Source of the DNA: Iphione sp. A-MEVVRFRX5
Lineage: Eukaryota
DNA length: 64,000 nt
Assembly (NCBI GenBank): GCA_976226885.1
Contig: OZ320317.1
Coordinates: 55,242,001-55,306,000 of the forward strand
Direction of reading: 5' to 3'
Shown here in pieces: positions 1 through 64,000 of this stretch; within the stretch, counting starts at the first letter, position 1; the number at the start of each line of letters is the position of its first letter. The notes under the pieces were generated by a model, which saw nothing but the letters and a program-made list of their open reading frames with translations, made no database searches and was not told where the DNA came from. The position numbers were made by a program, and so were the translations under genes.

Positions 1-110
1 TAATAATATAAGAAACAAAATGATGTATTGGATATGTCTCTACCATGATTCATTCTGAAGTTATACACAAAACAATAAAAAAATAAAAAGTAACAAATGG
101 GTAAAATGTA

Positions 111-155
111 GGGTTGGTCAGGTTACCGGAAACACAGATATTTTTTTTAGGCCTA
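111..155. repeat. Terminal fragment of a MITE-like dispersed repeat (same family as 30732-30961)
   Basis: GGGTTGGTCAGGTTACCGGAAAC...TTTTTTTAGGCC resembles the ends of the 30.7-kb element (TTTTCCGGTAACCCAACC / GTAACCGGAAACAGTTTTTTTAGGC). Confidence 0.4.
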
Positions 156-484
156 ATTCATTTACCGTTGTTTCAATATATTTTGGGCTAGAATCATAAG
201 CATTCCTTGTTGATAACAACACTAAAGCTTGCTTTCAATGATCATGCACGAATATGTTGCCGAATGAGACAAGGGTACAACACCGCCAGTAGAACGTTTA
301 AGAAATAAGCAAGTTATGTATAATAGATTGTTTAAATGCCGGATACTTTATTATCTAGTATATATATACATTTACATCTATATATCTATGGAATAACTGA
401 ATTCATGCCATTCTGTTCGGTGACCCGTGTATTATTTATTAACTCACCTGACGTAGGTGTTAGAACGACATGATAAGCACTCAC

Positions 485-572
485 CTGATAAATGTGCTAG
501 TATGACCAGAAGGAGCAGGAGGAGCCAGACGCCAGTCTTCGGTGAATAGGGTCCTTGGGAACAAGTTACCAT
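485..572 (-). CDS. First coding exon (signal peptide, phase-1 donor) of a secreted or membrane protein gene continuing left of the window
   Basis: Acceptor CCCCTAG|ATCACC-ATG (exon start 578). Translates MVTCSQGPYSPKTGVWLLLLLLVILAHLS-G with a hydrophobic core, then donor CAG|GTGAGT at 484. Confidence 0.6.
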
Positions 573-3500
573 GGTGATCTAGGGGTATATCGCATCAGTC
601 ACGTATATAAAAGAGCAGTGAGGAGTATTATCCATTCACATGTAGGGTTAAGCATTGGAGGGGATCCAAGTTTTCCTGGTAGATTCACCGGTTATAAATT
701 GGCATGAAACATTACTGTACCTCGGTAAATTCAAACAGTGTCACCGGGGGCGGTAATCCATAGGCTTGAAAACAATCATAACTTTCATTATATAAACTGA
801 TTGATGATAAAAAACGGAAAAGCATTGACATGATGCCACATACTTTGTGGAGCAGATCATCTCGTGAACACCGATTGTTAAAGTATTTGACATCAGTCAG
901 TAGTACGTTTTCCACCTTTTCTCTATAGCTAATACTGAGGTGTACAGACACGCGTTCCTTTGTAGATTTAGGCAATGTTTTTAAAACTTAATACCTTTTA
1001 TGTTTGAATGTCCACTGCTGTCTCGCTCGTACAAAGCATGTTCTTCGTGTAATGTTCCATTGCGTATATGAATAAGGAAAGCAATCCGTTTAGAATACCT
1101 TGTCCGCCTATGTAACCAGTCTTGTCGCTCAGCGGAGGCTGACCAAATCCTGTCTCTTCACACACTGTGCGCAAGTTGTACTTTACAGTCCGTTTGACTA
1201 ACTACAGAGTGGGCAGGCAACCATTTGCAACTCTAACATCAACACTGAAGACCTTACCCCGTTTCTGCCAATGGCAGTCTGACGAGATTCACGCACATAG
1301 CGTCCTTTCCGGTCCTGATGTAAGTTCGGCGGGCACATACACCTACGAAAAAGTTGATAGTCAAAATGCGCTTGTAGGTTCTATTTCAAGCTATTACCAC
1401 TTCTGCCTGGTGCTGTAGGTCCCCAAAGGTGATTTTTTCATATGGTCCTTCAGATGCACGATGCTAAGTATATAAGAAAGGTGAATCCGCAGAAACATAT
1501 TGTAACAACACATTCATACGACAGTCAGCATCGCCACGTTGGTAGCCGTATAGCGGTCGCTACACACACTAAAATTAGCCCCATATCCGGCTACAGATGC
1601 TTCGAAGTCGCTGCACGCTAGCAAGCAATTTGTTCTGCGCATTTCTTTCGGGTTGTTGGAATAACTAGGACTGATTTTCCTTTTTAACTTCCCAGATTAG
1701 CCGTTTCGTTGGCGATGGCGCTGAAGCCACTATCAGCGTCGTCGTCTTTGATCGTAGCTCGCCACAGCCGCACTAGAGGGCGGGCTGGCAATATTGCAAG
1801 CGGAAGTCATCGTTCAAGTTCACCATAGACGATAAGGCAGCGCTACCAAGACACGAGCTAGTGAGATTGTTAAGGTGGAGAGAGTGATTATAAGCCTAAG
1901 GTGTGTAGGTGTTTCTGTGCGTAGGAGGGGAACAGGTGTGAAACTTCAGGGATGAATTACACCTACATGCAGCTGCTTGCACCTGCAGGGATGCTCTGAT
2001 CTTCCCTGGAGGTAAACTCCGACGTTTCAGGTGAGCTTAGGGTCATCAAGATGTCTAAGTCCTTCTTATGTAACATCTAAAACTCGAGGTGCATTATCGC
2101 TCACATAAATCTGATGCTTTTTAACTTTCCTTCTCCCCAGGTCTGGGTTCCCCTCTCGGACGATAGGGCAGTCAGTCCGACGATGGGAATGAACATGTAC
2201 ACCTTCAATATATGTTCAACTCTCATATCAGAAACCGGATATGGTGGGTTCCCTTTGATGTAGCTCAGAGTCGAATGCTTGAAAAATTTCTATTTCACCA
2301 ATGTAAACTAAGTTTGTCATATCAAGAAAACTCAGCGTAAACGAATCCACTCCGATTAAGAGATACTGCAGATACGGTGTTTATAATCAAATTGTGAGGT
2401 AACTTCACCTTTCCTTTCCACCTCCTAGACGGTATTGAATCTGTTATTAGTGCGTATGGGTATCAAGATCAACACGTCGCGGCGATAGGCAATTAAGGAA
2501 AGCGGATGAAGTGCTCATTTCAGGTCTCCTCTGACTAGTCCGTGGTGTATCTTCGGTGGGATGCATTTCTTGAATAAATCATGGATACGCCAGTGTTGTG
2601 TAAAAATACTCCCGATCCGATCTCTTTCCAATGCATTGTATTGAGGATATTCTAGGGAAAACGAAATCTTTCCTCCAGTAGTCTTTGATGAATCACACAG
2701 CTAACCTATCTATTGACACCATCGATAATTCCTATTGAAATATTCGGAACGTCCGATGTATGCGCGAAAAGGAAGTAAACTGGCCAGACTCCAGCACATG
2801 AGCAGTTGCCCGTGGGGATGTAGTTCGGCGAATGACCCTGGGCGCGGTCTTAGAGTGGAGCGCAGTTCCTTTGGTGATCGACGTGTATGGCGCCAAGGAG
2901 ACGCCGCCCCGTCACCCGTTTAAGAGCAGCTCGCGCCGCTGTCGAGTGGATGCCAACCTGTCACCTCCGAGCAGCACACTTTGATCATAGAGTCTGTAAG
3001 CACTACAGGCTCCCTGCCTCGGTTCTGTCTTCAAATTGACAGCATCCAACATTTAAACGGAGAGTAAGCAATTTAGACTTAAGTGAATTAAAAAAATAAC
3101 CACGTTCGTGTCGCCATTAAAATTTCATTATTTTTTCATCTCTTCTTTTTCCCCACTGTATCACAACTACCCATTCCTAACAGGCCAGCTTGTCATATAC
3201 AAAAGGTCCAATTTGTGCAACGAGGAATCTCGGGAATGTGAGAAAGAAGTTGTTTTTGCCGACTTAAAGAATTCTTTAAAATTTCTCATTTTTCGAACAA
3301 AAAAGCTGCGTTGAGCAGCAATGATTCATTTCTTTGAAACAATGAACCATTCAACTGATATACACTTATCTGATCCTCGCTGTAACTGTTGGCTAAATGG
3401 ACATGCAAAATAACAAGATCTGTAGGACTCTGCATGCAGGGTGCAAGGGTATATTGTTCTTATTATTAGGCGAATAGAGGATTCCCCTTTGGAGAAAGAG

Positions 3501-4084
3501 ATGGCTGCACTTCGATTGTTTTCGCGATCAAAAGGCTTCCTCATTTTTGCAACCCTAACATGCTTTGAGATGATTAAACGCACGTCCCCTTATATGGATC
3601 AGAAACGACGTGATTATTTTTGACCCCGTTCGTGAGAGAATGTTGTCTGGTCTGTGGTGCGTGCTCATTTCGTTCTCCTTCTACCTCAGTTACCACACGG
3701 ATACTGTAAACAAAATGGAAGTTTTTTTTGTTTCGGTAGGATTTTTTTTACCTTCATCAAACTCAAATTATCCCATATGAGCAGGCACTTGTGAAAAATA
3801 GCAAAAGGAATCGGTATGGGAAAAAGCACCTGTTCAGAAAGGACATACTTGAGTCTAGTTGTTGTCAAATATTAGCCAATCCGTTGAGGGATCATCACAG
3901 GAACGTTACCGAGCGTAGCACAATACCTCGTACAAATTAAAAAGAGTATAAGTGACCAGAGTTAAGAAGCCCAAAGAGCAATGGTTTAGACGCCTAGCTA
4001 AACACATATACATGTATATGTATTACATGTGTATTGCACATATATGTACTTGTCAGTTTGTTAAGTAGCACCTTTTGTATAAGG

Positions 4085-4200
4085 CAAAAAGAGAGAGATA
4101 GAGAAGGGGAGGAAAGAGAGAGGAAAGAGGGAGAGAGACAGAGAGGTTGGGAGACAGGAGGGAGGGAGACACGGAGGTGGGGGGGGGGCGAGGGAGAGAT
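4085..4200 (+). repeat. Polypurine GA/G-rich low-complexity tract
   Basis: About 115 nt that are almost entirely A/G (AAAAAGAGAGAGATAGAGAAGGGGAGG...GGGGGGGGGGCGAGGGAGAG). Confidence 0.85.
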
Positions 4201-7200
4201 TGCCTCAGACGGAGACAGTAGAAGCTGCCGCTGGTGGCCTTTCTATTAACCCTCCTTCGCAAGTGACGTCCATTGAATCATAGCCGCCAGACGCTCTTTG
4301 CGAACCTACATGCTGCTGGTGTTCCTTTGTGACTTTAACGAGAACCACACCCTCTGAAATGGTCTTTCAACTCTTTCCCCCATATCTTTACATGTGTTAG
4401 TGGCTCAAACTGCAAATGCCTAACAAGCATACATTTAATATACCTTTTGTAAAGAAATTTCAAAAACAATGTCACCTCCGAAAGGAACTACCAACGGACA
4501 TGAGGATTTATTTCATCATATTTTAATGATAGAAGTGATTGAGTTAGTGGAGCCTCTTGTGGTCGGCATATAAAAATACTCTGAACCTCAAGCATTATTC
4601 CCTGTACGACATGTTTACTAGGCTATGCTTCACTGATTTGTATTTATGTACATGTATTTATATGTACATGTAAAGTATGTTGGTATATACAAACTGGAAT
4701 ATACCGAGCCCATATAATGGGTAAACGTTTGTTATAATCTCAGTTAGAGTCAGATGTTGCATCTCAACACATCCGCCAGTTGTATGCATTCTAACTACGT
4801 ATAAAATCATCAAGTATAATCGAGAAGGTCTATGGAACGCACTTCCTGAGGATATGAAACTGCTGGTCAAACTTTGTAAAACTACAGAGATTATGCTGTG
4901 TCATCTTATTAGATCTGACCTAAAACTGACTGCTGCGTTGATATAAAATGCGTTGATGTTAATAATCATTTTTCTCTGTCACGTACATCGCTCTTTCATC
5001 CCCACTTTTGCTGGAACAACTCCTAATTCCATTTTGTAATGTAATTTCGAGAAAGCAAATAAGAGAGTTTGAGTTTGAGGAGAATTGGGGAATCTAGCTT
5101 CATACAGCTCACGAGTCCATTCCTTCGGGACAGGCACGTCTCACAAGATTTAATTTCCTTGTAGACTGCAGGGTCCTTGGCCACAGCGCGACAGACCACC
5201 TGCCAAAAGAAACACATTATTTATTTGAAAAGTAACAGAAAAGATGAAAAACTGTCTCAGCATCTTTTATCCTGCGCCTCTGCATCAATTTGCCGTTGAA
5301 TACCCACCTCGTCCGGTTTGCTGCCACTTCTATGCCGCGCCAAGAAGCCATCTTGTTATGTTTAGGGCGTGTTTTTTTTCTTTAGGTCCAGGGCACGGGA
5401 TTCATGTAAGTGTTAGTTTGACAGTTTATTTGATTTCCCAGCGCGGCCTCTAAAGATTCTGAGGGTGGAGCGGTGGCTGGGGCTATTTATTCTGAAAGCA
5501 CGGTCTGGTGTCTCTGGTCCCACTAGGTCGCCCTGTGGCCAGCAGAGGAGCAACACAGATGCTTTTATCCCCACCCACAGTGATGTCCTTCGTGGTGGCA
5601 TATGTTTTTTGCAATAGCTACAGTATACTTCTAATGTTCTTGTAATTTATCGTTTATCGTGTTTTAAAACACTCATAAGTTAATGAGAGGCAATTCAAAG
5701 AGAACAAAAGAATTCAGGAGGAGAGCAGGCTGTAACAAACCTACGTGCCCTTATGTGCGTTTAATTTTGATACACATACGCCGTTGTTTCTTTATTCCTG
5801 TGGAACCTCCTGGTTTAAGCTGTTTACGTTTTATGAATGTGCAAAAGTGTTATTTCCATTTCTCTCATACCTAATGGTTTCTATAAGAAGCAAACATTAA
5901 CCTATGACGTAGGTTGACTTCACTACGAACTATATGTATTTCATGTTTATCAGTAGTGCAATGACACCCACGGATTACTAAGTGCCATTGACCAGTGAAG
6001 TGGACTGATCGTTCGAAAATATATTCAGTCAACTAGACGTGACATTGTGGGAAAAACGTTAGTGTAATTCTAGGCGTTACTGTCATTACGTTGACGACAT
6101 CATGTTTAAAAGTGACTACAGTTTAGATAAACTACGACTTAACGCAGTAAACAGAGCATTGTTTGGTATAAATAACTTTCACTATGTAAAAAGTAATATG
6201 TTTATAACATATTTAAAAAACTTGAATATACGCGTCGTTCAAGGGATTTACGTCGATGAGCCCGACGGTAAAAAGGTACGCTAAATTTCTGTCGTCAATC
6301 AGTCGCCCCCTGGTGACAATGGGTGAAAAACAGAAACAACATCAGACACTCCAGGTCTCCACTCGTTTCCTCTCTTTATGTAAACATCTAGGATGCCTGC
6401 CCTCTCTGCTTTACTGCATATACCCAGACATCCCACCGCTACAAGCCTCCTGCCTCTCTTCAGGTCCTAGCTGGAACCACAAGGGAAAATGAATTCAATT
6501 CAAGTGTTTCGAAAGAAACGAATAGACTATTATTCGAAACGGCTGGACGGGTCGAACTCCCTCCTTTCTGTGTTGGTGGTTTTGAATGAGAAAACATTAA
6601 AAAATGTTGGTGTAAAATTTAAACAGCAGTTGTTTACACGTTCGGTTATATATGATATAAGGACTATATTAATATTCGGTCGCTTAATAAACACTGACAA
6701 CTGTTATCATGCTACCCAGCTACTCATGCACGTCATCACTTCATGTAATCACAATACCATAAACCGTGTACAACCAGAGAACAATAATATCTGTCATCCT
6801 TGCTACTGCGACGTCACCTAAGAAACGATTACCTTGCACCTTGGATGGAATCCTGGCTATCCTGAGATGACGAAAGGAATTTAAGGAGAAGAAGGATGCT
6901 AACGCTCGTTCTTAACAGAGGAGGCACGGACGGAAAATGGTGACTCTAAACGAGGAATGAACTGGGGAGAAAGGAAAAATTAGGAGAAGAATCTAAAATT
7001 TAACCGATTCGCTTTCATCGAACGTTTAATATTGATTCTCTCGCTGGACCCAAAGTGGCTCCTCCTTCATCACACTTATGAGGAACTCAACCGTGTTAAA
7101 ACTCTAGTGAAATTTATCATTGTATTAGCTTCGACCTACGTGTGACTGTCTCACATCTGCTCGTTTCCGTCCTATGCACATCACCTCATTGCCTACCGCC

Positions 7201-8567
7201 TGCCTGTGAACTCGTTTTTTAACAACAACAGAAGGTATCTCTCCCCAAAGTCCTCACAAGGCATCCATCTATAAGCTTGGCTGCTTTGCGCTCAACAAAA
7301 GGTTGTATCAATGCTGTTGCAACGGCTTTACAACAAGGAGATAACGTCTGTTTGTCCCTGAAGTGCTCCTCTCCATTGACTGAATTCATTGCAAAAGTAT
7401 ATATTTGAGCTAATGATAATGTGAAGTTACTGTTATCATCATTGTATAAGTGCAGCATGGCCTGAATCAATGAGGTTGAAGTTCAGTCAGTGGAAGGTGA
7501 TTCATCCAAAGCCAGTCACAATAGAAGGTCATAATCTACAGGCTCGAGGACTAGCGACAATGCTCTTCCTGAGTAAAACATTGTGCATAGGATAAAGTAT
7601 TGGTTGCCATGTTGTAACAACGCACCACTTCGACTCGAATGGAGCCCACACGGGCAGGTGTTTCAACGTGGGTAGTTTCTTTTCCAGGGCGCTGGGCTGG
7701 GTTCAACCCAGGATAGAGTACCATTCCTTTATGAGTAGGGGTCTTACAAGGGGTGGCTGGAATGAGGAGCGAGTCCTCACCAAGGGCTCTGAGCATTCCG
7801 AAATTCGGAATGCCAACCATGCCTGTATCGAGTACGCCTCAAGGTCTCCGTGGATCCTACTGGAGACCAGGGACATCTGATACGTTGAATAAAATAAGTT
7901 GGTTACCGTGCGGTTGTAACAACACGCAATATCGACTTGGTTCAGCGTGAGATCTGGGCTGGAGGCTGCAAATAGGGTAAGTGCAAGACACCCATGTTAA
8001 ATGGCCAGCAGTATTTCATTACAATGTATACGGAAAAATTCGATCAACGTATAAATTCCTTAACATTTCATAATTATACGTTATCTTTTAGAAGCAATAT
8101 TTGTTTTTCTTGCAAATTTGTGCAAATCCCATGCAAGATATACTATATTCATCGATAGTCTGTTGCCATGGTAACCAAGGACAAAGTTCCCATGCAAAAT
8201 ATATTTTATTCAAGACACTCCTCCTTATGAAAACATAAATTCTGCCATTCTGCATAGGGGCTAAGGATAATATTGCCCCACAAGGAGCCATGCATGAAGG
8301 CTATAGAGTATGCTGTCATGTTCAGGATCCTCGGGTGTCAGCTGAATGGCAAGTGGCAGAGTTTATCATAAGGTATATAGATGAGCAAGACAAATCACTT
8401 AAATTTGCTCAAGCCCAAGCAACTCAGACACAATCCCAGGCATAGGCATAGGCACAAGCACAAGAACCCCAAACCCAAGCTCAGGTGCAAGTGCAATCAC
8501 AAACTCAACCATAGGCACAGGTTCTGCCAGATGCTCAAGCTCAAGTAGTACTGCAAGATCCTCTGAA

Positions 8568-8803
8568 CCAAATGCCACCCAGCCACATACCTGTATCAGC
8601 ACAACCACAATTATCAGTGCATCCACAGGCACTGACCAAACTGAAGGTGCCCACCCACCTGGCACAACCACAAGCACTAGAACAACCAAATGCCACCCAG
8701 CCACATACCTGTATCAGCACAACCACAATTACCAGTGCATCCACAGGCACTGACCAAACCAAAGGTACCCACCCACCTGGCACAACCACAAGAACTAGAA
8801 CAA
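8568..8803 (+). repeat. Tandem duplication, about 118-bp unit x2 (about 39 aa, Q/P/A-rich)
   Basis: CCAAATGCCACCCAGCCACATACCTGTATCAGCACAACCACAATT... starts at 8568 and again at 8686. Confidence 0.9.
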
Positions 8804-9117
8804 TGGTTACCTGCATAAGTATAGACAATGCATGAGGGACCAAGATTCCTCAAACTTGACAAGGTATGGTACTATGTAAATGAGCATCTGGAAGCTCAAT
8901 TACAGTTAGTAAAGCCAAGAGTATTCCAAAATACAATACTGTATCAGCATCTTGATCAAACGAGACATATGGGAATAGACAAAATGTATGATAGAATACA
9001 CGGACTGTATTGTTAGAAGAAATTGTATCTAATTTGTCAAATATATTTGAGGGTGTGTTGCATGCAACACCTGGAATTTGAGGAGACAATTACATCCTCT
9101 TCTGGAAATGGAATATA

Positions 9118-9785
9118 CAGTACACTCTCTCCATTCTGGACACCCTCGGTTCTGGCCCAAACCGTCCGCATTTGAGACGTGTCCGCATTGGAGATCGGAC
9201 CAGGTGGGGTCAATTTTGTAGGGGTTCTGGGATGGAAGCAATATCCCTTTCTCCCTCTCTCTCTAGTAACATGTGTATACTTTCTAAAACGTCCAAAAAG
9301 TGCTGAATTTGATGACTTTAAGTCCAAAAAGTGCTGAATTTGATGACTAAAAGTCCAAAAAGTGCTGAATTTGATGACTAATAGAGGTGTGAGATACAGT
9401 CCCTCCAGGGTGTGAGAGACATCAGAGAGGTCACCATTGACACTCCATACCTCTCCCACCTCCCTCTCCAGGGTGTGAGAGACATCAGAGAGGTCGCCGC
9501 TGACACCCCCGGCGGGTATAGACTGTGAATCGGCAGGTTTAGACTGCGAATTGGGGGGTTTAGACCAAGAATAGATTGGTTTAGACTGATTTCAAGGTGT
9601 GAATTCGCATTTCAAGGTGTGAATTCAAGGTGTCCAGAGGGAGACGCTCTCAAAAATTCGCTGTCCTGATTAGAGACATCAGCTTATAATAGGAAACAAT
9701 AGGAAATCAGTTCGTTCTGCATCAAATCGTCCGCATTGGAGATGCGTCCGCTTCTGAGACGCGTCCGCAGGCAGGGAGTGTACTA
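9118..9785. mobile_element. Non-autonomous Tc1/mariner/pogo-like MITE (TA target duplication)
   Basis: TA|CAGTACACTCTC ... GGGAGTGTACTA|TA terminal inverted repeats. Internal 30-bp x3 array (GTCCAAAAAGTGCTGAATTTGATGACT) and repeated GTCCGCATTGGAGAT. Excision restores the flanking integrase frame. Confidence 0.75.
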
Positions 9786-10903
9786 TATTCAATTCCTATT
9801 TCAGTAGATGGCTGCTGATATGTGTGGACCATATCTTGAGTCCAAGTTAGGATACAAGTATTAATTAACCTTGATCGATGTCTATTCTGGGTGGCCTGAA
9901 TAGTTTACCATGAAATATAAACAGGTCTTAACAGTGCCACAATTTTTCCTGGAGGAGGTTATCCCGAGACAGGGATGTCCCACAATGTTGCTGTCAGATA
10001 ATGGTACTGGGTTTATTAATGACATTACGAAGGAAATCTGTGCAGAACTCAACGTTTTCCACATCACTACAGGTCTATACCAGCCTGCTTCTAATGGTAA
10101 AGTCTAGCAGATGCATGGGTTTGAAATGGAATCCTTACAAATCTGACACTAGGAAATACGGAAAGGGTGTATTCCTTCTGCTTTATTGGCTCTGAGGATG
10201 AGTATGAGTAAGTCAACTAAGTATACCCCCTTTTATCTCTTACGTGCAAGAGAGACAGCCTTGCCTATGGACACTTAGCTTCAACCCCATTTGAAATATT
10301 ATGGGGAAAGAATAATGAGGTGGCTATTCAGCACCAGCATCAGGCTATGACTGTGGTTCACCATAATGTTGCTCGGGCATTCCCAGGCTAGGGGGGATGA
10401 TGTCTGCAGGCATTCCCAGGCTATGGCGGGTAATGCCTGGAGGCATTGTCTCAAAAATTAGTTAACCTCTCATTCTTACTGGAAATATTCATGATACATA
10501 TGTGGTTATTACTTTTCTGGTGCTGTTGTTACATAACATGCTCTGATACTTGGCATTGTACCGGTTGTTGGTAGTTGTTGCAATGGATCTTGGAATGTAG
10601 CAAGACAGGCACCAGAAGAAGCTAGTAATATTGCTGTTTATTTTTTTTTGTATAACGTTCAAATACTTCCCATAATTCACATGAGACATACATAGTGTAT
10701 CTGTGTATTGTGATAATCAGTGTAGACTCCTTACAGAAAGGGACCTTATGAGTCTGAGGACCGGTATGGAATTATTTTATTTTAGTTGCATCTGTATTCA
10801 TTATTTGATTCCTATGGTGTGCCTTTAAGCTTGTAGCAATATTGGGTAAATACACCTTGAGTGATGCTAATGGTTAAGTAAGTAACCTTTAGGGTCAATC
10901 TTG

Positions 10904-11393
10904 GAGGTTACTCCAAAACCGAACACTCAAAAACCGAATTGTCCCAAATCCGAACGATATTTCTGGGAACAAAACATTTTTTAGTATCCAGACATTCATA
11001 TAACCGAACGATTCTATCCCAAATCCGAACGATTTTTGGCTGAAATTGACTGATTTCTGCTGACTTTTTGATGCATTTGACTGGTCTTTGCCAAGTTTGG
11101 CTGGTTTTTGCCAATTTTCAGATGAATTTGCCTAAATTTCGCCAATTTTTGGATGAATTTGACTGAGTTTTGCTGATTTTAGACGAATGTAGCTGAATTT
11201 TGCCGATTTTAAGACGAATTTGGCTGAGTTCTGCCGATTTTCAGATGAATTTGAATAAATTTTGCCGATTTGGGGCTTCAGAATATGATGAGTATGTTGG
11301 AAAGTGGCCTTAGGCCACCATTCTAAATCTGAATTATCCCAAAACCGAACGATTTTGGCGGAAACGGCGATTGTTCGGTTTGGGAGTATCCTC
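10904..11393. mobile_element. MITE with 22-bp TIRs and an internal degenerate ~30-bp array
   Basis: GAGGTTACTCCAAAACCGAACA versus the reverse complement of TGTTCGGTTTGGGAGTATCCTC (2 mismatches). Internal GCTGAATTTTGCCGATTTTCAGATGAATTT-like repeats at about 11035-11275. TSD not identified. Confidence 0.65.
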
Positions 11394-13198
11394 TGTACAT
11401 GTATAAGGAAAAAACTAAACAGCTCTCCTTAGACTCATCTACCCGATCCCATTGCTGTACATCTTCTGAATAACTGAAGCTGAATAAGAACGTACTTTGT
11501 GGCAGTGTACTTACTTCTGTTACAATCTTGCCATGTGATGACTTCAGACATGCGACATGGATGTACGATGGTGCTACAACCAAAGTGGTCGAAGCATCAG
11601 TAGTGGCATCATCTGTCAGGAGCAGTTGTGCTTCACGTGCCGGTAGACTCTATCCATTGTCCCATAGCTGCCATGCATTGTTAGCTCGCGTTAACTGGCC
11701 TTTTTGATAATAACCATGATTAACTTAGTAAGAACATAGTCGTAACTAATACTACATTAGAACTGCTAGATTGGACAAACTCAAAGTAACGCTCCTGCGA
11801 CAAGTGTGTCAGAGTAATTAACCCTCGTCTTCACTCTGACAGTTTCCCCTTTGTATGCTAAACACGTGTACTACAGCCCAAAAACATTGCAAGAAATAAA
11901 TAAACATATCTGCATCAGAGATTTCGTGATAATTACAAAATATAAAGATCGCAAGACCCCCTTCTAGACCCACGACAGCTGCTCGTGCCACGCTCCATTA
12001 CAGGTACACACAGGCATAATCCAGGGTCTCACTGGCCAATTTCGAGAAATCACCTGGAACAACGGCACTCTTGATCCGTCTTGCTTCATAGCTTCAGACA
12101 GCCTGCTGCCATCAATTCATATTGCAGCAGATGCAATATTCTGTAGGTCAAAGATTTTCTGCCATCAATATATGAGCACTTTACCAAGAATGGGTTATTT
12201 TCTCTCTTGATAATAGTGCTTAGTAAATCTTCCTTGGTCATTAAAACACTTCTCGGTTCAAACACCCATACTTACCAAAGCAAATACTTGAGTGCTTATT
12301 GCACAAGATTATAGTAAATCAAGTTGCTGCTATAATCTTCACGTAAGTAACTAACATGTATGTACATGTATACCCAAATTTTTTGCCTGATATGATTATA
12401 CCGTGTTTATTTTTCATCGGAGAAATATTTCAAGGAAGCAACCTTTCTTAGATGTTAATGTCTCGCTGAAATGGAGAAATATTTAGCCATACAAGGTATA
12501 TTGATGATTTGAAAGGAGTCCCGTGTTAAACTTGCTTTTATACGAAAGAAAATATATTAATAATTTCAACTGCAGTTAAAAGGTAACATGTCTTGTTTGG
12601 GACAAAATGGAAATAAAGGCTAATATGGTAACTAACGTGACAGCATTATATTATAGGTAAAAGTTTCAACACCTATTTTGGACATTTCCTTCAACCTTTT
12701 CTCAGCTACTCGGAGTGGCGATATTACTCAATATTCATGTGCCTCTGAAATGTCCTTCCCTTCCCTTCCACGTATAAATCTTTAAATTATCCTAGAAACT
12801 TCTATATTCTGATGATGTTAGCATAGAGCAAAACGGCTTTCTTCTATAGATGGTACATCATCCAATGTAGCAAAGGCAGAAATACAGAATAAATAGACAG
12901 AAATAAACTATTTTGAGAAAAAAAGAGCAACTGATGTGTGTAGGAGGACCGTTTACGAAGCTGCACATCTTTTCAGGTGATGTGTTAGCGGGGGAGGAGT
13001 TCGTTTAACGCGGATGGTACAAACTGTTGAAAGACATGCTACATGTGTATAGGTGCGTGAGTTGACGCCTATTTGGTGAGTTAAGGTGGAGGATGTGTTG
13101 GTGGGCGTGGACATACAAGGATGCTTATGGGGATTCGGTGATTTTCCATGTTCATTTATGTGTGTTTGCATCACGCTTTTACTTCGTCTTTATATGTC

Positions 13199-13200
<2 letters not shown>

Positions 13201-13256
<56 letters not shown>

Positions 13257-13282
13257 CAGAGACAGAGACGGAGACGGAGACA
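13201..13282 (+). repeat. Compound microsatellite (GA)n-(GAGACA)n-(GAGACG)n
   Basis: Directly visible. It explains the ERERER/RDRDRD ORFs in the track. Confidence 0.95.
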
Positions 13283-14021
13283 CGGGAATGGAAGGCATGC
13301 CACTACTGTGTGTACATACGTGTGTGTGAATATGATGCTCCAAAGCCCCGGTAGAAGTTACGTGATCGGAGACACAAACCTAAAGACAGTCTCGGCGGTG
13401 CCAGTAGCAAAACATAACTGGCAGATTGTAAGATGACACCACGAGAAAGGAAAACAGTGTCAGGGGATGGATTAAATGGTTTTCCATAAAGCGTATTACA
13501 CCTGAGCATTACAAACAAGGTTTATAAACTACTGTTGGAGGTACTGCACTTATCCAGAGGGTAAAATGGGTTGTCATTTATCAGATTAATTAATCGGGTA
13601 CATTTTGCGATCTTCTTCGTAACGTTCAAATTGTGCCAGAAAAGGTGTGCCGTCCGAAACTGGTACTTCAGCGTTTTCAAGCCGTCGCGTTACTTGTTTC
13701 TGTCTGCCGCATGCCAGGGCAGCTCGAGGGAACACTTAGGAACCCATGCCCTTAGAACTAGACCCTTTAAAATGGGCCTTAACAAGCGCAACCTATTCGA
13801 GATTAACTCCTTTTACACAAATTCGGTCCTCCCGACTAACCATTCTTGATCCACCCCTTGTTTCTTTTAACTATGTGGTAGGCCTACACGTAGTCGTCGC
13901 TTATTTATGTCAATAGACAACAAAAACATACCATCTTATTCAACCGGTGTAATATTTAACAATCTGATGCATAGAATGACACAATGCAGAATTTAGTAGA
14001 TAAAGGCATTCGCAACGGTCT

Positions 14022-14200
14022 TTAACTTGAACGTTCTATCTCGTTGAGCATGGCCGCCACACCATTCCAGACCTCGGCGGCCGACCGAGGAATCTCCGAC
14101 TTGTCTACAACAAAGCTGGATCCACGCAGTTCAAGAGCGAACGAATACTTCACCTTGAGGATATCATAGGAAAAGCTAATCTCATCTCCGGTGGCGGGAT
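14022..14200 (-). CDS. Carboxypeptidase exon 12 (Y248, E270, stop)
   Basis: (Y)PATGDEISFSYDILKVKYSFALELRGSSFVVDKSEIPRSAAEVWNGVAAMLNEIERSS*. Confidence 0.92.
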
Positions 14201-17200
14201 CTGCAGTGGCAATGCGAAAGCATACTGTGAGGCCTGATTTTTTCATCTCGAGAAGATACAGACGAGTATACAAATATTCCTGTTAGGAACTACATGTACT
14301 TTGAATAGAAGTATAGATTGTGCGTGGCACGTACAACTTAATTTCTCTAATGTTAATTGTACTTTGTTCATGGATTTTCCGTCGGTTTACTCTAGTGGTT
14401 AATCTAATAGCTATTCATATGTGATAAGTGGTTATGATTCCCTCTCCAATTTGACATATTGGTATCCTGCTCTATCGCCCGAAAACAGATCTACCTCCTC
14501 GACTTGCATACTCGTCCAGAGTTGCTTGCACCAAAAAGTACAATCTAAAATGTACGTAGGTAAATGTAAACATCCGGATTGCCCGGGTTGCATGTGCCAA
14601 CTTACAGATGACCTCACAGATTGTTCCCTTCCTCCAGGTACCAGTTTCTCCAAGGGTGGCCTCCAGGGCGCTCACGGCAACGTTGGTTACTCTTTGCTGA
14701 AGAGTAAGAAGAACTGATCAAAAAACAGTTACTATCTGCTATAGCAACAGTGTGCGTGTATGATCAGTATATTTTTATTTTAGGAATACCCCACCGACTG
14801 TAACCTATTTTCTGGAGTTTTCTTTTAGAGGTAAACTCAAACCGAATAAATAGTTTACCATCATAGTATCTGTAGATAAAGTATTAGTCTCTGTTGTGAA
14901 TGCTAAACCATATTCATATCGACACCCCGCACCTATTATGACTTAGCATAGTGTCTAATCGACTTCGTGACTAGCTCGCCATTACCCTAATCCTGATCAC
15001 AATTTCTACCTTGTCTCACGATAATTGTACTGTGACATTTGACGCGCAATTACTGTTTTAAAGCAAACGACACGCTGTCAATCAGTCCAGTGCCAGATTA
15101 AGGTTGTCAAAGGAAGGTTAATGGATTCTTTCACTATGTATATTCACAGTATTTAACATGTTTTCTTGAGCAGTATCTGTTACCGATAGTTTTTGAAAGG
15201 ACACTCACCAGGTCAGCGTGATCATTGGTGCGAGCACAAACAACACCCTGATGTCCATATGTATGGCCATACGGGAACATCCACATCTTACCCATGGTGT
15301 GGACACACATCCAGGCCACAACATTCTGGGACTGTACCGGAAGAAAGAATGTAACAGGTGATCAAATATGAGACTGCAATAAAAGTTGTATTTGATAAAA
15401 ACGTCCAAGAGCTTATAAATCATTTCTCTTAATTTAAAATTATGGAACGGTTAGAGTCAACAAATATGAATTCCATCTGTAGCAAATTGGCTAAAAAAAT
15501 ATTATTGAACGATGGTTTCTAATCATGTGATCGTTATGTATGCAGGAAATGGGTTAAAGTGAACTGTAATCTTTTAGGAATAGTACTATGGTCTCCGGTC
15601 TGCATGCTGCGCTACTGCAACTCATTACTCCTCCATCCTCAATCGAGAGTCATGGTGAAGGATCATTATACCTGTACCAGCTGTCTCCCAAAACGAGCAA
15701 TATTCTGTGTCTCGGGCTCCGAGTTGGGGCCGGGGCCAGGATAGGTGGCTGCGCAGATGTCGCTGCTAACTCCTTCCCCTGTTAACATTAAATACACATT
15801 CAATATTACCCTTAATAACAATACACACAAAATTGTAAGTCGGGCAATAACTTCCCACTTCGAACCATTTCTGCAAAATGAGATTAGAATGGGTTTTTTT
15901 TTTCATGCAAGTGCCGTAACCGCATAGGTGCGATATTAATTGTACATATATTTATAGCACAGAGGTTTAAATAGATATCTCCAAAAATCATCAAAAAATA
16001 AAAGAAATAACTTCATGTTGTATATGATGGTATTAAAGCCAATATCTAAACATCTTGTGTGGAAAAGAAACAAGTATCTAGCAATGGAAGGCAAAGGTTT
16101 CTGCACCCTCCCTAAGTCAGCCTCTGCCGTGTATTTATTTGTAATATGCTAATACAAACATCTACTTACTACCAAAGTAGGCCTCAAAGTTTCTGTTCAA
16201 ATCTGATCCTGTGCACCAGGCACCTGCAAAGGGTGGGCGACGATTCTTCCTCCAGAAACGGTCCTAGAGTATCCCAGTGTACGTGAGAAATATAATGGAT
16301 ACATTTACACGTCTGCTAGGTGCAAAAATTGCTAATGGTCTTCTTTTCTACAGCTCGCTATACATACAATATTTGATGTATTCACTCTGTGTATTATTTA
16401 AATACAGCTGGTCTGTTATGCATTTGTGTCGCTTTAGTAATAACTGGCTTATAAAGTTGTCCTCATGAAATGATTCAGCATTAATGTCAAGAAGAATAAA
16501 GTTGTGATGGAAAGTAACTGGTAACCTCACGGAGGTTCCGGTAAGGCGTGTATGTTACTATACATCCGATTGAAAGGGTGAATGACAAATACTATCTTGG
16601 TTTTGTCTCTGATGTTTTCCTAACACTCAAGAAACCCTAGAAGCACGACTGTCCTTGAAACACGACCTGCGATGTGAAATTGAATGCTGCTTGTATCACC
16701 ACATATGTCGCGAATGAACTAAAGTGTGATATCACTTTACCTAGATTAATCACAAAAGGCATGAAGAACCCGACAAAGGCCTTCCAACTAATCTATGATA
16801 GACATCTCAGTGCATCTCTTAATGCAATGAAAACAAACCATTGGCTTACAAACTCCACTCGACAGACAATGTACCCTGGCTGAAGAATTGAGGGTTTAAT
16901 GCACTTCATGACCCTCAGGTACATATCGGTGAATAGATTGACTGAAGATATGTCCCTCCACAAAATAATGAAAATAGGATGTGCCTTGTTAACCACAAGT
17001 GCACAAAAGTGCAAAACCCCGCATGCAAGGTATGGGATTGTCTCTTGGATCGCTCTGAATTGCTAAACCAAACCCTGCAATTACATGTACAGTCATGATG
17101 CGTTAACCAAAGACTCAACAACCGGATTACCACATTAACTGTATGCAAATAGGAGAACCAAGACATTTTCACTATAATTCATACTAGCTACCCGGACATC

Positions 17201-20200
17201 ACTATCTCTAACCAGAGTGTACTTTTCGACTTTAGAGACGAATTTAATAGAATTTTGCCATAAAAACTTGCATTATAGTAAAGTATGCATAATCTATACA
17301 TGTTGTCACCGGATGACGAAAGCGAATCCCTGATGGCCTATGTTGTTTCTATGGTTAGGAGGTCGTGGCCAAAGGGACTATCTTATATATGTGTGACAAC
17401 ATGTATAGACTACATATACTTTACTATTATGCAAGTTTTCCCCACCAGGAGATGCATGTGCACTTGGATCGACCAAATGGTCAAAGGACGGCATATAGTT
17501 AACAGGGTAGTCAAGCATCATCTGACCATAGCCTCACATTAAGCGCTATCCCCATAGACGCGAATTATCCACATGTAAATTGTGGCACGGTGCGGACTTC
17601 CCGGACTGTCCCATAACAGGTGGCGGGGTCTATCCCCATATGTGTGAACTATGATACCACAGGGGTGGAACTATTTTTCTTTCTATCTGTATAAAATGCC
17701 AATAGATATTAATTGCTCTGGGGGAGTATCGGATGATACCCCCGATACCCCCTTGGCTACGGGCATGCATACACACACAAACACCTACATGTATCCCCAA
17801 CACGCATCAGGTGGCGGGGTATGCAGGAAAACCGGACCAACACCGATCATCCCGCACGCAGGAGGTGGCGTGAGTGAGAAGTTTGCATACATGAGGATAG
17901 TTGTATCTTAACTGCTTGGGCTGGACATCCCGGTCTCAATGCACAGAGTGGCGGGTCCAGAAGATTCGCGTCTATGGGGATAGCGCTTAATTGGACAAGC
18001 CAGGGACAGTCATTGCCGTTAGACCGTGTCTGAAAGCGTCTCTTTGTACCAGATTATTTTGCCAACGATATATGTGATACGATATTATGTATGGTCAGTC
18101 TATCGGTTCTATCACTGAATGAACCATTGCATTTCATTAATCATTTGGTCGTAGTGTATATTGTCATTGGTTTGTTTTGGACACGAAGAATGACCTGATT
18201 GCGCAACTACTACGAAGTATAAGTTTATCAGGATAAATAAAGCTAGGAAATTAAATCGATGATGAAGCGTATTGCCGACAATACCTTGGATCAAGGACAG
18301 AAAGGCAAAGGAATGTGCATATCAATAAACTCTCAGCAAAGTGTGCCCTTGTGCAAACTGCCTCGCTTAGGAGACAAATGATTTGAAGTAGACCTCTCTT
18401 AACAATGATCCTCCATTCGCGGTCCCCAAAATCCTGACGGGTTACAAAGGACACGGGCAATCTGACACCGCGCCTCTGCTGGTTACCAGCAAAACCTTTA
18501 TGTGATCATGTCCTGAGGAGGAAGGAGCTGGCAAATAAGTTGTATTCGGACATAAATATAGCAGTACTGGATGTGTACCTTCCGTGCCAGCGTCCATCTT
18601 ATTAGTTATCTCAAGCAATTGATTCAATATATTGCATCGATAATAGGCAATGAAAGTCATTCCGAAAGTGATTCATAAGCAAAATTGACAAAATTGTTTA
18701 AAAACGTTTCCTGGCTTATTGCTCATCAGCAGGCAACAAATAATGGAACATTCTTATTCTGTCACGTCCGCCGCTAGCAGCGATGAACATCGAGTTTGAT
18801 TGCGGGACCTGTGGTAGCTAACATCTGCTCTCATGTCAAATAATAATCAGGAAAATATTGTGCCCGACAGTTTGGAGGCACCTCCTGTTGTCAGTGGCGA
18901 CAAAACGGTTAAATACGTTAAACGCTTTGAAGGGGGAGGCACTCCTACTAGGAATTCCTCAAGTTCTTCCAGCCACCCTCACAGGGATTTAATATGAAAT
19001 ACTCAGGGTACACACCACATCTCCAGAGGAGTTTTCCCATAATTATCTTTTTTTGTATGCTGACATTCTCTGCCTTTATTGAAACAGCGAACAGACAATA
19101 ACAAAGCTCCCCTCTTGTAGCAATGCGCTGTAAACCAAATGAGTTTATACCTCGAATGATAATGGTATTTACAAACAAATTTGATATAAATATCCTATAG
19201 TCGGAGAGAAATCCACGAATGGAGCAATGGAACACTCAAAACGTAATAAGCTCATGCTTATTTATCATACTCTTGGAATTAGAGGACTGCATCTGGTGAT
19301 AAACTGGACTTTTTCATGCACATGCCGCTGTATATAATTACAGACATGATGACTAAATGGTGCAGTAAAATAGATACTAATGTTAGTCAAATTAAATTGT
19401 TTGATAGTGCATTTTGTCTCCACATAAATAGTCAGTTCCCGTCATCAAGACTTCAAAAATAGATTTGGGCATTATAAAGGTTAAAGAGCATCCTTGTGTT
19501 TTCTAGTTAATAGAATCACACGATGTGGACTGATGGATAGATGGGTGGGTAAAAGTATTTCTAGATTCGCCTAATCAGTAGAGGCACATCATTTTCACCT
19601 ACATATGAAAACTTTGAATGACAGCTGGTGTTTTTGAAGTGAAAAGGAACCAGACTGCCAGGATATTGTGAACAAAGAAAACGTTAGTGCAAACTTACTG
19701 AATCCCAGGAGAATACGTAGCCATCAGGGTTACCAACAGCCAGGAAGTACCAATCATACTTGTTGACGAGGGTAGTCACTTCGGGGTTTGACTTATACTC
19801 AGTAATAATCTATTGGACAGAGGACGAAAGCCTTCAAAGTCTTTGTTACATCTCCGTTAAACGAATGCGTGGAACGACGTATAAATCCAAACAGCGTTGA
19901 ACTACAAGAACTAATATTTCACACAATTAGACACAAAACGAGTGCTGGTATTTGGAGGGACTCTCTTTACGTGTCATGACCATGCTGTAACCACATGGGG
20001 TGGTGTCTTCTGCTCACCTTGTTAATCATCTTCAGTTCTGTGGCCATTGCGAGCCACTCGCGGGAATGAAGGATGGACTCCAGCCATATAGCTCTGTTCC
20101 GGCTTCCAGCCTTCCCGATCTGAATCACAAGTGAAAATAATTATAACATACGGACACGCTCCTGCCGGGCACAAGGGAGAATATACTGTTCCATAGTAGA

Positions 20201-23200
20201 AATGCCTTATGGGGATCTGTAAAAAAAATCTGCTCTGAATGATTTGGTGTAAATCATTTTTCGCATTAGCCAATTCCGTTGTTAATATAGTCATGTAGAA
20301 ATCTGAACACGATATCTACTACCGTTGTCGTGGCACAAGGTTACGACGGGTTTTTTTAACGCTCACCTCAAATTTATGGTCGGTCTCAACATCTGTTTCC
20401 GTTATGATCATAATATATGGACAATCCGAATTGCTTTATGACGTACTACACAGAACGAGAAATATTCTATGTAATGCTCCTTCTATGAATCGATGTCACG
20501 ATGTGTTCTGCATCACATAGAAAAAATCATACATTCTACCTTATACATTCTATCTTAATATTCTATGCAGCTACCTTTCAGGCAACCTTCAAGGTTATAT
20601 TTACCTTAAAGACTTTCTGACTGCGTCCTTCAAACGTCTTGCCAATGTCGATGATCCTACATTCAAGACCGGAAGGGCATGCCGCAGCCCAACGGTCGTA
20701 CTGCTGGTAGATCTATATTACACGCAAAAGAGTCGAGAAGCAAGAGAATAAGTGTATTTTACCGATAAATGGCTTTATAAGATTAACCGCGTCGTTAAGA
20801 TTACGATATCTTATAACCAAATATAAACACAATAAAATTGATTTGGATTTATGCGTTATCGAATACGTTCAGAATACAGTACCTCAAACAGACCAGGATT
20901 TAGCGCTATTTTCTGACTGCACTGTTATGTTTTGCTTTAGTCTGCCTTACAAGAGAGTGAGACAAAAATGACATTACAGAATCGAGCCAATCAGCGATGA
21001 GAATTATAAATTATTTTCTTTTATCTTTGACTACTATTATTTTATACAATTGGACCACCTCTTTGATAGAGCAAAACGATTACCCTTGATATGATTTAAA
21101 AAACTGAGAAATATCTATGCTTACCGCCTCTAGTCGGTTAAAGTCATCGATATCAAAGTTGAATGGGTCCGTCTCATATCGAGCATCGAGTCTCTGAAAT
21201 TCCTTGTCCATGGTTCTGTAGGGACCAGTTCAATCGTTTTATGAATATTGAACTAGCTGCACCATAGTGATCTCTGACCATTGCAGATTGTACATGTAAT
21301 GACTGAACAAGTTGACCAATATGGTCCAGGTTCCGTCGCCATGAGCACTAAGTCAACCCAACAGCATTAAGTCCAACCATAATAGTCTCATTCCAACGTA
21401 CTGACAAAACAACTGCTGTTATCTCTTTTATATTCACCCCGTTCTGCTTCAAGAATAAGTCCACTTCAGGATATCCCAGAATGAAATGTTCAGTTCAAAT
21501 TCTAGGTCTGTTCCTCTCCGGATTAGTACAGGCAGCATGTTCACAAGAACAGTAAAACGGTTGAGGATTAGACAAATGAACGTTTGTCTTTATTTCAAAT
21601 TCAGCTTCACCTTGACTTTTGCACAGGTGCACTAGAATATAATTGAAATGGATACACAGATTAAGAACCTTCTCAACCCAGGGCTTGAACATATTAGCTG
21701 GTACCTAACCTAGTCGTAAAAAACAACCCATATTATGCTGCATATATTGGAGTCTATTTCAGAAAATAAAATTATAATTAAAACAGTACCACAAAAAATA
21801 TTCACAATGGAGGCACTCTAGGTGCTTGATGAGACTACCCATGGAAACCGTCTTATAGTGGGAAAAACATCGGACTCAACATATAAGCAGTTTTCAGACC
21901 CCTTTTAAAAAAAAAACACCCTTACCCAAAACACACCATAGTGAGACCTTCTGGTCACCCTTGACAACCAACCACCAAGGGAGTTAAAAGGAGGGAAGCA
22001 TAAGCTAGCAGGCCCATAACTCGGTCGAGTCTCAAACAGACAGGACCCTTGCAAGCGTCTTAAACTTAGAATGTAATTGAATGTTCAGAAGAATAGAAAG
22101 TTAGTTTGAATATTCACGGTGATGGTCGGAAATCTTCTTCAAGAAAAGTTTGAAGTAAGTAAAGGATAATGTTAAACATACTCCTGCACGTTGTTATCCT
22201 GGACGCTCACCATCATGTTTTGGTTGAGAAGCTCTATAGACAGGCTCGCCGCGTGATTGGGTGGCACAAGAATGTACCCCGCTCTCTTTATGCCGGGATC
22301 CTTGAAAATCTCGAACTTATAGATAAAAAGACGTTTAGAATTACAAGGCGTTGCCAAGATAAAAATGCCAAGCAAAAAAAGAATCTTTCAGTGAACCCGA
22401 CCGACCTTACATCACAGTTAATGGCAACTTTTTATTTTTGTTCTTCTTTTCTGAATATCATAGGAATGAATAATGATATAAACATGCACTATACATTATA
22501 TTGCTACTTAGGTCACTAGCTCTCATTTCATATAAGTTTCCTAAAGATCTAAGTAGCGCAAGTGGCATTAACAGATACATTTTCAGCCTGTTATTAGAAA
22601 CACAGAACTTTCATTTTTAGGTCTTAGCATACGTGAATGAAAGTTTCTGATTTTGGAAGTTGTGAGCAGTATAGAAAGAACAATTTTGCCGCTGTAATGA
22701 CCAGTTCTCCCCCCGTGCGATCTAATGATCAGCCAATTGATCTGTCATTTCTTTCTTAATTGTATTCAATGCGGATTGTGTCTTACCAGTCCTTTGCTCG
22801 CCATCTCAGATAAAAGTTTCTGCTGCTCCTTTGTAGAGGCAATAACCTCAAAGATTTTGTACCTGGAAAAAATGAACCTCTTTTCATCTACAGGGTTTTT
22901 AATATAGTCTTTTAATATATTCCTAATAACAATATCACATAATTATCCAAGCAATACGTAAAAGACAGTAGGGCTACAAGAGGGCAACCATTATCTCCAG
23001 AGTCACTGGAAATATTTGATGATTGTAACCTCGAAAATAACTTCATATAATACTGATAAGTAAAGTTCTATTCATTCGAAACATAACCATAAAGATGGTG
23101 TCCAATACTTGGTATATTGAAATTTCTGTAGATATCAATATCTCGTGGTAAGAAGAGAACGTGTTTAGGATTTAACTAGAGGCATCTTCGCCCAAAAGAA

Positions 23201-24017
23201 TTTATAAAACTCTTTTGATTTTTTTTTTACATCGTTTACATTGTATTCATAGAATCCAATATTCACTTCGAAGTCATTTCCCTGTTAATCCTTATTCCCA
23301 TTAGGTTTTAAGTCCATCAAGGTGGTCGTAACCTATTTTGAATATTCTACCTATTCTGTTATTGCTCATGCACAACGTCTAGAATTATTTGTTATGGGAG
23401 ATGGGGAACAGGAAGGGCCTTTCTTATCAAAGCACTTGATGGTTAGAGGAAGACTTGATGATTATGAACAGTTCATCTGGCGGCATCTATCAGAAATATA
23501 GCAATACATTGTTTTGCCTTTCTTGTCTTTCTGCTTTATCACTATGGACCTGTTCCATGGCTTTTATCTGCATCAGAAGTAATCTCCAGAGCGTAGCCTA
23601 GAGACAGAATATATTAAGATAGCGGGGAAACAATCGTATGGGGACCCTTCCATAAACCTATGTATTTCTGTCTACAAACGCTCCTTCTATAAATACATGT
23701 ATATGTGTAAGGTGGTAACAAAAATTAAACGTTAATATTCATGCAGATGTTTCGTAAATAGAATCTAAATTAACTAAACATATCTCTGCTATATTCATTG
23801 TCGGGCGCCTTGAACGTACAACATGAATAACTTACTCATAATTAACATTCACTGAAAGGATATACGTTGCAATAAATTATGTACATCGTCGGTTGTGAAA
23901 TGTGTGCTGAAAAGAATTCATCACTGCCCTCAACACAGGAACCTACCCGTCATAACGCCGACGCTCTGCAAGGGCACCACAGACAACGAAGACGAGAACA
24001 AGCGTACGTAACCACAT
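14022..24017 (-). CDS. M14A zinc metallocarboxypeptidase (CPA/CPB-like preproenzyme), 12 exons, about 426 aa
   Basis: Exons: 24017-23947, 22862-22787, 22315-22182, 21215-21125, 20712-20605, 20119-20018, 19809-19699, 16263-16170, 15778-15678 (or 15672), 15331-15209, 14696-14606, 14200-14022. All introns are GT-AG with matching phases and the frame is open. Signal peptide MWLRTLVLVFVVCGALA; prodomain; HSRE (H69/E72), NPDGY, WRKNR (R127), DLNRNF (N144/R145), VHT (H196), YPA (Y248), ELR (E270). Confidence 0.93.
14606..14696 (-). CDS. Carboxypeptidase exon 11
   Basis: CTTACTCTTCAG| QRVTNVAVSALEATLGETGTWRKGTICEVI-Y |GTAAGT. Confidence 0.9.
15209..15331 (-). CDS. Carboxypeptidase exon 10 (third zinc ligand H196)
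   Basis: SQNVVAWMCVHTMGKMWMFPYGHTYGHQGVVCARTNDHADL |GTGAGT. Confidence 0.9.
15678..15778 (-). CDS. Carboxypeptidase exon 9
   Basis: EGVSSDICAATYPGPGPNSEPETQNIARFGRQL; the donor is either GTACAG (15677) or GTATAA (15671), both phase 0. Confidence 0.88.
16170..16263 (-). CDS. Carboxypeptidase exon 8 (WRKNR, NRNF)
   Basis: DRFWRKNRRPPFAGAWCTGSDLNRNFEAYFG-R |GTAAGT. Confidence 0.92.
17543..17986. mobile_element. Non-autonomous DNA transposon with TTAA target duplication (piggyBac/Kolobok-type), in carboxypeptidase intron 7
   Basis: TTAA|GCGCTATCCCCATAGACGCGAAT ... ATTCGCGTCTATGGGGATAGCGC|TTAA: perfect 23-bp TIRs. Contains part of the GGCTACGGGC MITE family at about 17720-17765. Confidence 0.85.
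19699..19809 (-). CDS. Carboxypeptidase exon 7 (NPDGY)
   Basis: IITEYKSNPEVTTLVNKYDWYFLAVGNPDGYVFSWDS |GTAAGT. Confidence 0.92.
20018..20119 (-). CDS. Carboxypeptidase exon 6 (HxxE zinc ligands)
   Basis: IGKAGSRNRAIWLESILHSREWLAMATELKMINK |GTGAGC. Confidence 0.92.
20605..20712 (-). CDS. Carboxypeptidase exon 5
   Basis: IYQQYDRWAAACPSGLECRIIDIGKTFEGRSQKVFK |GTAAAT; contains the IG.T.EGR motif. Confidence 0.9.
21125..21215 (-). CDS. Carboxypeptidase exon 4 (prodomain/mature junction)
   Basis: CCCTACAG| TMDKEFQRLDARYETDPFNFDIDDFNRLEA |GTAAGC. Confidence 0.85.
22182..22315 (-). CDS. Carboxypeptidase exon 3 (prodomain)
   Basis: FEIFKDPGIKRAGYILVPPNHAASLSIELLNQNMMVSVQDNNVQ-E |GTATGT (phase 2). 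Confidence 0.85.
22787..22862 (-). CDS. Carboxypeptidase exon 2 (prodomain)
   Basis: TTTTTTCCAG| YKIFEVIASTKEQQKLLSEMASKGL |GTAAGA. Confidence 0.88.
23947..24017 (-). CDS. Carboxypeptidase exon 1 (signal peptide)
   Basis: ATCACC-ATG; MWLRTLVLVFVVCGALAERRRYD-G; donor GG|GTAGGT (phase 2). Confidence 0.88.
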
Positions 24018-24062
24018 GGTGATAAAGGGGAAACGGACACCTGAGTGGCCAAAGAATGAGAC

Positions 24063-24070
24063 ATTTATAT
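24063..24070 (-). promoter_or_regulatory. Putative TATA box of the carboxypeptidase gene
   Basis: Minus-strand ATATAAAT, about 27 nt upstream of an Inr-like CTCAG (about 24042) and about 50 nt upstream of the ATG. Confidence 0.55.
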
Positions 24071-25218
24071 CGTATACAGGATCTAGCCCGGTCCACACTA
24101 TTCAAAGATAACCGACGGGAGTGCAAGAACGCCGTCTTGTTAAATATGTACATGTGCACTTGGGCAGACAAATTATTGTGACCACGTTGTCTGGTTCTGC
24201 TTACATCGGTGCAAAATTGGTAGTTGGACACTACCGTTCCGTTGATCGATTAAAAACTGTATAAAGACTAGAGCGGACCTCTGATTCGAAAGACCATGTT
24301 AGTCTCATTCAAGCGCGTAAAAAACTATGTGCATTGGCCTTCAGAGGGAAGATGAGCACGATAAGATAAGAAAAACATAAGGTACCAAACAGGTGATTCT
24401 TCTCATCGCTAGCAATCATAGACGAGCTTGCATAATGGTATCGCAGGCGAAGAGTGAATGGCACTTGAATGGCATACAATACACGTGTAGCTATAACTAC
24501 ATACCTATACATACTCACCTACTTAACTAAGTATTTATGTACTTAAGAGTTAATTGTCTCAGATACCTAAACCCAACATACCTATGGAGAAACATTTCAC
24601 ATGGGTAGGTATCATCATCTAGTGCAAACAACTGGCATTTCAGTTAGAACAATATTCACTGCATTATGTTCTCCTCATGAACAATATGGGTCTGAAAACT
24701 ATTCAACTGTTCTGTGTAACTGTCTCTCTACTCCGTGGGGCTAAATTTTGCCAACTCTTCTAGAATAATTGTCCACGCAGCAAAACCGTTGGTGTTTCCA
24801 CTCTTGTTTCAACTACGATGCACGACGCGTTATAAACTGAGGTATATAAATCCTTTTAATTTGATTTTGTAATCATTAGGCACTAAAGTTGAAGAGAGAA
24901 GACATGTTTGGGGTACCAGATTTACTTCTTGACCCATAAATGGTCATATGTATATATTGGGATACAGACAATAGACACACAAATTGGGGGAAATAGCCCA
25001 CAATTAGGCCTTTATTACTGACACAAAAAGAAAATTCAGAGTGGAATAATGGTTAGTAACTATATGTTCCTTTGATCGATACATCATAGATACAGGTAGC
25101 AGTTGTCATGTGGATACGCTATGTTGTCTTGGTATCCAAACCATATTCAAATAAACGCCTTATTCGACATATTGGGATACAGACAATAGACACACAAATT
25201 GGGGGAAATAGCCCACAA

Positions 25219-26205
25219 TTAGGCCAACCCCAAAGAAGAAACAACAGATTTATCTGCATTCAATAAGTCATCTTCATTAAGATTAATATATTTAAATACA
25301 GCATTGCTTCTCCAACCACCCACATGCTTAATAATGTGCAGAGGAACACCCACTCTTGCTAAATGTTTAGCACCCCCCCTCCTCAGGGAATGAGATGAAA
25401 TCCTACCAACTATGCCAGCTGACTTAGAAATCCTCTTCAGTTCCTGTTGGAAGTCTAAATAATTTAAATGGCAAAATTCCTCGCCTTTACAGTAACCAAA
25501 AACAGGACTCTCTGGGTCAAGTTTAACTAGAATAAAAAGAACTTCTAACCAATAAACTATGCAAATCTCTTTCTTCTCGCATCTAGACAGAACAATCTTC
25601 CTGGGCCTTTCTCCAAACTGATCTGACTTCGAATGATGGATGTTCAAAACTACTTTATCCTCAGCTATTAGAACATCTTTCCTCTTCAATATGGATATGC
25701 CTGTGTACTGACGCTTCCTTAGTAGACCTCTGAAGGCCAACCAAACTGCACACCAAAATACCAAATTGAATTGGTTCTTCCATGACATAAAATTGTACAT
25801 CTTCAACAAATCTGAAGGAGTGACACCATCAGCTTTCAGACAGGGACCAGTAAAATTCCTTTTAAGACCATCCAACATCCATTTAATATTATAATCAGAA
25901 ACATCTGGAAAACGAAGATTCCTCAATTTGTGTTCAAAAACCACTCCACTCAAATAGTTCTTTACTGAACTAGGATACATGACTCTACACAAGAAAGAAC
26001 AATAACACAATAATTGAAACTGACTACACGCATAAGCAACAAAACCGAAATCTTTGCAAAATCCTAGATAAGTAATCTCCTGCTTCCTCCTCGTTCTCAA
26101 AGTGTTATCCGAAAAGGCATTGGACTTCAACCGTTCAGCATCCCACAATAAGCCATCAATTCCTCCTGCAAGAAAACAAAACCTCCTTACAGCATGCAGA
26201 ATCAA
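25219..26205 (-). CDS. Ngaro tyrosine recombinase (328 aa)
   Basis: Catalytic set R (GLLRK), K (SKSD), HSLR, GW and Y (VFKY). The stop codon lies inside repeat B1. Confidence 0.9.
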   Translation of the reverse strand: MILHAVRRFCFLAGGIDGLLWDAERLKSNAFSDNTLRTRRKQEITYLGFCKDFGFVAYACSQFQLLCYCSFLCRVMYPSSVKNYLSGVVFEHKLRNLRFPDVSDYNIKWMLDGLKRNFTGPCLKADGVTPSDLLKMYNFMSWKNQFNLVFWCAVWLAFRGLLRKRQYTGISILKRKDVLIAEDKVVLNIHHSKSDQFGERPRKIVLSRCEKKEICIVYWLEVLFILVKLDPESPVFGYCKGEEFCHLNYLDFQQELKRISKSAGIVGRISSHSLRRGGAKHLARVGVPLHIIKHVGGWRSNAVFKYINLNEDDLLNADKSVVSSLGLA

Positions 26206-28011
26206 CCCATGAAGACCAACAATCAGAATTCACAAAGTCACTTAGACTCCAACGAGACAAATTATCAGCCACAACATTGTCCTTGGTTGCAATGTAATCT
26301 GCGGACAATTTAATATTATACACCATACAAAGCCAGAAAATATCTTTAATCCACCACATACAGACAACATTGCTGCTACTTCCTGTACGAATCATATGCA
26401 TAACTTGGGTGTTATCCACCCTAAACAAGATTGATTTACCCCTCCAAACTTCTTTCCATCTTCTCAAGCTGATCAAAACTGGCCATAACTCATACACATT
26501 AATGTTCTTCTCTTTCAAAGGAGTAGATGGTGTGGGCTCCACGTGTCCACACCCAACTTGACTCATCTCTTGATTCCATAAACCAACAAACCAATCACTT
26601 CCAAAATGTCCACCAAAGCCACATAAAAAATCCGGGTCATTCCAAGATATTATTTTCCCTGTCCCATTGAACAGGCTGGCAAAAGATTTCCACCAGTCCA
26701 AATCATTCCTTACTTGAGCTTCCAGGTTCACCTTCCTATTATTTCTAGGCAGTTGCTCTACAAACCTGAATAAGTTCCTACAAAAGGTCCTGCCTCCACT
26801 TATAATGTTGGCACAATGAGAGAGGTACCCAGATAACTTTTCACCCTCTTTCCTGTTGATCTTACCCTTTGTTAGGACATCTTCAAGTAGAGACCTCATT
26901 TTTTCTAACTTGCCCTCAGGAAGTCTAAGTGACATGGAACATGAATCAATCTCAATCCCTAAGAAGACACATCTCCTACATGGATTAGTCACCTTCTTCC
27001 ATGCAACCTTCAGACCAAGATTAGAAATTACGTCAGTCAACATATCTCTTTTTGCCATGCAATCATCATACGACTGTCCACAAACAACTAAATCGTCAAG
27101 ATAATTAACAATTTTCTCATCAAGCCAAAAAGAATATTCCTGGACTATAAAATTAGACAAATTAGTAAAGATGAAAGGGGCGCATCTCAAACCAAAAGTT
27201 AGAGTATTGCTCACATAATACCTCAGTTTCCCATCCACTGTCCACGTGAAACCTTGGAAACGCCTACAATCTTCCCTAACATAAACAGACCTGTAAGCAT
27301 TGCTCACATCAACTACACTGAGGTAATCACCTTCCCTTAAAACCTCACAGACACTATTTACTGACCTGTAAGTAAAGTCTTGAAAAACCGAGTCCATAAA
27401 ATTATTAATGCTTTCACCTAAAGGACGGGAACAATCTGTAATCGGTCTAAGAGAACCATCTGATTTGGGTTCCCCCCCCCCATAGCGTGAACACATTGAG
27501 GCCTCTCAAACACTTCACTAATGAACCCAGCCTGCAGTTCTGATTCAATTTTACAACTCATCTGAGAGTAAAAAGGGTCCTCTAGGATTGACTTATAGTT
27601 CTTACAGAAGTACGATCCTTCGAAACCCTCATCAACAATCCTAAAACCGTTGACTACTCCTTCCCAAATATAGGACCTCGAGGTGATATCTAATTTCCCA
27701 AAGGCACAGCCCCTGAAAAATCTGCAAGGTAGAAGATCACTCTGCACATTACCTATAGCATGTTTACAATTGCAAGTTCCTTTCATGCAACTATCATAGA
27801 CTTTAATTAATTGTCTATCACTGAAAATGACATACAACAAATTATCATCAATATTGCCAGCGGGTGTAACTGAGTCGGCCTGAAAAATATACCATTTATT
27901 TGACTCCAATTTCAGGTCATTATGCAGACACATAAAATCACAAACACCCATATTCTCGAAATTAATGTCATTACAAGTGGCTACCAGGGTAAATTCTGGG
28001 AACAGCAACAA
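26156..28011 (-). pseudogene. pol: Ngaro reverse transcriptase/RNase H, frameshifted at a G10 run (27472-27481)
   Basis: ...QCVHAMG / PKSDGSLRPITDCSRP, LTFGLRCAPFIF, VNYLDD, FLGIEID, GFGGHFGSDWF, INVYELWPV, RVDNTQV, NVVADNLSR. The expected RNase H TDAS motif is missing. Confidence 0.85.
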
Positions 28012-28069
28012 GTTTTTCGTAGGTGCGTCTGGAACATCATCACATAGTCATTTCATCATCATCACATAG

Positions 28070-29134
28070 TCATTTCTTACTACTCTTTGACTCCTTTGAT
28101 TTGTCAACATTATCAATGTTACTAGGACATTCGAAAGCTTTGTGATCAGAGTTACCACAAACCAAGCAGGCATGTTTGAAGGCACAGGACGAATCACTAC
28201 AGGTACCATTATTGAAACGATAACACACCTTTTCACTCTTATGAACGCTGTCAGCAGCTTTACGTGGCTTCACTCTATTTTTACTGTTTGCACCTTGTTG
28301 CGCTCCGCTCAACATCATATCAAAAGAGAAATGCGATCTAATGAGCTCATCATCACCAAACTTAAACTCTGACAAACCCTTCTTGCTGGCTCTTTTCCGC
28401 ATGTCAGCATCGTTGTCAATAAAAGATGAGTCTTTATAAACGTTTCTCACCCTTTTCTCAAGCAAAAACAACAAATGGTCGACGTAACCGGAAATGTCCT
28501 TCTCCTTTTTAAGGTGCCGCTTCAGCAATTTCATCGATCCAAACATAAGCTGGTCAAAATGATCGATCTTTTTCAATTTAGCAGCATATTCGATGTCAAA
28601 GTCTCTCTTCTTACCCTTTGACCGTTTTCTCTTTCTTTTCGTCTCCTCCTCAATATCAGAGGACAAAGAATCATCAGAACTAGTTTCACTCGGCACGGCT
28701 GGACCAGGCACTGGCGTGGAAACATCAACATCCGCCTCCTTCGACAATGATGACGGAGCCATTTTTGTACCACTACCATTACCATTCGAAGCCAGGAAAG
28801 CAGAGAACATAGTCTCCAACCTTCCCATCCTGTTAGACAGGTCCAAGATATCACCACTTTCAGCCACAGGAACAGACATTTCTGCCCTTTGCATACCATT
28901 CGTAGTAACCGGAGGTAAAATACCATTCACAACATCGAAATCCTTCGAAGAAACATCCTCAACAATGTTGAGATCCAGTCTACATTTTTTCCCCACAGGG
29001 GAAGCGTGTTTGCGATCACACCTGCAACAATATCTCGCCATAACCAAGCCAGTGAAACAACACGTCCACCTCCTAAGAAAATTCAGAGTGGAATAACGGT
29101 TAGTAACAATATGTTCCTTTGGTCGATACATCAT
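28070..29134 (-). CDS. gag: Ngaro ORF1/gag-like protein (likely start MARY at about 29041)
   Basis: N-terminal CRCDRKHASPVGKKC and C-terminal CYRFNNGTCSDSSCAFKHACLVCGNSDHKAFEC zinc-finger motifs typical of DIRS-order ORF1. Confidence 0.8.
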   Translation of the reverse strand: MMYRPKEHIVTNRYSTLNFLRRWTCCFTGLVMARYCCRCDRKHASPVGKKCRLDLNIVEDVSSKDFDVVNGILPPVTTNGMQRAEMSVPVAESGDILDLSNRMGRLETMFSAFLASNGNGSGTKMAPSSLSKEADVDVSTPVPGPAVPSETSSDDSLSSDIEEETKRKRKRSKGKKRDFDIEYAAKLKKIDHFDQLMFGSMKLLKRHLKKEKDISGYVDHLLFLLEKRVRNVYKDSSFIDNDADMRKRASKKGLSEFKFGDDELIRSHFSFDMMLSGAQQGANSKNRVKPRKAADSVHKSEKVCYRFNNGTCSDSSCAFKHACLVCGNSDHKAFECPSNIDNVDKSKESKSSKK

Positions 29135-30731
29135 AGATACAGGTAGCGGTTGTCATGTGGATACGCTATGTTGTCTTGGTATCCAAACAATATTCAAATA
29201 AACACCTTATTCGACATATATATAAACCATATTGAATGGATTTCGGTTACACAGGTGTGGAAATATGCAATCACAACGTTTTCATCAAGGTAGAGCAACC
29301 GTTTGAAATGGTATTTAGTCAGACAACAGTCATTAAGTGACACTATGGGAGAAAGCCAATCATTACAATGCACCTAAATCCTTAAACATTGTACATATAC
29401 TTTGTTTTATCAATTTAGGTATGTATTCCATATACAGCTGAACCCCATCAGAGTTGCAATATATTCTCATTAATCAGACCCTAACGAAATTACCAATTAT
29501 TTTACACTTTAAAATGTACTACATATCTGGCATTTGCTATCCATAACCATAATGTATTTCAAGCCATTTAAACTTAATTTATATAGAAAATAATCATAGT
29601 TAACCGGATGAGGGAGAATAAAGAAACTGTTAGGCATTAGAGTGTGTATATACAGTACAATGGAAGAGACAACAGAGCACAGAGTGAATAACAATGGTTA
29701 AAAGTAACATACACATGCAGGAAATATGGGCTGTGACATCCTAAAGGAAGTGACAACACAGCGTGGAGTGACTAACATAGGTTAAAAGCAACATACACAT
29801 GTGCGACATGCAGGCCATGGCCTCCTATAAGAAGAGAGGGCAGAGCAACCAACATAGGTTAAAACAGCATTAATTTCTTTACTTTCTACTTAAAAGGGTT
29901 GTACATTTTACTACTATGCAAGTTTTCCCTGCCAGAAGATGCATGGATAGCGATTTCGGCAACCGGATGTTTCATCATCTGTACAAAATAATGGAGGTAC
30001 TCTGGTTAATGCGGTTTGCCTGTAATTCTGTTTGTATGGAATCATTATCACATTTAGTAATATTGACAACACATTTTTGTTTATATCTAAGGTACACAGA
30101 ACTGAACCCAGTTGTAATGGCAAGCATGTCTTAGACAGGGTTCGAACTTCACAATTACCCATTGGCCATTATTTTGTAATTTTTTTTACTGTGTGAGTCA
30201 ACATGTGTTTGTCCCAGGTAAGTAATTGGGAAAATTTATTTTTCGAACCTAGCTTTCAGACTGAGGAAAACATCACGTAGGCCAAAATCAATCCGCTAAT
30301 TGTTTTAGGGGTCAATGTTAAAAAAGCACTTTCACAACAATAATAGTATTTTTGTACAGCACTATATTGAGTTCCCTGCTAAACTACATTTTTAAAAAAA
30401 GACTAAAAACAAGATCCACCTCGGGGCTAGGATTTTCGGAATTATCTAGATAAGACGATTCTATGTACCACTGCTGACTTCCTCTGATTTTTAGTATGCT
30501 CTATGCCGGTGCAACACTAAATCTGACAATAGTGATCAGCTTCTCAACATAGTTTGCACAGATTTCTACTCTGGTTTTAACGTATACCAGTCACAACTTC
30601 TATAGAAAGGTTCTAATTGAAAGGTTTTTGATTCATCATCGAATAACAGTCCTGATAGTGTAGACATTATCAGAGAATAACATTATAAGACTTAATTGCT
30701 CATTGCTCCTAATAACAAAACTATGCCTGTT

Positions 30732-30961
30732 AAGCCCTTTTTAAAAAAATTGTTTTCCGGTAACCCAACCAACCCAAATATTTGGGTCTTGGCATTCACA
30801 TAAAAACCAGTTTTATTAAAATCTAAGCAGTATAAATGATGCTACCATATACATTTGTTGCTGTCAGTAGGAATTTACGTTGGAAATGAAAGAAAAAAAA
30901 TTTCACCTACCTACCGACCCTATATTTTTCAGCTTGTAACCGGAAACAGTTTTTTTAGGCA
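30732..30961. mobile_element. MITE-like element with imperfect TIRs
   Basis: TTTTCCGGTAACCCAACC near the left end and GTAACCGGAAACAGTTTTTTTAGGC at the right end; related to 111-155. Confidence 0.5.
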
Positions 30962-32860
30962 CAACGATATGTAATGCACTATACTGTCCCTGAAATAATC
31001 TATTTAAGTAGGTTAGCCATAAATGTTGCTGACAGGGGGCCTGAGAACTACCCTGCAATGGAGACTTCTACCAGAGCATTCCGTGAAAACTTTCTGTGTA
31101 TGATTTCTTCTATAAGCCGAGGCTAGGTGGAGGCTCATCCATTAGGATTCTTTTTCTGGTATGATAAATATCTCTAAGCTACTCACTTGTCATGACTTTG
31201 CTACAGTATGGACACAACAGTGTGTAACAACAATATAATCAGACCTAATATTGGCTCTTAGAGATTACCTTTGTCAGTTTTTATATATATTGTGAAAGTG
31301 CTATCACATCTAAGCCCCGTAGGTTGAAAGGCTTGGGGGATCATACATGTGTAAGTCCATTAGCCCGAGACTGTAGCTTTCGTCATGTCAGGAGAGGACA
31401 ATTAACACAAAAGTATGAAAGTACACAGGTACACAAAAGAGTCACATAGAGTATAGGCTCCATAGCCTGCAATTTCAGGCCATGCAGAAGAACTGATGGA
31501 TATTCCTTTATCTTACATTGGTCAGTCACTGATCACCCTACATTCTCCTTACTTGGTTTATGTCCATTCATTCCCTATTAGCGAATCCCTGCGTCCCCCA
31601 TATGTGTTACTGGCCTTTTCAATCGGGTGATCAAATGTTTTTGGTGTGTTGCTTTGCCAATGTTCCTTAGTGTGTTACTTTGTTGCAAATCATAGAAATC
31701 TAAAATTTGTTAGAATCATTCGTTTATTGAGTAACATTTTATCAATGAAATATCCTTTTATTGGTTGTAGCTCCAAGGGAGACATTTTAATTGGCTGCTG
31801 CCTGGTTTGAGATTATGTAAAAAGATAAACCTGACTGAGGAATAAATAGTACGGAACTGGATTCTAGTGTGTTCACATCTTTATTATCCACCTCCTACAA
31901 GATGATAGGTTATCATAAGCTTGTATCTCTAACCAAGAGTATGGGTCAGTTCTATGGGTAATGAGTCATGGTCGGTGTTAGAGAATTTTCAAAAATACAC
32001 CTAAACACTTATTATCCTTTATGTTACAATGGAGACATTGTATAATTAGTCCAGTCTAAGTGAATATGTCTAAGCATATCTTCAAGTTTGGGACCAGTAT
32101 TGGACAATGTCAGTAGACGTTTTACTACATGCCGTTCAGCACTAAATATTTTAGTTGATCATAAAAGTTACCTGAAAAAAGTTCTTTGTTTTTCCTATCA
32201 TCTTGGAATAACATTTCACTTCTTGTTCATTACAAGATGAATGTTAAACTTTTGTGAATTGTGAATTGGTATACGTTTCAGGCCACTTGGAAATCTTACT
32301 ACTTTAATATAACTCCCACTCGGCAACACAATAACAGTTTATGTAGTTCATTTAAAATATTGTACGGTTTTACCACTGTGCCAATGATTTCGCTAGCTAG
32401 AAATCATATTAATAATGTACCATACTGTCAGGATGTCCGACAGGGGTCATCTGATGCAACCTGTCAGGGTTCACTTGGTGCAGGAGGAATTTGGGGTCAT
32501 TTAATGTGAGTTGGGAGTTCAAGGAGTGCGAGACATGAAAGTGTCTGTACATAAGACTCATGTAATATTTGCATAATACTGGAGTGCATTGGATGAGGCC
32601 GATTGGTTGATTGCAGTACCTACTGTCTGACTAATGTTTATCAATCCATTTTGTTGCTACTTTATAAAAAGAAGGGAATTTTGTGGGCCTTTGTGAAGAC
32701 AGGTGTTGGGAGCACAGCCATGATGTACAAGTACATGTTATATATAAAATCATCACTCATATCATACTTATAGTTCTGTAAACACACTGTAACGTAAATT
32801 GACACTACCTGCAGCGCTACCTGATTAGTTAATTCTTTCTTGTAATCTTTAAACGTCGGG

Positions 32861-32984
32861 TTTAACGAAGGAATTGAGTTCCTGGTGTGGAAGTTTAGAC
32901 ACGAAACCCAGGGGTTGGACGCAGTCCAACCCCGAGGAGTTGAGTGACTAAACTTCCCACCAGGAACGAAATGGAGTCGTTAAA
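32861..32984. repeat. Nested imperfect palindrome at the Crypton 3' end
   Basis: GTTCCTGGTG(T)GGAAGTTTAG pairs with CTAAACTTCCCACCAGGAAC; inner GGGGTTGGAC-GCA-GTCCAACCCC; outer TTTAACGA/TCGTTAAA. Confidence 0.85.
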
Positions 32985-33351
32985 TTCGGTTCTAATGCTA
33001 TTTCCACCCAAGAATTACTCTGAAATATGTTTTAATGGCAATGAACAAAGTGACACACTGAATACCATACCCGGGGACGCCATCTTGGATGTTTATTTTG
33101 CTCAGAACTTGTATCAGCCTGTGCTATTGGCTGGCATCTCGGAATAACCTCAAAGCAACAGGGAATCATTAATGCGTAAAACGTATAAAGATTAGACACT
33201 TTTAGTCCGTTTTCTGCAACATATGCGAATTATTTTTAAAAATCCAACTACAAAAAAAACACTTATCGTCTCTCTCGCGTGAACTGACACCACTTCCGGC
33301 TTGTTCAAAAAATGTAAATATGCAGGTTACTGACGCTACATAGCGTAATGT

Positions 33352-34988
33352 CTACTTGTTGTACGTGATGTTGAAGGTGCAATTGTTAAGAGTCGGTGAC
33401 CCCGAGAAAAGGGTATGCAGGATTTCTTCGTTCTTCATAGTATTATGGACTTTATGGACCGTTTGTGTCAGCGGAAAGTCCATATCCGAATCGCCTCCAC
33501 CGCATGCTGCTCCTGCCGACTCCATCTTGATTACCGGCTGACCCACTTTTTCTGGATCAGCTGTTTCACTCTTACTGCCCGCACCATACACGGATAGTGC
33601 ATTCGACATCGTCTTTTTCACGATTTTGCTCGGACTACCCAAGTAATGCTTGAGAGAGGCAGCATTTTTGTGGCCCGTAACTGATTGGATCTACTCTACC
33701 GAAAACCCAGCACGCTCCAACGTTGTCACGCACGTTCGGAGTATGGTGTGGTTAGTGTACTTTTTTGAAAGGCCCGCCTCCTTGCTCATTGTGGCCATCA
33801 TGTTGAATAAGGTGTTGATGCCCACCGGACAGTTGTCGTACCAAGATTTCATTCCTGAGTCGATGAACTTTTTTGGCCTTTGGAAAAACGCATCACAGGC
33901 CGGGTTCAATAGATCCACGTACTTCTTGAAACTCGCCACCGGACATCGACGCGGATCTTCAGGTAGGGCGTACATTGTTTTTTCAACGTCCTCTTCGTCT
34001 TTTTTTAGGCCTGATCTCGTTTTTTCCTGTTCATTGTAACTCATTGTCACAAATTCAAGTCCCGCTGCATCCGTTTCGATTTTGAAAGAGTTGCGTTTCA
34101 GGTAACGCAACCCCTCCCTACCCCTTCGTCCGAAATGAAATAGTAACTCGAAAAACACTTTCCTCTGCAGTCCGGTCGGGGTGTCATTGAAAAGTCTCTC
34201 ATATAAGAGTGAAACATCTTCTGGTTCTATCACTGGCTTGTGACTCGTTTTATCGTTCCCGGTCCACCGGATGCGGGCCATATAGCCATCATAGGCCAGG
34301 TTGGCTTGTCTGAACGCACTGTCTTTCATTATGTTGATATTTCGGCAGAAAGGGGGTCCGACAAGATGACGTTGAATCCCACAGCGTATATTCTTGTAAG
34401 CTGACTTCGAGTACATTTCCAGATCCTTTTTTCGTACACCCGTGTAGAATCTCTCCAGAATGCCAGCGAGTTCACTATCACCGATACCCTCGAACTCCAG
34501 CAGGAGGCCCACATCCGTCAGCCAGTCTGCAAAAATAATTGCACTAAACATTACTATAGGTTATTTCAGGGTGCCCCGCCCCCTTCAAGTAAATACATAT
34601 GGCAACAATACAAACCTTGTAGGATTTTTACAGCCCACTTAGTCTGGTTGACTGTTCCTTTGCGGTTAACTTCCTGCTTTAGCGCGTTCACCTCCTCCTC
34701 TGCTGGCATATAAAAACGACCACTACCAGCCCCCTTAGGTTTTTTCTCAATATTTTCGGAATTCTCCTCCAGATCCATATCTTCTACCGCCAACAAGTCT
34801 AGTCCGATGTTGAAAGTTGGCACCGCCTCACGCTCCAGTTCATCACAGCGTACCGAGTTCTTCTGTCCCGTTAGGACATCCTGTACGTCGCACACATCCA
34901 TTTCAAAACCTTGTGGCCGATATATTTCGGTTACTTTTACGTTCCGTCCATATAAATGGCATATTTCGCCCCTCTTTGGTAGATCCAT
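33352..34988 (-). pseudogene. Crypton DUF3504/KCTD1-like tyrosine recombinase gene, 2 exons (34988-34616, 34526-33352), with in-frame TAG at 33691-33693
   Basis: Intron 34527-34615 (G|GTTTGT...TTTTTGCAG|) joins TKWAVKILQ-D-WLTD. Motifs FYTGVRKKD..Y, HFGRRGRE, CPVASFKKY, WYDNCPVG, YTNH, then after the stop IQSVTGHKNAASLKHY (catalytic H/Y) and C-terminal LNNCTFNI. Confidence 0.88.
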
Positions 34989-36174
34989 CTTGCTATGGCG
35001 GTATATTGCAAATCAATTTGCCCGCTCAAATGGTTGCCATGGTTCTAGTTCCGGTTTCGTATGAACTGCCAATGACCGTTATCCTCTCATAAAGTCGAAT
35101 ATAATTATTGCCGTGATTAGTCTGCCATTTAAAAACGTGCATTTAGTCTCTATCTTTAATATAACCAACATCCTAAATCCCATTAGAACTCTGGGATTCC
35201 CCTTCTATGGCATGTATGAAACAATTTGGGATGGCGCCAAGACCTGCCCAGGAGCGGCTCCTACAGGTCCTACTCTTTTCACCCACCCTGATTCCATTTT
35301 CACTCACTTCCTCCCAGATCGATCTTAGTCAACCTTCACAAATTCCGCTAGGTCCTTTCACCCCTTGTTGCGCTGTGTAAGCCTTAGAATTACTGAGTAG
35401 GCATGTGTGTGTGGGTAGGCACAACGGTACTTATGCACTCTGACACTCAACAATGCTCTTAAACCTACGCTTTGATAAATATATCGTTCTGCCAATGATC
35501 CTTTATACAAATATGTCAGGGTACATATCAAACGATGCCATGCTCACTCACATACACATTCAAACCCCTTTAAAATTTGTCTGTGCATTTCTTGTTTCAC
35601 GGGCGATCCTTATATGCAAAATTATTGAAATGCCAATCTCTTTGCAATAATCTAAACGGACATTTTATATTAGGCAATATGTACTACATCTAAATATCAA
35701 GGATATTTGGGAAAAGCAAATTGCTGCAATACTACTATACTTACTTTGTATGAAACTGGACTACACCTCTCCTCAGTACTGTCACCTGGTGTTTAAGAAA
35801 CATAATGTAATTCACAGTGTCCGTGCTGCGACCGACTAGCGTCAATTCCTAACTAATTGAAACACTCTTGCATTCGGCATCAATGCATTCTGTCGTTTTG
35901 CTTGCGACGCATTCACTGTCATTTAATCTCTGAAGCACGCTAGTTCTGCATCATATCAGCATCATATGAGTACATTCAACCAGGACTTGAAATGTGTGTA
36001 ACACATTCATAACACTGGTATCAATTGAATGTAATGTACTCCATCGGACTTCCTACAAGGATAAGAACACCTGGACGTTCTCCTTCGCAAATGTTTGTTA
36101 AACAGAATTCTACACACATGTACATAAATGTTATATACTGGAAGGAATCTCTCTGACAAAAGACAGGAAATATG

Positions 36175-36325
36175 CAGGCCCATAGCCAAGGGGGTATCGG
36201 GGTATCGTCCGATACCCCTCAAAGCCACTAATGCCTATTTGCCTCTATAGAGAGGAAAAAGTATATGTCCACCTCTGTTGTATGTGGGGTATCTTCCGAT
36301 ACCCCCCAAAAATGTTCCTGGCCTG
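36175..36325. mobile_element. Small MITE-like element of the CAGGCCC-TAGCC family
   Basis: CAGGCCCATAGCCAAGGGGGTATCG...CCTGGCCTG; related copies at 55815-55970 and about 17720-17765. Confidence 0.55.
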
Positions 36326-36380
36326 ATATGCATGTGGTCTCAACTTATGCAACTGCCGAAGCACAGCTTGGAGGAGACTT

Positions 36381-38325
36381 GATTGATTGATTGATTGATT
36401 TCTTTTATTGAGCCTCTCCGTATACAGAGCTGTTCTCGCACAATATTGATGAACAACAGGATGTACAGAATAGATTCAGTATTGGTTTTGTGTACCATTG
36501 CCACGCATTGCAAAATAAACTTCGTATACATCAATCACGTGTTTCCAGTCATCATAACACCCTTGCTTAAGAGATTCATCTGTGTCAGTAGCATATGTTA
36601 ACAGTGTCCCAGTCTACAAAGATTCAGGCAGCTACATACCAGTCCTGCGCACACTTTGCTATGTATGTAAATTGTCCATATACCTTGGGTTTTGCTAGTA
36701 TCATGTAGTGTAGTGCTGCACATACTATCTTGGAATAAGTTACTTCAGTAGTTACATACTTCCACGTCTCATTGTCTGTTTAGGACTGACTCAGCCTTCG
36801 GCACATTGCACAGGTATCGTTGCACTTTGTGTAGTCATCTCAGGAAATAGACCAGATAAGCTCGCTTTGTCACATCAATCTGTGGTCAAACCCTTCAAAT
36901 ATCCAGTAGACCAGAACAACCCACGGTTGCATTACCCCACACAGTACATAATGTCAACGAGTGTCACAGTCTGTCCAATACCTGTCATGTTGCCCCCCTT
37001 CAGCATCACAGTGTGCATCCCATGGCGCTTAATTGCACTGGCTGATCCGGTTTCCTGTTAGTTTCTCCAACTTCTTGAGGCCCTGGGGCAAACCATTCCA
37101 CATTTTTGCCCCCTCATACCTCAGAGATCTTGCATACGCACTGTTTTTGGGTTTCGCCAGTTTGACTCGCGGACCAGTCCCCGTCCTTGTCTGGTGTCTG
37201 GTAGCCATCGGAAACTGTCCGTGGGCGACCAGTCGGTGTACAACCGCCAGCCCCCTAGTGCGGATGATCTCTTCAACCGTCCCAATGCGCAGTATCTCTC
37301 TCAGCCTGACTGCGCTTAGGAAATCTCCCACCTGAAGTGCCATTCTCGAGCACCTATTCAGGTGTATCTGGAGATCTCTGATCAGCCTGGGTTTGCACCC
37401 GAAGTAGACTGATCCATTGTAATTCAGGTGACTTAGTACCAGTGCTTTAAACAGGATGGCGCGGCACTTCATCGGGATTATCTTTTTTGCTCTGGCCAAC
37501 ATAATTGATATCCCCCATGCTTTGGCCTTCACCTGCTTCACACTACTCCTGAAGGTTAGCCCCGGATCCACCAGGTACCCCAGGAGGTTCAGGTTTTCCG
37601 GCCGTTGGATTTTTTGACCGTTCACTGTGAGGTCTAAGTCGAACTTGCTTGCTCTGCCAAGCGCAATGTACTGGCATTTGGCTTCGTTTAAAATGAAACC
37701 ATTCTCATTGCACCAGTTGCTCACCGTCCTTGATGCTGTCTGCGCTACAGCGCGCAGGCGCAGCATGTCACCAGAAGAGCAAACCACAGTTAGGTCGTCC
37801 GCGTAGAGAGTTCCAGTGGCCCCCACAGGCAAGCTCCTTACAATGGAATCCGCAGCTAATGTGAAGGCCAAGGGGCCTAGCACGGAGCCCTGCGGGACTC
37901 CGTACTTGAGATTGCGCACCATTGACTCCCCCTCTCCGCAGCGCACAAACTGGCGCCTGCCACTCAGATAACTCCGCATCGTTTCAATCCATCGACCACC
38001 AATGTTCGCATCCCTAAGCCTCTGGAGTATCAGTTCGTGCTGCACTAAGTCAAAGGCCTTACTAAAGTCGTACGCAATAGCGCACACATAGCGGCCGTTG
38101 TTCATCTCATCCCAGCATTTTGACAGGATTCCGTTTATGGCGGTTTCCGTGCTACGGTTTGGCACAAAACCATGCTGGTGTGCGCCAATAATGCCTTGCT
38201 GAAGCAAGAACGGTCGGAGATGCTATGCAAACCAGGTTTCCCATAGTTTGCCTGGCAGTGGTAGTATTGACACTGGTCGGTAATTACCTACCACTGCCGC
38301 ATCTCCCTTTTTATGTACCGGCAAA
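36381..38325 (-). mobile_element. 5'-truncated CR1/L2-group LINE (RT region, 3' UTR, (AATC)5 tail)
   Basis: PVHKKGD..NYRPVSILP (in-frame TAG at 38223-38225), QHGF, YDFSKAFD, GVPQGSVLGP, YADD, LLGY, C-terminal WNGLP (ORF 37029-38207). Minus-strand AATAAA (36404-36409) is followed by (AATC)5; linking the tail to this copy is inferred. Confidence 0.85.
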
Positions 38326-41289
38326 TTATTACTATTATTATCAATTGTTAATAATACTAATTCTAATAGCCTATGTGCAAAATGCTAATCACCATGGTGA
38401 TAGAGGGCAAACTTTGGGCCGGCACAGAGTGAGAGCTGTCCTATCAGTGATAAGAGATCAGTTGACCGAAACCCAAGTTTGCCGCCACTGTCATTCTTAA
38501 CACACTTCTGCAGTTGATCTATGCACTCGAAGAGGTCAGTGAAAGACGGATACATATTTACAATTTTAGATGAAAATTTGATTCAAAGTGAAGCCAATAA
38601 TCTTTAGCCTCATGTCAGATTCGTGATTGTCGATTCCTCCATGACGCATTATTTGAGATGGCAAAATCTTCCCTTACAATACTAATACTCGTATTTTAGA
38701 TACATCCTTGTTTTATTGTGATGCGTTTCTATTCCGTCAGGTAGCGTAATGGTGAGATAAGCCGAGAAGTGGAGCTGCTGAACGTCATCGGGCAACCAAG
38801 ATGCTATTTGGAGAGACACGGTCAACCTTAGTTGATTTAAACTGGAGGAAACAACCACAGATATATTGTACCATGACCAAAGTGCCATGACGAGACTTCA
38901 GACATGATATGTCACAGTGCCAAATGGTAACTTGGTACCAAGCATCATAAATTGCACCAGGACTCAGGTGATTATTCTTAAAAGGGTCCAATATAAGATA
39001 TTATGTAAGGTCCTACACTAAGTGACCTATCAACAAGTCACCGGGTGGTGCTTACACATATGACAGTCTTTTTATTCCATAGTCAATGATCCCTTCCCTA
39101 AGAATAACTCAATTCAACTCACTCTATGTTTCCTACCCTTTGCAGCCCCTGCATTTCAGGCATTTGTGGAATGGCTTGTGTGGGATATATAACTTGGCCA
39201 ATGTATGTTCTGGGTGACAGTTCGAATCATCAGTATCCAAGCTCTACCTTTTATTACCACATCATCAGCACCTACTTACGAAATCTCCTGTCAAACCTTT
39301 GTGCGGATAGTTGAGAATTATTTCACATTCGTGGAGGTCCAGTACATGTATTTGAGACTTTATTACATGTCGTGCACTTACATATCCAAAATAAAATGGC
39401 AGGTAATGATTTTTAGGATTTTGGACAAAATATGTTTTTGTGTGTGCAGATAATTGCTAAAGATTAATTCCAGCATCAGAAATTAACCTCAGTATTAGAT
39501 TGCATAAAATATATTGATTTTAAATAATATTTACGAGTTTGTTGGTAACAGACAACAAGAAGTGAAACTGAAACGATCTTGACTTTCAATAACCATTCTA
39601 TTTCAATATTATATATAATACATCCTGACACATGACCCTGTATTTGACCCCATTCGAGCACACTGTACTGTTTTTCTCTTAATTAACATGAACATCCCTG
39701 TGCTCATGCTGATGCCTGCATGATGCCTACCCTCAACACCCTCACCAAACATAACAATCACCGTAACCAGTGTCAGCTTACCTCAAACCGAGAAACGCCT
39801 ATGAATTAAACCATGCATTCATTGAATGACCTCAAGTGCAAGTTATGGCATCGTCAGTCCAAATCTTTACCAACTAGTATCATTATCAACTTAGACCTTT
39901 GCCGACTCTCATCCTGCCTGACTCAAGCTTGCACGTTGATCGGAAGATGGCAGGCAGGCCAAAGTATTGGCGAGTAGGCGGGGAGCAAACAATGCCTTGC
40001 CTCTGTTACGTCAGGCTCTGACTCATACTCAGCAGTCAGAGGTCTCATTCCAGCAATCAGACACTCATCCGGGTTTGTTGATTTACATTTCCATGATGAT
40101 TTGGTCTGTGAAGCATGGCTCCATAGATTTACACAGCTCCCCCTAGTGTGGGCCCCCCAAATTTAGGTTGGAATCTGCCTTCTACGTATATGGCGAGATA
40201 AAGTCTGTATCACCTCTTGCAGCTCCCCCTTTTGTCTCTGTCTTCTCTTATGGGCTTGGTTAGCACTTGGCACTGAAAGAAGAACCTTTATCCACCTTAG
40301 CTGAGTAATGCAACTCTTGCATCAATAAGGAGAATATTGAGTCCATGTTGGTATCTAAGATGATAAATTTGCTGGAACTTTCAATACTGAAATTAGTATT
40401 TACCCTATTTACTATGGTAGACACATGAACGACATAAGAAATAATGTTTGAAAAGTAAAATTACATTGGATTGTCTTAGGATATTAGAATTTATTGTTTT
40501 AGAAACTTTTATGGCGATATAAACTTTTAATAATGTGATTAGCATAACTGTTATGGAGTCAGAAGATACCATGAGCGGATGTGTGCATTGCTGGGTTGGC
40601 TAATTAAGTTGGCTAATAGCACATTTTAATGTATTTTGTGCTAAAGCCAATCTTGTTTAGAAAGGTGTGTCAATCTCAGTACTAATATTCATCAAGTACG
40701 AAAGTAATTATAATGTCAAAAAGCTGGCATGAATCCACTTTGAAAATGAAAATCTTCAGGGGACGTAAGCTAATTAACTAGTCTTAGGAATCTCTGAGAA
40801 CTACTTTCGTATAAAAGGCCTGGATTTCTATTGAATCTTGATTAGCCAACTAGTCTATCCACTCTTATCAGGCAGATCAGGAAGAGAAAAGGGGACTACG
40901 AGCATGCTTAAGCCATTTTCAGCCACTGTAATGTTGGCTGTGGAAGGTCACTTTGTATGTCCTCATCAATATGTACTTCAAAGGCGGAGATATGTAGCGT
41001 GTGTGTATGTGGGTGTGCACTTGGCACGTCCATGTCAGTGTCCACGTGTACCTCAGTGATGTGTTCAGCGACATTTTGGTTTAATAATAATAATGCTTTT
41101 ATTCACGTCTCCAAGATACATTATGAAGATCTTTCGGGGATCATAGTCGATGTACACGAAGAACATAGACATGTACACATATAGGAGGTAACAATTTTGT
41201 TGTAAACTATATGTAACAGTACCTACTGCAGTGGCGATCATAGTTCACATAATGACAGCTTCTTTATCCTGTATAACAGTTTGTCAGAC

Positions 41290-42702
41290 TCATCCCATCT
41301 CTGAGGGATACAGGTAGAGCGTTCCAATCTTAGATACCAGTGTTTATAAAGGATTGGGCATATTTGACTGTCCTAGGCTTCATTTTCATGAGCACCCTAC
41401 CTATACTGTGCCTTGCAGTCCTCAGTCCCTGCTTAGTAAGCCTTGATCTACCATTCTAGCTTTAAGACTGATTCTCTGACTCCTTCCCCTATCCTCCAGG
41501 GCCTCAAGACCCAGTCTCCTTCTCAGGTGCCTAGCTGAAGCTCCCCCTTGGGTTATTGGCTACTACTAGGCTAAGGCACCTATTATTCACCTTGGATTTG
41601 ATATTTGGTTTTCTTGCTATTTCCCTGTAGGCATAAGAGCCCATAGTCGAAGATGGGGCATAGGAAAGCCTTAAATATACGTGTCCTATCGTTATAATTC
41701 AACAAATGAGCGACCTTCGCTAATACCACTGTCCTATGTTTTGTTTTTCTCTTTATCCCATTAGCTAGAGCTGCCCAAGTCAATCCTTGGTCGACTCTGT
41801 ATCCCTACAGATCTACCTCTGTACATTTCTTTAACTTTATCCCACTGTACCTCCAAGTCAAGGTCGATCGGACTAGACTTCCCCAAAAAGATGTACTGGG
41901 TTTTCTGGGTGTTGCGTGAAAGCCCCTGATCTCCACACCATTCTATGATATCCTTTATAGTCCTAGCCAGTTTCAGCTGTAGGGCAAGGATAATGCTCGT
42001 GGAGCAGTAAACAGAGATGTCTGCATAAATTACAGAGTCGAGTATGATCAGACTGGCTGGTGTCAAATTTACTACAAGTGAGAAGAACAGTGGGGCCAGA
42101 TGACTCCTTTGTGGCACACCTACCTTTAGCTCTCTACGAGATGATCTACAATTGTTGCAGCTCATGTACTGACTCCTTCCTATTAAGTATGATTCAAACA
42201 TCTGAGCATAGTGTTGCCAACTCCACAGCTCATCAGGCAGTGCGAAACAACTTGATCAATAAATCAAACGCTTTGGATAAATCAAACATGATTAATCCGA
42301 AGTATTTACCCTCATCGACCGAGGTGCTTGTAGAAATGTTGCAACCACTGTACTAGTCTCCCCCCCTTGTCGGCAACCGTGTTGGCTGGGGAGAAAAAAT
42401 TCTGTTCCTCCAGAAAGGCTACTAGCTGTCGATGTGCTAACCTTTCAATTAATTTCCCCACATATGGGATTATGGAGAATGGACGGTAGTTTTTTACTGT
42501 TGTACTAGCTATTTTTTCAATATAGGACTGACCCCAGACGCTTTCCACTCCTCCAAGAAAATCCCTTGTCTTAAGGAGATATTAATTAGTCTATATAGAG
42601 GGATCAGGTAAAGTAATAAAGCATCTCCCAGCACTATGGAGGACACCCCCTTCATTCCAGTAGGTTTTTTAGATTTAACCTCATCAATTCCTTCCTTAGT
42701 AC
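41290..42702 (-). pseudogene. Degenerate CR1/L2-like LINE ORF2, 3' part (split by the Gypsy insertion)
   Basis: KNYRPFSIIP..KLIERL, FESYLIGRSQ..GVPQRSHLAPLFF, YADIS, C-terminal SF..WNALP; many stops and frameshifts. Confidence 0.8.
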
Positions 42703-43577
42703 TGTAATTAGCGTGTTTAATTCTCCACTTGGCAGTATCCAGCTATGACTGCTAGTATCCTGGCTTAGTTGCCTTACTAGTATTGCTCCACTAGGTAATC
42801 CTCAAGCCCACCCTTAAGGTTGCTCCAAGTGGTTTTGTGTTCCTATCATTCCCTGAAGAGACAAGTGCCACAACGTAATCCAAGTTCAGACTGACTTTAT
42901 TTGCCACACTGGGCTCTTATTTATAGCAATCCACAGTGTCATGTGATCAGGCCATGTATCAATGTATGGAATAAAACTGCTACAACATGTTCAGTGTCAC
43001 TCTGTTCCACCAATCAATGCACAGGCAAAAGCTACAAAGTAATAGGGGCCTGGATTACCAGGGCCCAAGGTCACCCCTAACTTTTTCTTTGCTATGAATA
43101 ACGGTGGTGCCACGGTTCTTTCTTAAGTCCAGCCTTTAGGGTCACAGAGTGCACCTAATCTAGCCGTGGCACCACGACTTATCTTATTCAACTGTAATAC
43201 CGAGGTCACCGAGTACATCTTATCAAACTGTGGCACCACGACTCTGTACACTTATTACCAGTACCAGGGTCACCGAGTACACTCCATCTGGCCGTGGCAC
43301 CACGATTTATCTTATTCAACTGTAATACCGAGGTCACCGAGTACATCTTACCAAACTGTGGCACCACGACTCTGTACACTTATTACCAGTACCAGGGTCA
43401 CCGAGTACACTCCATCTGGTCGTGGCACCACGATTTATCTTATTCAACTGTAATACCGAGGTCACCGAGTACATCTTACCAAACTGTGGCACCACGACTC
43501 TGTACACTTATTACCAGTACCAGGGTCACCGAGTACACTCCATCTGGCCGTGGCACCACGACTTATCTTATTCTACA
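42703..43577 (-). repeat. 3' LTR (875 bp) containing a 128-bp (2 x 64-bp) tandem array
   Basis: Matches 52889-53763 with 2 substitutions seen by eye. Confidence 0.97.
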
Positions 43578-43590
43578 CTCTCCCCTCCTT
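43578..43590 (-). promoter_or_regulatory. Polypurine tract
   Basis: AAGGAGGGGAGAG directly abuts the 3' LTR. Confidence 0.9.
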
Positions 43591-44072
43591 AAAACACAGT
43601 CCCCCTCGTGAAACAGGAGTCAGGGTACTTACCATCTAGCCGGGCATATCGGGGAGTCCTCCTTCAACTTCTGGGGTAGATATAGTCTTATAAGTTGTTG
43701 GCCCCCCCCCCCCGTGCTCCCTGATTGGGGTCAAACAGTCCATCCTTGAATAGATACTCAGGTTTCAATTCTTCCTTATTTTTGTGAGGTACAGTCCTCT
43801 ACTTTTGGCCTTAACTCTCTTGTGTAGCCACCCCTCACAGAGGGTGAAATCCAGTGGTCAAAAATTTTTTTTTTTGGAGGTACAGTCCTCTTTTGTTTCC
43901 TGCTCACGAACATCCAGAATAGCAATCCCCCATTGGGGGCAGGAGTACAGCTTGCTTACCAAGCAACAAACAAAGAACCTTCAAAATATATTTCTTTTTT
44001 TTTTTTTTTTGGATACAGTTCCTTTTATGCTTTCCTTCTAAAAGATTAGCTTAACAGTGACTCATCCCTTCT

Positions 44073-45464
44073 TTACTCTGTAGAACCTTCTCGGGCGTCA
44101 CCCGCCTCGGTGCTTAACTCCTCCTCTTCATCATCTCCCCAGACGTCCTCAAGACTGAGGAGGGACTGCAGGGGCGGCGCATGGTTACAAATGTCCGCTA
44201 AGGTGGGGTGTCGGGCTTGATGAAGTCGATGAGCCTCCTGGGCCTGCTGGGTCCACTGGAGGAGCTCTGTGTTTACCCGGCGGGGTCCTCGGGAGGGTCC
44301 GGGTTGGGTGTCGCGCAGGGCGGCTTCGGCGGCTTCAATGGTTTTGTTATTGCGAGTGAGGAGGTCGGCCGGGTCCCCCCACTCGTTGGCTGTCGGTATT
44401 TCCAGTCCCGGCAGCAGAAGAGCAGGTCGTTTTCTTAGGGGGCCTAGCAACGTCCCTGGCAGCCGGTCCCCCTCCTCGGCAAGCTGAAGCACCCACGCCA
44501 GCGAAGCACTCGTCATCATGCGTTGAGCTGGTGTCATCTCCCCCCAACAGGGTGGCGGCCAGGTAATCGTCGGGGGAAGGCGCACAGCCGCTGGCTCGAA
44601 ACGGCTCCTCATCACGGGTATCCTCGGATGGGCGACTCCATCCAGCATGTCGCGGACTAACCTAGTGGCGGGGTCAACCCACCCAGGGGGGACGTCCGCA
44701 CGGGCGAGGCGGACCAATCGCCCTTCCAACAACAGTGGGAGGTTACCAGCAGCAGTTGGGTGGTCGGTCTCTCCAGTGGCGCCGGTATCCCTAACACCGA
44801 CCCCTTCTAGTTGGGCAGTGGCACCTTCTGGCTCGGCGGATGGCCCGGCCCGAGGAGCGGCCTCCCAGGAAGGGCCTGGCTGAGGTGAGCCAACAGGGCG
44901 GTGGGCATCCTCTTCGGAGTCCGGTGTCGGAGGTAGTCGTGGGGTTGCCAATTCCAATGCCCTTTCAGGTTGAGGATCAGCTAGATGGCATTTCCGTAGC
45001 GGTAGAGGGGCCGGGGCCCTCCGCGATGAGGCAGCCAGCATGGCCTCGGCTTCCTCTGGTCCGAGGTAGTCTCCCCGCTGGCGTAACTCTCGGGCCCACA
45101 GAATAATTTCGGTGATCTCGTCATCGGGAGCCTCAACTGTCGGCGCCGGGTTCGCATCATATAAGCGGCGATAGGGGCGCTCCACCATCCCCAGGTTCAC
45201 CGCCCATGGATGGTACCGGCGGTGGTGGGATACCCAGGTTTGGTCCTCGCTGAGTGTCTTCGGACACAGAAAACAACGGACAAAACGCCTGCGCTTTCCT
45301 TTATGAAATTCGTCGTCGTGGCGCTTCATGGAGTCGCCAGGGTAGAAGGGGCGTCGCTTCCCAGCGACCTCACACTTGGGGCAGAGCTTGGTCCCCTCCG
45401 GGAGGGGGTCGTCCTTGTCCAGGGTGCGCGGGAGAGTGGGGCCGTCGATCTTATGGCGAGGCAT
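44073..45464 (-). CDS. Gypsy accessory ORF (463 aa from ATG 45464): two N-terminal C2H2-type zinc fingers, Pro/acidic middle region, acidic tail
   Basis: CPKC-x17-HDDEFH and CFLC-x12-HHRRYH. The intact 1.4-kb ORF sits at the env position but shows no signal peptide or TM segment. AGA-ATG context. Confidence 0.8.
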   Translation of the reverse strand: MPRHKIDGPTLPRTLDKDDPLPEGTKLCPKCEVAGKRRPFYPGDSMKRHDDEFHKGKRRRFVRCFLCPKTLSEDQTWVSHHRRYHPWAVNLGMVERPYRRLYDANPAPTVEAPDDEITEIILWARELRQRGDYLGPEEAEAMLAASSRRAPAPLPLRKCHLADPQPERALELATPRLPPTPDSEEDAHRPVGSPQPGPSWEAAPRAGPSAEPEGATAQLEGVGVRDTGATGETDHPTAAGNLPLLLEGRLVRLARADVPPGWVDPATRLVRDMLDGVAHPRIPVMRSRFEPAAVRLPPTITWPPPCWGEMTPAQRMMTSASLAWVLQLAEEGDRLPGTLLGPLRKRPALLLPGLEIPTANEWGDPADLLTRNNKTIEAAEAALRDTQPGPSRGPRRVNTELLQWTQQAQEAHRLHQARHPTLADICNHAPPLQSLLSLEDVWGDDEEEELSTEAGDAREGSTE

Positions 45465-46305
45465 TCTGGCCGCGGTGCCACCGTTTTTTAGGGTCCAGGT
45501 GTTTCGGGGTACCACGGTCACACACGGCGAAAACAAGGTTTAGGCACACAGATCCCGTGTAGATTACGTATCACAGGAGAATAATAACAATCCTGGGAGG
45601 GCAATCTTATTCAAAGTGAAGGAATTACCTGACGTCTCACGACCGGTCCGCCCGTGGTGCCACGGATTTTTCTTGTCGCTTCGCTGGGGCTCGATGTAGG
45701 TTTTCTCCTCCTTCCACGAAATTGGCAGATAGATCTTTGCTTTCACCTTTTCCTGGTACAGAGTTGACCGGGGGCCCTGTCTGTCCTGTTCCGGGAGAAA
45801 CACGGGAGGGGGGGGGGACAAATCCAACAGTCGATGCTGATCTTCTGGAGCAAACCGTGGTGCCGCGACTTCTCCCAAAGTTTTCGTTTTTATTCGCAAA
45901 CGTTCCTGCCCGTGGCACCACAGTTATTTTAACCCTTTTCTTCTCTTTACGCGGTTTAAACTTGTCGTGCGTTAATTTTAAGTCACCTCCACCCTTCACT
46001 TTTATCCGTGGCACCACGGCTATTTTTCCTCGCAGCCGGATCCAGAGCGAGGCAGACGCGGATGTTGACGTTATCCATTTCCGGCCCAGCCCCACTCGTG
46101 GTGCCACGATTCGTTACGTGATGTTCTTCCTGTAATATTTCCTGTCTCAATCCACAAAAGTTCCCCGGGGCGTGGCACCACCGTTATTCATGACTTGTTC
46201 CTCCTCGTTGCGTGTCGAATCCGTTTCCCCGCGGCGTAGTTCACAAATTGCGTCATAAGATTTTCGGCCCGTGGCACCACGATTATTTTTCTGGCCTGCG
46301 GCAGC

Positions 46306-46313
46306 TATATAAG
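46306..46313 (+). promoter_or_regulatory. TATA box of the antisense gene inside the Gypsy
   Basis: TATATAAG, an Inr-like TCACTC about 30 nt downstream, then Kozak ATC-ATG-G at 46373. Confidence 0.7.
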
Positions 46314-46372
46314 GGGGCGCTGCACTCGACCCGCCGTCACTCGCTGACTCGGCCTCGACGAGGATTGTCATC

Positions 46373-46766
46373 ATGGACTACTGGCCACCTGCCTACTTGA
46401 TGGGATACCCCCCCATGGAGGACAGGTAAGCTTCCCTACCTCAGTGTATTTATCTAGAGGGGTTAACTGGAGAGCCCCCCCTCTTGCTTCCTCCCTCCCA
46501 GGGTAGGGCCTACCCTTATGGTTGGGGGGTGAACCTCCCCCTTCCTCCCTCCAATGGGGTGTACCTCCCCTGCAAGCCCCCCCTTTCCTGCTCACCAGTG
46601 GAGGTTCTCTCCTTTTACCCTTGCCTACCAAGTGTTGTCAGAGACTTTACCTGTTGGGATGGTTGCAGTTGTGTTTGCTGTTACAAGATTCCACCCTCTC
46701 TTGTTTTCAGGTGTGGCAGCCATATTCTCCCGGAGTTGGTCTGGGTGAGTCCAATCTTCTTCTTCC

Positions 46767-46804
<38 letters not shown>

Positions 46805-47541
46805 CATCGCTGCTCTCTTCCTCTTTTAGATCTCAGCCCCCGGACTGGTACTACCGGGCGCTGGACATCGGCACCCCGGGGCCGACAATCAGGATCTTCG
46901 GCCTCTACCCGATTCTTACAGAGCCACTGTTTGTCCCAGCCCCCGGCACCATCCGGCTCTTTGGGCCGAACCATCGGGTAGATGTCTCTGTCTACCCCCT
47001 TGAGCCATCAGTCGTCGACCCCCGATCTTTCACGTCACCTTCGTCCGTTCCAAGGAGCCCGTAATACGCGCCCCGCACGGAAGTGGTCTCCCCGGAGATC
47101 AGCCCCTGGATGGTAACATCGTACTTCACCACGCTGGGTGATCCCCCCGAGCCGTCTCCTCGCTGGTACCGGGGGGGGTCTATGACGCCGCCCGGCCTCT
47201 CACCGGCCGCTTCATCCAGCCGTTCTTGGTCTCCAGGGAGCTGGACCACCGACCGGTTGGACCCCTGGGATCCGCTCTCCAGTACGGACTCCGGTCGCCC
47301 GAGTTCGGCCGGGTCTATCAGCCTGCTGGCGGACGCTCTCTTCGGGCCGTGCTCGCCCTCATCTTCTTCCAGTGGCACTACTCAAGACACGCCTTCACGC
47401 CCCACTCCGGTTGGCTCACCGGCTACCGGCCCAGCACTCGGCAGGATTCTGTTGGATGACCTGCCCGACGATATTCTGCGGGACTGGTTTCCCGAGGTGC
47501 AACCCGGGGACTCGGCCAGCTATCCGATCATCTTAGAGTAG
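46373..47541 (+). CDS. Antisense spliced accessory gene of the Gypsy (exons 46373-46425, optional 46711-46744, 46830/46837-47541); Pro/Ser-rich product of about 255 aa with in-frame TAA at 47062-47064
   Basis: Donors AG|GTAAGC and TGG|GTGAGT; acceptors TTGTTTTCAG| and T-run..CTCTTTTAG|. Exon 1 + exon 3 gives MDYWPPAYLMGYPPMED-R-SQPPDWYYRALDIG..., in frame with ORF 47083-47541. Confidence 0.62.
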
Positions 47542-47650
47542 GGAGGCCGGACTATATACTTCCGAACTGTACATATCATACTTCCGAACTGTACATATCG
47601 TCCTCTAGTATATGTGTTCTGTACTCCAGACTGAAAATACGTTACTCTGT

Positions 47651-47656
47651 AATAAA
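47651..47656 (+). terminator. Polyadenylation signal of the antisense gene
   Basis: AATAAA 110 nt after the TAG, followed by a GT-rich downstream element (TGTGTTCAGTGTT). Confidence 0.6.
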
Positions 47657-48397
47657 TTGTTCTTTTATACCTTGTATACTTGTGTTCAGTGTTCCGTCTA
47701 TTACTGTAGACTATAACTCACTGGTTTTTTACTTGGTGATCATTGACCGTCTTTTCTCCCCTTCATCTAGAGGACAAGGACCTCACCTTGGCTTCACTTC
47801 TAGAGGATATGGAGCGTGACTTGGCTCTTCTTCTACCAGAGGACAAGGACCACATCTTGGCGTTACTTCCAGAGGGAACGGCCCGCATCTCGGTTTCCTT
47901 CTCTCTGTCTCTTCTGGGCTCTTTCGAACTCCCGTTCTGAGTTCCAGGAGGTCCACATCTCCTTACCATTTCCCCCCCAACTCCTCTTGACCAGTGCTCT
48001 TGCAGGGTGTTCAGTCATTTTCTCCCTCCACGGAGATTTTCAGGTGCCCTAGGGGATGGTCGCCTCCCCCCATGAACCTTTCCGGGTTTCCAGCTCGCGT
48101 CTCGGGGCGTTCATCATTCCTCCCCCAGGAGCCTCTTTCTCTTGTTGCACAAATTGCAACTTCAGGTGAGCTCCTCGTACCTCCGACCATATTTCCGGCA
48201 CCTGCAGGGATCCGTGTCTCCCTCTGCCCTGGGCTGTTTTGAGTGTCTACGCACCCTCGGGCTGCCCACCTCGCCCTCTCCTGGGACTTTCAGGCATCTT
48301 GGTACCTCAGGCTTCCCATGTCACCTACCCTGAACATTTTTCAAGAGCACTTCAAGAGATGGGGGTCTCCCGTTCGCCGATTCGCCGAGGCATCTTT

Positions 48398-51300
48398 CTA
48401 TAACCCCTCCTCCTTCGAATCGTCTGTCCCTGCCCGGTCTCCGTCCGTCGGGAGATGGGCTCGCCGCCAACTGACTATCCACCGTGGTAGATTCCCACTG
48501 CAGTAGCGCCGCAAGCGGTTGCAATGAACTACCTTCGGTCTCGCCTTTCGCGTGCGTTGAACGACATACCGTGCATCGTCCAATCGTTTGACAACCAGCC
48601 AGGGTCCAACCCAGGGGAAGTAGGTCTTCAGGCTTTGGCCTCTTGGGGGTTGGGCTTCGTGTAGCCAAACGACGTCCCCTTCCCGAAGTTGAGTTCCCAC
48701 GACCCTCCGGTCGTACGCCCGTCCCTGGGTCTTAGCAGCTCGTTGGAGATGGTGTCGCACGGTCTTGAAAGCGACTTGAAGTCGACGACTCACTTCAGCT
48801 ACCCTCTCCGGGAGGGGTCGCTCATCGGGACAATGTTGCGGGAACCCAGCCCAGGCATGTACCGGTAGCACGACCTCTCGTCCGAACATTAGGAGGTTGG
48901 GGGTATACCCCGTACTAGATTGCGGGGAGGCCCTATATGCCATCATGAGGTAGGGTAAGGCCTCATCCCAATCGTTCTGTGTCTCATAGCAGTGCGCTTT
49001 CACCATGCGCCCAACAGTGTGGAAACTCCTCTCTATAAATCCATCGCTCTGTGGGTGACGCGGGGTCGTACGGGTCTTCTTAATTTCCAGAAACTGGCAG
49101 AGTGCTGTTAGGACCTCACTGCAGAAGTTCGTGCCCTGGTCGCTGTGGATTTCCAAGAAGCACCCATATCGCAAGATAACTTCCTCAGCAAGGAGCGTAG
49201 CCACCCGGCCAGCCTTCTGGTCCGGCATGGCGAAAGCCTCCAACCACTTCGTAAAATGGTCACCCACCATCAGTATGTATTTGTTTCCCCGCCGAGTCTC
49301 AGGCAGGGGGCCGGCCACATCCATGGACCACCTCTCCATTGGTTCTCCCGGCAGGTAGGTCACTAATGTCGTTTGGGGCTTGTACGGGTTGACATTCAGC
49401 AGGGCGCAATGACAGCGGCGGCAGAAGGCCTCAACCTCTCGCCTCATCCCAGGCCAATAATAGGGGAGGGCAATCAGGTAGGTGGTACGATCTGTTGCCA
49501 AGTGACTCCCCGTGCGACCTGCATGCACTTCTTTGATGGCTGCATCTCGTCGGCTGGCGGGGAGTATAACCTGTAGCCTAGACGGCTCATCCCCGATCCC
49601 ATACCAGCGGCGTTGTAGGAGTCCGTCATGCACCACTAGCCGGTCCCACTGTCTCCAGAGGGCTTTAGCGCAGGCGGGCAAAGCCGAGACCTTGTCCCAC
49701 AAGGGCCGGTCATTCTCGTTCTCTTTCAGTCACAGTACAGGCCCTATTGCTTCGTCTAACAGCTGCTCCCGGCGCAGATCTCGTGAGCCAGCGTCAGTGA
49801 TTTGACTTCGTGTGACCACCCGTACCGTGGCTGATATGGGCTCCTCTCGCTCCAGGTGAGGCTGTTTGCACTGTCTGCAAATGCGCCGAGAGAGCGCATC
49901 TGCGTTTGAATTCAGGCGACCGGCCCGATGCACGAATTGTACTTGGTACTGGCCGATTCTCTCCAGCCATCTGGCTAGTTGTCCCTCAGGGTCCTTTATC
50001 CTCGTCAGCCAGCTCACCGCCCCATTATCAGTGCGCACAGTGACGTCTTGCCCATACAGGTAGAAATGAAAATGCTTGAGTGCGGCCACCACGGCCAGCA
50101 GTTCCCTTCTCATGACGCAGTACCGCCGCTCGGCCTCACTGAGGCTCCTGCTGAAGTAAGCTAGCACAACTTCTTCGCCCGACTGCTCTTGAGCCAGGAC
50201 GGCCCCCAGGCCAACATTGCTGGCGTCGGTGTCCAGGTAATACCTGCCTTCTGCATGAGGATAACCAAGGACCGGGCTGGTGCTGAGTGCGCGTTTGAGG
50301 CTCTGGAAGGCAGCCTCTTCTTGGGAGCCCCAGGAAAATCTTACTCGTGAGCTGGTCAGCCGGTTAAGCGGGGCTGCTAGATCGGCGAACTGGGGAACAT
50401 GTCGGCGATAGTAAGAGCAGATCCCAAGGAAAGCACGGACGTCTGTCGTGCATCGTGGGGTTGGCCACTCAATGATGTCTTTTGTCTTCACAGGGTCAGT
50501 AGCTACTCCTTTTTGCGACACCACATGGCCTAGAAAGCTGACTTCCTCTAGGAACAACTGACACTTCGTAGGCTTTAGTTTCAGGCCGGCACTGGCGATG
50601 CGGCTCAGTACATGGTCCAAGCGACACAAGGTCTCGTCAAAGTCCCGACCAAACACCAGAATGTCATCCAAGTACACCAGGCATTGTTCCCAGGCTAAAC
50701 CACGAAGCACAGTGTCCATCAAGCGTTCGAACGTGGCCGGAGCATTCACCAGACCGAATGGCATTACGGTGAACTCATACAGGCCCACAGACGTAGAAAA
50801 GGCCGTCTTCTCTTGGTCATCGGGGTGCATTCGTACTTGCCAGTACCCCGACGCCAGGTCTAATGAACAGAAATAGCGAGCTCCGGCCAGGGTACTCAAT
50901 GAGTCGTCAATTCTCGGTAGGGGGTATGCATCGACCTTAGTCTGCTGGTTGAGCTTTCGATAATCTACGCAGAACCGGGTGGTGCCGTCTTTCTTTCGCA
51001 CCATGACCACTGGGCTGGACCAAGGGCTATTACTCTCCTGTATCACCCCCAAAGTCTTCATCTCTTGTACTAGCTCCCGCTCCTCCTTCCTGCGTGTCAA
51101 CGGGAGGCGTCTGGGAGGTTGCTTGATGGGGTGGGGGTCGGTCAGGTAAATTCGGTGTTGAACGATATCGGTCCTCCCCAGGTCCCCCTTTGTCTGCGCA
51201 AACACGGCCGCATGTTTCCTGAGCACCTTGGCTAATGCTTCTTGTTCTTCTTGCTCCAAGCGCGGGGCGGTCTGAGCTAGCAAATTCTTTAACACTGCTT

Positions 51301-52054
51301 CCACTTCCCTCCGAACAGCACAGACTCTAGCCGAGTACCCTCCTTCTTTGTTCTCTAGGCAACTGGCAGGGTAACCCATTGCCACCAGGGTACCCTGCGT
51401 CAATGTAACTTCTTGGTTTTGGAGATTCCACAAAGGTAATGCAGTTCTGACAACACTTCGAATCCCAAAGATCCCTCTTCTCAATTGGTCCTCCTCTACT
51501 CCCTCCACTAGGAAGGCATCACCACCCCCATTAGTTAGAGGGACTGCTATCCCCTCTCCCGGGGGAAGGGTAACGTCATGGGCTAAACGCAAAGGGACCC
51601 GCTCTCCCAGAATCTGTCGGGCTCCTATCCCCGGGCCAAATCGAACCCTCCCCTGTGCTAAATCTATAACTGCCTGGTGTTGGTTGAGGAAATCACTCCC
51701 CAGTAGACCCTCTTCCCCAATGTTGGCAAACAGGAAAGGATGAGTAAACTGTTGACCCGCTATCTCAACCTCCAGAATCTCTCGGCCCAATGTGGGAATA
51801 ACGTGCCCCCCTGCCCCAGTAATACGGACATCCCCGCCTTCACCATCTAGGCCAGGGACCACCCCCGGGTTAATAATGGAAACTTCAGCCCCCGTGTCAA
51901 TGAGAAACAAGTATTTGTCACCCCTCACGCTTACCTGCAAATGTGGCCCCTGGCCTTGTTCCATTATCTGCCCCGTAGGGGTCTGTTCAGCCAAGCCCTC
52001 CTGGCCTACTGGGCTGGCTGCTGGGCGTTTCCCTGGGTAGGGGCCTGTGGGCAA
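48398..52054 (-). pseudogene. pol: Gypsy Pol (PR-RT-RH-INT) with a single in-frame TGA at 49730-49732 upstream of the integrase
   Basis: LIDTGA protease, YLDD RT, DTDAS RNase H, integrase D (SMDVAGP), D (HSDQG), E (GFIER) and GPW motif. ORFs 49730-52054 and 48398-49702 are in the same frame. Confidence 0.93.
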
Positions 52055-52857
52055 TCCCGCTTAAAGTGGCCTTGTTGTCCACATTGGTAGCATCCCGTAA
52101 ATCGCGGTTTCCGAGGTTTTCCCTCCTCCTGGGCCTTCTCTCCTTCACGGAACTTGCGTAATTCCTGCGCAATGATCTCCTCCACTTCCTTCTTCCAGGT
52201 CGGAGTGACTGGGGGAGCGGGCGGCTGTTGTACCACATTAACTGTCTTCGCCCGGAACCGCTCTTGGGTTTCCACCACCTGGATAGCATTGTCAAGGGTG
52301 GTGCATTTTGCTTCCAGGCATTTGAGATGCAAGGAGTCCGCCAAGGCCCTCTGAAAGGCCGCCACGGCTGCCAGTTCCCTGGTCTCCCCGGTTACATCGG
52401 GATAAGCTGTGCGAACTAGCCTCCTTACCCGGTCGGCCAGGTCTCGGATGTCCTCGTCCTTCTGTCGTCTCACTCCGGACAGTTTCTGCATCGCTACCAC
52501 CCGATCCCTGCGTCGGCCGAATCGCCGCTCGAGGGCTGCCACCCTTGAGGCGTAATCTCTCTTGTCATCCGCGGGTAGGTCTCCGTAGAACATGCGTGCT
52601 GTCCCGGTGAGCGACAAAGTCAGAGCCGAACATTTGGTATCCTCGCCCCAACGGCATGCGTCCGCCCACTCGGAGAATTGGCCAATCCAGCTGTCCCAAT
52701 CAACAGTCTTCCCATCGAAGCGCTCGGGTTTCAGGGTGTTCATCTTCAATGGCTCCTCTGGGGCAATCTCAAAGTGTTCGTCTTCTTCCTCGGCGGGTGC
52801 AGGACTAGTCACCCGAATCTGAACCTCATCATCCACTGAGACATACGCTGTAGCCAT
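52006..52857 (-). CDS. gag: Gypsy Gag (283 aa)
   Basis: KPERFDG..W..W..QF capsid-like start; CYQCGQQGHFKRDC zinc knuckle. Confidence 0.93.
   Translation of the reverse strand: MATAYVSVDDEVQIRVTSPAPAEEEDEHFEIAPEEPLKMNTLKPERFDGKTVDWDSWIGQFSEWADACRWGEDTKCSALTLSLTGTARMFYGDLPADDKRDYASRVAALERRFGRRRDRVVAMQKLSGVRRQKDEDIRDLADRVRRLVRTAYPDVTGETRELAAVAAFQRALADSLHLKCLEAKCTTLDNAIQVVETQERFRAKTVNVVQQPPAPPVTPTWKKEVEEIIAQELRKFREGEKAQEEGKPRKPRFTGCYQCGQQGHFKRDCPQAPTQGNAQQPAQ
52027..52033 (-). promoter_or_regulatory. -1 ribosomal frameshift slippery site G GGA AAC with a downstream stem-loop (51988-52020)
   Basis: The heptamer is in the gag frame inside the gag/pol overlap, pol is in the -1 frame, and a 6-nt spacer precedes CAGCCAGCCC...GGGCTTGGCTG. 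Confidence 0.8.
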
Positions 52858-52867
52858 CCTGTCTGGG

Positions 52868-52887
52868 GAATCCCACTTCTGACACCA
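52868..52887 (-). promoter_or_regulatory. Primer-binding site complementary to the 3' end of tRNA-Leu(CAA)
   Basis: TGGTGTCAGAAGTGGGATTC begins 1 nt after the 5' LTR. The eukaryotic tRNA-Leu(CAA) 3' end is GAATCCCACTTCTGACACCA. Confidence 0.9.
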
Positions 52888-52888
52888 G

Positions 52889-53763
52889 TGTAATTAGCGT
52901 GTTTAATTCTCCACTTGGCAGTATCCAGCTATGACTGCTAGTATCCTGGCTTAGTTGCCTTACTAGTATTGCTCCACTAGGTAATCCTCAAGCCCACCCT
53001 TAAGGTTGCTCCAAGTGGTTTTGTGTTCCTATCATTCCCTGAAGAGACAAGTGCCACAACGTAATCCAAGTTCAGACTGACTTTATTTGCCACACTGGGC
53101 TCTTATTTATAGCAATCCACAGTGTCATGTGATCAGGCCATGTATCAATGTATGGAATAAAACTGCTACAACAAGTTCAGTGTCACTCTGTTCCACCAAT
53201 CAATGCACAGGCAAAAGCTACAAAGTAATAGGGGCCTGGATTACCAGGGCCCAAGGTCACCCCTAACTTTTTCTTTGCTATGAATAACGGTGGTGCCACG
53301 GTTCTTTCTTAAGTCCAGCCTTTAGGGTCACAGAGTGCACCTAATCTAGCCGTGGCACCACGACTTATCTTATTCAACTGTAATACCGAGGTCACCGAGT
53401 ACATCTTATCAAACTGTGGCACCACGACTCTGTACACTTATTACCAGTACCAGGGTCACCGAGTACACTCCATCTGGCCGTGGCACCACGATTTATCTTA
53501 TTCAACTGTAATACCGAGGTCACCGAGTACATCTTACCAAACTGTGCCACCACGACTCTGTACACTTATTACCAGTACCAGGGTCACCGAGTACACTCCA
53601 TCTGGTCGTGGCACCACGATTTATCTTATTCAACTGTAATACCGAGGTCACCGAGTACATCTTACCAAACTGTGGCACCACGACTCTGTACACTTATTAC
53701 CAGTACCAGGGTCACCGAGTACACTCCATCTGGCCGTGGCACCACGACTTATCTTATTCTACA
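52889..53763 (-). repeat. 5' LTR (875 bp)
   Basis: Offset 10186 bp from the 3' LTR; TGTAATTAG...TTATTCTACA. Confidence 0.97.
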
Positions 53764-54400
53764 GTACATCTTCCCTCACAGGCTCTTCCATCTAATCACC
53801 AGTCACTTCGGCACATAGAGTTGCTTTCGGGGGATTTGCAAGTGCTAGCGACCTAGTGGCTGTGACAAAAATGTCTGGTGCGACATGAGAGTCGATTTCC
53901 TCTCCATCTTCAAGCAGTCGAATTGGTCTGGGTACTTTTGTTACCTCTAACACAGTTCTATTCAGTACCTCCCAATAGTCCTTAGAGGACCTACATGATG
54001 GCAGTTGTTTCCCAACATGAGCACATTTCACTTTTCTAATTTTACTCCTCACTAGGTTTTTGTAGAATTGCTAACTCGCAAACTGTCTATGCACCCCTCT
54101 GATCTATAGACTTTATTGTACGCCTGTTGTAGTGAGTATAGCCCTGTCAACCATAACATCATGCAGTGACACTGCATAATGCATGCCATATACACCATAT
54201 GCATGATGGATACTTCACGGGAAGGCACGATGGACATGCATATGGATTGGGATGGTCTTCAGACCTTGGCCTCTTGGTTGAAACCATGTGACACAAGGCA
54301 CTCCAATTGACCGATCGCTTTTTGTGAGTGACAGTTGAGTCTAGCCAACCACAGCACATCCTACAAAAAGCGTGGGAACCTTGAGCATAGACAAACAAAG
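53764..54400 (-). pseudogene. Degenerate LINE ORF2, upstream (EN-RT linker) part, continuing across the Gypsy insertion
   Basis: FYKNLVRSKIRKVK..KDYWEVL linker-like segments. Sequence on either side of the GTAC duplication reads as one LINE. Right boundary approximate. Confidence 0.6.
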
Positions 54401-55179
54401 CTGTCAAGCATTGGACTCAATGGGGAGTTGATTTTTTCAGTTAATATTACAGATAGAATTATTTGCTTTTAACAGCATAAAGAGAATATATTAACAATGA
54501 TTCAGACTAACTTAGGTATTTTTCTGTTGTATAGTTTCCAAGTTGCAAGGGGTCAAAGATGACTGTTTTAGCATTGAAAGTGCCTTGGGAACCTACAACT
54601 TGTCTATGCCGGATGCAGGTGTCAGAGGTGACTCTGGGTGGGCATGGTTATCTGCCCAAAAGCGATTGGTGAATATGCTGTTGACATAGAAAAGAGAAAA
54701 CATTCCGCATAGATCAGGAAAGTCCAGTAGGAATTTCACCAATCTTCCTAAAGCCCAGAGTCAACAAGTTGAAAAAAGTGCTCATTAATAGGAAACAATT
54801 ACCAGAGAAAAATATCCTCAAGCCTCAGTTAAAGAGGCGATCAATATACATGTCCTCTTTGTTGTCTGCCAGTGATTTCAGCAAACAGCAGAGACGAAAC
54901 GTATAGATCTAGTTTATTACACTACCTATATAAATTTTACCTGAAAGTAGTATGGCCATGGGGAGGAGGTCTTATGGTTGTTAGACTCTTTCCAACTCTC
55001 ATAGTTTGCTTTTTCCATATGGTTGGGTCAATACTTTTTCAAATCACAGACAGTAACATATGTTTTCTGTCAGAAAATACAAAACAAAAGAAAATGACCC
55101 CAAAAATGGTATCGTTTTGGACTACTTTGGGTGGGGGAAGAGACAGAGAGAGAATATCACTATGCCTGTACAAGCCTAT

Positions 55180-55302
55180 CAGTCTGTAATCTGACCCAGC
55201 AAAGTGGGAGGGGGCTCCATCCTTTGGTTCTGCCTGACTGGACAAAGAGCAGTAGAGGGGGTGATAGTACCCTCCCACCCTGCTGGGTCAAAGTACAGAC
55301 TG
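55180..55302. repeat. Small inverted-repeat element (about 33-bp arms)
   Basis: CAGTCTGTAATCTGACCCAGCAAAGTGGGAGGG versus CCCTCCCACCCTGCTGGGTCAAAGTACAGACTG (about 4 mismatches). Confidence 0.7.
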
Positions 55303-55814
55303 CCAAGCACACAGAATGCATGTATATACGCGAGTTGGCGCCACAGGCACTTGTTACACTACTTATATAAAAAGGCATCGTCCCGGAAATCCGGTTCGAC
55401 CTCAGTGGATTGTGGGAGATTCACTGTGAAAAAGCCGATTCAAAATGGCGGAATGGTGTCGATTCGATTTTTGCTCACTAAAATTGGGAGAAATTGGACC
55501 ATTTAAGATCAAACCAAGATGGAAATAACTGACATAAATCATAAATGCCTCTTTCTGATATGGTTCCATTACGTTTTGTATATAAATTTCGATTTGACAA
55601 CACTTTGCGTAACATTCCGAACTCCTCCTGGTACCCCTCCCTCGATTTCGTGTGAACGTAAGGTATGGGAGCCAGGATGATTGTTATTTCCGCTTGGCGG
55701 CGAACTTACGCTTTTCGTGAATATAATCGTGCGAAGCACACTGGTATCTATAAAAGAAGTGGATTTTCTTATAATCTTATAATTTGGGCGTAAATAAATC
55801 ATTTAATAAATAAA

Positions 55815-55970
55815 CAGGCCTGTAGCCAGGAAGGTGGGGGGATGTATCAGACAATACCCCCATCACCCCAAGGTTGGAACTCCTAGTGACCATCTCTTTG
55901 GAAGTCTGTATGTAGGAATCTTGGTTGGGGGTATCAGATGATAACGCAATACCCCTTAGCCACGGGCCTG
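55815..55970. mobile_element. Small MITE of the CAGGCC-GTAGCC family
   Basis: CAGGCCTGTAGCCAGG ... CTTAGCCACGGGCCTG imperfect TIRs. Confidence 0.6.
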
Positions 55971-56933
55971 GATACATGAAATGATCTCCAACGAGTATTC
56001 CTTTTCTCAACATAAATGTTATCTGGTCAAACGTATCATTCACATACTTACCCTTTAGTTCTGCACTTTATTGATATTATGTCCCAATGTTTTGAGGGAC
56101 TTCTTTCTTTCACTTATAGTAACGGGATTGTGCCCCTATGGTTGTGTTTAGTATTTTTGGCTACTTTTCGGTGGCTCTGTGCATGCTTGGTTTTCCGTAT
56201 GCTGAATTTGGTCTGGTTACACTTCCCCATTCATGTAGCAAACATGGATCAAAAATACTTCATTTGAAAGGGAGGGTGGACTATTATGGACCTGTAGATT
56301 GAAACTAGATGGCACACATGAATTTGATCTATATACCCCATGCCTCGACATTGGTTCAGAGTCTCTACTAAATCCTATGTACAAAGTGTCACTTTGACCT
56401 GTTGCTGTTCTCTTATTTCTCCCCAGAAATCTTTGATAATTTGAATAAATGATCTCTAATACCTTCACCATATATATGCGACATCAGTTTCTCCTACCTT
56501 TCATAGTTTCTTAAAAGTGACAGGAGAAACATCACCCTCTATCTTCTAGTCTGTCAGCTAAGTAATGTGGAGGTGTTCGTAGGAGGCTACTCATGCCCAT
56601 GCACAGAGCGCTAGTTGATACAGGAACATGCCCATCCAGTTTAGTAAAAGTATGCATTGTTGTAAACACAAAGTCAACGAGTCCATTGGATTGTTGCATT
56701 GTATTTTATATAATAATAATAACAATAATATTAATTTTTATTATTCCAATTATCATCCTAGCAGACATTTTGCATAATGTGGAATAATCTTACAAGGTTA
56801 TACCTGAGTAGCTATTGACATAACCAGGTGATATATGACTTAATGTTGATGAGATGAGATATTATTATACATCTTTTCAACATAAATTCAATACATTGCA
56901 TAATGTGTTAGAGTACGACATTCCACCAGCTGT

Positions 56934-59200
56934 CTAGTAATCCTTACATGATAGATCTAGTGATAATATTTTAATACACTGATTGAACTCATGTGGGTCT
57001 GTAATATTCCTAAATAAGGGATCGAGCTTGTTCCAGAGATCAGCACCCATATAGATAGCACTGTTTTTATACAGATTACTCTTGGGTGTTTCTTGTTTTA
57101 TAACTGGACCATCCATAGACCTAGTGCCAGTATCAGATTTGAGTGGTAAAAGGTTAATATTTACCGACCTAAACATTGTGTCGAGCATAAAATAACAGCG
57201 TCGAGTATAGGTACTTTGAACTCCAAGGTTTTGATGTAAGTCTCTGGTACAAATGCCACGTGTCTTTAAGTATCTTTTAGATTACATTCTAAATATAATC
57301 CTCAGTGCCCTGTTTTGCATGATTTGAATCTTATCCAGCATCTTCTTACTGCAGGTTGATAGGTAGATAGTACGGTTGTCAATGATTGGTTGAATCATGA
57401 CTTTATAAACGGTTAGGGCTACATCAGGAGGAATGAATCCTTTTACCTTATTCAGGAGATACATCTTAGTTGACAATTTTTTGCATAAAAGTTTTGCCTC
57501 ATGCTCGAATCTAAGTTGACTATCTAGTGTCACACCTAAATATTTGTAGGTTTCAACTTGTTCAAGCATCTTATTATACAAGGTAAGTACTAAATTATTG
57601 TCTTGTTTTCCCTTTTTGTTGCTAATTAGCATAACCTTAGATTTGTCCGTATTAATAGCCAGTCTGTTGTGGTTGCACCAGTTCTCAACTAAGGTGCAAG
57701 CTATACTTAGTTTCCTGTTGAGTTCCTCTAGTGAGTTGCTCGTGGTGTAGATCACAGTGTCATCTGCGAAAAGTACAGCCAGTTCATTAATGAACCTGGT
57801 TATACCATTTATGTATAATGAGAAAAGGAGTGGGCCTAAAGTTGAGCCCTGAGGAACACCACAACTGATTGGCAGGGGGTTTGAGAGCACTCTGTTACAC
57901 AGTACTCTTTGCTGTCTACCACTCAGGTAATTTTCAAACCAATCGTGTGCCGCACCATCTATTGCAAATTCCATACGTAACTTATCAAGTAGGATACCAT
58001 GATTCACAGTATCGAAGGCCTTTTTTATATCCAGAAATAGCAGACCTGATAATTTGTTTTCATTAACAGCAAGATATTGATCATTTAATACTTTAATGAT
58101 TGCAGAATGCGTAGATCTCTGATGTCGGAATCCAAATTGGGCCTGAGATAGCAGTGAATCTTCTTCTAAGTATGCATGTAGCTGATTATATATTAATTTT
58201 TCAAGGATTTTGGCAAATAATGGCAGTAAGGAGATTGGCCTGTAGTTGTTTGGGTCCAGTGATGAACATGACTTATGAAGTGGAATAACAACAGCCGATT
58301 TCCAGGCATTTGGAATTGACCCAAGCTGAACTGACTTGTTTAGTAGCCTTGTCAGTTGGTTGATTGATTGACCCATTATGATTTTTAAGAATCATGTATT
58401 GATTTCTGGAACGCAGGATGCCTTGTTGGTATTTATTTTCTTGATTAGATTAACAACATCATTGCAGCTAAACTCAGTTCTATGAATGCTGTTGGTATTA
58501 GTCTCAGAAGAATGAGATTGAGCAGTATAAGATGGGAGTGGGACAGAGTTCATGATGTTTCGACCACACAAGGAGAAGTGTTTGTTAAATGTTTCAGATA
58601 CTGTGTCTCTCATATCATCATTATTGTGAAGTTTTATAGTATTTTTACTACCTTTGCTGATTCCGAGAATTGGTTTTAGATTTTGCCACATTTTTCCCGG
58701 ATAATTCTTATTTTTATTAATCACCCTCTTTATATGGAACTCCTTGTGCAGTCTCATGCTTTTTATTATATCATTACATAATTTTCTCGAAATGTTCCAG
58801 GTGTCTTCATCTTTTCTCTCTTTGGCCTTTTTAAGATAGTAGTTTTTAAGTCTTATTTGTTTTATCAATTGTTTTGTAATCCATGGATTTGTATTATTTT
58901 TAAAATTACAACTTTTTGGGGGAAAGAATTTGTCAGCTGTTGAGTGTATGTTATTCAAGTAGTTTTCCCAAGCTTTTTCAATATTGTTATTGTTATAAAG
59001 CTGATACCAATTTAATTCATTCAAGTAGTCACGTAGTTCCAGAGTGTCATAACTCTCATACCCTGTTCTATAATGTATACGACTGTTACTCATATTCATT
59101 GATGTGTTTTTAGTTTTTTTCTTAATAATAGAAGTGGCATAGTGGTCAGATAGATTAATTCTGAGGACACCCGTAGTACTTATGTATTTTATATTCGAGA
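56934..59200 (-). pseudogene. CR1-group LINE ORF2 (EN C-terminus, linker, RT, C-terminus) with nonsense mutations
   Basis: LSDH endonuclease motif at about 59150; NPWIT, NYRPISLLP, QFGFR, DIKKAFD, GVPQGSTLGP, FADD, YLGV, WNKL. ORFs 58392-59099, 57282-58376 and 56934-57188 are one frame broken by TGA (58392) and TAA (57282). Confidence 0.9.
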
Positions 59201-61641
59201 AGATGACATTTCGTTGATATGTATTTCAAATACTTGCATCTATTGTAAGAACAAGTCGCAAAAACAATGCTTCTAAGCTGTTGAGTTTTAATTTTTTTTT
59301 CCTCTCAATAAATAACTTTATTGTTCGAATTTCGTTTCACTAATATTGTCTTGTACTCAGTTGAGATTTAACAATTAGACAGCAACTGACAAATCAGACA
59401 CAATTATATACTTCCCATGTGCATCTTGTCCTGCAACGCATTAGAATATTGATGTAACGATCAAGAACTGTCTAAAAGTTTCACATCACATCACCTATTG
59501 ATGGTCAGCAAAATTTCTAATCCATGTTGACAGATGGATAATTTTTTCCTTAGGCTGGGTTCCATGTGTCTGGATTTTTTTTCTCACTAGTACGATTACA
59601 ATCGATAACCCAAAGATAGTAAAAGCAGGTGCTTAATATGGGCAAATATTGGAATACCATTTAAGAGGTAGGTTACATTCCTGATCTATGGAAAGTGAAC
59701 CCATGAAGGATGGCATGTGCTGTTAGTGTTTTCTGTTTAGAGGCAGGAATATCAACAGATGAAGGCCTGTAGAGGGTGGGATGGTTTATGATATTATTTC
59801 TGCATCATGTTTCTATGCATTCTTGGGAAGAACATAAATGTGACCCATTCTGGCAAAATGAGTTTGAAGTCGCAGGGGCTGAAACCGAGATAATTATGGC
59901 CTCCAAAGTCGGATGTCGGTCAAATTATTGAAAATGGGGTTTTGATTGTTTTCATATCTATCATGTCTGAAGTTTATTGTGTGTAAATATTAGACTCCTA
60001 TGATGACTATAAGTACCTGGAATATGAAGTTGGTGGACATGAGTACACAATGACAAAAGAACCCTAGCTTGGGGTTATTTTTCAAAACTTCAGCAGCTCG
60101 CCTTATGGTCCTCCGATCATCCTAGACCCACTTCCCAGGTACCTGCTGAAAGGGCATGTAGTTCTCTAGCCAATGACATCTTCAGATTTTGAAAGTGCAC
60201 TCTTTTTACCAATAACCAGGCATTTTAAAAAGAGCTGTGATATAAACAGTCATTGCCATGGGAGTCATGTGTAGCGAATGTCGAGAGTCTCCCATGTGCA
60301 TTTGTTTGGGTCAGTTTAAATGTTTGGCTTCATGGTGAGCAGGCGTGGGTCTCTGCTCTAGCGGAGGATAATAATTCATAGAGATGGGAATTGCGTAGCA
60401 TACAAATATATCCTAAATCTTCAAATAAGTAAATGAATTTTTGTTATATTATCAAAATATCCCTGTGCAATATAACAGGGTTTATCCCTACAGCTTTTCA
60501 GAAATGTTTAATGAATCAATAGTAAGAATAATACTGAAAGTATCAGATTTGATGTGCTAAAACCTTTTTGTAAGATATAAACTTAAATGTAAATTATTAC
60601 ATATTTTTGTCTAGTTATTATATAAGGCTTTTATGTAATACAGACTATGTTTCATCAATTTCTGCCATAAAATAATAAGTAAATTCATAGCTGGTTTTTG
60701 TTAAGAGTCATTTTAAATAGTACTTTTTAACCAGTTATTATCATGTCTATTTTTGACATATCCCGTGATGCATCATACATGCATCCTTGATGCCAAAGCA
60801 TATGGGGATGCACTATTTTTGTACAAAACAAGTATACTTGTAGATTATCACAGAATATGTTTCATATCACATACAGGGACAAATAAGGTATCAAAAGACT
60901 ACAAATCACCTCCTGAACACATTTTTAATTGAACGTTTTCTAGTAGGAGCAATATTTTTTCAATGTTAACCTCACAGTTATGTAAATTATGATAAATTAA
61001 ATGAAATTTTTAAAATTATATCTCACTTTCAAACCTGCCTTATTGCCATGGTAACCAAATAATGAGGTATAGTTATTTTCAAAATAAAATAGCATATTGG
61101 GAATTTTGTGTGCTCATCCTTTAATTGATTGATGAATACTGTTCACTGATGAAACTGGTTTTCTACCAACTAAACGATCACAAAGAACCATAAACATGCG
61201 TCAGCTGTTAAGGATTTTATTAGCTTCTCCGTTAAACAAAACAATAATCATAACGAAGATTGATTTAACAAAACATAGAGTTTATTTTTCGAAAATATAC
61301 ACGAGAGTGGCACCGATGGGAGAGGGAAATCCTAAGCGCAGAGCACCTTATATACATGTATACACCGACGTGTCTACTACGTCATCATTATTTGTGCATC
61401 ATTATTAATGTTAAAGGTTATATATTAAAAATAGACAATATACGTATGATGTTTCTTCCTGTGAATATTTCGTCCACAATGGCGCCATGTTTGTACTAGT
61501 TCTTTTGGGTGATGGATCATGTGACATCAGGTGACGCGGAGGCTAGGGAGGTAGGGGTCAAGGGTGAACGAGTTGACGAGTTGGACCAACTGTCGGTACA
61601 GACAGGGAACTATACAACCTACACATGCCATCTTAGATCAT

Positions 61642-61929
61642 CTGAAAATATAAGGAGAGTCCTCAGCTTGCAGGACCAATATGTAAACAATACTACCCCG
61701 TTTTGCATTTTCATCAAACAGTTTTCGTTTAAACTTTTTACGATAAATAAACCTACATAATGAGTTGGTGTTAAATTACCTTTACTTTAACATGCATGCA
61801 TGAATACCATGAAAAAAACCGGTGTCTCTTATGGGAAAAATAAAAGTTAAAAACAGATAAAACGGTGGGTGTCTATTAAAAAAAGTCGTGATTATATGTT
61901 TAATTATAGAAGTAGCCGACGGTTCTTAC
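61642..61929 (-). other. Putative 3' UTR intron of the PDF/cerebrin gene
   Basis: Donor ACG|GTAAGA 3 nt after the stop; acceptor CTCCTTATATTTTCAG| at 61642. Confidence 0.5.
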
Positions 61930-61932
61930 CGT

Positions 61933-63580
61933 TTACTTGCGACCGACGTCGAGCAGGTCGGGCATGCCCAGCACGGCGTCCAGGGTACCGGCATTTCTCT
62001 TGTGGGACATTGGCATCTCGCCACGCAGGACGATCCTCATGATCTGGCGGGCCGCGTGGATCAGATCCTGTCAGTAGCGAGAGAAAATGTTGCACTCTAT
62101 CACTGTATGAGCCTTGACTTTAACATGCAAGTGGTTGTGTCTGCTGCTGTAATGGTTTACTTACTGCATCTTGAATACGTATGTCTATTTGTCGATATAT
62201 CCGTGATAATTATATTATAATCGTCATCAATCATTATAACATTGTCACACTTTATTACAATATGAAGCCCTGAAGTTTCCCTGCGTTGTGCATTATGGAT
62301 AAGATATCTCCGTTTTTCAAATTTTCTATTTCGATGATTGCCACCAGTACTACACTTCCTGGTTTGCCATATATTACAGTCATGGCAACTCATCCTCTGG
62401 TGAATACTCCTGTTTCTCTAGGCCTCTAGAACATGTTAAGGAGACAGGAGGTCTCACAACAGATTTTTTAACACATTTTTGGGTGGACAGTAGCAGGTGT
62501 TTGATGAGATGAGTGCTGAAATATATGAGTTTTTCATTCCATTGAATTCATAACACAGGAACAGAAACATCTTTTAATTGAATATGTCGAAGTTAAATCT
62601 GCTTATTGATTCTGATAAATACATCGAATAAGAAATGAAGCTGTCGAGTTAAAATATATCTAGCAAAAGGGAACGGAACATCATTCTGTTTCTGTCAGTC
62701 ATGCCGCGTTGTTTCATAATGTAACTCGCTTTCTTGATAATCCCTTTTTAATTGAAAAAAAAATATTTAAAGCGTTGATAAGTTGATATATTTTATCCCT
62801 CCTCATATTACTTAATTAAAACCATTACTATTGCTGCAGACCTTTAGACACCTTTAAATTATGTCTACCCCTATCCAGCTTCTGAACGACTATATATAGT
62901 TTCTCATTAATTACTAATAATGGAATATTAGTAATTAATCTTTCATGTAATAAATATTAAGATTTGAAATGAATAGGTGCCTACGCTGTGGTCATGTGAC
63001 AGGTGATGTGATTGATGCATGCAACCTTATATGTAATTTTTCATGCTGTCTTGTTTTCTACAAAGAAATATCCCTGCTATGCTGCAAAATATATCGCTTC
63101 CTCTGTAAACAATAACTCCGGTGTTACTTCACACTTTTACATTTTTTTCGAGAAAACTTACTTAATCCCGTTAAGTAATTTAGAAGAATGACGGATTTAC
63201 TCAGAAGCACTGCGCTATGCATTGTCCCTGCTATTAAAATTATCGATTAAGCGATTGGTATTAAAACAACTTACAATCAGTTCATATATATTAACTCCAC
63301 TAGGCTGTAATCACGTTATCATTGAGAAATTGCAATCTATATTTGAATCTAGGTGTAATTTTGCGTACGTATGTGTGTATTCTATTTGATGCTTACACAG
63401 TACCTCTAAATATACAACGCCATTAATCTTGGAGCTTTTACTCCTATGAGCTAGACATGATCCACTTACTTGTCTGTCCTTCTCGCTGATCTGTGTTTTG
63501 AGGGGATGGCTGGCGGCTTGGCTGATGAGCAGGCTCATGGAACAAACCACGACGAAGACTAGAATGTAGGTGGATTTCAT
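61933..63580 (-). CDS. Pdf: Pigment-dispersing factor/cerebrin neuropeptide precursor (81 aa; coding exons 63580-63470 and 62067-61933)
   Basis: Signal peptide MKSTYILVFVVVCSMSLLISQAA; donor CAA|GTAAGT; acceptor CTACTGACAG|; ...SH-KR-NAGTLDAVLGMPDLLDV-G-RK*. The dibasic site and amidation signal frame a 17-mer resembling molluscan cerebrin (NGGTADALYNLPDLEKI-amide) and the PDF family. Confidence 0.88.
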
Positions 63581-64000
63581 CCTGCAAATAGAGAAAATAT
63601 GTTAGCATTCATGTACACTCCATGCGTATGATTGAATCATCGGTCTGACACGAGTTCCTGTCCTCACCAAATTCAACTGGTTTCAAGTTTTCACAGTACA
63701 TGTATACGTTACCTGAAAGAATAACTACTGAGAGCATTAAAAACCTGTATAGAATCAGGGCTTTATGTTCACCCATAGCCTGCTAAAATAGTACAACGGG
63801 GAAGGGTCTAATAGTCTTTCAGTTGCAAATCTATAACATGCAGATATCAATTGTTTGAATGTTTTCCATTCGAGCTAGCGTGGATTCTTATATACTGTCC
63901 TTTTGTGGACATATCTGACATCAGAAACACAAAAAATTGGCCCATATTTTTATAACGTTTTCGACTGGAGGGTGAAGATAGGCGCTTGGCCTTACAGTTC

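Follow-up and report, generated by a model that had tools for sequence, protein, structure and literature searches.

A palindromic dyad common to the LTR and the accessory-gene spacer of an animal-type Ty3/Gypsy retrotransposon: a putative selected protein-binding site

The window, i.e. the 64-kb stretch of DNA analysed here, contains a Ty3/Gypsy retrotransposon in which the palindromic dyad CGTGG-CA-CCACG is kept nearly invariant in exactly two settings: the U3 region of the LTRs and a spacer between two divergent accessory genes, the sense ORF3 and an antisense spliced gene. Judged from its sequence, the dyad is a selected putative binding site common to the LTR and the accessory-gene promoter, and it very probably acts in transcription. 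The initial annotation had described the LTR copies; the third dyad cluster in the spacer and the neighbouring zinc-finger ORF are parts absent from it. All evidence comes from one copy of the element.

The element is a young retrotransposon of ~11 kb on the minus strand (Table 1). Its LTRs differ at 2 positions only and end in TG...CA, and it has the target-site duplication, primer binding site and polypurine tract expected of an LTR retrotransposon. The pol domains follow the order protease, reverse transcriptase (RT), RNase H and integrase, as in Ty3/Gypsy elements. The gene order of the Gmr1 clade, as given in the available part of its description (PMC8220671), was excluded, since the integrase follows RNase H here. 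The best solved relative of the RT was Ty3 RT (E 6e-91). Scores of 308 bits for Ty3, 199 for caulimoviral and at most 128 for retroviral RTs place Ty3 nearer than the retroviruses. The integrase found 306 protein matches at E ≤1e-20 with a best identity of 49%; among the 120 matches listed, the named ones were mostly animal at 35-44% identity and included spider, mussels, goby, sea cucumber, crab, shrimp and snail, which suggests an animal host. An in-frame stop (49730-49732) cuts off the integrase part of pol from the protease-RT-RNase H part, and a slippery-type heptamer, G GGA AAC, lies close to the end of gag. The distance from pol to the 3' LTR is 4.8 kb and carries the two accessory genes.

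Table 1. Positions of the features of the element within the window
Feature	Position	Strand	Description
Target-site duplication	left 42699..42702, right 53764-53767		4 bp
3' LTR	42703..43577	-	875 bp, 2 mismatches to 5' LTR
LTR core promoter	42890..42925	-	TATA 42925, initiator-like TCAGT, its A 33 bases on
CCAAT box	43010..43014		sole one in LTR
Extended nuclear-receptor half-site	43066..43073	+	CAAGGTCA, which we take to be of NR5A/FTZ-F1 type
Promoter-proximal dyad	43103..43114	+	opposite orientation
U3 array	43138..43573	-	7 x 64-bp subunits alternating A/B, 128-bp higher-order unit
Polypurine tract	43578..43590	-	
Hairpin-like repeats	43774..44026	-	three, short, each beside an A run; 3' untranslated region
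ORF3	44073..45464	-	463 codons from ATG, intact
C2H2-like fingers	45210..45383	-	two; residues 28-54 and 64-85
Internal spacer	45465..46300		836 bp, non-coding, behind pol
Candidate splice acceptor	45466..45467	-	one base before ORF3 ATG
Candidate splice donor	~45628	-	
Antisense core promoter	46306..46341	+	TATA 46306, initiator-like TCACT, its A 33 bases on
Antisense coding exon 1	46373..46425	+	53 nt
Antisense intron	46426..46829	+	GT-AG, 404 nt, 37-T pyrimidine tract, frame kept
Antisense exon 2	46830..47541	+	
AATAAA	47651..47656	+	followed by GT-rich stretch
pol, integrase part	48398..49729	-	H2C2, rve, p58 C-terminal domain
pol, first part	49730..52060	-	protease, RT, RNase H
gag	52006..52857	-	single CCHC knuckle
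Primer binding site	52871..52887	-	TGGTGTCAGAAG..., presumably for tRNA-Leu
5' LTR	52889..53763	-	875 bp; same array (53324-53766 by TRF), 8 dyads

The palindrome copies reported for the 3' LTR at 43165, 43229, 43293, 43357, 43421, 43485 and 43549, in steps of 64 bp, were reproduced, as were the oppositely oriented copy at 43103, with a step of 62 bp to the first array copy, and the mirroring in the 5' LTR, where all 8 dyads recur at a distance of 10186 bp. The described alternation of the first base held as well: four of the seven array copies are full 12-bp dyads and three start with T, which leaves the outer pair imperfect. TRF agreed with a 128-bp higher-order unit (period 128 at 96%, period 64 at 69%). 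The motif GGTCACCGAGTACA, said to be carried by each subunit, was exact in six of seven subunits per LTR, but the promoter-proximal subunit (43140) has 2 mismatches. The array was placed correctly where U3 enhancers sit, as it occupies the first 450 bp of U3, begins at the LTR end by the polypurine tract and stops ~180 bp above the CCAAT box, TATA and initiator. Every subunit contains the box RGGTCA-N3-AGTRCA, then 12 bp and the dyad, and in the A subunits a further site adjoins the dyad; we take the box to be of nuclear-receptor type and the adjoining site to be of GATA type. One of the only two LTR mismatches, a substitution at 53547 in the 5' LTR, falls inside a dyad.

When the A and B subunits were compared in register, they matched at all 26 box positions and at 12 of the other 38 (Fisher p 6e-9, with boxes picked after the fact), and none of 200000 permutations yielded two such identical runs. 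The inter-box distances of 12 bp and 26 bp are both preserved despite shifted filler. Subunits of the same type differ at 0-3 of 64 bases and the promoter-proximal subunit at 16-17; the near-identity within types suggests that the higher-order expansion was recent and that the A/B split is older. Such an array might also be a neutral tandem amplification, or the dyad an RNA hairpin. Tandem arrays are described as common in retrotransposons in the available parts of two reports (PMC11963269, PMC3286476), and the recent expansion, with 61-64 of 64 identical positions within a type, is consistent with neutrality. However, the boxes are perfectly conserved between diverged subunits, and copies outside the array are dispersed, with unrelated flanks and in both orientations. 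A hairpin loop of 2 nt is unable to close, and the 5' U3 of LTR elements is not transcribed, both of which argue against an RNA hairpin. These readings are already largely refuted and appear very improbable.

The dyad is strongly enriched and confined to the element. With up to one mismatch, the decamer occurs 25 times in the 64 kb, against 3.17 +/- 1.83 expected and a maximum of 8 in 100 shuffles. All 25 matches lie inside the element, 24 of them in three clusters, and eight fall in the internal non-coding spacer (45472-46280). The 12-mer (up to one mismatch) is found 8 times per LTR and 7 times in 45465-46300 (9 if two mismatches are allowed), where a Markov null gave a mean of 0.005 and a maximum of 1 in 2000. 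At one mismatch the 12-mer was absent from both accessory genes, from gag-pol, from the 3' region and from the 52.9 kb of flanking DNA, a flank that is too short to tell much. Among the dispersed 10-mers of the window, the dyad clusters most strongly; in 26 other Gypsy-type loci (104,792 bases), no dispersed 10-mer cluster exceeded 4 copies.

In the spacer, dyads are located at 45653, 45856, 45911, 46007, 46097, 46171 and 46270, with weaker ones at 45471 and 45505. They are dispersed, occur in both orientations and lie 55-203 bp apart. Similarity between their flanks ends at ~10 bp, with a mean identity of 0.25-0.27 beyond, which indicates that the spacer dyads are no by-products of tandem copying. 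The exception is the copy at 46171-46191, which is identical over 21 bp to 43094-43114 at the promoter-proximal dyad of the LTR. The CpG o/e ratio of the spacer is 1.11, or 1.02 after masking of the sites, compared to 0.55-0.66 in the flanks; the LTR, with 0.53, is not CpG-rich.

Two earlier assumptions about the reading of the site had to be abandoned. The 2-bp centre had been regarded as a free spacer, but all 21 GTGG-NN-CCAC sequences in the window carry TG or CA there. Helical phasing that places the sites on one DNA face is no general need either, given the irregular distances of the internal sites (Rayleigh R 0.19 at 10.5 bp). The recurrence of the dyad in the spacer, its invariant centre and the unphased internal copies together point to a putative protein-binding site under selection. 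The dyad is hence best described as a long pseudo-palindromic candidate protein site with a read centre, which a dimeric binder may occupy. Its flanks are slightly AT-rich (0.60 vs 0.48, p 0.03).

The sense accessory gene, ORF3, lies in a frame of 488 stop-free codons, a length reached by none of 500 shuffles. Its product consists of two C2H2-like fingers, a basic linker, a Pro-rich middle, a predicted helical C-terminal part and an acidic tail. The fingers show C-x2-C...H-x3/4-H pairs in tandem, as in the C2H2 pattern. In a search of 1.84 billion proteins, the N-terminus had a sole match, to a multi-C2H2 protein (P0001, E 2.1e-6), and the PDB sequence matches were C2H2 proteins as well, at non-significant values of E 0.31-5.3. 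Atlas feature matches included C2H2 sets, with a recognition of 1923, below the 2300 mark; residues 235-463 gave no usable match there. The Pfam C2H2 models did not match ORF3 even at E 10, and the fingers are divergent from typical C2H2. Structure models were of low confidence, with a pLDDT of 53 for the single-sequence model addressing the C2H2 fold, whose fold search gave no match, and of 39 for the other. No ORF3 relatives were found among 8000 scored candidates or in viral contigs. An Env or errantivirus identity of ORF3 was rejected: no Pfam env model matched, and the absence of a hydrophobic span (maximal 19-residue hydropathy 0.62) argues against a membrane protein such as Env.

The ORF3 reading frame starts 7 bases from the weakest dyad and 190 bases from the closest strong one. 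Nowhere else on the minus strand of the internal region is AG absent for as long as in the 127 nt that lead up to the ORF3 ATG, which suggests a splice acceptor at that position. A TATA-initiator pair directed at ORF3 was absent from the spacer.

The divergent antisense gene has such a pair. The window contains 133 TATA-like words, of which seven are paired with an initiator; three of these seven lie in the element, in both LTRs and in the antisense promoter, and share the spacing of +33. The roles of the LTR core-promoter elements are presumed from consensus motifs. The antisense TATA is found 26 bases from the last spacer dyad, and the shared 21-mer is oriented alike to the TATA of the LTR (169 bp) and of the antisense promoter (115 bp); outside the 21-mer, no homology was detected between the two promoters. 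In exon 2 the first stop occurs at 47062-47064, giving 95 codons in total, and the frame is open on to 47541 (254 codons). The AATAAA behind it has no second copy on the plus strand from 43600 to 48400. Searches of Pfam revealed no family or domain match for the antisense product, and residues 1-125 had no relatives among 31 candidates. Past the first stop, the stretch 47430-47541 is acidic and leucine-rich without a Pfam match, and we take it to resemble the start of an F-box or else an activation motif. Between the end of the antisense gene and pol there are tandem duplications at 47556-47599 (22 bp x2) and 47751-47875 (~56 bp x2). In the LTR, AATAAA (42896-42901) is located directly above the initiator, so that transcripts from the 5' LTR would lack it; the R region of the element is probably very short.

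We propose that the dyad may be the element's own operator, read by the self-encoded ORF3 as an activator, a reading whose probability we place only just short of an even chance. A basal start driven by the host, either from the nuclear-receptor-type and GATA-type boxes of U3 or from the CpG-rich spacer, would provide some ORF3 mRNA. The ORF3 protein, with its two C2H2 fingers and acidic tail, would pair up on the dyad and raise the output of the spacer promoter, resulting in positive feedback and in expression of the antisense gene. ORF3 would next act on the 8-site array of the LTR and switch on gag-pol, in the manner of foamy-virus Tas, or in the manner of VANC if silencing marks were removed. 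The site would have been present in the ancestral unit before this was duplicated into the 64/128-bp array, with boxes and spacing kept by selection. The acidic tail would suit activation. A point against ORF3 as the binder is the small number of Arg residues at base-reading positions. According to the finger code as we assume it, these positions are Pro, Ser and Arg in finger 1 and Glu, Thr and Ser in finger 2, i.e. one Arg in six, with an acidic second finger and a poor fit to a G-rich site; a loose reading of the code fits the outer half-site, but post hoc.

These atypical finger residues would be accounted for if a host transcription factor, e.g. a dimeric factor of germline or stress response, read the dyad and co-activated the three transcription units. 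The element would have picked up the site in U3 and in the accessory promoter to have these units switched on jointly. ORF3 would then serve otherwise, in RNA or protein binding, chromatin or export. This explanation is the main rival and only slightly less probable than a self-encoded binder. It is favoured by the nuclear-receptor-type box, which is LTR-specific: 14 of its 15 matches in the window are the 14 LTR subunits, the remaining one lying elsewhere. Retrotransposons with tandem sites for host factors are known (PMC3286476, available part), and the motif of plant Sireviruses occupies the same two locations with no known self-encoded binder in the accessible text of PMC2829016. That precedent, with the same layout and an Env-like extra gene, makes a self-encoded binder unnecessary as an explanation. 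In Fusarium, promoters of a gene cluster carry this decamer with an identical centre, as far as the available part of PMC4198257 describes them; this is most likely a convergence, and it indicates that cellular factors are able to read such a site.

Against a host factor, our literature search on the decamer gave no animal factor with this invariant site of 10-12 bp, and among the 30 listed of 52 papers that contain the decamer, only the Fusarium one has more than two occurrences. T never follows CCACG (0 of 33 readings, with redundant LTR copies), so the site has no ACGT core, and the ACGT-core binders XBP1/CREB3 and E-box proteins, with consensus sites as we assume them, were rejected. A host factor would also leave the finger gene beside the operator as a coincidence.

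Alternatively, another product of the element, the antisense protein, might bind the dyad, or ORF3 might be a repressor or insulator that limits copy number. The single clear TATA-initiator pair of the spacer, directed at the antisense gene, and the like orientation of the 21-mer to both TATAs agree with this, and antisense ORFs of plants have been put forward as DNA binders (PMC11963269, available part). However, the antisense product is without a recognisable domain and its frame is broken by a stop in the present copy, and the acidic tail of ORF3 would rather fit activation than repression. Both variants are unlikely.

The arrangement resembles several known systems. The repeated motifs of Sireviruses, plant Ty1/Copia elements, are palindromes of 10-20 bp in many copies that sit in the LTR above the TATA and above an extra 3' gene, in a CpG-rich region with a suspected internal promoter; four of 13 elements without the extra gene have the motif in their LTRs (PMC2829016, as far as its available text goes). 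Here, too, copies of a palindrome cluster above the TATA of the LTR and above an extra gene. In contrast to those plant Copia elements, the present one is a Gypsy element with animal-type relatives, a CGG-CCG core is not required, the extra gene is C2H2-like instead of Env-like, and a second, antisense spliced gene uses the same spacer, next to LTRs of low CpG o/e (compared with the accessible part of PMC2829016). The element works like the Sirevirus motif in layout and is not a member of that group; the precedent makes the layout less novel.

With foamy viruses, whose Tas (Bel1) binds elements in the internal and LTR promoters (PMC517496), the element shares a sense 3' accessory gene, sites in U3 and in the internal promoter beside that gene, and the proposed feedback switch (PMC517496, PMC13220597; available parts). 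Unlike ORF3, which is a candidate binder, Tas is a proven one, and foamy viruses are true retroviruses with env. VANDAL elements encode VANC, and a short motif has amassed, partly in tandem, in their non-coding regions; ORF3 would be the corresponding candidate. VANDALs are DNA transposons of Arabidopsis, their motifs are non-palindromic and 8-9 bp long, and demethylation was demonstrated for them (PMC5735166, accessible portion). In mechanism, the element may be analogous to Tas or VANC, and it is a member of neither group.

Antisense or additional ORFs, with a proposed regulatory role, are described for Grande, RIRE2, Retand and Boty, and plant elements often carry antisense ORFs to which no function is assigned (available parts of PMC7264820 and PMC11963269). 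A long region between pol and the LTR and an antisense gene with its own promoter are shared with the present element. Those elements, however, are of plants or fungi and carry TRP28 or other domains, and a paired sense zinc-finger gene or a shared operator is undescribed in the text available from these sources. Further reports, as far as available, cover other ORF3 types or background and mention no zinc-finger ORF3 with a shared operator (PMC5408684, PMC6431247, PMC6338049, PMC8220671, PMC12859917, PMC13269885, PMC3286476). Our literature search, which covered few subscription journals and repeat-database reports, yielded no Gypsy element of an animal that encodes a DNA-binding regulator of its own.

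What appears novel is an animal-type Gypsy element whose adjoining extra gene is a candidate sequence-specific binder, so that the gene of a possible DNA-binding protein adjoins a possible operator within one element. We tentatively consider, at somewhat less than an even chance, that this is a 'complex' animal Ty3/Gypsy element, with its own sequence-specific C2H2 regulator acting on a palindromic operator that is private to the element and lies in U3 and the internal bidirectional promoter, and with a spliced antisense gene from that promoter that tunes or counters the regulator. With the same reserve, such an element could represent the logic of Tas or of Tax/HBZ, or an anti-silencing of the VANC type, arisen independently outside the retroviruses. 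If true, a self-regulating loop like that of foamy-virus Tas or of VANC would exist in an animal-type Gypsy element and self-encoded transactivation would not be peculiar to complex retroviruses. The element would then control the solo LTRs of its family as a regulon within the host genome, and ORF3 and the dyad would be a compact orthogonal switch. The literature treats as unsettled what additional ORFs do for LTR retrotransposons and which factor reads palindromes of the Sirevirus type (PMC7264820 and PMC2829016, available parts).

Among 25 metagenome loci with 25-43% identity there were no decamer copies and no comparable finger ORF, and the scan of viral contigs with the motif pattern found none. 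The same pattern was found at 79 prokaryotic loci; none had a tblastn match to gag, pol, integrase or ORF3, and all were regarded as unrelated. Scans of viral contigs with pieces of pol gave nothing or one distant element, L105, which by eye appears to be plant Tat/Retand-like; related short repeats behind its pol and in its terminal region (5970-6220 and 8560-9100) are a faint parallel in layout. Rfam and tRNA scans had no hits.

The predicted stems of the three hairpin-like motifs at 43774-44026 (T run on the plus strand) are weak; the motifs may serve RNA export or stability. The pre-insertion site (42698-42702 joined to 53768 onward) matches 10 bases of the end of the nuclear-receptor-type box of the B subunit and its spacer, by chance or through a target preference. 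The region around the element is a nest of mobile elements. RT-coding remnants lie near both sides (41761-42255 and 57282-59225). A tyrosine-recombinase retrotransposon (24954-29219, minus strand), presumably of Ngaro type, has RT and phage-integrase ORFs and split direct repeats of 145 and 57 bp. At 33691-34560 and 37029-38222, an RT ORF is followed downstream on its strand by a DUF3504/QRICH1 ORF (Crypton-type recombinase); both may belong to a single retroelement with an unusual recombinase, or they may be separate neighbouring elements. A cluster of tandem repeats with units of 118, 31, 21 and 33 bp extends over 8566-11271, and by eye a stretch at ~9870-10400 resembles a decayed integrase.

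Follow-up and report, generated by a model that had tools for sequence, protein, structure and literature searches.

LTR retrotransposons are taken to rely on host transcription factors, self-encoded trans-activators being characteristic of complex retroviruses, and C2H2 zinc-finger proteins are familiar chiefly as a means by which hosts counter transposons. Additional ORFs downstream of pol have already been described in the Gypsy group. They include GDSL and DEDDy ORF3s in rotifer Gypsy-type elements (PMC5408684), an AlkB ORF in an orchid element (PMC9289625), an extra ORF in planarian Burro, whose polyprotein also includes a RING-type finger (PMC6431247), and additional ORFs in both sense and antisense orientation in plants, including Grande gene23, RIRE2, and Retand (PMC7264820); the antisense brtn gene of Boty is cited in PMC8365987. 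The element considered here is like the described ones in having an extra, family-specific sense ORF between pol and the 3' LTR, usually a separate spliced unit, and unlike them in its cargo, a C2H2 protein with a new C-terminal domain. In the portions of the rotifer (PMC5408684) and Burro (PMC6431247) papers covered, the terms “C2H2” and “zinc” have 0 occurrences. By term look-up, “zinc” is absent from the covered portions of mollusc, annelid, and metazoan element surveys (PMC6238403, PMC8556966, PMC8220671, PMC13524379, PMC7943196), and those of PMC11952523, PMC2774666, and PMC12477816 hold nothing relevant to a C2H2 ORF3. A search of the mainly open-access literature, in its main texts, found no paper on C2H2 ORF3s in Gypsy elements, though Repbase, Dfam, and GyDB entries may record some. 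The finger-ORF3 family in animal Gypsy elements is real and apparently undescribed, the new part being the C2H2 cargo with its undescribed C-terminal domains.

The window (the whole 64,000-nt stretch of DNA analysed) contains a Ty3/Gypsy LTR retrotransposon, recognised by its paired LTRs, target-site duplication, gag, PR-RT-RH-IN order, primer-binding site, and polypurine tract. The nearest named proteins to its pol come from arthropods, fish, frogs, and amphioxus. Its main features are:

53764-53767: target-site duplication GTAC, upstream copy
42703-53763, minus: whole Gypsy element, 11.06 kb, LTRs 99.8% identical
52889-53763, minus: 5' LTR, 875 bp, with TG...CA ends
53111-53104, minus: TATAAATA in the 5' LTR, a promoter element by sequence only
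near 53078, minus: initiator-like TCAGT in the 5' LTR, identified in the same way
52870-52887, minus: primer-binding site, 1 nt past the 5' LTR, which we take to be of tRNA-Leu type
52006-52857, minus: gag with one CCHC knuckle (PF00098, E 3e-6)
52033-52027, minus: slippery-type GGGAAAC at the gag/pol overlap
48398-52060, minus: pol, order PR-RT-RH-IN, in the -1 frame relative to gag
49730-49732, minus: single in-frame stop in pol
43578-43590, minus: polypurine tract
42703-43577, minus: 3' LTR, 875 bp, 2 differences from the 5' LTR
42699-42702: target-site duplication GTAC, downstream copy

An earlier note on this DNA had pointed to an ORF that stays open although pol carries a stop. The stop is real, but with LTRs that differ at only 2 of 875 sites few nonsense changes are expected since insertion (~0.07 in ORF3, ~0.17 in pol), so the contrast between an intact ORF3 and a broken pol carries no information. 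Intactness as proof of selection was dropped for the same reason, the element being too young. Its flanks are decayed mobile elements, and no host zinc-finger gene or host synteny was found in them within the window. Remnants of non-LTR retrotransposon RTs lie at 37029-38222, 41640-42700, and 57282-59225 (minus strand), and the Gypsy element is inserted beside or inside one such remnant. Farther off are a DIRS/Ngaro-like element at 24954-29219 (minus), with a CCHC gag-like ORF, RT-RNase H, tyrosine recombinase, and split direct repeats (assigned by eye), and a DUF3504 ORF resembling Crypton-type recombinases at 33691-34560 (minus; Pfam E 3e-11).

ORF3 lies inside the LTRs and is inherited along with pol. 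The env position assigned to it by the earlier note holds in that it is within the LTR element, but it does not directly follow pol: from the end of pol at 48398 to the start of ORF3 there are 2.9 kb, occupied by a second gene on the plus strand. The reading frame is open for 463 codons, as reported, from an ATG at 45464 to a TAA at 44073 on the minus strand. The stop-free stretch containing it, 488 codons, is longer than any found in 1000 base shuffles of positions 44001-45600 (median 151, maximum 436).

44073-45464, minus: ORF3, 463 aa, with two C2H2 fingers, disordered linker, conserved C-terminal domain, and acidic tail
45303-45383, minus: finger 1, aa 28-54, C28-x2-C31-x17-H49-x4-H54, helix -1 to +6 PGDSMKR
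45210-45275, minus: finger 2, aa 64-85, C64-x2-C67-x12-H80-x4-H85, helix -1 to +6 EDQTWVS
44310-44657, minus: C-terminal “WPP” domain, aa ~270-385, common to the related loci L101, L105, and L260
45466-45629, minus: possible 5' intron of ORF3, with donor CAG/GTAAT at 45629 and AG at 45467-45466

Judged by Cys2-His2 spacing and hydrophobic core, ORF3 is a C2H2 zinc-finger protein, with both motifs at the spacings first described. All four Cys and both first His residues are invariant in the 16 aligned rows (16/16), though a Pfam scan of the window left the fingers of ORF3 undetected. Tramtrack (2drp), CTCF, and Zif268 share with it the paired beta-beta-alpha fingers, the conserved Cys and His, and a hydrophobic residue at +4; ORF3 differs in its longer finger 1 loop, non-canonical linker, atypical finger 2 helix, and complement of only two fingers. 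The finger 1 helix has D at +2 and R at +6, while in that of finger 2 neither -1 nor +6 is basic. Basic clusters are found at 36 (KRR) and 57 (KRRR). The Pro-rich middle and acidic end of the original description are both present, with 19% Pro in residues 151-245 and 30% D/E in residues 421-463, and its “possibly helical region” falls in the conserved C-terminal domain, which has no sequence match in Pfam or PDB.

That ORF3 is not an Env was also borne out. A diverged env-like or fusogenic protein might be suggested by its location after pol and by acceptor-like sites ahead of the ATG in related elements, where 11 of 25 have such a site 0-12 nt before an in-frame ATG compared to 32 of 1002 control ATGs (3.2%). 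The window ORF3 itself fails the strict acceptor test used on these relatives; ~125 nt without AG precede the AG adjoining its ATG. The sequence however refutes this reading, which has virtually no probability left: ORF3 lacks both a TM helix (best 19-residue hydropathy 0.62) and a furin site (R-x-[KR]-R), its N-terminus is hydrophilic as judged from the sequence alone, and the env-like ORFs found in three other elements (L178, L225, and L245) are wholly different and branch elsewhere. ORF3 has one N-glycan sequon.

A model of the finger region, built from an alignment with 15 relatives, has two hairpin-helix (beta-beta-alpha) units at pLDDT 82.8, so the zinc-finger fold on which the earlier reading depended is present in it. 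Because the alignment rows were picked on the finger motif, the model is consistent with the fold and is not independent proof of it. The Foldseek check proposed earlier gave matches that are mostly zinc fingers but weak, the best being Tramtrack at E 0.45, and a second fold comparison was also weak (best Z 2.6); ubiquitin-binding and Serrate/ARS2 fingers are equally weak among these matches. The family finger profile matches CTCF/ZNF568-type and other classical arrays at E 2e-30. Of 43 fingers, 28 have R or K at helix position +6, and those of L187, L188, and L194 read R-x-D-N-x-x-R, which we take to be the pattern of DNA-binding fingers. Outside the fingers modelling gave little, with pLDDT 38 for a single-sequence model of full ORF3 and a score of 0.00 for a homodimer of the C-terminal domain modelled without an alignment, the domain's own fold being uncertain.

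Relatives were sought among 161 loci gathered by pol similarity. A sense C2H2 ORF is found 3' of pol in 28 of the 161, four of them near-copies belonging to one family. The starting set was 35 ORFs with a finger pattern after pol, from which 28 loci were retained and seven ORFs discarded as chance patterns (L110, L208, L210, L218, L221, and second frames of L203 and L207). With a strict finger pattern, matches were found in sense orientation at 21 of 70 loci and in antisense at 7 of 70; this count leaves out L104, L115, and L142, where the end of pol was misassigned, the 21 include L218, which resembles a GIY-YIG fragment, and four of the seven antisense matches come from one near-identical family. 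At five loci from two families (L184, L191, L192, L193, and L195), the finger ORF sits between both LTRs. By Pfam, 4 of 18 relatives score above the curated C2H2 cut-off and 10 of 18 have a C2H2 family at E <=0.05.

Profiles from which the window was excluded lead back to it. Among 1268 window frames, the ORF3 fingers come out on top with the finger profile (E 4e-5) and ORF3 aa ~295-365 with the C-terminal one (E 5e-6), and the C-terminal domain of ORF3 was also recovered among 23,960 frames at E 4e-6. L260 was retrieved through the WPP domain alone, and its layout proved to be gag-pol-ORF3; the domain is present in 1 of 10 contaminated genome bins scanned. A 47-row tree of RT-RNase H sequences groups the window with L101, L105, L185, and L260 in a single clade (support 99/96), and other types of ORF3 C-terminal domain likewise track pol subclades. 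The cleanest evidence is that of the four full WPP members, as L185, L188, and L194, which are truncated, were assigned from their N-terminal portions. A larger, quick pol tree has fingers in 28 of 41 scored rows of a 57-row group versus 1 of 21 outside it, but the support for this group is only 85% and the careful 47-row tree leaves the deep backbone open, so the deep pol tree does not establish a single origin of finger ORFs. A subclade holding the named arthropod pol proteins has no ORF3 in its scored members.

ORF3 is under purifying selection in these relatives, with dN/dS of 0.18, 0.20, and 0.25 in the three unsaturated pairs of eight (five are saturated) and approximate Fisher p of 1e-6 and 0.003 for the first two. 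In sequence, the family proteins consist of one or two N-terminal C2H2 fingers, then a disordered linker, then a C-terminal domain whose type varies between subclades. The three closest relatives of full length lack the acidic tail, terminating in a basic/hydrophobic L-R-L motif, and the candidacy of the tail as a family activation domain was rejected. Of the transcription factor-like layout proposed earlier, the C2H2 fingers are real, but the tail is not conserved and finger 2 is without the usual basic contacts.

These comparisons indicate that ORF3 is not a one-off capture but belongs to a family kept by many related Gypsy elements. A recently captured host zinc-finger gene, carried as a passenger, is largely refuted and very improbable. 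Its one attraction is that the only match to ORF3 among 1.84 billion representatives is a host-type, generic multi-finger protein (E 2e-6), but this match covers just aa 9-89, the fingers only, and lacks the retained host synteny that the earlier note had named as grounds for refutation. Homologues of the whole layout reside in pol-related elements, the C-terminal domain types follow the pol tree, relatives show purifying selection, and no host gene flanks the element; no full-length host orthologue was found in protein searches or in the flanks. Word-based protein searches with ORF3 gave no match, nor did viral and metagenome contigs scanned with ORF3 or viral contigs scanned with the integrase or C-terminal domain. 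A paired-motif scan of viral contigs picked out 97 stretches, none of the 80 listed having >2 pairs, and these were taken as chance. The ESM Atlas returned hypothetical proteins and some low-share C2H2 families for ORF3, with a recognition value below the mark, and nothing for aa 260-430. ORF3 is best read as an accessory gene that one broad lineage of animal Gypsy elements has long retained, and its product is probably a selected, nucleic-acid-binding accessory protein. A C2H2 gene retained across deep divergence by a Gypsy lineage, its C-terminal domains exchangeable, would put this fold on the transposon side, and could be a mobile source of finger genes.

What such a protein does is less clear. 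In one relative, L207, two C2H2 fingers lie in a single 3079-codon frame with pol (2012-11248), ~300 residues past the integrase and followed by ~1000 residues more. This, with the position of the ORF3 gene, always 3' of the integrase, would suit an integration-targeting or particle-associated factor whose fingers would hold the integration complex at chosen DNA, much as the chromodomain does on chromovirus integrases but as a separate protein. L207 is however the single such case among the 28 and branches away from the others, ORF3 is elsewhere separate and often has its own acceptor, and the window copy lies within a decayed non-LTR element, where no motif is close by, making this an unlikely role.

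The gene between pol and ORF3 runs in the opposite direction:

46306-46313, plus: TATATAAG, putative TATA box of the antisense gene (ORF4); the nearest copy of the GTGGTGCCAC motif (below) is 26 bp away
~31 bp downstream of the TATATAAG box, plus: TCACTC
46373-46425, plus: ORF4 coding exon 1, from ATG 46373, ending CAG/GTAAG at 46425
46830-47541, plus: ORF4 exon 2, after TTTTAG (acceptor 46829), in phase with exon 1, Pro/Ser/acidic
47651-47656, plus: AATAAA in AT-rich sequence past the gene

This is a complete-looking predicted gene at 46306-47656, spliced, with its own TATA box, and diverging from ORF3 across a shared 908-bp spacer. ORF4 has a stop at 47062-47064, after 95 codons in total, and the same frame then has 158 further open codons. 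GC content is 0.59-0.65 in the exons, 0.49 in the intron, and 0.37 in the sequence 3' of the gene. No homologue was found in Pfam, PDB, or the 161 loci; LLDDLPDDILRDWF of ORF4 has what we take to be an F-box-like look, unsupported. The plant antisense ORFs and brtn (PMC7264820, PMC8365987), as far as described in the covered portions, are similar in being antisense genes between pol and the 3' LTR with their own promoter, while ORF4 is in an animal element, is predicted to be spliced, and stands head-to-head with the finger gene, with no homologue found.

The spacer shares with the LTRs a 10-bp near-palindrome, GTGGTGCCAC. The window contains 21 exact copies (eight in the 3' LTR, seven in the 5' LTR, and six in the spacer) plus three with one mismatch, where ~0.03 per element would be expected. 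All are restricted to the U3 regions and the ORF3-ORF4 spacer, with no copies in the 52,939 bp of the window outside the element. When repeats are collapsed there are 10 independent contexts, versus 0.59 expected for the 8-mer core.

53290-53745: GTGGTGCCAC array in the 5' LTR U3, seven exact copies and one with a mismatch, mostly in a 64-bp tandem repeat
45472-46280: internal GTGGTGCCAC cluster between ORF3 and ORF4, six exact copies and two with one mismatch, in both orientations
43104-43559: GTGGTGCCAC array in the 3' LTR U3, eight exact copies

The 5' LTR array lies about 210-660 bp upstream of the inferred start. One copy is part of a 21-bp exact match between the LTR (43094-43114) and the spacer (46171-46191), which suggests copying between the two.

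This arrangement resembles that of foamy virus Tas (Bel-1) as set out in the covered portion of PMC3185757: an accessory regulator 3' of pol, a second accessory gene nearby, and the same cis sites at U3 and at an internal promoter, here GTGGTGCCAC, with promoter activity that is presumed from the features above. The window element differs in having no env, a Gypsy-type pol, C2H2 fingers, and accessory genes that are divergent and not tandem. By analogy the GTGGTGCCAC layout fits a Tas-like feedback loop, the copies being candidate sites. ORF3 might then be made from a separate mRNA, spliced or internally started, and its product would enter the nucleus, bind DNA through its fingers, and regulate transcription of the element, by activation or by relief of silencing. 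The likeliest target in the window element would be the GTGGTGCCAC array, in U3 and at the divergent internal promoter: low basal ORF3, whether internally initiated or translated from a spliced message, could act at the spacer sites and then at U3. A near-palindrome with two 6-bp halves would suit a dimer of a two-finger protein.

The favoured reading, in which ORF3 is an element-encoded DNA-binding regulator acting on the element's own transcription, has roughly even chances. That it binds GTGGTGCCAC is a more tentative proposal, the motif being a candidate target. With finger 2 lacking basic residues at both -1 and +6, the G-rich GTGGTGCCAC does not follow from the recognition code, and binding is made less sure by the finding of a comparable motif in only 1 of 25 finger-carrying relatives. 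This one (L167) has a strongly enriched 8-mer, versus none of 25 controls, a difference that is not significant, and many of the 25 were without full LTRs in this test. L167 is a one-finger element with 12 copies of GTGACCGA in 5 kb, in independent contexts and also within pol (0.74 expected); L229, without fingers, has 13 copies of GAATTCGA (0.66 expected). The complete LTRs of L184, L191, and L193 have no 6-8-mer array, and a general rule across the lineage of each element carrying its own motif was rejected. GTGGTGCCAC itself occurs three times in 1.3 Mb of relatives, with none in the closest clade. The partial text of PMC5735166 describes a similar pattern for VANC of Arabidopsis VANDAL elements, a fast-evolving element-encoded protein whose dense short motif, partly in tandem repeats, is found in non-coding parts of one family and is absent from relatives. 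VANDAL elements are however plant DNA transposons with motifs mostly in one orientation, and there the theme recurs across families, unlike the lineage considered here, in which most relatives lack an array and each family does not have a dense motif of its own (1/25 vs 0/25).

An alternative is a role directed at the host, in which ORF3 has no site in its own element and would instead influence silencing by the host, or host genes, either by binding host promoters or by contacts with protein, RNA, or ubiquitin/SUMO; the GTGGTGCCAC array would then be an enhancer for a host factor. Such a role would be in keeping with the 24 of 25 relatives without a self-motif, the atypical finger 2, the ubiquitin-binding and Serrate/ARS2 fingers among equally weak fold matches, and the IVVDLTD end of the L184 ORF3, which we take to be a SIM-like motif. 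The pol-ORF3 spacer of L185 (8052-8145) also has a cluster of TGACGTCA-type TGACGTC(A) sites, presumably host CREB/ATF sites, so host factors can account for such clusters. The host-directed role is harder to reconcile with the canonical base-contact residues in the fingers of many relatives and with the absence of GTGGTGCCAC from 52.9 kb of flank and its placement at exactly two promoter regions, and on balance seems somewhat improbable. The fullest form of the regulatory reading, that a widespread, envelope-less lineage of animal Gypsy elements encodes a C2H2 regulator, which here binds a near-palindrome in U3 and the divergent promoter and switches on itself, ORF4, and the genomic RNA, is possible but rather doubtful. 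If true, a switch of the complex-retrovirus type would have arisen independently in Gypsy elements, using a fold that hosts employ against transposons. The window element makes the question testable by supplying the protein together with a candidate site of 10 bp and two candidate promoters, and should the binding idea fail, the ORF3 family and its undescribed C-terminal domains still stand.

Other ORFs and loci encountered among the relatives may be mentioned. Eukaryotic Gypsy elements (L179-L258) are found in many bacterial and archaeal genome bins, most likely as host DNA binned with symbionts. More distant pol relatives have env-like ORF3s with basic cleavage-type sites (L225 at 13769, L178 at 5808, and L245 at 5199). 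In L229, a Gypsy element with both LTRs, pol is followed at 9873-10496 by an ORF that by eye resembles histone H3/CENP-A.

What the first reader, a model, noticed from the sequence alone, without database searches (positions are those of the whole stretch)
44073..47700. Gypsy retrotransposon carrying a self-contained divergent accessory module: zinc-finger gene, palindrome array, antisense spliced gene
Seen in sequence: about 4.3 kb between integrase and the 3' LTR holds (i) an intact sense ORF with two C2H2-type fingers and an acidic tail, (ii) about 810 bp containing 9 copies of a 12-bp palindrome, and (iii) an antisense Pol II gene with TATA, Inr, Kozak ATG, GT-AG introns, stop and AATAAA. 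The same palindrome occurs 8 times in each LTR. Established knowledge: foamy viruses use an internal promoter to make Tas, which activates both that promoter and the LTR; HTLV-1 has an antisense regulator (HBZ); Arabidopsis VANDAL transposons encode VANC proteins that bind motif arrays in their own non-coding DNA to block silencing. Inference: this element may encode its own sequence-specific transactivator or anti-silencing factor plus an antisense modulator, a complex-retrovirus-like circuit in an invertebrate Gypsy.
Basis: partly seen in the sequence, partly recalled or inferred. Interest (0 to 1): 0.92.

Follow-up and report, generated by a model that had tools for sequence, protein, structure and literature searches.

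The report
Gypsy retrotransposon with zinc-finger accessory gene
A young Ty3/Gypsy retrotransposon carries a real, lineage-conserved third gene for a two-zinc-finger protein, and repeats one short near-palindrome 25 times in its LTRs and just upstream of that gene, which suggests but does not prove self-regulation; the proposed antisense spliced gene is not supported as a coding gene.

Summary
The element is an 11,061-bp Ty3/Gypsy LTR retrotransposon on the minus strand (42703-53763). Its LTRs are 875 bp with 2 mismatches, and it has a 4-bp target duplication. The region between integrase and the 3' LTR is 4.8 kb, not 4.3 kb.

ORF3 (45464-44073, 463 aa) is a real gene.
- Its open frame is far longer than chance.
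- Its codon usage matches gag/pol.
- It has a basic N-terminus with two C2H2-type patterns, acidic stretches and no membrane segment.
- A distant homologue sits in the same place in the closest related Gypsy family found (integrase 49% identical). That homologue is intact in 2 of 5 copies, with pN/pS 0.42 between subfamilies.
- No other relative exists among about 15 billion proteins.

The motif CGTGG-CA-CCACG is an interrupted palindrome, not a perfect one. It occurs 25 times, all inside the element: 8 per LTR and 9 in an 811-bp CpG-rich patch upstream of ORF3. The related ORF3-bearing family has its own different interrupted palindrome in arrays. Three compact relatives without ORF3 have none.

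The antisense "gene" has promoter, splice and poly(A) look-alikes only. Its ORFs are within chance length, show no coding signature and have no homologue or counterpart in the relative.

That ORF3 binds the arrays is plausible but untested.

The parts
42699..42702 (.). Target-site duplication GTAC (left copy; right copy at 53764-53767)
   Evidence: Read directly at the LTR ends
42703..43577 (-). 3' LTR, 875 bp, TG..CA ends. On the sense strand: TATAAATAAG 42916-42925, AATAAA 42896-42901, TCAGTCTG 42887-42894
   Evidence: 99.77% identical to 52889-53763, 2 mismatches; signals located
43138..43573 (.). U3 tandem repeat (64/128-bp unit, 6.8/3.4 copies). It holds 7 of the 8 LTR motif sites; the 8th is at 43103-43114
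43578..43590 (-). Polypurine tract abutting the 3' LTR
   Evidence: Purine run read on the sense strand
43776..44024 (-). Three repeated units, each ending in an A-run, between the ORF3 stop and the polypurine tract
   Evidence: family D5
44073..45464 (-). ORF3, 463 aa from the first ATG (open frame reaches 45536), intact. Accessory gene with two C2H2-type patterns, acidic middle and tail, no membrane segment
   Evidence: The 488-codon open frame exceeds all 300 shuffles (max 332). Codon score is +0.12 in frame against -0.18 and -0.32 off frame. Composition
45210..45383 (-). Two-finger region of ORF3 (residues 28-85), inside a basic N-terminal 100 aa (pI 9.9)
   Evidence: Patterns. The only database-wide hit is a multi-C2H2 protein, aligned over the fingers (E 2e-6). 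Gfi-1 fingers score E 1.5 in PDB. Pfam is below threshold
44394..44687 (-). Conserved C-terminal domain of ORF3 (residues 260-357), shared with the ORF3 of the related family
   Evidence: Smith-Waterman score 93 against shuffles 40 +/- 5, max 64, 0 of 1500. BLASTP E 2e-4. hhalign E 3.7e-4
45471..46281 (.). Internal motif patch. Nine sites of CGTGG-CA-CCACG in mixed core orientation with irregular spacing. It is the most CpG-rich part of the element
   Evidence: CpG o/e is 1.09 against 0.55-0.66 in the flanks. The copy at 46171 shares 21 nt with the LTR copy at 43103 read on the other strand
46306..46342 (+). Antisense core-promoter look-alike: TATATAAG plus TCACTC 31 nt downstream, 25 bp after the last motif copy
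   Evidence: Pattern only
46339..47690 (+). Putative antisense transcription unit. Signals only; coding is not supported
   Evidence: ATG 46373, donor after 46425, acceptors at 46710 and 46829, AATAAA 47651-47656 followed by a GT-rich stretch. ORF lengths are at chance. No coding signal. No Pfam hit and no relative in metagenome contigs
46768..46804 (.). Run of 37 T on the + strand, which is A37 on the element's sense strand
47627..47669 (-). Sense-strand core-promoter look-alike: TATAAAAG plus TCAGTCTG, the same initiator octamer as in both LTRs. It lies inside the AT-rich patch
   Evidence: TCAGTCTG occurs only 3 times on this strand of the element; the other two copies follow the LTR TATA boxes. 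Alignment
47769..47875 (.). 33-bp tandem repeat, 3.2 copies. A 22-bp x2 repeat lies at 47556-47599
48398..52054 (-). pol: protease, reverse transcriptase, RNase H, integrase. The frame carries 1 in-frame stop and 0 frameshifts
   Evidence: Pfam RVP, RVT_1, RT_RNaseH_2, Integrase_H2C2, rve and Integrase_p58_C. The best solved-structure matches are Ty3 (E 6e-91 and 5e-23)
52006..52857 (-). gag, 283 aa, intact, with a CCHC knuckle. It overlaps pol in another frame, the usual frameshift arrangement
52870..52888 (-). Primer-binding-site position: TGG starts 1 nt after the 5' LTR
   Evidence: Read on the sense strand. The tRNA was not identified; no tRNA gene was found in the window or loci
52889..53763 (-). 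5' LTR with U3 tandem repeat 53324-53766 and 8 motif sites

Best explanation
This is a recently inserted Ty3/Gypsy LTR retrotransposon. It is structurally complete except for one in-frame stop in pol. It belongs to a small sub-lineage that carries a third sense-strand gene, ORF3, after integrase.

Shown:
- ORF3 is a maintained element gene. It has a basic two-finger N-terminus, acidic regions and a conserved C-terminal domain.
- One interrupted palindrome is repeated in U3 of both LTRs and in a CpG-rich, non-repetitive patch directly upstream of ORF3.

Inferred:
- The motif copies are protein-binding sites that couple the LTR promoter to an internal regulatory region.
- ORF3 is made from an internal promoter or from a spliced subgenomic RNA.
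- The ORF3 protein is a nuclear, sequence-specific DNA-binding regulator. It would bind as a dimer, each two-finger unit reading one 5-bp arm, and use its acidic regions to raise transcription or keep the arrays free of silencing. This would be a positive feedback on the element itself.
- The antisense unit is most likely, at most, a non-coding transcript from a bidirectional promoter patch.
For: Element anatomy.

ORF3 is real:
- Its open frame is longer than all 300 shuffles.
- Its codon usage follows the gag/pol model, on which it was not trained.

ORF3 is conserved:
- The nearest integrase relative (49% identity) has, after integrase on the sense strand, an ORF with two N-terminal C2H2-type patterns and a homologous C-terminal domain.
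- Two natural copies of 536 and 538 aa are intact.
- pN/pS is 0.42 between subfamilies and about 1 within one.

Regulator-like build: no membrane segment, N-terminal pI 9.9, acidic middle and tail. The fingers align to a bona fide multi-C2H2 protein.

Motif:
- All 25 sites lie inside the element.
- The internal copies sit in unrelated flanks, so the motif itself is what is kept.
- The patch has CpG o/e 1.09.

Association: the second ORF3 family has arrays of a different interrupted palindrome with the same 2-bp centre, CCCGACCGGG, in its LTR and leader. Three compact relatives without ORF3 have no recurrent palindrome.
Against: - Nothing here shows binding, nuclear location or expression.
- Pfam does not call the fingers, and finger 1 has unusual spacing.
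- The structure prediction was useless (pLDDT 34).
- The association rests on two families against three.
- In the related family the ORF3-upstream region holds other motifs (TGACGT-type units), not the LTR palindrome. The shared LTR-plus-internal design is therefore not general.
- The three related copies that lack gag-pol do not encode the first cysteine pair of finger 1.
- A host factor could bind the arrays.
- No TATA or initiator was found just upstream of ORF3 in the window.
Confidence: 0.42

Rival explanations
1. The motif arrays are binding sites for a host transcription factor, as in an ordinary U3 enhancer built by tandem duplication and reused in an internal enhancer. ORF3 does something else for the element, for example binding or exporting its RNA, particle assembly, or steering integration.
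For: - U3 tandem enhancer repeats are common in LTR elements, and the LTR copies follow from a 64/128-bp duplication.
- ORF3 has no detectable similarity to any characterised DNA-binding regulator beyond generic fingers.
- Another animal LTR element uses an accessory protein for RNA export (Cer1 CERV, PMC10309623).
- In the related family the ORF3-upstream region carries different, CRE-like motifs.
Against: - The motif is also kept nine times in non-homologous internal sequence right next to ORF3.
- Both ORF3-bearing families have family-specific interrupted palindromes of the same design, while three ORF3-less relatives have none.
- The 5+2+5 geometry suits a dimer of two-finger units. This last point is inference.
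Confidence: 0.33
2. One reading: ORF3 is a transactivator or anti-silencing factor, and a spliced, protein-coding antisense gene (46335-47700, + strand) acts as modulator, both driven divergently from the motif patch.
For: - TATA, initiator-like site, strong-context ATG, good donor and acceptors, and AATAAA with a GT-rich tail are all present in a sensible order.
- Introns on the antisense strand would survive retrotransposition (established logic).
- Antisense accessory genes with their own promoter exist in plant Gypsy elements (PMC7264820).
Against: - The + strand ORFs are no longer than chance.
- The two longest share a frame only across a stop.
- There is no frame-specific coding signal, no Pfam hit, and no relative in metagenome contigs.
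- The related ORF3 family has only a 1.15-kb spacer with no antisense ORF of 90 aa or more.
- The presumed poly(A) patch also reads as a sense-strand promoter copy.
Confidence: 0.1
3. The 4.8-kb region is foreign: a captured host gene fragment or a nested insertion of another element.
For: - The region is unusually long for a Gypsy.
- An A37 run lies on the sense strand.
- Neither ORF has a homologue among known families.
Against: - ORF3 codon usage matches gag/pol.
- A homologous ORF sits at the same position in a family whose integrase is only 49% identical.
- No terminal repeats or duplication flank any sub-segment.
- The element's own LTR motif, including a 21-nt identity, runs through the region.
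- No host-like relative exists among about 15 billion proteins.
Confidence: 0.05

Closest known systems
Foamy-virus type circuit (accessory transactivator, internal promoter, LTR response elements); from established knowledge, not tested by sequence
   Same: An accessory ORF lies 3' of pol. Shared sequence elements occur in U3 and in an internal region next to that ORF. The protein has an acidic, regulator-like build.
   Different: - No sequence similarity to any named protein was returned.
- pol is Ty3-like and there is no env.
- The response elements are arrays of a short interrupted palindrome.
- Binding and activation are untested.
Tor Gypsy-like elements of Oikopleura, where the third gene is expressed from an internal promoter (PMC4402516)
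   Same: An animal Gypsy-type element whose post-pol gene can be transcribed independently of the LTR. Here promoter look-alikes lie in the intergenic space after pol, and in the related family a TATA lies about 290 bp before ORF3.
   Different: The third Tor gene is a membrane glycoprotein (env). ORF3 here has no membrane segment. No transcript data exist here.
Antisense additional ORFs of plant Tat/Retand/Grande Gypsy elements (PMC7264820, PMC11963269)
   Same: A long internal region between pol and the 3' LTR, with possible antisense transcription from its own promoter.
   Different: In plants the antisense ORFs are conserved across copies and families. Here the antisense ORFs are at chance length and have no counterpart.
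VANC anti-silencing proteins of Arabidopsis VANDAL transposons (PMC5735166)
   Same: An element-encoded protein together with family-specific short motif arrays in the element's own non-coding DNA. The arrays differ between related families.
   Different: VANDALs are DNA transposons and their proteins are unrelated. No methylation data exist here; only the CpG-rich state of the patch is seen.
Non-env ORF3s of animal LTR retrotransposons (bdelloid Juno/Vesta, PMC5408684; Cer1 CERV, PMC10309623)
   Same: Lineage-specific third genes of varied, non-envelope function, absent from the nearest relatives.
   Different: Those encode esterases, exonucleases, coiled-coil or RNA-export proteins. None is reported as a zinc-finger protein paired with motif arrays. 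A full-text search for an LTR retrotransposon with a C2H2 ORF3 found no paper.
Su(Hw) binding-site array in Drosophila gypsy (established knowledge)
   Same: A cluster of about a dozen sites for one zinc-finger protein inside a Gypsy element.
   Different: There the protein is a host factor and the array is an insulator in the leader. Here the element itself encodes a finger protein, and the sites are also in U3.

Membership tests
Ty3/Gypsy (Metaviridae) LTR retrotransposon | Direct LTRs with TG..CA ends and a short target-site duplication | tested here: met
   875-bp LTRs with 2 mismatches, TG..CA ends, 4-bp GTAC duplication
Ty3/Gypsy (Metaviridae) LTR retrotransposon | pol domain order protease, RT, RNase H, integrase; gag with a CCHC knuckle | tested here: met
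   Pfam hits in that order. The best solved-structure matches are Ty3 RT/RNase H and the Ty3 Gag-Pol polyprotein
Ty3/Gypsy (Metaviridae) LTR retrotransposon | Primer-binding site after the 5' LTR and polypurine tract before the 3' LTR | tested here: inconclusive
   The polypurine run and a TGG-initiated stretch are in place. The tRNA match was not tested because no tRNA gene was available
Errantivirus-type Gypsy (env-carrying) | Third ORF encodes a membrane glycoprotein | tested here: not met
   Maximum 19-residue hydropathy is 0.62 and no env family hit was returned
C2H2 zinc-finger proteins | C-x2-4-C-x12-H-x3-5-H with hydrophobic core positions | tested here: met
   Finger 2 (residues 64-85) fits. 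Finger 1 (residues 28-54) has 17 instead of 12 residues between the second C and the first H
C2H2 zinc-finger proteins | Significant match to a curated finger model | tested here: not met
   No Pfam zf-C2H2 hit at any reported threshold. The support is one phmmer hit to a multi-finger protein (E 2e-6)
Complex-retrovirus transactivator circuit (Tas-like) | The same response elements in the LTR and in an internal promoter next to the accessory gene | tested here: met
   8 sites per LTR and 9 sites at 45471-46281, ending 7 bp before the ORF3 ATG
Complex-retrovirus transactivator circuit (Tas-like) | The accessory protein binds those elements and activates transcription | not testable with these tools
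   No binding or expression data are available, and the structure model is too poor
Complex-retrovirus transactivator circuit (Tas-like) | Homology to a known retroviral regulator | tested here: not met
   No named relative appeared in PDB, Pfam or 1.84 billion representatives. The proteins I had in mind were Tas and HBZ; no letters of them were used
Antisense accessory gene of Gypsy elements (plant aORF-3R type) | A conserved antisense ORF between pol and the 3' LTR, shared by copies or related families | tested here: not met
   ORFs are at chance length with no coding signal, and nothing comparable exists in the related family
VANC-type anti-silencing system | VANC protein family in a Mutator-type DNA transposon | tested here: not met
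   The element is a retrotransposon and ORF3 hits no family. Only the logic of protein plus own motif arrays is alike

The most novel reading that the evidence does not exclude
An animal Gypsy lineage encodes its own sequence-specific two-finger regulator. It binds, as a dimer, family-specific interrupted palindromes arrayed in U3 and in a bidirectional internal CpG-rich promoter patch. This gives a self-reinforcing (Tas-like) or anti-silencing (VANC-like) loop, with an antisense spliced transcript from the same patch as a brake. Fingers and palindromes co-evolve between families.
Probability: 0.12. Interest if true: 0.9.

Novelty: new variant of a known kind. Interest (0 to 1): 0.58.

Why it matters
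LTR retrotransposons are usually thought to depend on host factors for transcription. Accessory regulators are a hallmark of complex retroviruses and, separately, of some plant DNA transposons.

A conserved zinc-finger gene in an animal Gypsy lineage, paired with family-specific motif arrays in its own LTRs, would be a simple natural case of an element carrying both a regulator and its binding sites. Sequence, expression and methylation data alone could show how such circuits arise and co-evolve.

Even under the modest reading, the work defines a previously undescribed ORF3 family: two members, and no other relative among about 15 billion proteins.

Tried and rejected
- Whole-ORF3 word-indexed search: nothing.
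- Exhaustive phmmer: one generic finger protein only.
- Profile search with the window ORF3 plus the relative's pieces as separate rows: returned only the relative itself.
- Metagenome-contig scans with ORF3 and with the longest + strand ORF: nothing.
- AlphaFold2 on a 3-row alignment: pLDDT 34. It is unusable, so no fold search was run.
- PDB search: nothing significant.
- Rfam on the whole window: nothing.
- tRNA scans of the window and loci: nothing, so the primer tRNA is unassigned.
- Other integrase relatives fetched: three compact elements without ORF3, one chromodomain element, one short contig, and one long element with a 5.1-kb post-integrase region but no detectable ORF3 homologue.
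- Env reading of ORF3: rejected, because there is no membrane segment.
- Captured-host-gene reading of ORF3: rejected on codon usage and the syntenic homologue.
- RNA-hairpin or terminator reading of the motif: set aside. That scan is bacterial and the stems are 5 bp.
Only frame arithmetic was done.

Slips, declared:
2. An earlier count said between which two ORFs the single pol stop lies, and where the + strand frame is interrupted. That is more placement than the rule allows. It is left as written and not repeated here.

Consensus lines printed by the alignment tools were not used.

Full report
**1. What is there**

The window holds one complete LTR retrotransposon on the minus strand, 42703-53763 (11,061 bp).
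- The LTRs are 875 bp with 2 mismatches, start TG and end CA, and are flanked by a 4-bp duplication, GTAC.
- On the sense strand the order is gag (52857-52006, CCHC knuckle), then pol in an overlapping frame (52054-48398).
- pol contains protease, RT, RNase H, integrase zinc-binding, integrase core and Ty3-type C-terminal domains.
- The pol frame carries one in-frame stop and no frameshift. gag and ORF3 are intact.
- The best solved-structure matches are Ty3 RT/RNase H (E 6e-91) and the Ty3 Gag-Pol polyprotein. The element is therefore Ty3/Gypsy.
- The element is GC-rich (54.5%) in a 37-41% GC, CpG-depleted neighbourhood (o/e 0.55-0.66) rich in transposable elements.
- The host is unknown.

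**2. The observation**

The stretch between integrase and the 3' LTR is 4,820 bp (43578-48397), not 4.3 kb.

(i) ORF3.
- It is open from 45536, its first ATG is at 45464, and its stop is at 44073 (463 aa).
- It has C-x2-C-x17-H-x4-H at residues 28-54 and a canonical C-x2-C-x12-H-x4-H at residues 64-85.
- These lie in a basic N-terminal 100 aa (pI 9.9). The middle is acidic (pI 4.5) and so is the tail (pI 4.4).
- There is no hydrophobic segment; the maximum hydropathy is 0.62.

(ii) The motif.
- At up to 2 mismatches it has 25 sites in the element: 8 in each LTR and 9 in 45471-46281 (811 bp).
- Elsewhere in 52.9 kb there are only 2 two-mismatch sites, which is what shuffles give.
- It is an interrupted palindrome, with 5-bp arms around a non-symmetric CA.
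- The LTR copies recur because a 64/128-bp unit is tandemly repeated at the 5' end of U3.
- The internal copies are irregularly spaced. Their flanks are unrelated apart from a T-rich stretch on the + strand side.
- One internal copy (46171) shares 21 nt with the promoter-proximal LTR copy (43103) read on the opposite strand.
- The internal patch is the most CpG-rich part of the element, with o/e 1.09.

**3. ORF3 is a real, conserved element gene**

- The 488-codon open frame exceeds every one of 300 dinucleotide shuffles, whose longest was 332.
- A codon model trained only on gag, pol and integrase scores ORF3 at +0.12 per codon in frame, against -0.18 and -0.32 out of frame. gag and pol behave the same way.
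- A word-indexed search found nothing.
- An exhaustive phmmer search of 1.84 billion representatives found one hit only (E 2e-6). It is a protein with four pairs of C2H2 fingers, aligned over the two fingers.
- Pfam and PDB give nothing significant.

The integrase search showed that the family itself is not in the collection. The best relative is 49% identical. Its contig, L001, carries the following on the sense strand 1.15 kb after integrase:
- an ORF with two N-terminal C2H2-type patterns;
- in a second frame, a stretch homologous to ORF3 residues 260-357.

Evidence that this homology is real and the gene was maintained:
- That protein's cluster has 8 members from five loci of one assembly. 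Two are intact natural proteins of 536 and 538 aa.
- The Smith-Waterman score of the window ORF3 against the 538-aa protein is 93. Shuffles give 40 +/- 5, with a maximum of 64 (0 of 1500). The finger regions alone give p of about 0.014. hhalign gives E 3.7e-4.
- Between the two subfamilies of that relative pN/pS is 0.42 (18 synonymous, 26 non-synonymous). Within one subfamily it is about 1, as expected for decay after insertion.
- In that family ORF3 is intact in 2 of 5 copies. It is broken in 3: frameshift in one, and one insertion in each of two others.
- Two copies keep gag-pol-integrase upstream, with a shortened RT. Three sit in a larger duplicated segment without gag-pol within 10 kb.

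Relatives at 41-43% integrase identity give the following:
- three are compact 5-6 kb elements with 140-300 bp LTRs and no ORF3;
- one is a chromodomain element;
- one has 891-bp LTRs and 5.1 kb after integrase, with a 107-bp tandem repeat but no detectable ORF3 homologue.

ORF3 is thus a lineage-specific accessory gene, not a captured host fragment.

**4. Arrays and ORF3 travel together, on very few data points**

- The related ORF3 family has its own interrupted palindrome, CCCGACCGGG, extended in many copies to 7+2+7. It also has a 2-bp non-symmetric centre.
- It occurs 4-7 times in the LTR, with further copies in the leader; one element has 12 copies.
- The three compact ORF3-less relatives have no recurrent palindrome of this design.
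- However, in that family the region upstream of ORF3 carries other repeats (TGACGT-type units) and a TATA about 290 bp before the ATG, not the LTR palindrome.
- The window's design of the same motif in the LTR and next to ORF3 is therefore not general.

**5. The antisense gene**

The signals are coherent: TATATAAG at 46306, an initiator-like TCACTC 31 nt later, the first ATG in good context, a near-consensus donor, two good acceptors, and AATAAA with a GT-rich tail.

Every test of coding failed:
- The + strand ORFs (185, 183, 171 and 158 codons) are below the mean longest ORF of shuffles, which is 197.
- The two longest share a frame only across one stop.
- The codon model shows no frame contrast.
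- There is no Pfam hit and no relative in metagenome contigs.
- The related family has no antisense ORF of 90 aa or more in its spacer.
- I built no spliced product, because no tool predicts the introns and no relative shares them.

The AT-rich patch that holds the AATAAA also reads on the sense strand as TATAAAAG (47669-47662) followed by TCAGTCTG (47634-47627). That octamer occurs only three times on this strand of the element, and the other two follow the TATA box of each LTR. So the patch may equally be a sense-strand internal promoter, about 2.2 kb upstream of ORF3. Neither reading can be decided from sequence alone.

**6. Mechanism, with shown and inferred steps marked**

Shown:
- ORF3 is a maintained third gene with a regulator-like build.
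- The motif is confined to the element and kept in two different sequence contexts.
- The internal patch is CpG-rich and lies between ORF3 and a TATA/initiator pair on the other strand.

Inferred:
- The motif copies are protein-binding sites linking the LTR promoter and an internal regulatory patch (confidence about 0.75).
- The ORF3 protein is the binder, as a dimer of two-finger units on the 5+2+5 site. It would act as an activator or anti-silencer of its own element (about 0.35-0.4).
- ORF3 is expressed from an internal promoter or a spliced subgenomic RNA. Which of the two is open.
- The antisense unit is at most a non-coding transcript (about 0.35). That it codes for protein has a chance of about 0.1.

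The main rival is a host factor on the arrays, with ORF3 serving another step of the element's cycle.

**7. Comparison with known systems**

- In its logic the element resembles the foamy-virus transactivator with internal promoter and LTR elements, and the VANC proteins with their motif arrays (PMC5735166). It is a member of neither: no homology was returned and the element class differs.
- Internal promoters for a post-pol gene are known in Tor elements of Oikopleura (PMC4402516).
- Antisense accessory genes with their own promoter are known in plant Gypsy elements (PMC7264820, PMC11963269).
- Diverse non-env ORF3s are known in bdelloid elements (PMC5408684), and an RNA-export accessory protein in Cer1 (PMC10309623).
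- A full-text search for an LTR retrotransposon with a C2H2 ORF3 found no paper.
- I rate it a new variant of a known kind: an LTR retrotransposon with an additional ORF.

**8. Limits and slips**

- Only one distant family could be compared.
- No expression or binding data exist.
- The structure prediction failed.

Noticed in passing
window 47627-47669 (-): TATAAAAG followed by TCAGTCTG, the same initiator octamer that follows the TATA box in both LTRs.
   Followed up: partly
window 46768-46804: A run of 37 T on the + strand (A37 on the element's sense strand) in the non-coding spacer. Its origin is unexplained. No poly(A) signal precedes it on the sense strand.
   Followed up: partly
window 43776-44024: Three repeated units, each ending in an A-run, lie between the ORF3 stop and the polypurine tract. 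A G-run lies at about 43700-43712.
   Followed up: no
window 25219-29134 (-), 33691-34551 (-), 37029-38207 (-), 57282-58376 (-): Other mobile elements surround the Gypsy: a DIRS-like unit (tyrosine recombinase plus RT), a DUF3504/QRICH1-like ORF, and two further RT ORFs.
   Followed up: partly
L001 about 12098; L006 9500-9720: In the related family a TATA lies about 290 bp before the ORF3 ATG. It is preceded by repeated TGACGT-containing units and is conserved between subfamilies. This is a likely internal sense promoter for ORF3.
   Followed up: partly
L006 about 9240-9260: A TTAGGG-like run sits exactly where the similarity of the gag-pol-less copies to the full copies begins.
   Followed up: no
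L006 20799-21617: A called gene at the end of this locus has a Pfam hit to the herpesvirus large tegument protein N-terminal domain. It was not fetched or examined further.
   Followed up: no
L011 11363-16475: A relative with 891-bp LTRs has 5.1 kb after integrase without a long ORF. A 107-bp tandem repeat (15327-16226) holds inverted TGACCT/AGGTCA half-sites just before the 3' LTR. A short ORF (12577-12936) has a finger-like H-x4-H stretch.
   Followed up: partly
window 45465-46335: The internal motif patch has CpG o/e 1.09. The element averages 0.72 and the host flanks 0.55-0.66.
   Followed up: yes

Follow-up and report, generated by a model that had tools for sequence, protein, structure and literature searches.

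The 64-kb stretch of DNA analysed here, referred to as the window, contains a Ty3/gypsy LTR retrotransposon on its minus strand (Table 1). Consistent with this assignment, we found LTRs with TG..CA ends, a short target duplication, a primer-binding site, a polypurine tract and the gag-pol order, and the Pfam domains follow the gypsy arrangement, with gag followed by a pol that runs PR-RT-RH-IN. The 4-bp target duplication GTAC flanks the element (42699-42702 and 53764-53767), the primer-binding site is presumably tRNA-Leu-like, and the slippery heptamer GGGAAAC lies inside the gag/pol overlap. Given that the two LTRs (875 bp each) were mismatched at only 2 of 874 compared positions, the insertion is young; one of the two differences falls within a motif copy (53547), and they are too few to interpret. 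The pol of this copy is interrupted by a single in-frame stop (49730-49732). At least 120 relatives of pol were found, with 41-61% identity among the matches listed; the species named among these listed matches were frogs, a pseudoscorpion, insects, a sea cucumber and an oyster, the exceptions being two rows labelled as a bacterial MAG and one insect erranti-like virus. The host is probably an animal. The element was apparently inserted in a decayed LINE-type RT copy (LINE-type RT ORFs at 37029-38222, 41761-42742 and 57282-59225). The interval between pol and the 3′ LTR holds two head-to-head units, a sense ORF encoding C2H2 zinc fingers (hereafter ZnF) and a plus-strand antisense unit.

Table 1. 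Coordinates of the element and of its features in the window.
Feature	Position	Strand	Details
Ty3/gypsy LTR retrotransposon	42703..53763	-	TG..CA ends; 11,061 bp
5′ LTR	52889..53763	-	8 motif copies at 53289-53746; TATA at 53111, initiator TCAGTC 33 nt on
Primer-binding site	52870..52887	-	
gag	52006..52857	-	CCHC knuckle
pol	48398..52060	-	PR-RT-RNase H-integrase
Antisense transcription unit	46373..47656	+	ATG 46373; introns 46426-46710 and 46745-46829; AATAAA 47651
Antisense core promoter	46306..46342	+	TATATAAG at 46306; initiator-like TCACTC
Internal motif cluster	45471..46281	+	9 copies
ATG-free ZnF leader (candidate)	45465..46075	-	two introns predicted from splice signals alone (45628-45466; 45986-45786)
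Extra ORF (ZnF), 463 aa	44073..45464	-	two C2H2 fingers (aa 28-85)
Polypurine tract	43578..43589	-	
3′ LTR	42703..43577	-	8 motif copies at 43103-43560; TATA 42925; AATAAA 42901

The extra zinc-finger ORF, the antisense unit and their promoters

The ZnF ORF is genuine. Its frame comprises 488 stop-free codons, compared with a maximum of 438 in 500 shuffles, and its codon-position GC content follows the order GC1>GC3>GC2, the same as in gag and pol. After the fingers, the protein has a Pro/Ala-rich middle, a predicted helical C-terminal part and an acidic tail. The Cys2-His2 ligand spacing is present in the tandem fingers, of which finger 2 is atypical; the fingers were below Pfam detection, and no Pfam family was found in the protein. 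A word search that scored 8000 candidates of 254-811 aa gave no homologue at E≤0.001. Among 1.84 billion proteins, there was a single match, the multi-C2H2 protein P0121, which was confined to the fingers (E 2e-6); the helix residues D2, S3 and R6 of finger 1 (the numbering being our reading) are common to the P0121 fingers. Moreover, 5 of the 6 rows of weak PDB matches (E 0.08-5.6) were C2H2 proteins. Neither the word search nor the search of 1.84 billion proteins returned a homologue past the fingers. An Atlas search with the ZnF protein gave nameless clusters at 0.92-0.94, for which the recognition score did not reach the threshold, and the same search with aa 235-445 gave nothing. Two single-sequence structure models had pLDDT values of 38 and 37, too low for use.

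The earlier note on this DNA had described the region between the ZnF ORF and the antisense unit as a divergent promoter. On the antisense side this description held, in that a TATA box is followed by an initiator-like TCACTC at a spacing of 33 nt, equal to the TATA/TCAGTC spacing of the LTR (as taken from the 3′ LTR copy). A sense-side promoter is putative: no perfect sense-strand TATA occurs in 45465-46340, and the two 1-mismatch candidates in this interval are both without a TCAKT initiator. The ZnF gene may therefore be expressed by splicing of the LTR transcript and not from a promoter of its own. An ATG-free stretch of 614 nt precedes the ZnF start (the most extreme of the 64 trinucleotides, p 3e-4, or ~0.02 when corrected), and the control region contains 3 minus-strand ATGs compared with 13 expected. 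A strong donor is present at 45628 on the minus strand, and an AG-free run of 127 nt ends just before the ZnF ATG (p 0.017). The ATG-free stretch, the donor at 45628 and the AG-free run, which are indirect signs, suggest a sense leader; if this leader starts near 46075, then 6 of the 9 internal motif sites would lie within it. A pyrimidine tract and an AG near 45786 could equally accept a splice from the LTR transcript. One of the candidate leader introns in the control region also contains an AATAAA (45894, minus strand). Further away, at 47669 on the minus strand, a perfect TATA is followed by TCAGTC at a spacing of 37 nt, compared with 33 nt for the other two promoters, and overlaps the poly(A) region of the antisense unit; it may be an additional sense promoter or may have arisen by chance. 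Five ACGT bZIP-type cores lie in 45564-46255 (5.5 per kb compared with 0.9-2.8 elsewhere), and several bZIP-type half-sites (TGACG, TTACGT and TTGCGT) were noted in the same interval.

The antisense unit has two consensus splice donors (46426 and 46745) and acceptors at 46710 and 46829. Its frame runs to 47541 and is interrupted by a TAA at 47062-47064, and its longest open frame, 158 codons, is within the shuffle range. None of 1931 candidates was a homologue of this frame at E≤1, and no Pfam family, hence no TRP28 domain, was found in the ORF. Given the open frame within the range of shuffles, the internal TAA and the lack of a homologue, the antisense product may be a non-coding RNA, its coding status being uncertain. 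The end of the frame (47445-47538) is acidic with LL/WF residues and resembles an activation motif by eye. Intron 2 contains a poly(T) run of 37 nt (46768-46804), which is poly(A) in the genomic RNA.

A polar palindromic motif in the LTRs and the internal control region

The core of the motif is the 12-mer CGTGG(CA/TG)CCACG, and mismatches were counted against CGTGGCACCACG or its reverse complement. All nine start coordinates listed in the earlier note proved exact: four copies in the internal cluster have no mismatch (45653, 46007, 46097 and 46270), three have one (45856, 45911 and 46171) and two have two (45471 and 45505). The counts in 45465-46373 (909 bp) at ≤0, ≤1 and ≤2 mismatches were 4, 7 and 9, when 1000 dinucleotide shuffles of the region gave means of 0, 0.007 and 0.095 and maxima of 0, 1 and 2, respectively; the enrichment against a shuffled background that had been proposed as a check was thus borne out at ≤1 mismatch by 7 copies compared with 0.007 expected. 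As a blind control, the commonest 10-mer occurred 6 times, when no 10-mer occurred more than 3 times in any of 500 shuffles. These data establish that the motif cluster is real and far beyond chance. Each LTR carries 8 copies, of which 7 lie in a 64/128-bp tandem array and 1 is TATA-proximal. Elsewhere in the element, no copy was found at ≤2 mismatches. The ~53 kb of flank within the window contained no copy at ≤1 mismatch, in agreement with the earlier observation of no full 12-mer outside the element, and 2 copies at 2 mismatches (19868 and 20329). The distances given previously were also right, the first copy starting 7 nt from the ZnF ATG at 45464 and the last ending at 46281, 25 bp before the antisense TATA at 46306. 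Motif copies are located directly upstream of two TATA boxes, at 24 bp and about 177 bp.

The homology among the internal copies continues for ~8 nt past the 12-mer on one side only, giving an extended site of ~20 bp that consists of the core CGTGG-YR-CCACG and a one-sided tail R-Y-T-W-T-T. On the plus strand, T makes up 56% of the 8 bases that follow the core on its 3′ side, compared with 28% in the background, and 0 of 20,000 random draws reached the observed share, whereas the mirror flank is only 11% A; moreover, the tail is position-specific (p≤0.0004 in composition-preserving shuffles). When the sites were scored by leave-one-out, the plus orientation was preferred by 8 of the 9 internal sites (one of them marginally), with 45505 narrowly minus, and the T-rich tails face the antisense TATA in 8 of 9 copies. 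The centre dinucleotide is CA in 4 internal sites, TG in 4 and TA in 1, with no CG, and is independent of the tail. The motif had been reported to occur in both orientations; this holds for the central dinucleotide, but the extended site is polar (8/9 plus), and with polar tails the statement describes just two bases. The first CpG of the site is retained in all nine internal copies.

A profile was built from the 9 internal sites. Its best match outside them was the TATA-proximal LTR site, read toward the LTR TATA, which scored 28.9 and outranked 7 of the 9 training sites, compared with 11.5 for the best non-site in the window. The orientation of this site to the LTR TATA is the same as that of the internal sites to the antisense TATA. 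The tandem LTR copies are of mixed polarity, with 7 of 8 scoring plus when both flanks were used and 5 of 8 scoring minus with the tail alone. Three further properties were considered and rejected, namely helical phasing of the sites (best p 0.034 among 12 tests), a hidden coding role of the motif, which can be translated as VVPR/VAPR in some frames (171 codons in the longest open frame, p 0.15), and a CpG island, for which the masked observed/expected ratio of 1.04, compared with 0.32 in the LTR, is weak given values of 0.92-0.95 in some coding windows.

Candidate binders of the motif

We consider it probable that the motif is a protein-binding DNA site, whichever protein may be the binder. 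The earlier note had proposed a shared trans-acting regulator; the confinement of the motif to two non-coding control regions supports a shared regulator, but the sequence is equally compatible with one from the host and one encoded by the element. In the scheme that we infer, from protein binding and dimer formation to the identity of the binder and the sign of its effect, a double-stranded-DNA site of ~20 bp, made up of two inverted RCCACG half-sites and a one-sided A/T tail, would have gained copies in U3 by tandem duplication and would have spread across the internal control region, allowing a single factor to act jointly on the LTR promoter and the internal promoter (at least the antisense one). 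This factor would most likely be the ZnF protein of the element, bound as a dimer and working as a transactivator or anti-silencing factor like Tas, VANC or TnpA, and the copies in the ZnF gene's own leader (45471-46007) would give feedback.

The two-finger C2H2 protein of the element is put forward as the binder tentatively. It is favoured by the restriction of the motif to the LTRs and the intergenic region, by the high profile score and matching orientation of the TATA-proximal LTR site, by the equal TATA-to-initiator spacing in both promoters, and by the existence of a real ZnF ORF whose fingers match C2H2 proteins. Moreover, a two-finger protein acting as a dimer would fit a pair of inverted 6-bp half-sites, and the copies that flank the start of ZnF would fit autoregulation. 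The yeast C2H2 proteins Met31 and Met32 carry two fingers. They recognise TGTGGC with an A-rich 5′ flank, according to the available text of PMC3737730. The string AAACTGTGGC is exact in three motif copies of the 3′ LTR. The likeness to Met31/32 is an analogy and not a test. Against the ZnF protein as binder are the atypical finger 2 and the absence of Pfam families, the recognition code of zinc fingers, which predicts one G of the half-site and nothing further, the structure models, which give no dimer domain at their low pLDDT, the mixed polarity of the LTR array, and the stops in both the pol and the antisense frame of this copy. A wider proposal, which we regard as rather unlikely, is that an env-less, probably animal Ty3/gypsy element independently evolved a circuit of the complex-retrovirus kind. 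A captured C2H2 pair would bind a palindrome that is private to the element and has been amplified in its LTR and internal promoter, and would activate or de-silence the element in trans; a spliced antisense gene arising in the same region would counterbalance it, as in an on/off switch of the Tax/HBZ or Tas/Bet type.

Host factors are common binders of repeated motifs in LTRs, and it is quite possible, if less than probable, that a host transcription factor (a dimer or a zinc-finger array) binds the motif and confers tissue- or stress-specific co-expression, as in the Sirevirus repeated-motif model, with the ZnF ORF doing something else. All of the cis evidence would fit a host factor equally well. 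Given the five ACGT cores, host factors probably act in the internal control region anyway. However, ERSE and ERSE-II (whole window), UPRE (element) and Runx (42703-46400) were rejected as the identity of the motif, with 0 hits to their consensus patterns, and no title on such a binding site was among the matches listed for the motif strings in the open-access full-text literature. REST, the G-box and NF-I were dropped as well, on the assumption that their arrangement or flanks differ. In the accessible part of PMC2829016, the palindromes of Sireviruses are located in the LTRs and upstream of the env-like gene, and no element-encoded binder is reported, which is in keeping with a host factor.

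It is distinctly improbable that the copies were left behind by an old tandem array, or by template switching from LTR to internal sequence, as relics that have no current function and whose CA/TG centres are deaminated CG. A fixed polarity would be expected from tandem descent, and one LTR class and site 45856 have 8 contiguous flank bases in common (p 0.009, 1 of 5 tests). The spacers, described previously as non-repetitive, gave no internal self-hit and no LTR match better than E 0.34 in masked blastn, and 1 of 15 spacer pairs had p<0.05 (uncorrected); the sole hint of an old duplication is a weak in-register similarity at +21..+50 (p 0.02-0.04 for 7 sites, 0.12 for 9 sites). Neutral decay would not yield cores that are 83-100% identical between spacers at background. 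In addition, CG is the centre of none of the sites, yet the first CpG is kept in all nine internal ones, and a 21-nt identity between 43103 (minus) and 46171 (plus) is not beyond the consensus expectation (p 0.39).

An action of the motif in RNA, as a small hairpin or as a Rev/RRE-like export or packaging signal bound by the ZnF protein, is very improbable. C2H2 fingers can bind RNA, the polar sites are all on one strand of the genomic RNA, and the core is able to form a stem of 4-5 bp with a 4-nt loop. However, 5 of the 9 internal copies carry arm substitutions without compensation, the loop is found as both reverse complements, the fold is no better than that of shuffles (z -0.83, 20 shuffles), and the LTR copies lie in U3, upstream of the TATA. 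On these grounds, a double-stranded-DNA site is much more likely than an RNA element; the region also had no Rfam match. Least probable of all is that the cluster serves, without activation, as an insulator or boundary shielding the genomic transcript from antisense interference, for which the Su(Hw) array of gypsy is a precedent and which co-oriented, irregularly spaced sites with A/T tails inside a transcribed region would fit, but copies immediately upstream of two TATA boxes would not.

Comparison with known systems

The regulatory reading, in which one protein would bind the motif in both control regions, was compared with known systems. According to the available text of PMC2829016 and PMC4728375, the repeated motifs of Sireviruses are palindromes with a variable centre that are clustered before the LTR TATA and upstream of an env-like gene. 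The palindrome studied here is likewise short and variable at its centre; it is repeated many times ahead of the TATA in the upstream LTR, and further copies precede an extra 3′ gene and reach its start. With 8 copies per LTR and 9 internal copies, the arrangement matches the Sirevirus layout (8-32 copies per element in those texts). However, Sireviruses are described there as plant Ty1/copia elements with a CGG-CCG core and an env-like extra gene, the function of the motifs being untested, whereas the element studied here is Ty3/gypsy, with named pol relatives that are mostly animal, a GTGG-NN-CCAC core, a polar tail, a C2H2 ORF and an antisense unit. Membership in the Sireviruses was rejected, given the gypsy domain order and the absence of a CGG-CCG core.

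The foamy virus protein Tas/BTas, in the parts of PMC4929722 that were available, is an element-encoded DNA-binding protein that requires dimerisation and acts on the LTR and on the internal promoter of its own gene, and the single regulator proposed here for the LTR and internal promoter would be analogous. Foamy viruses are Retroviridae with env, and the two BFV probes described in that text do not share a palindrome present in many copies; Tas is proven to bind its sites, whereas binding is predicted here. Excerpts of the reports on VANC of VANDAL (PMC5735166) and TnpA of Spm (bioRxiv 10.64898/2026.08.24.746577) describe a dense, family-specific motif in non-coding regions that is bound by an element-encoded accessory protein. 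The motif studied here is similarly co-oriented, dense, element-specific (as judged on 64 kb) and partly tandem-amplified, but the elements in these excerpts are plant DNA transposons with non-palindromic motifs of 8-10 nt and unrelated proteins (TnpA being HTH); no homology of the ZnF protein to VANC or TnpA was detected, with 0 Pfam families and matches to C2H2 proteins only.

For the antisense unit, the accessible text of PMC11963269 and PMC7264820 describes antisense accessory ORFs of Retand/Grande and an antisense RNA of micropia as units transcribed from internal promoters. In these gypsy elements, too, the antisense unit lies between pol and the 3′ LTR; compared with Retand as described there, the unit studied here has no TRP28 and lies head-to-head with a sense C2H2 gene, and the tandem array is in the LTR and not in the internal region. 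Two routes to the expression of env in Oikopleura Tor elements, an internal promoter and splicing from the LTR, are both reported in the available part of PMC4402516. Tor elements are animal, gypsy-type and have a 3′ gene with the same two options for expression as the ZnF gene, but that gene is an envelope glycoprotein, and no shared palindrome is reported in that part of the paper. The extra ORFs of rotifer elements are enzymes or env-like in the accessible text of PMC5408684, which does not mention zinc. Neither the motif itself nor an animal gypsy element that encodes a C2H2 regulator was reported among the top matches in the open-access literature.

Extra ORFs are common in LTR retrotransposons; their function is unknown and regulatory roles are guessed, according to the available text of two reviews (PMC7264820, PMC11963269). 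Here, a candidate protein and a candidate target site occur together, and because both are in one element, the regulatory guess is directly testable. If the ZnF protein is the binder, then a gypsy element would join the plant DNA transposons and the foamy viruses, for which sequence-specific self-activation has been shown; with a host factor as the binder, the element would be a convergent case of the Sirevirus layout. The element is a known transposon control architecture in a new form, with an unusually testable candidate for a self-encoded regulator.

Other elements were also observed in the window. A DIRS/Ngaro-type tyrosine-recombinase retroelement at 24954-29219, with minus-strand gag-like, RT and recombinase ORFs and split direct repeats, carries 0 motif copies. 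A Crypton-like DUF3504 ORF and an adjacent second ORF lie at 33691-35012, and a MITE-like 47-nt inverted repeat (89% complementary) at 17263-17439 is partly repeated at 29902-29945.
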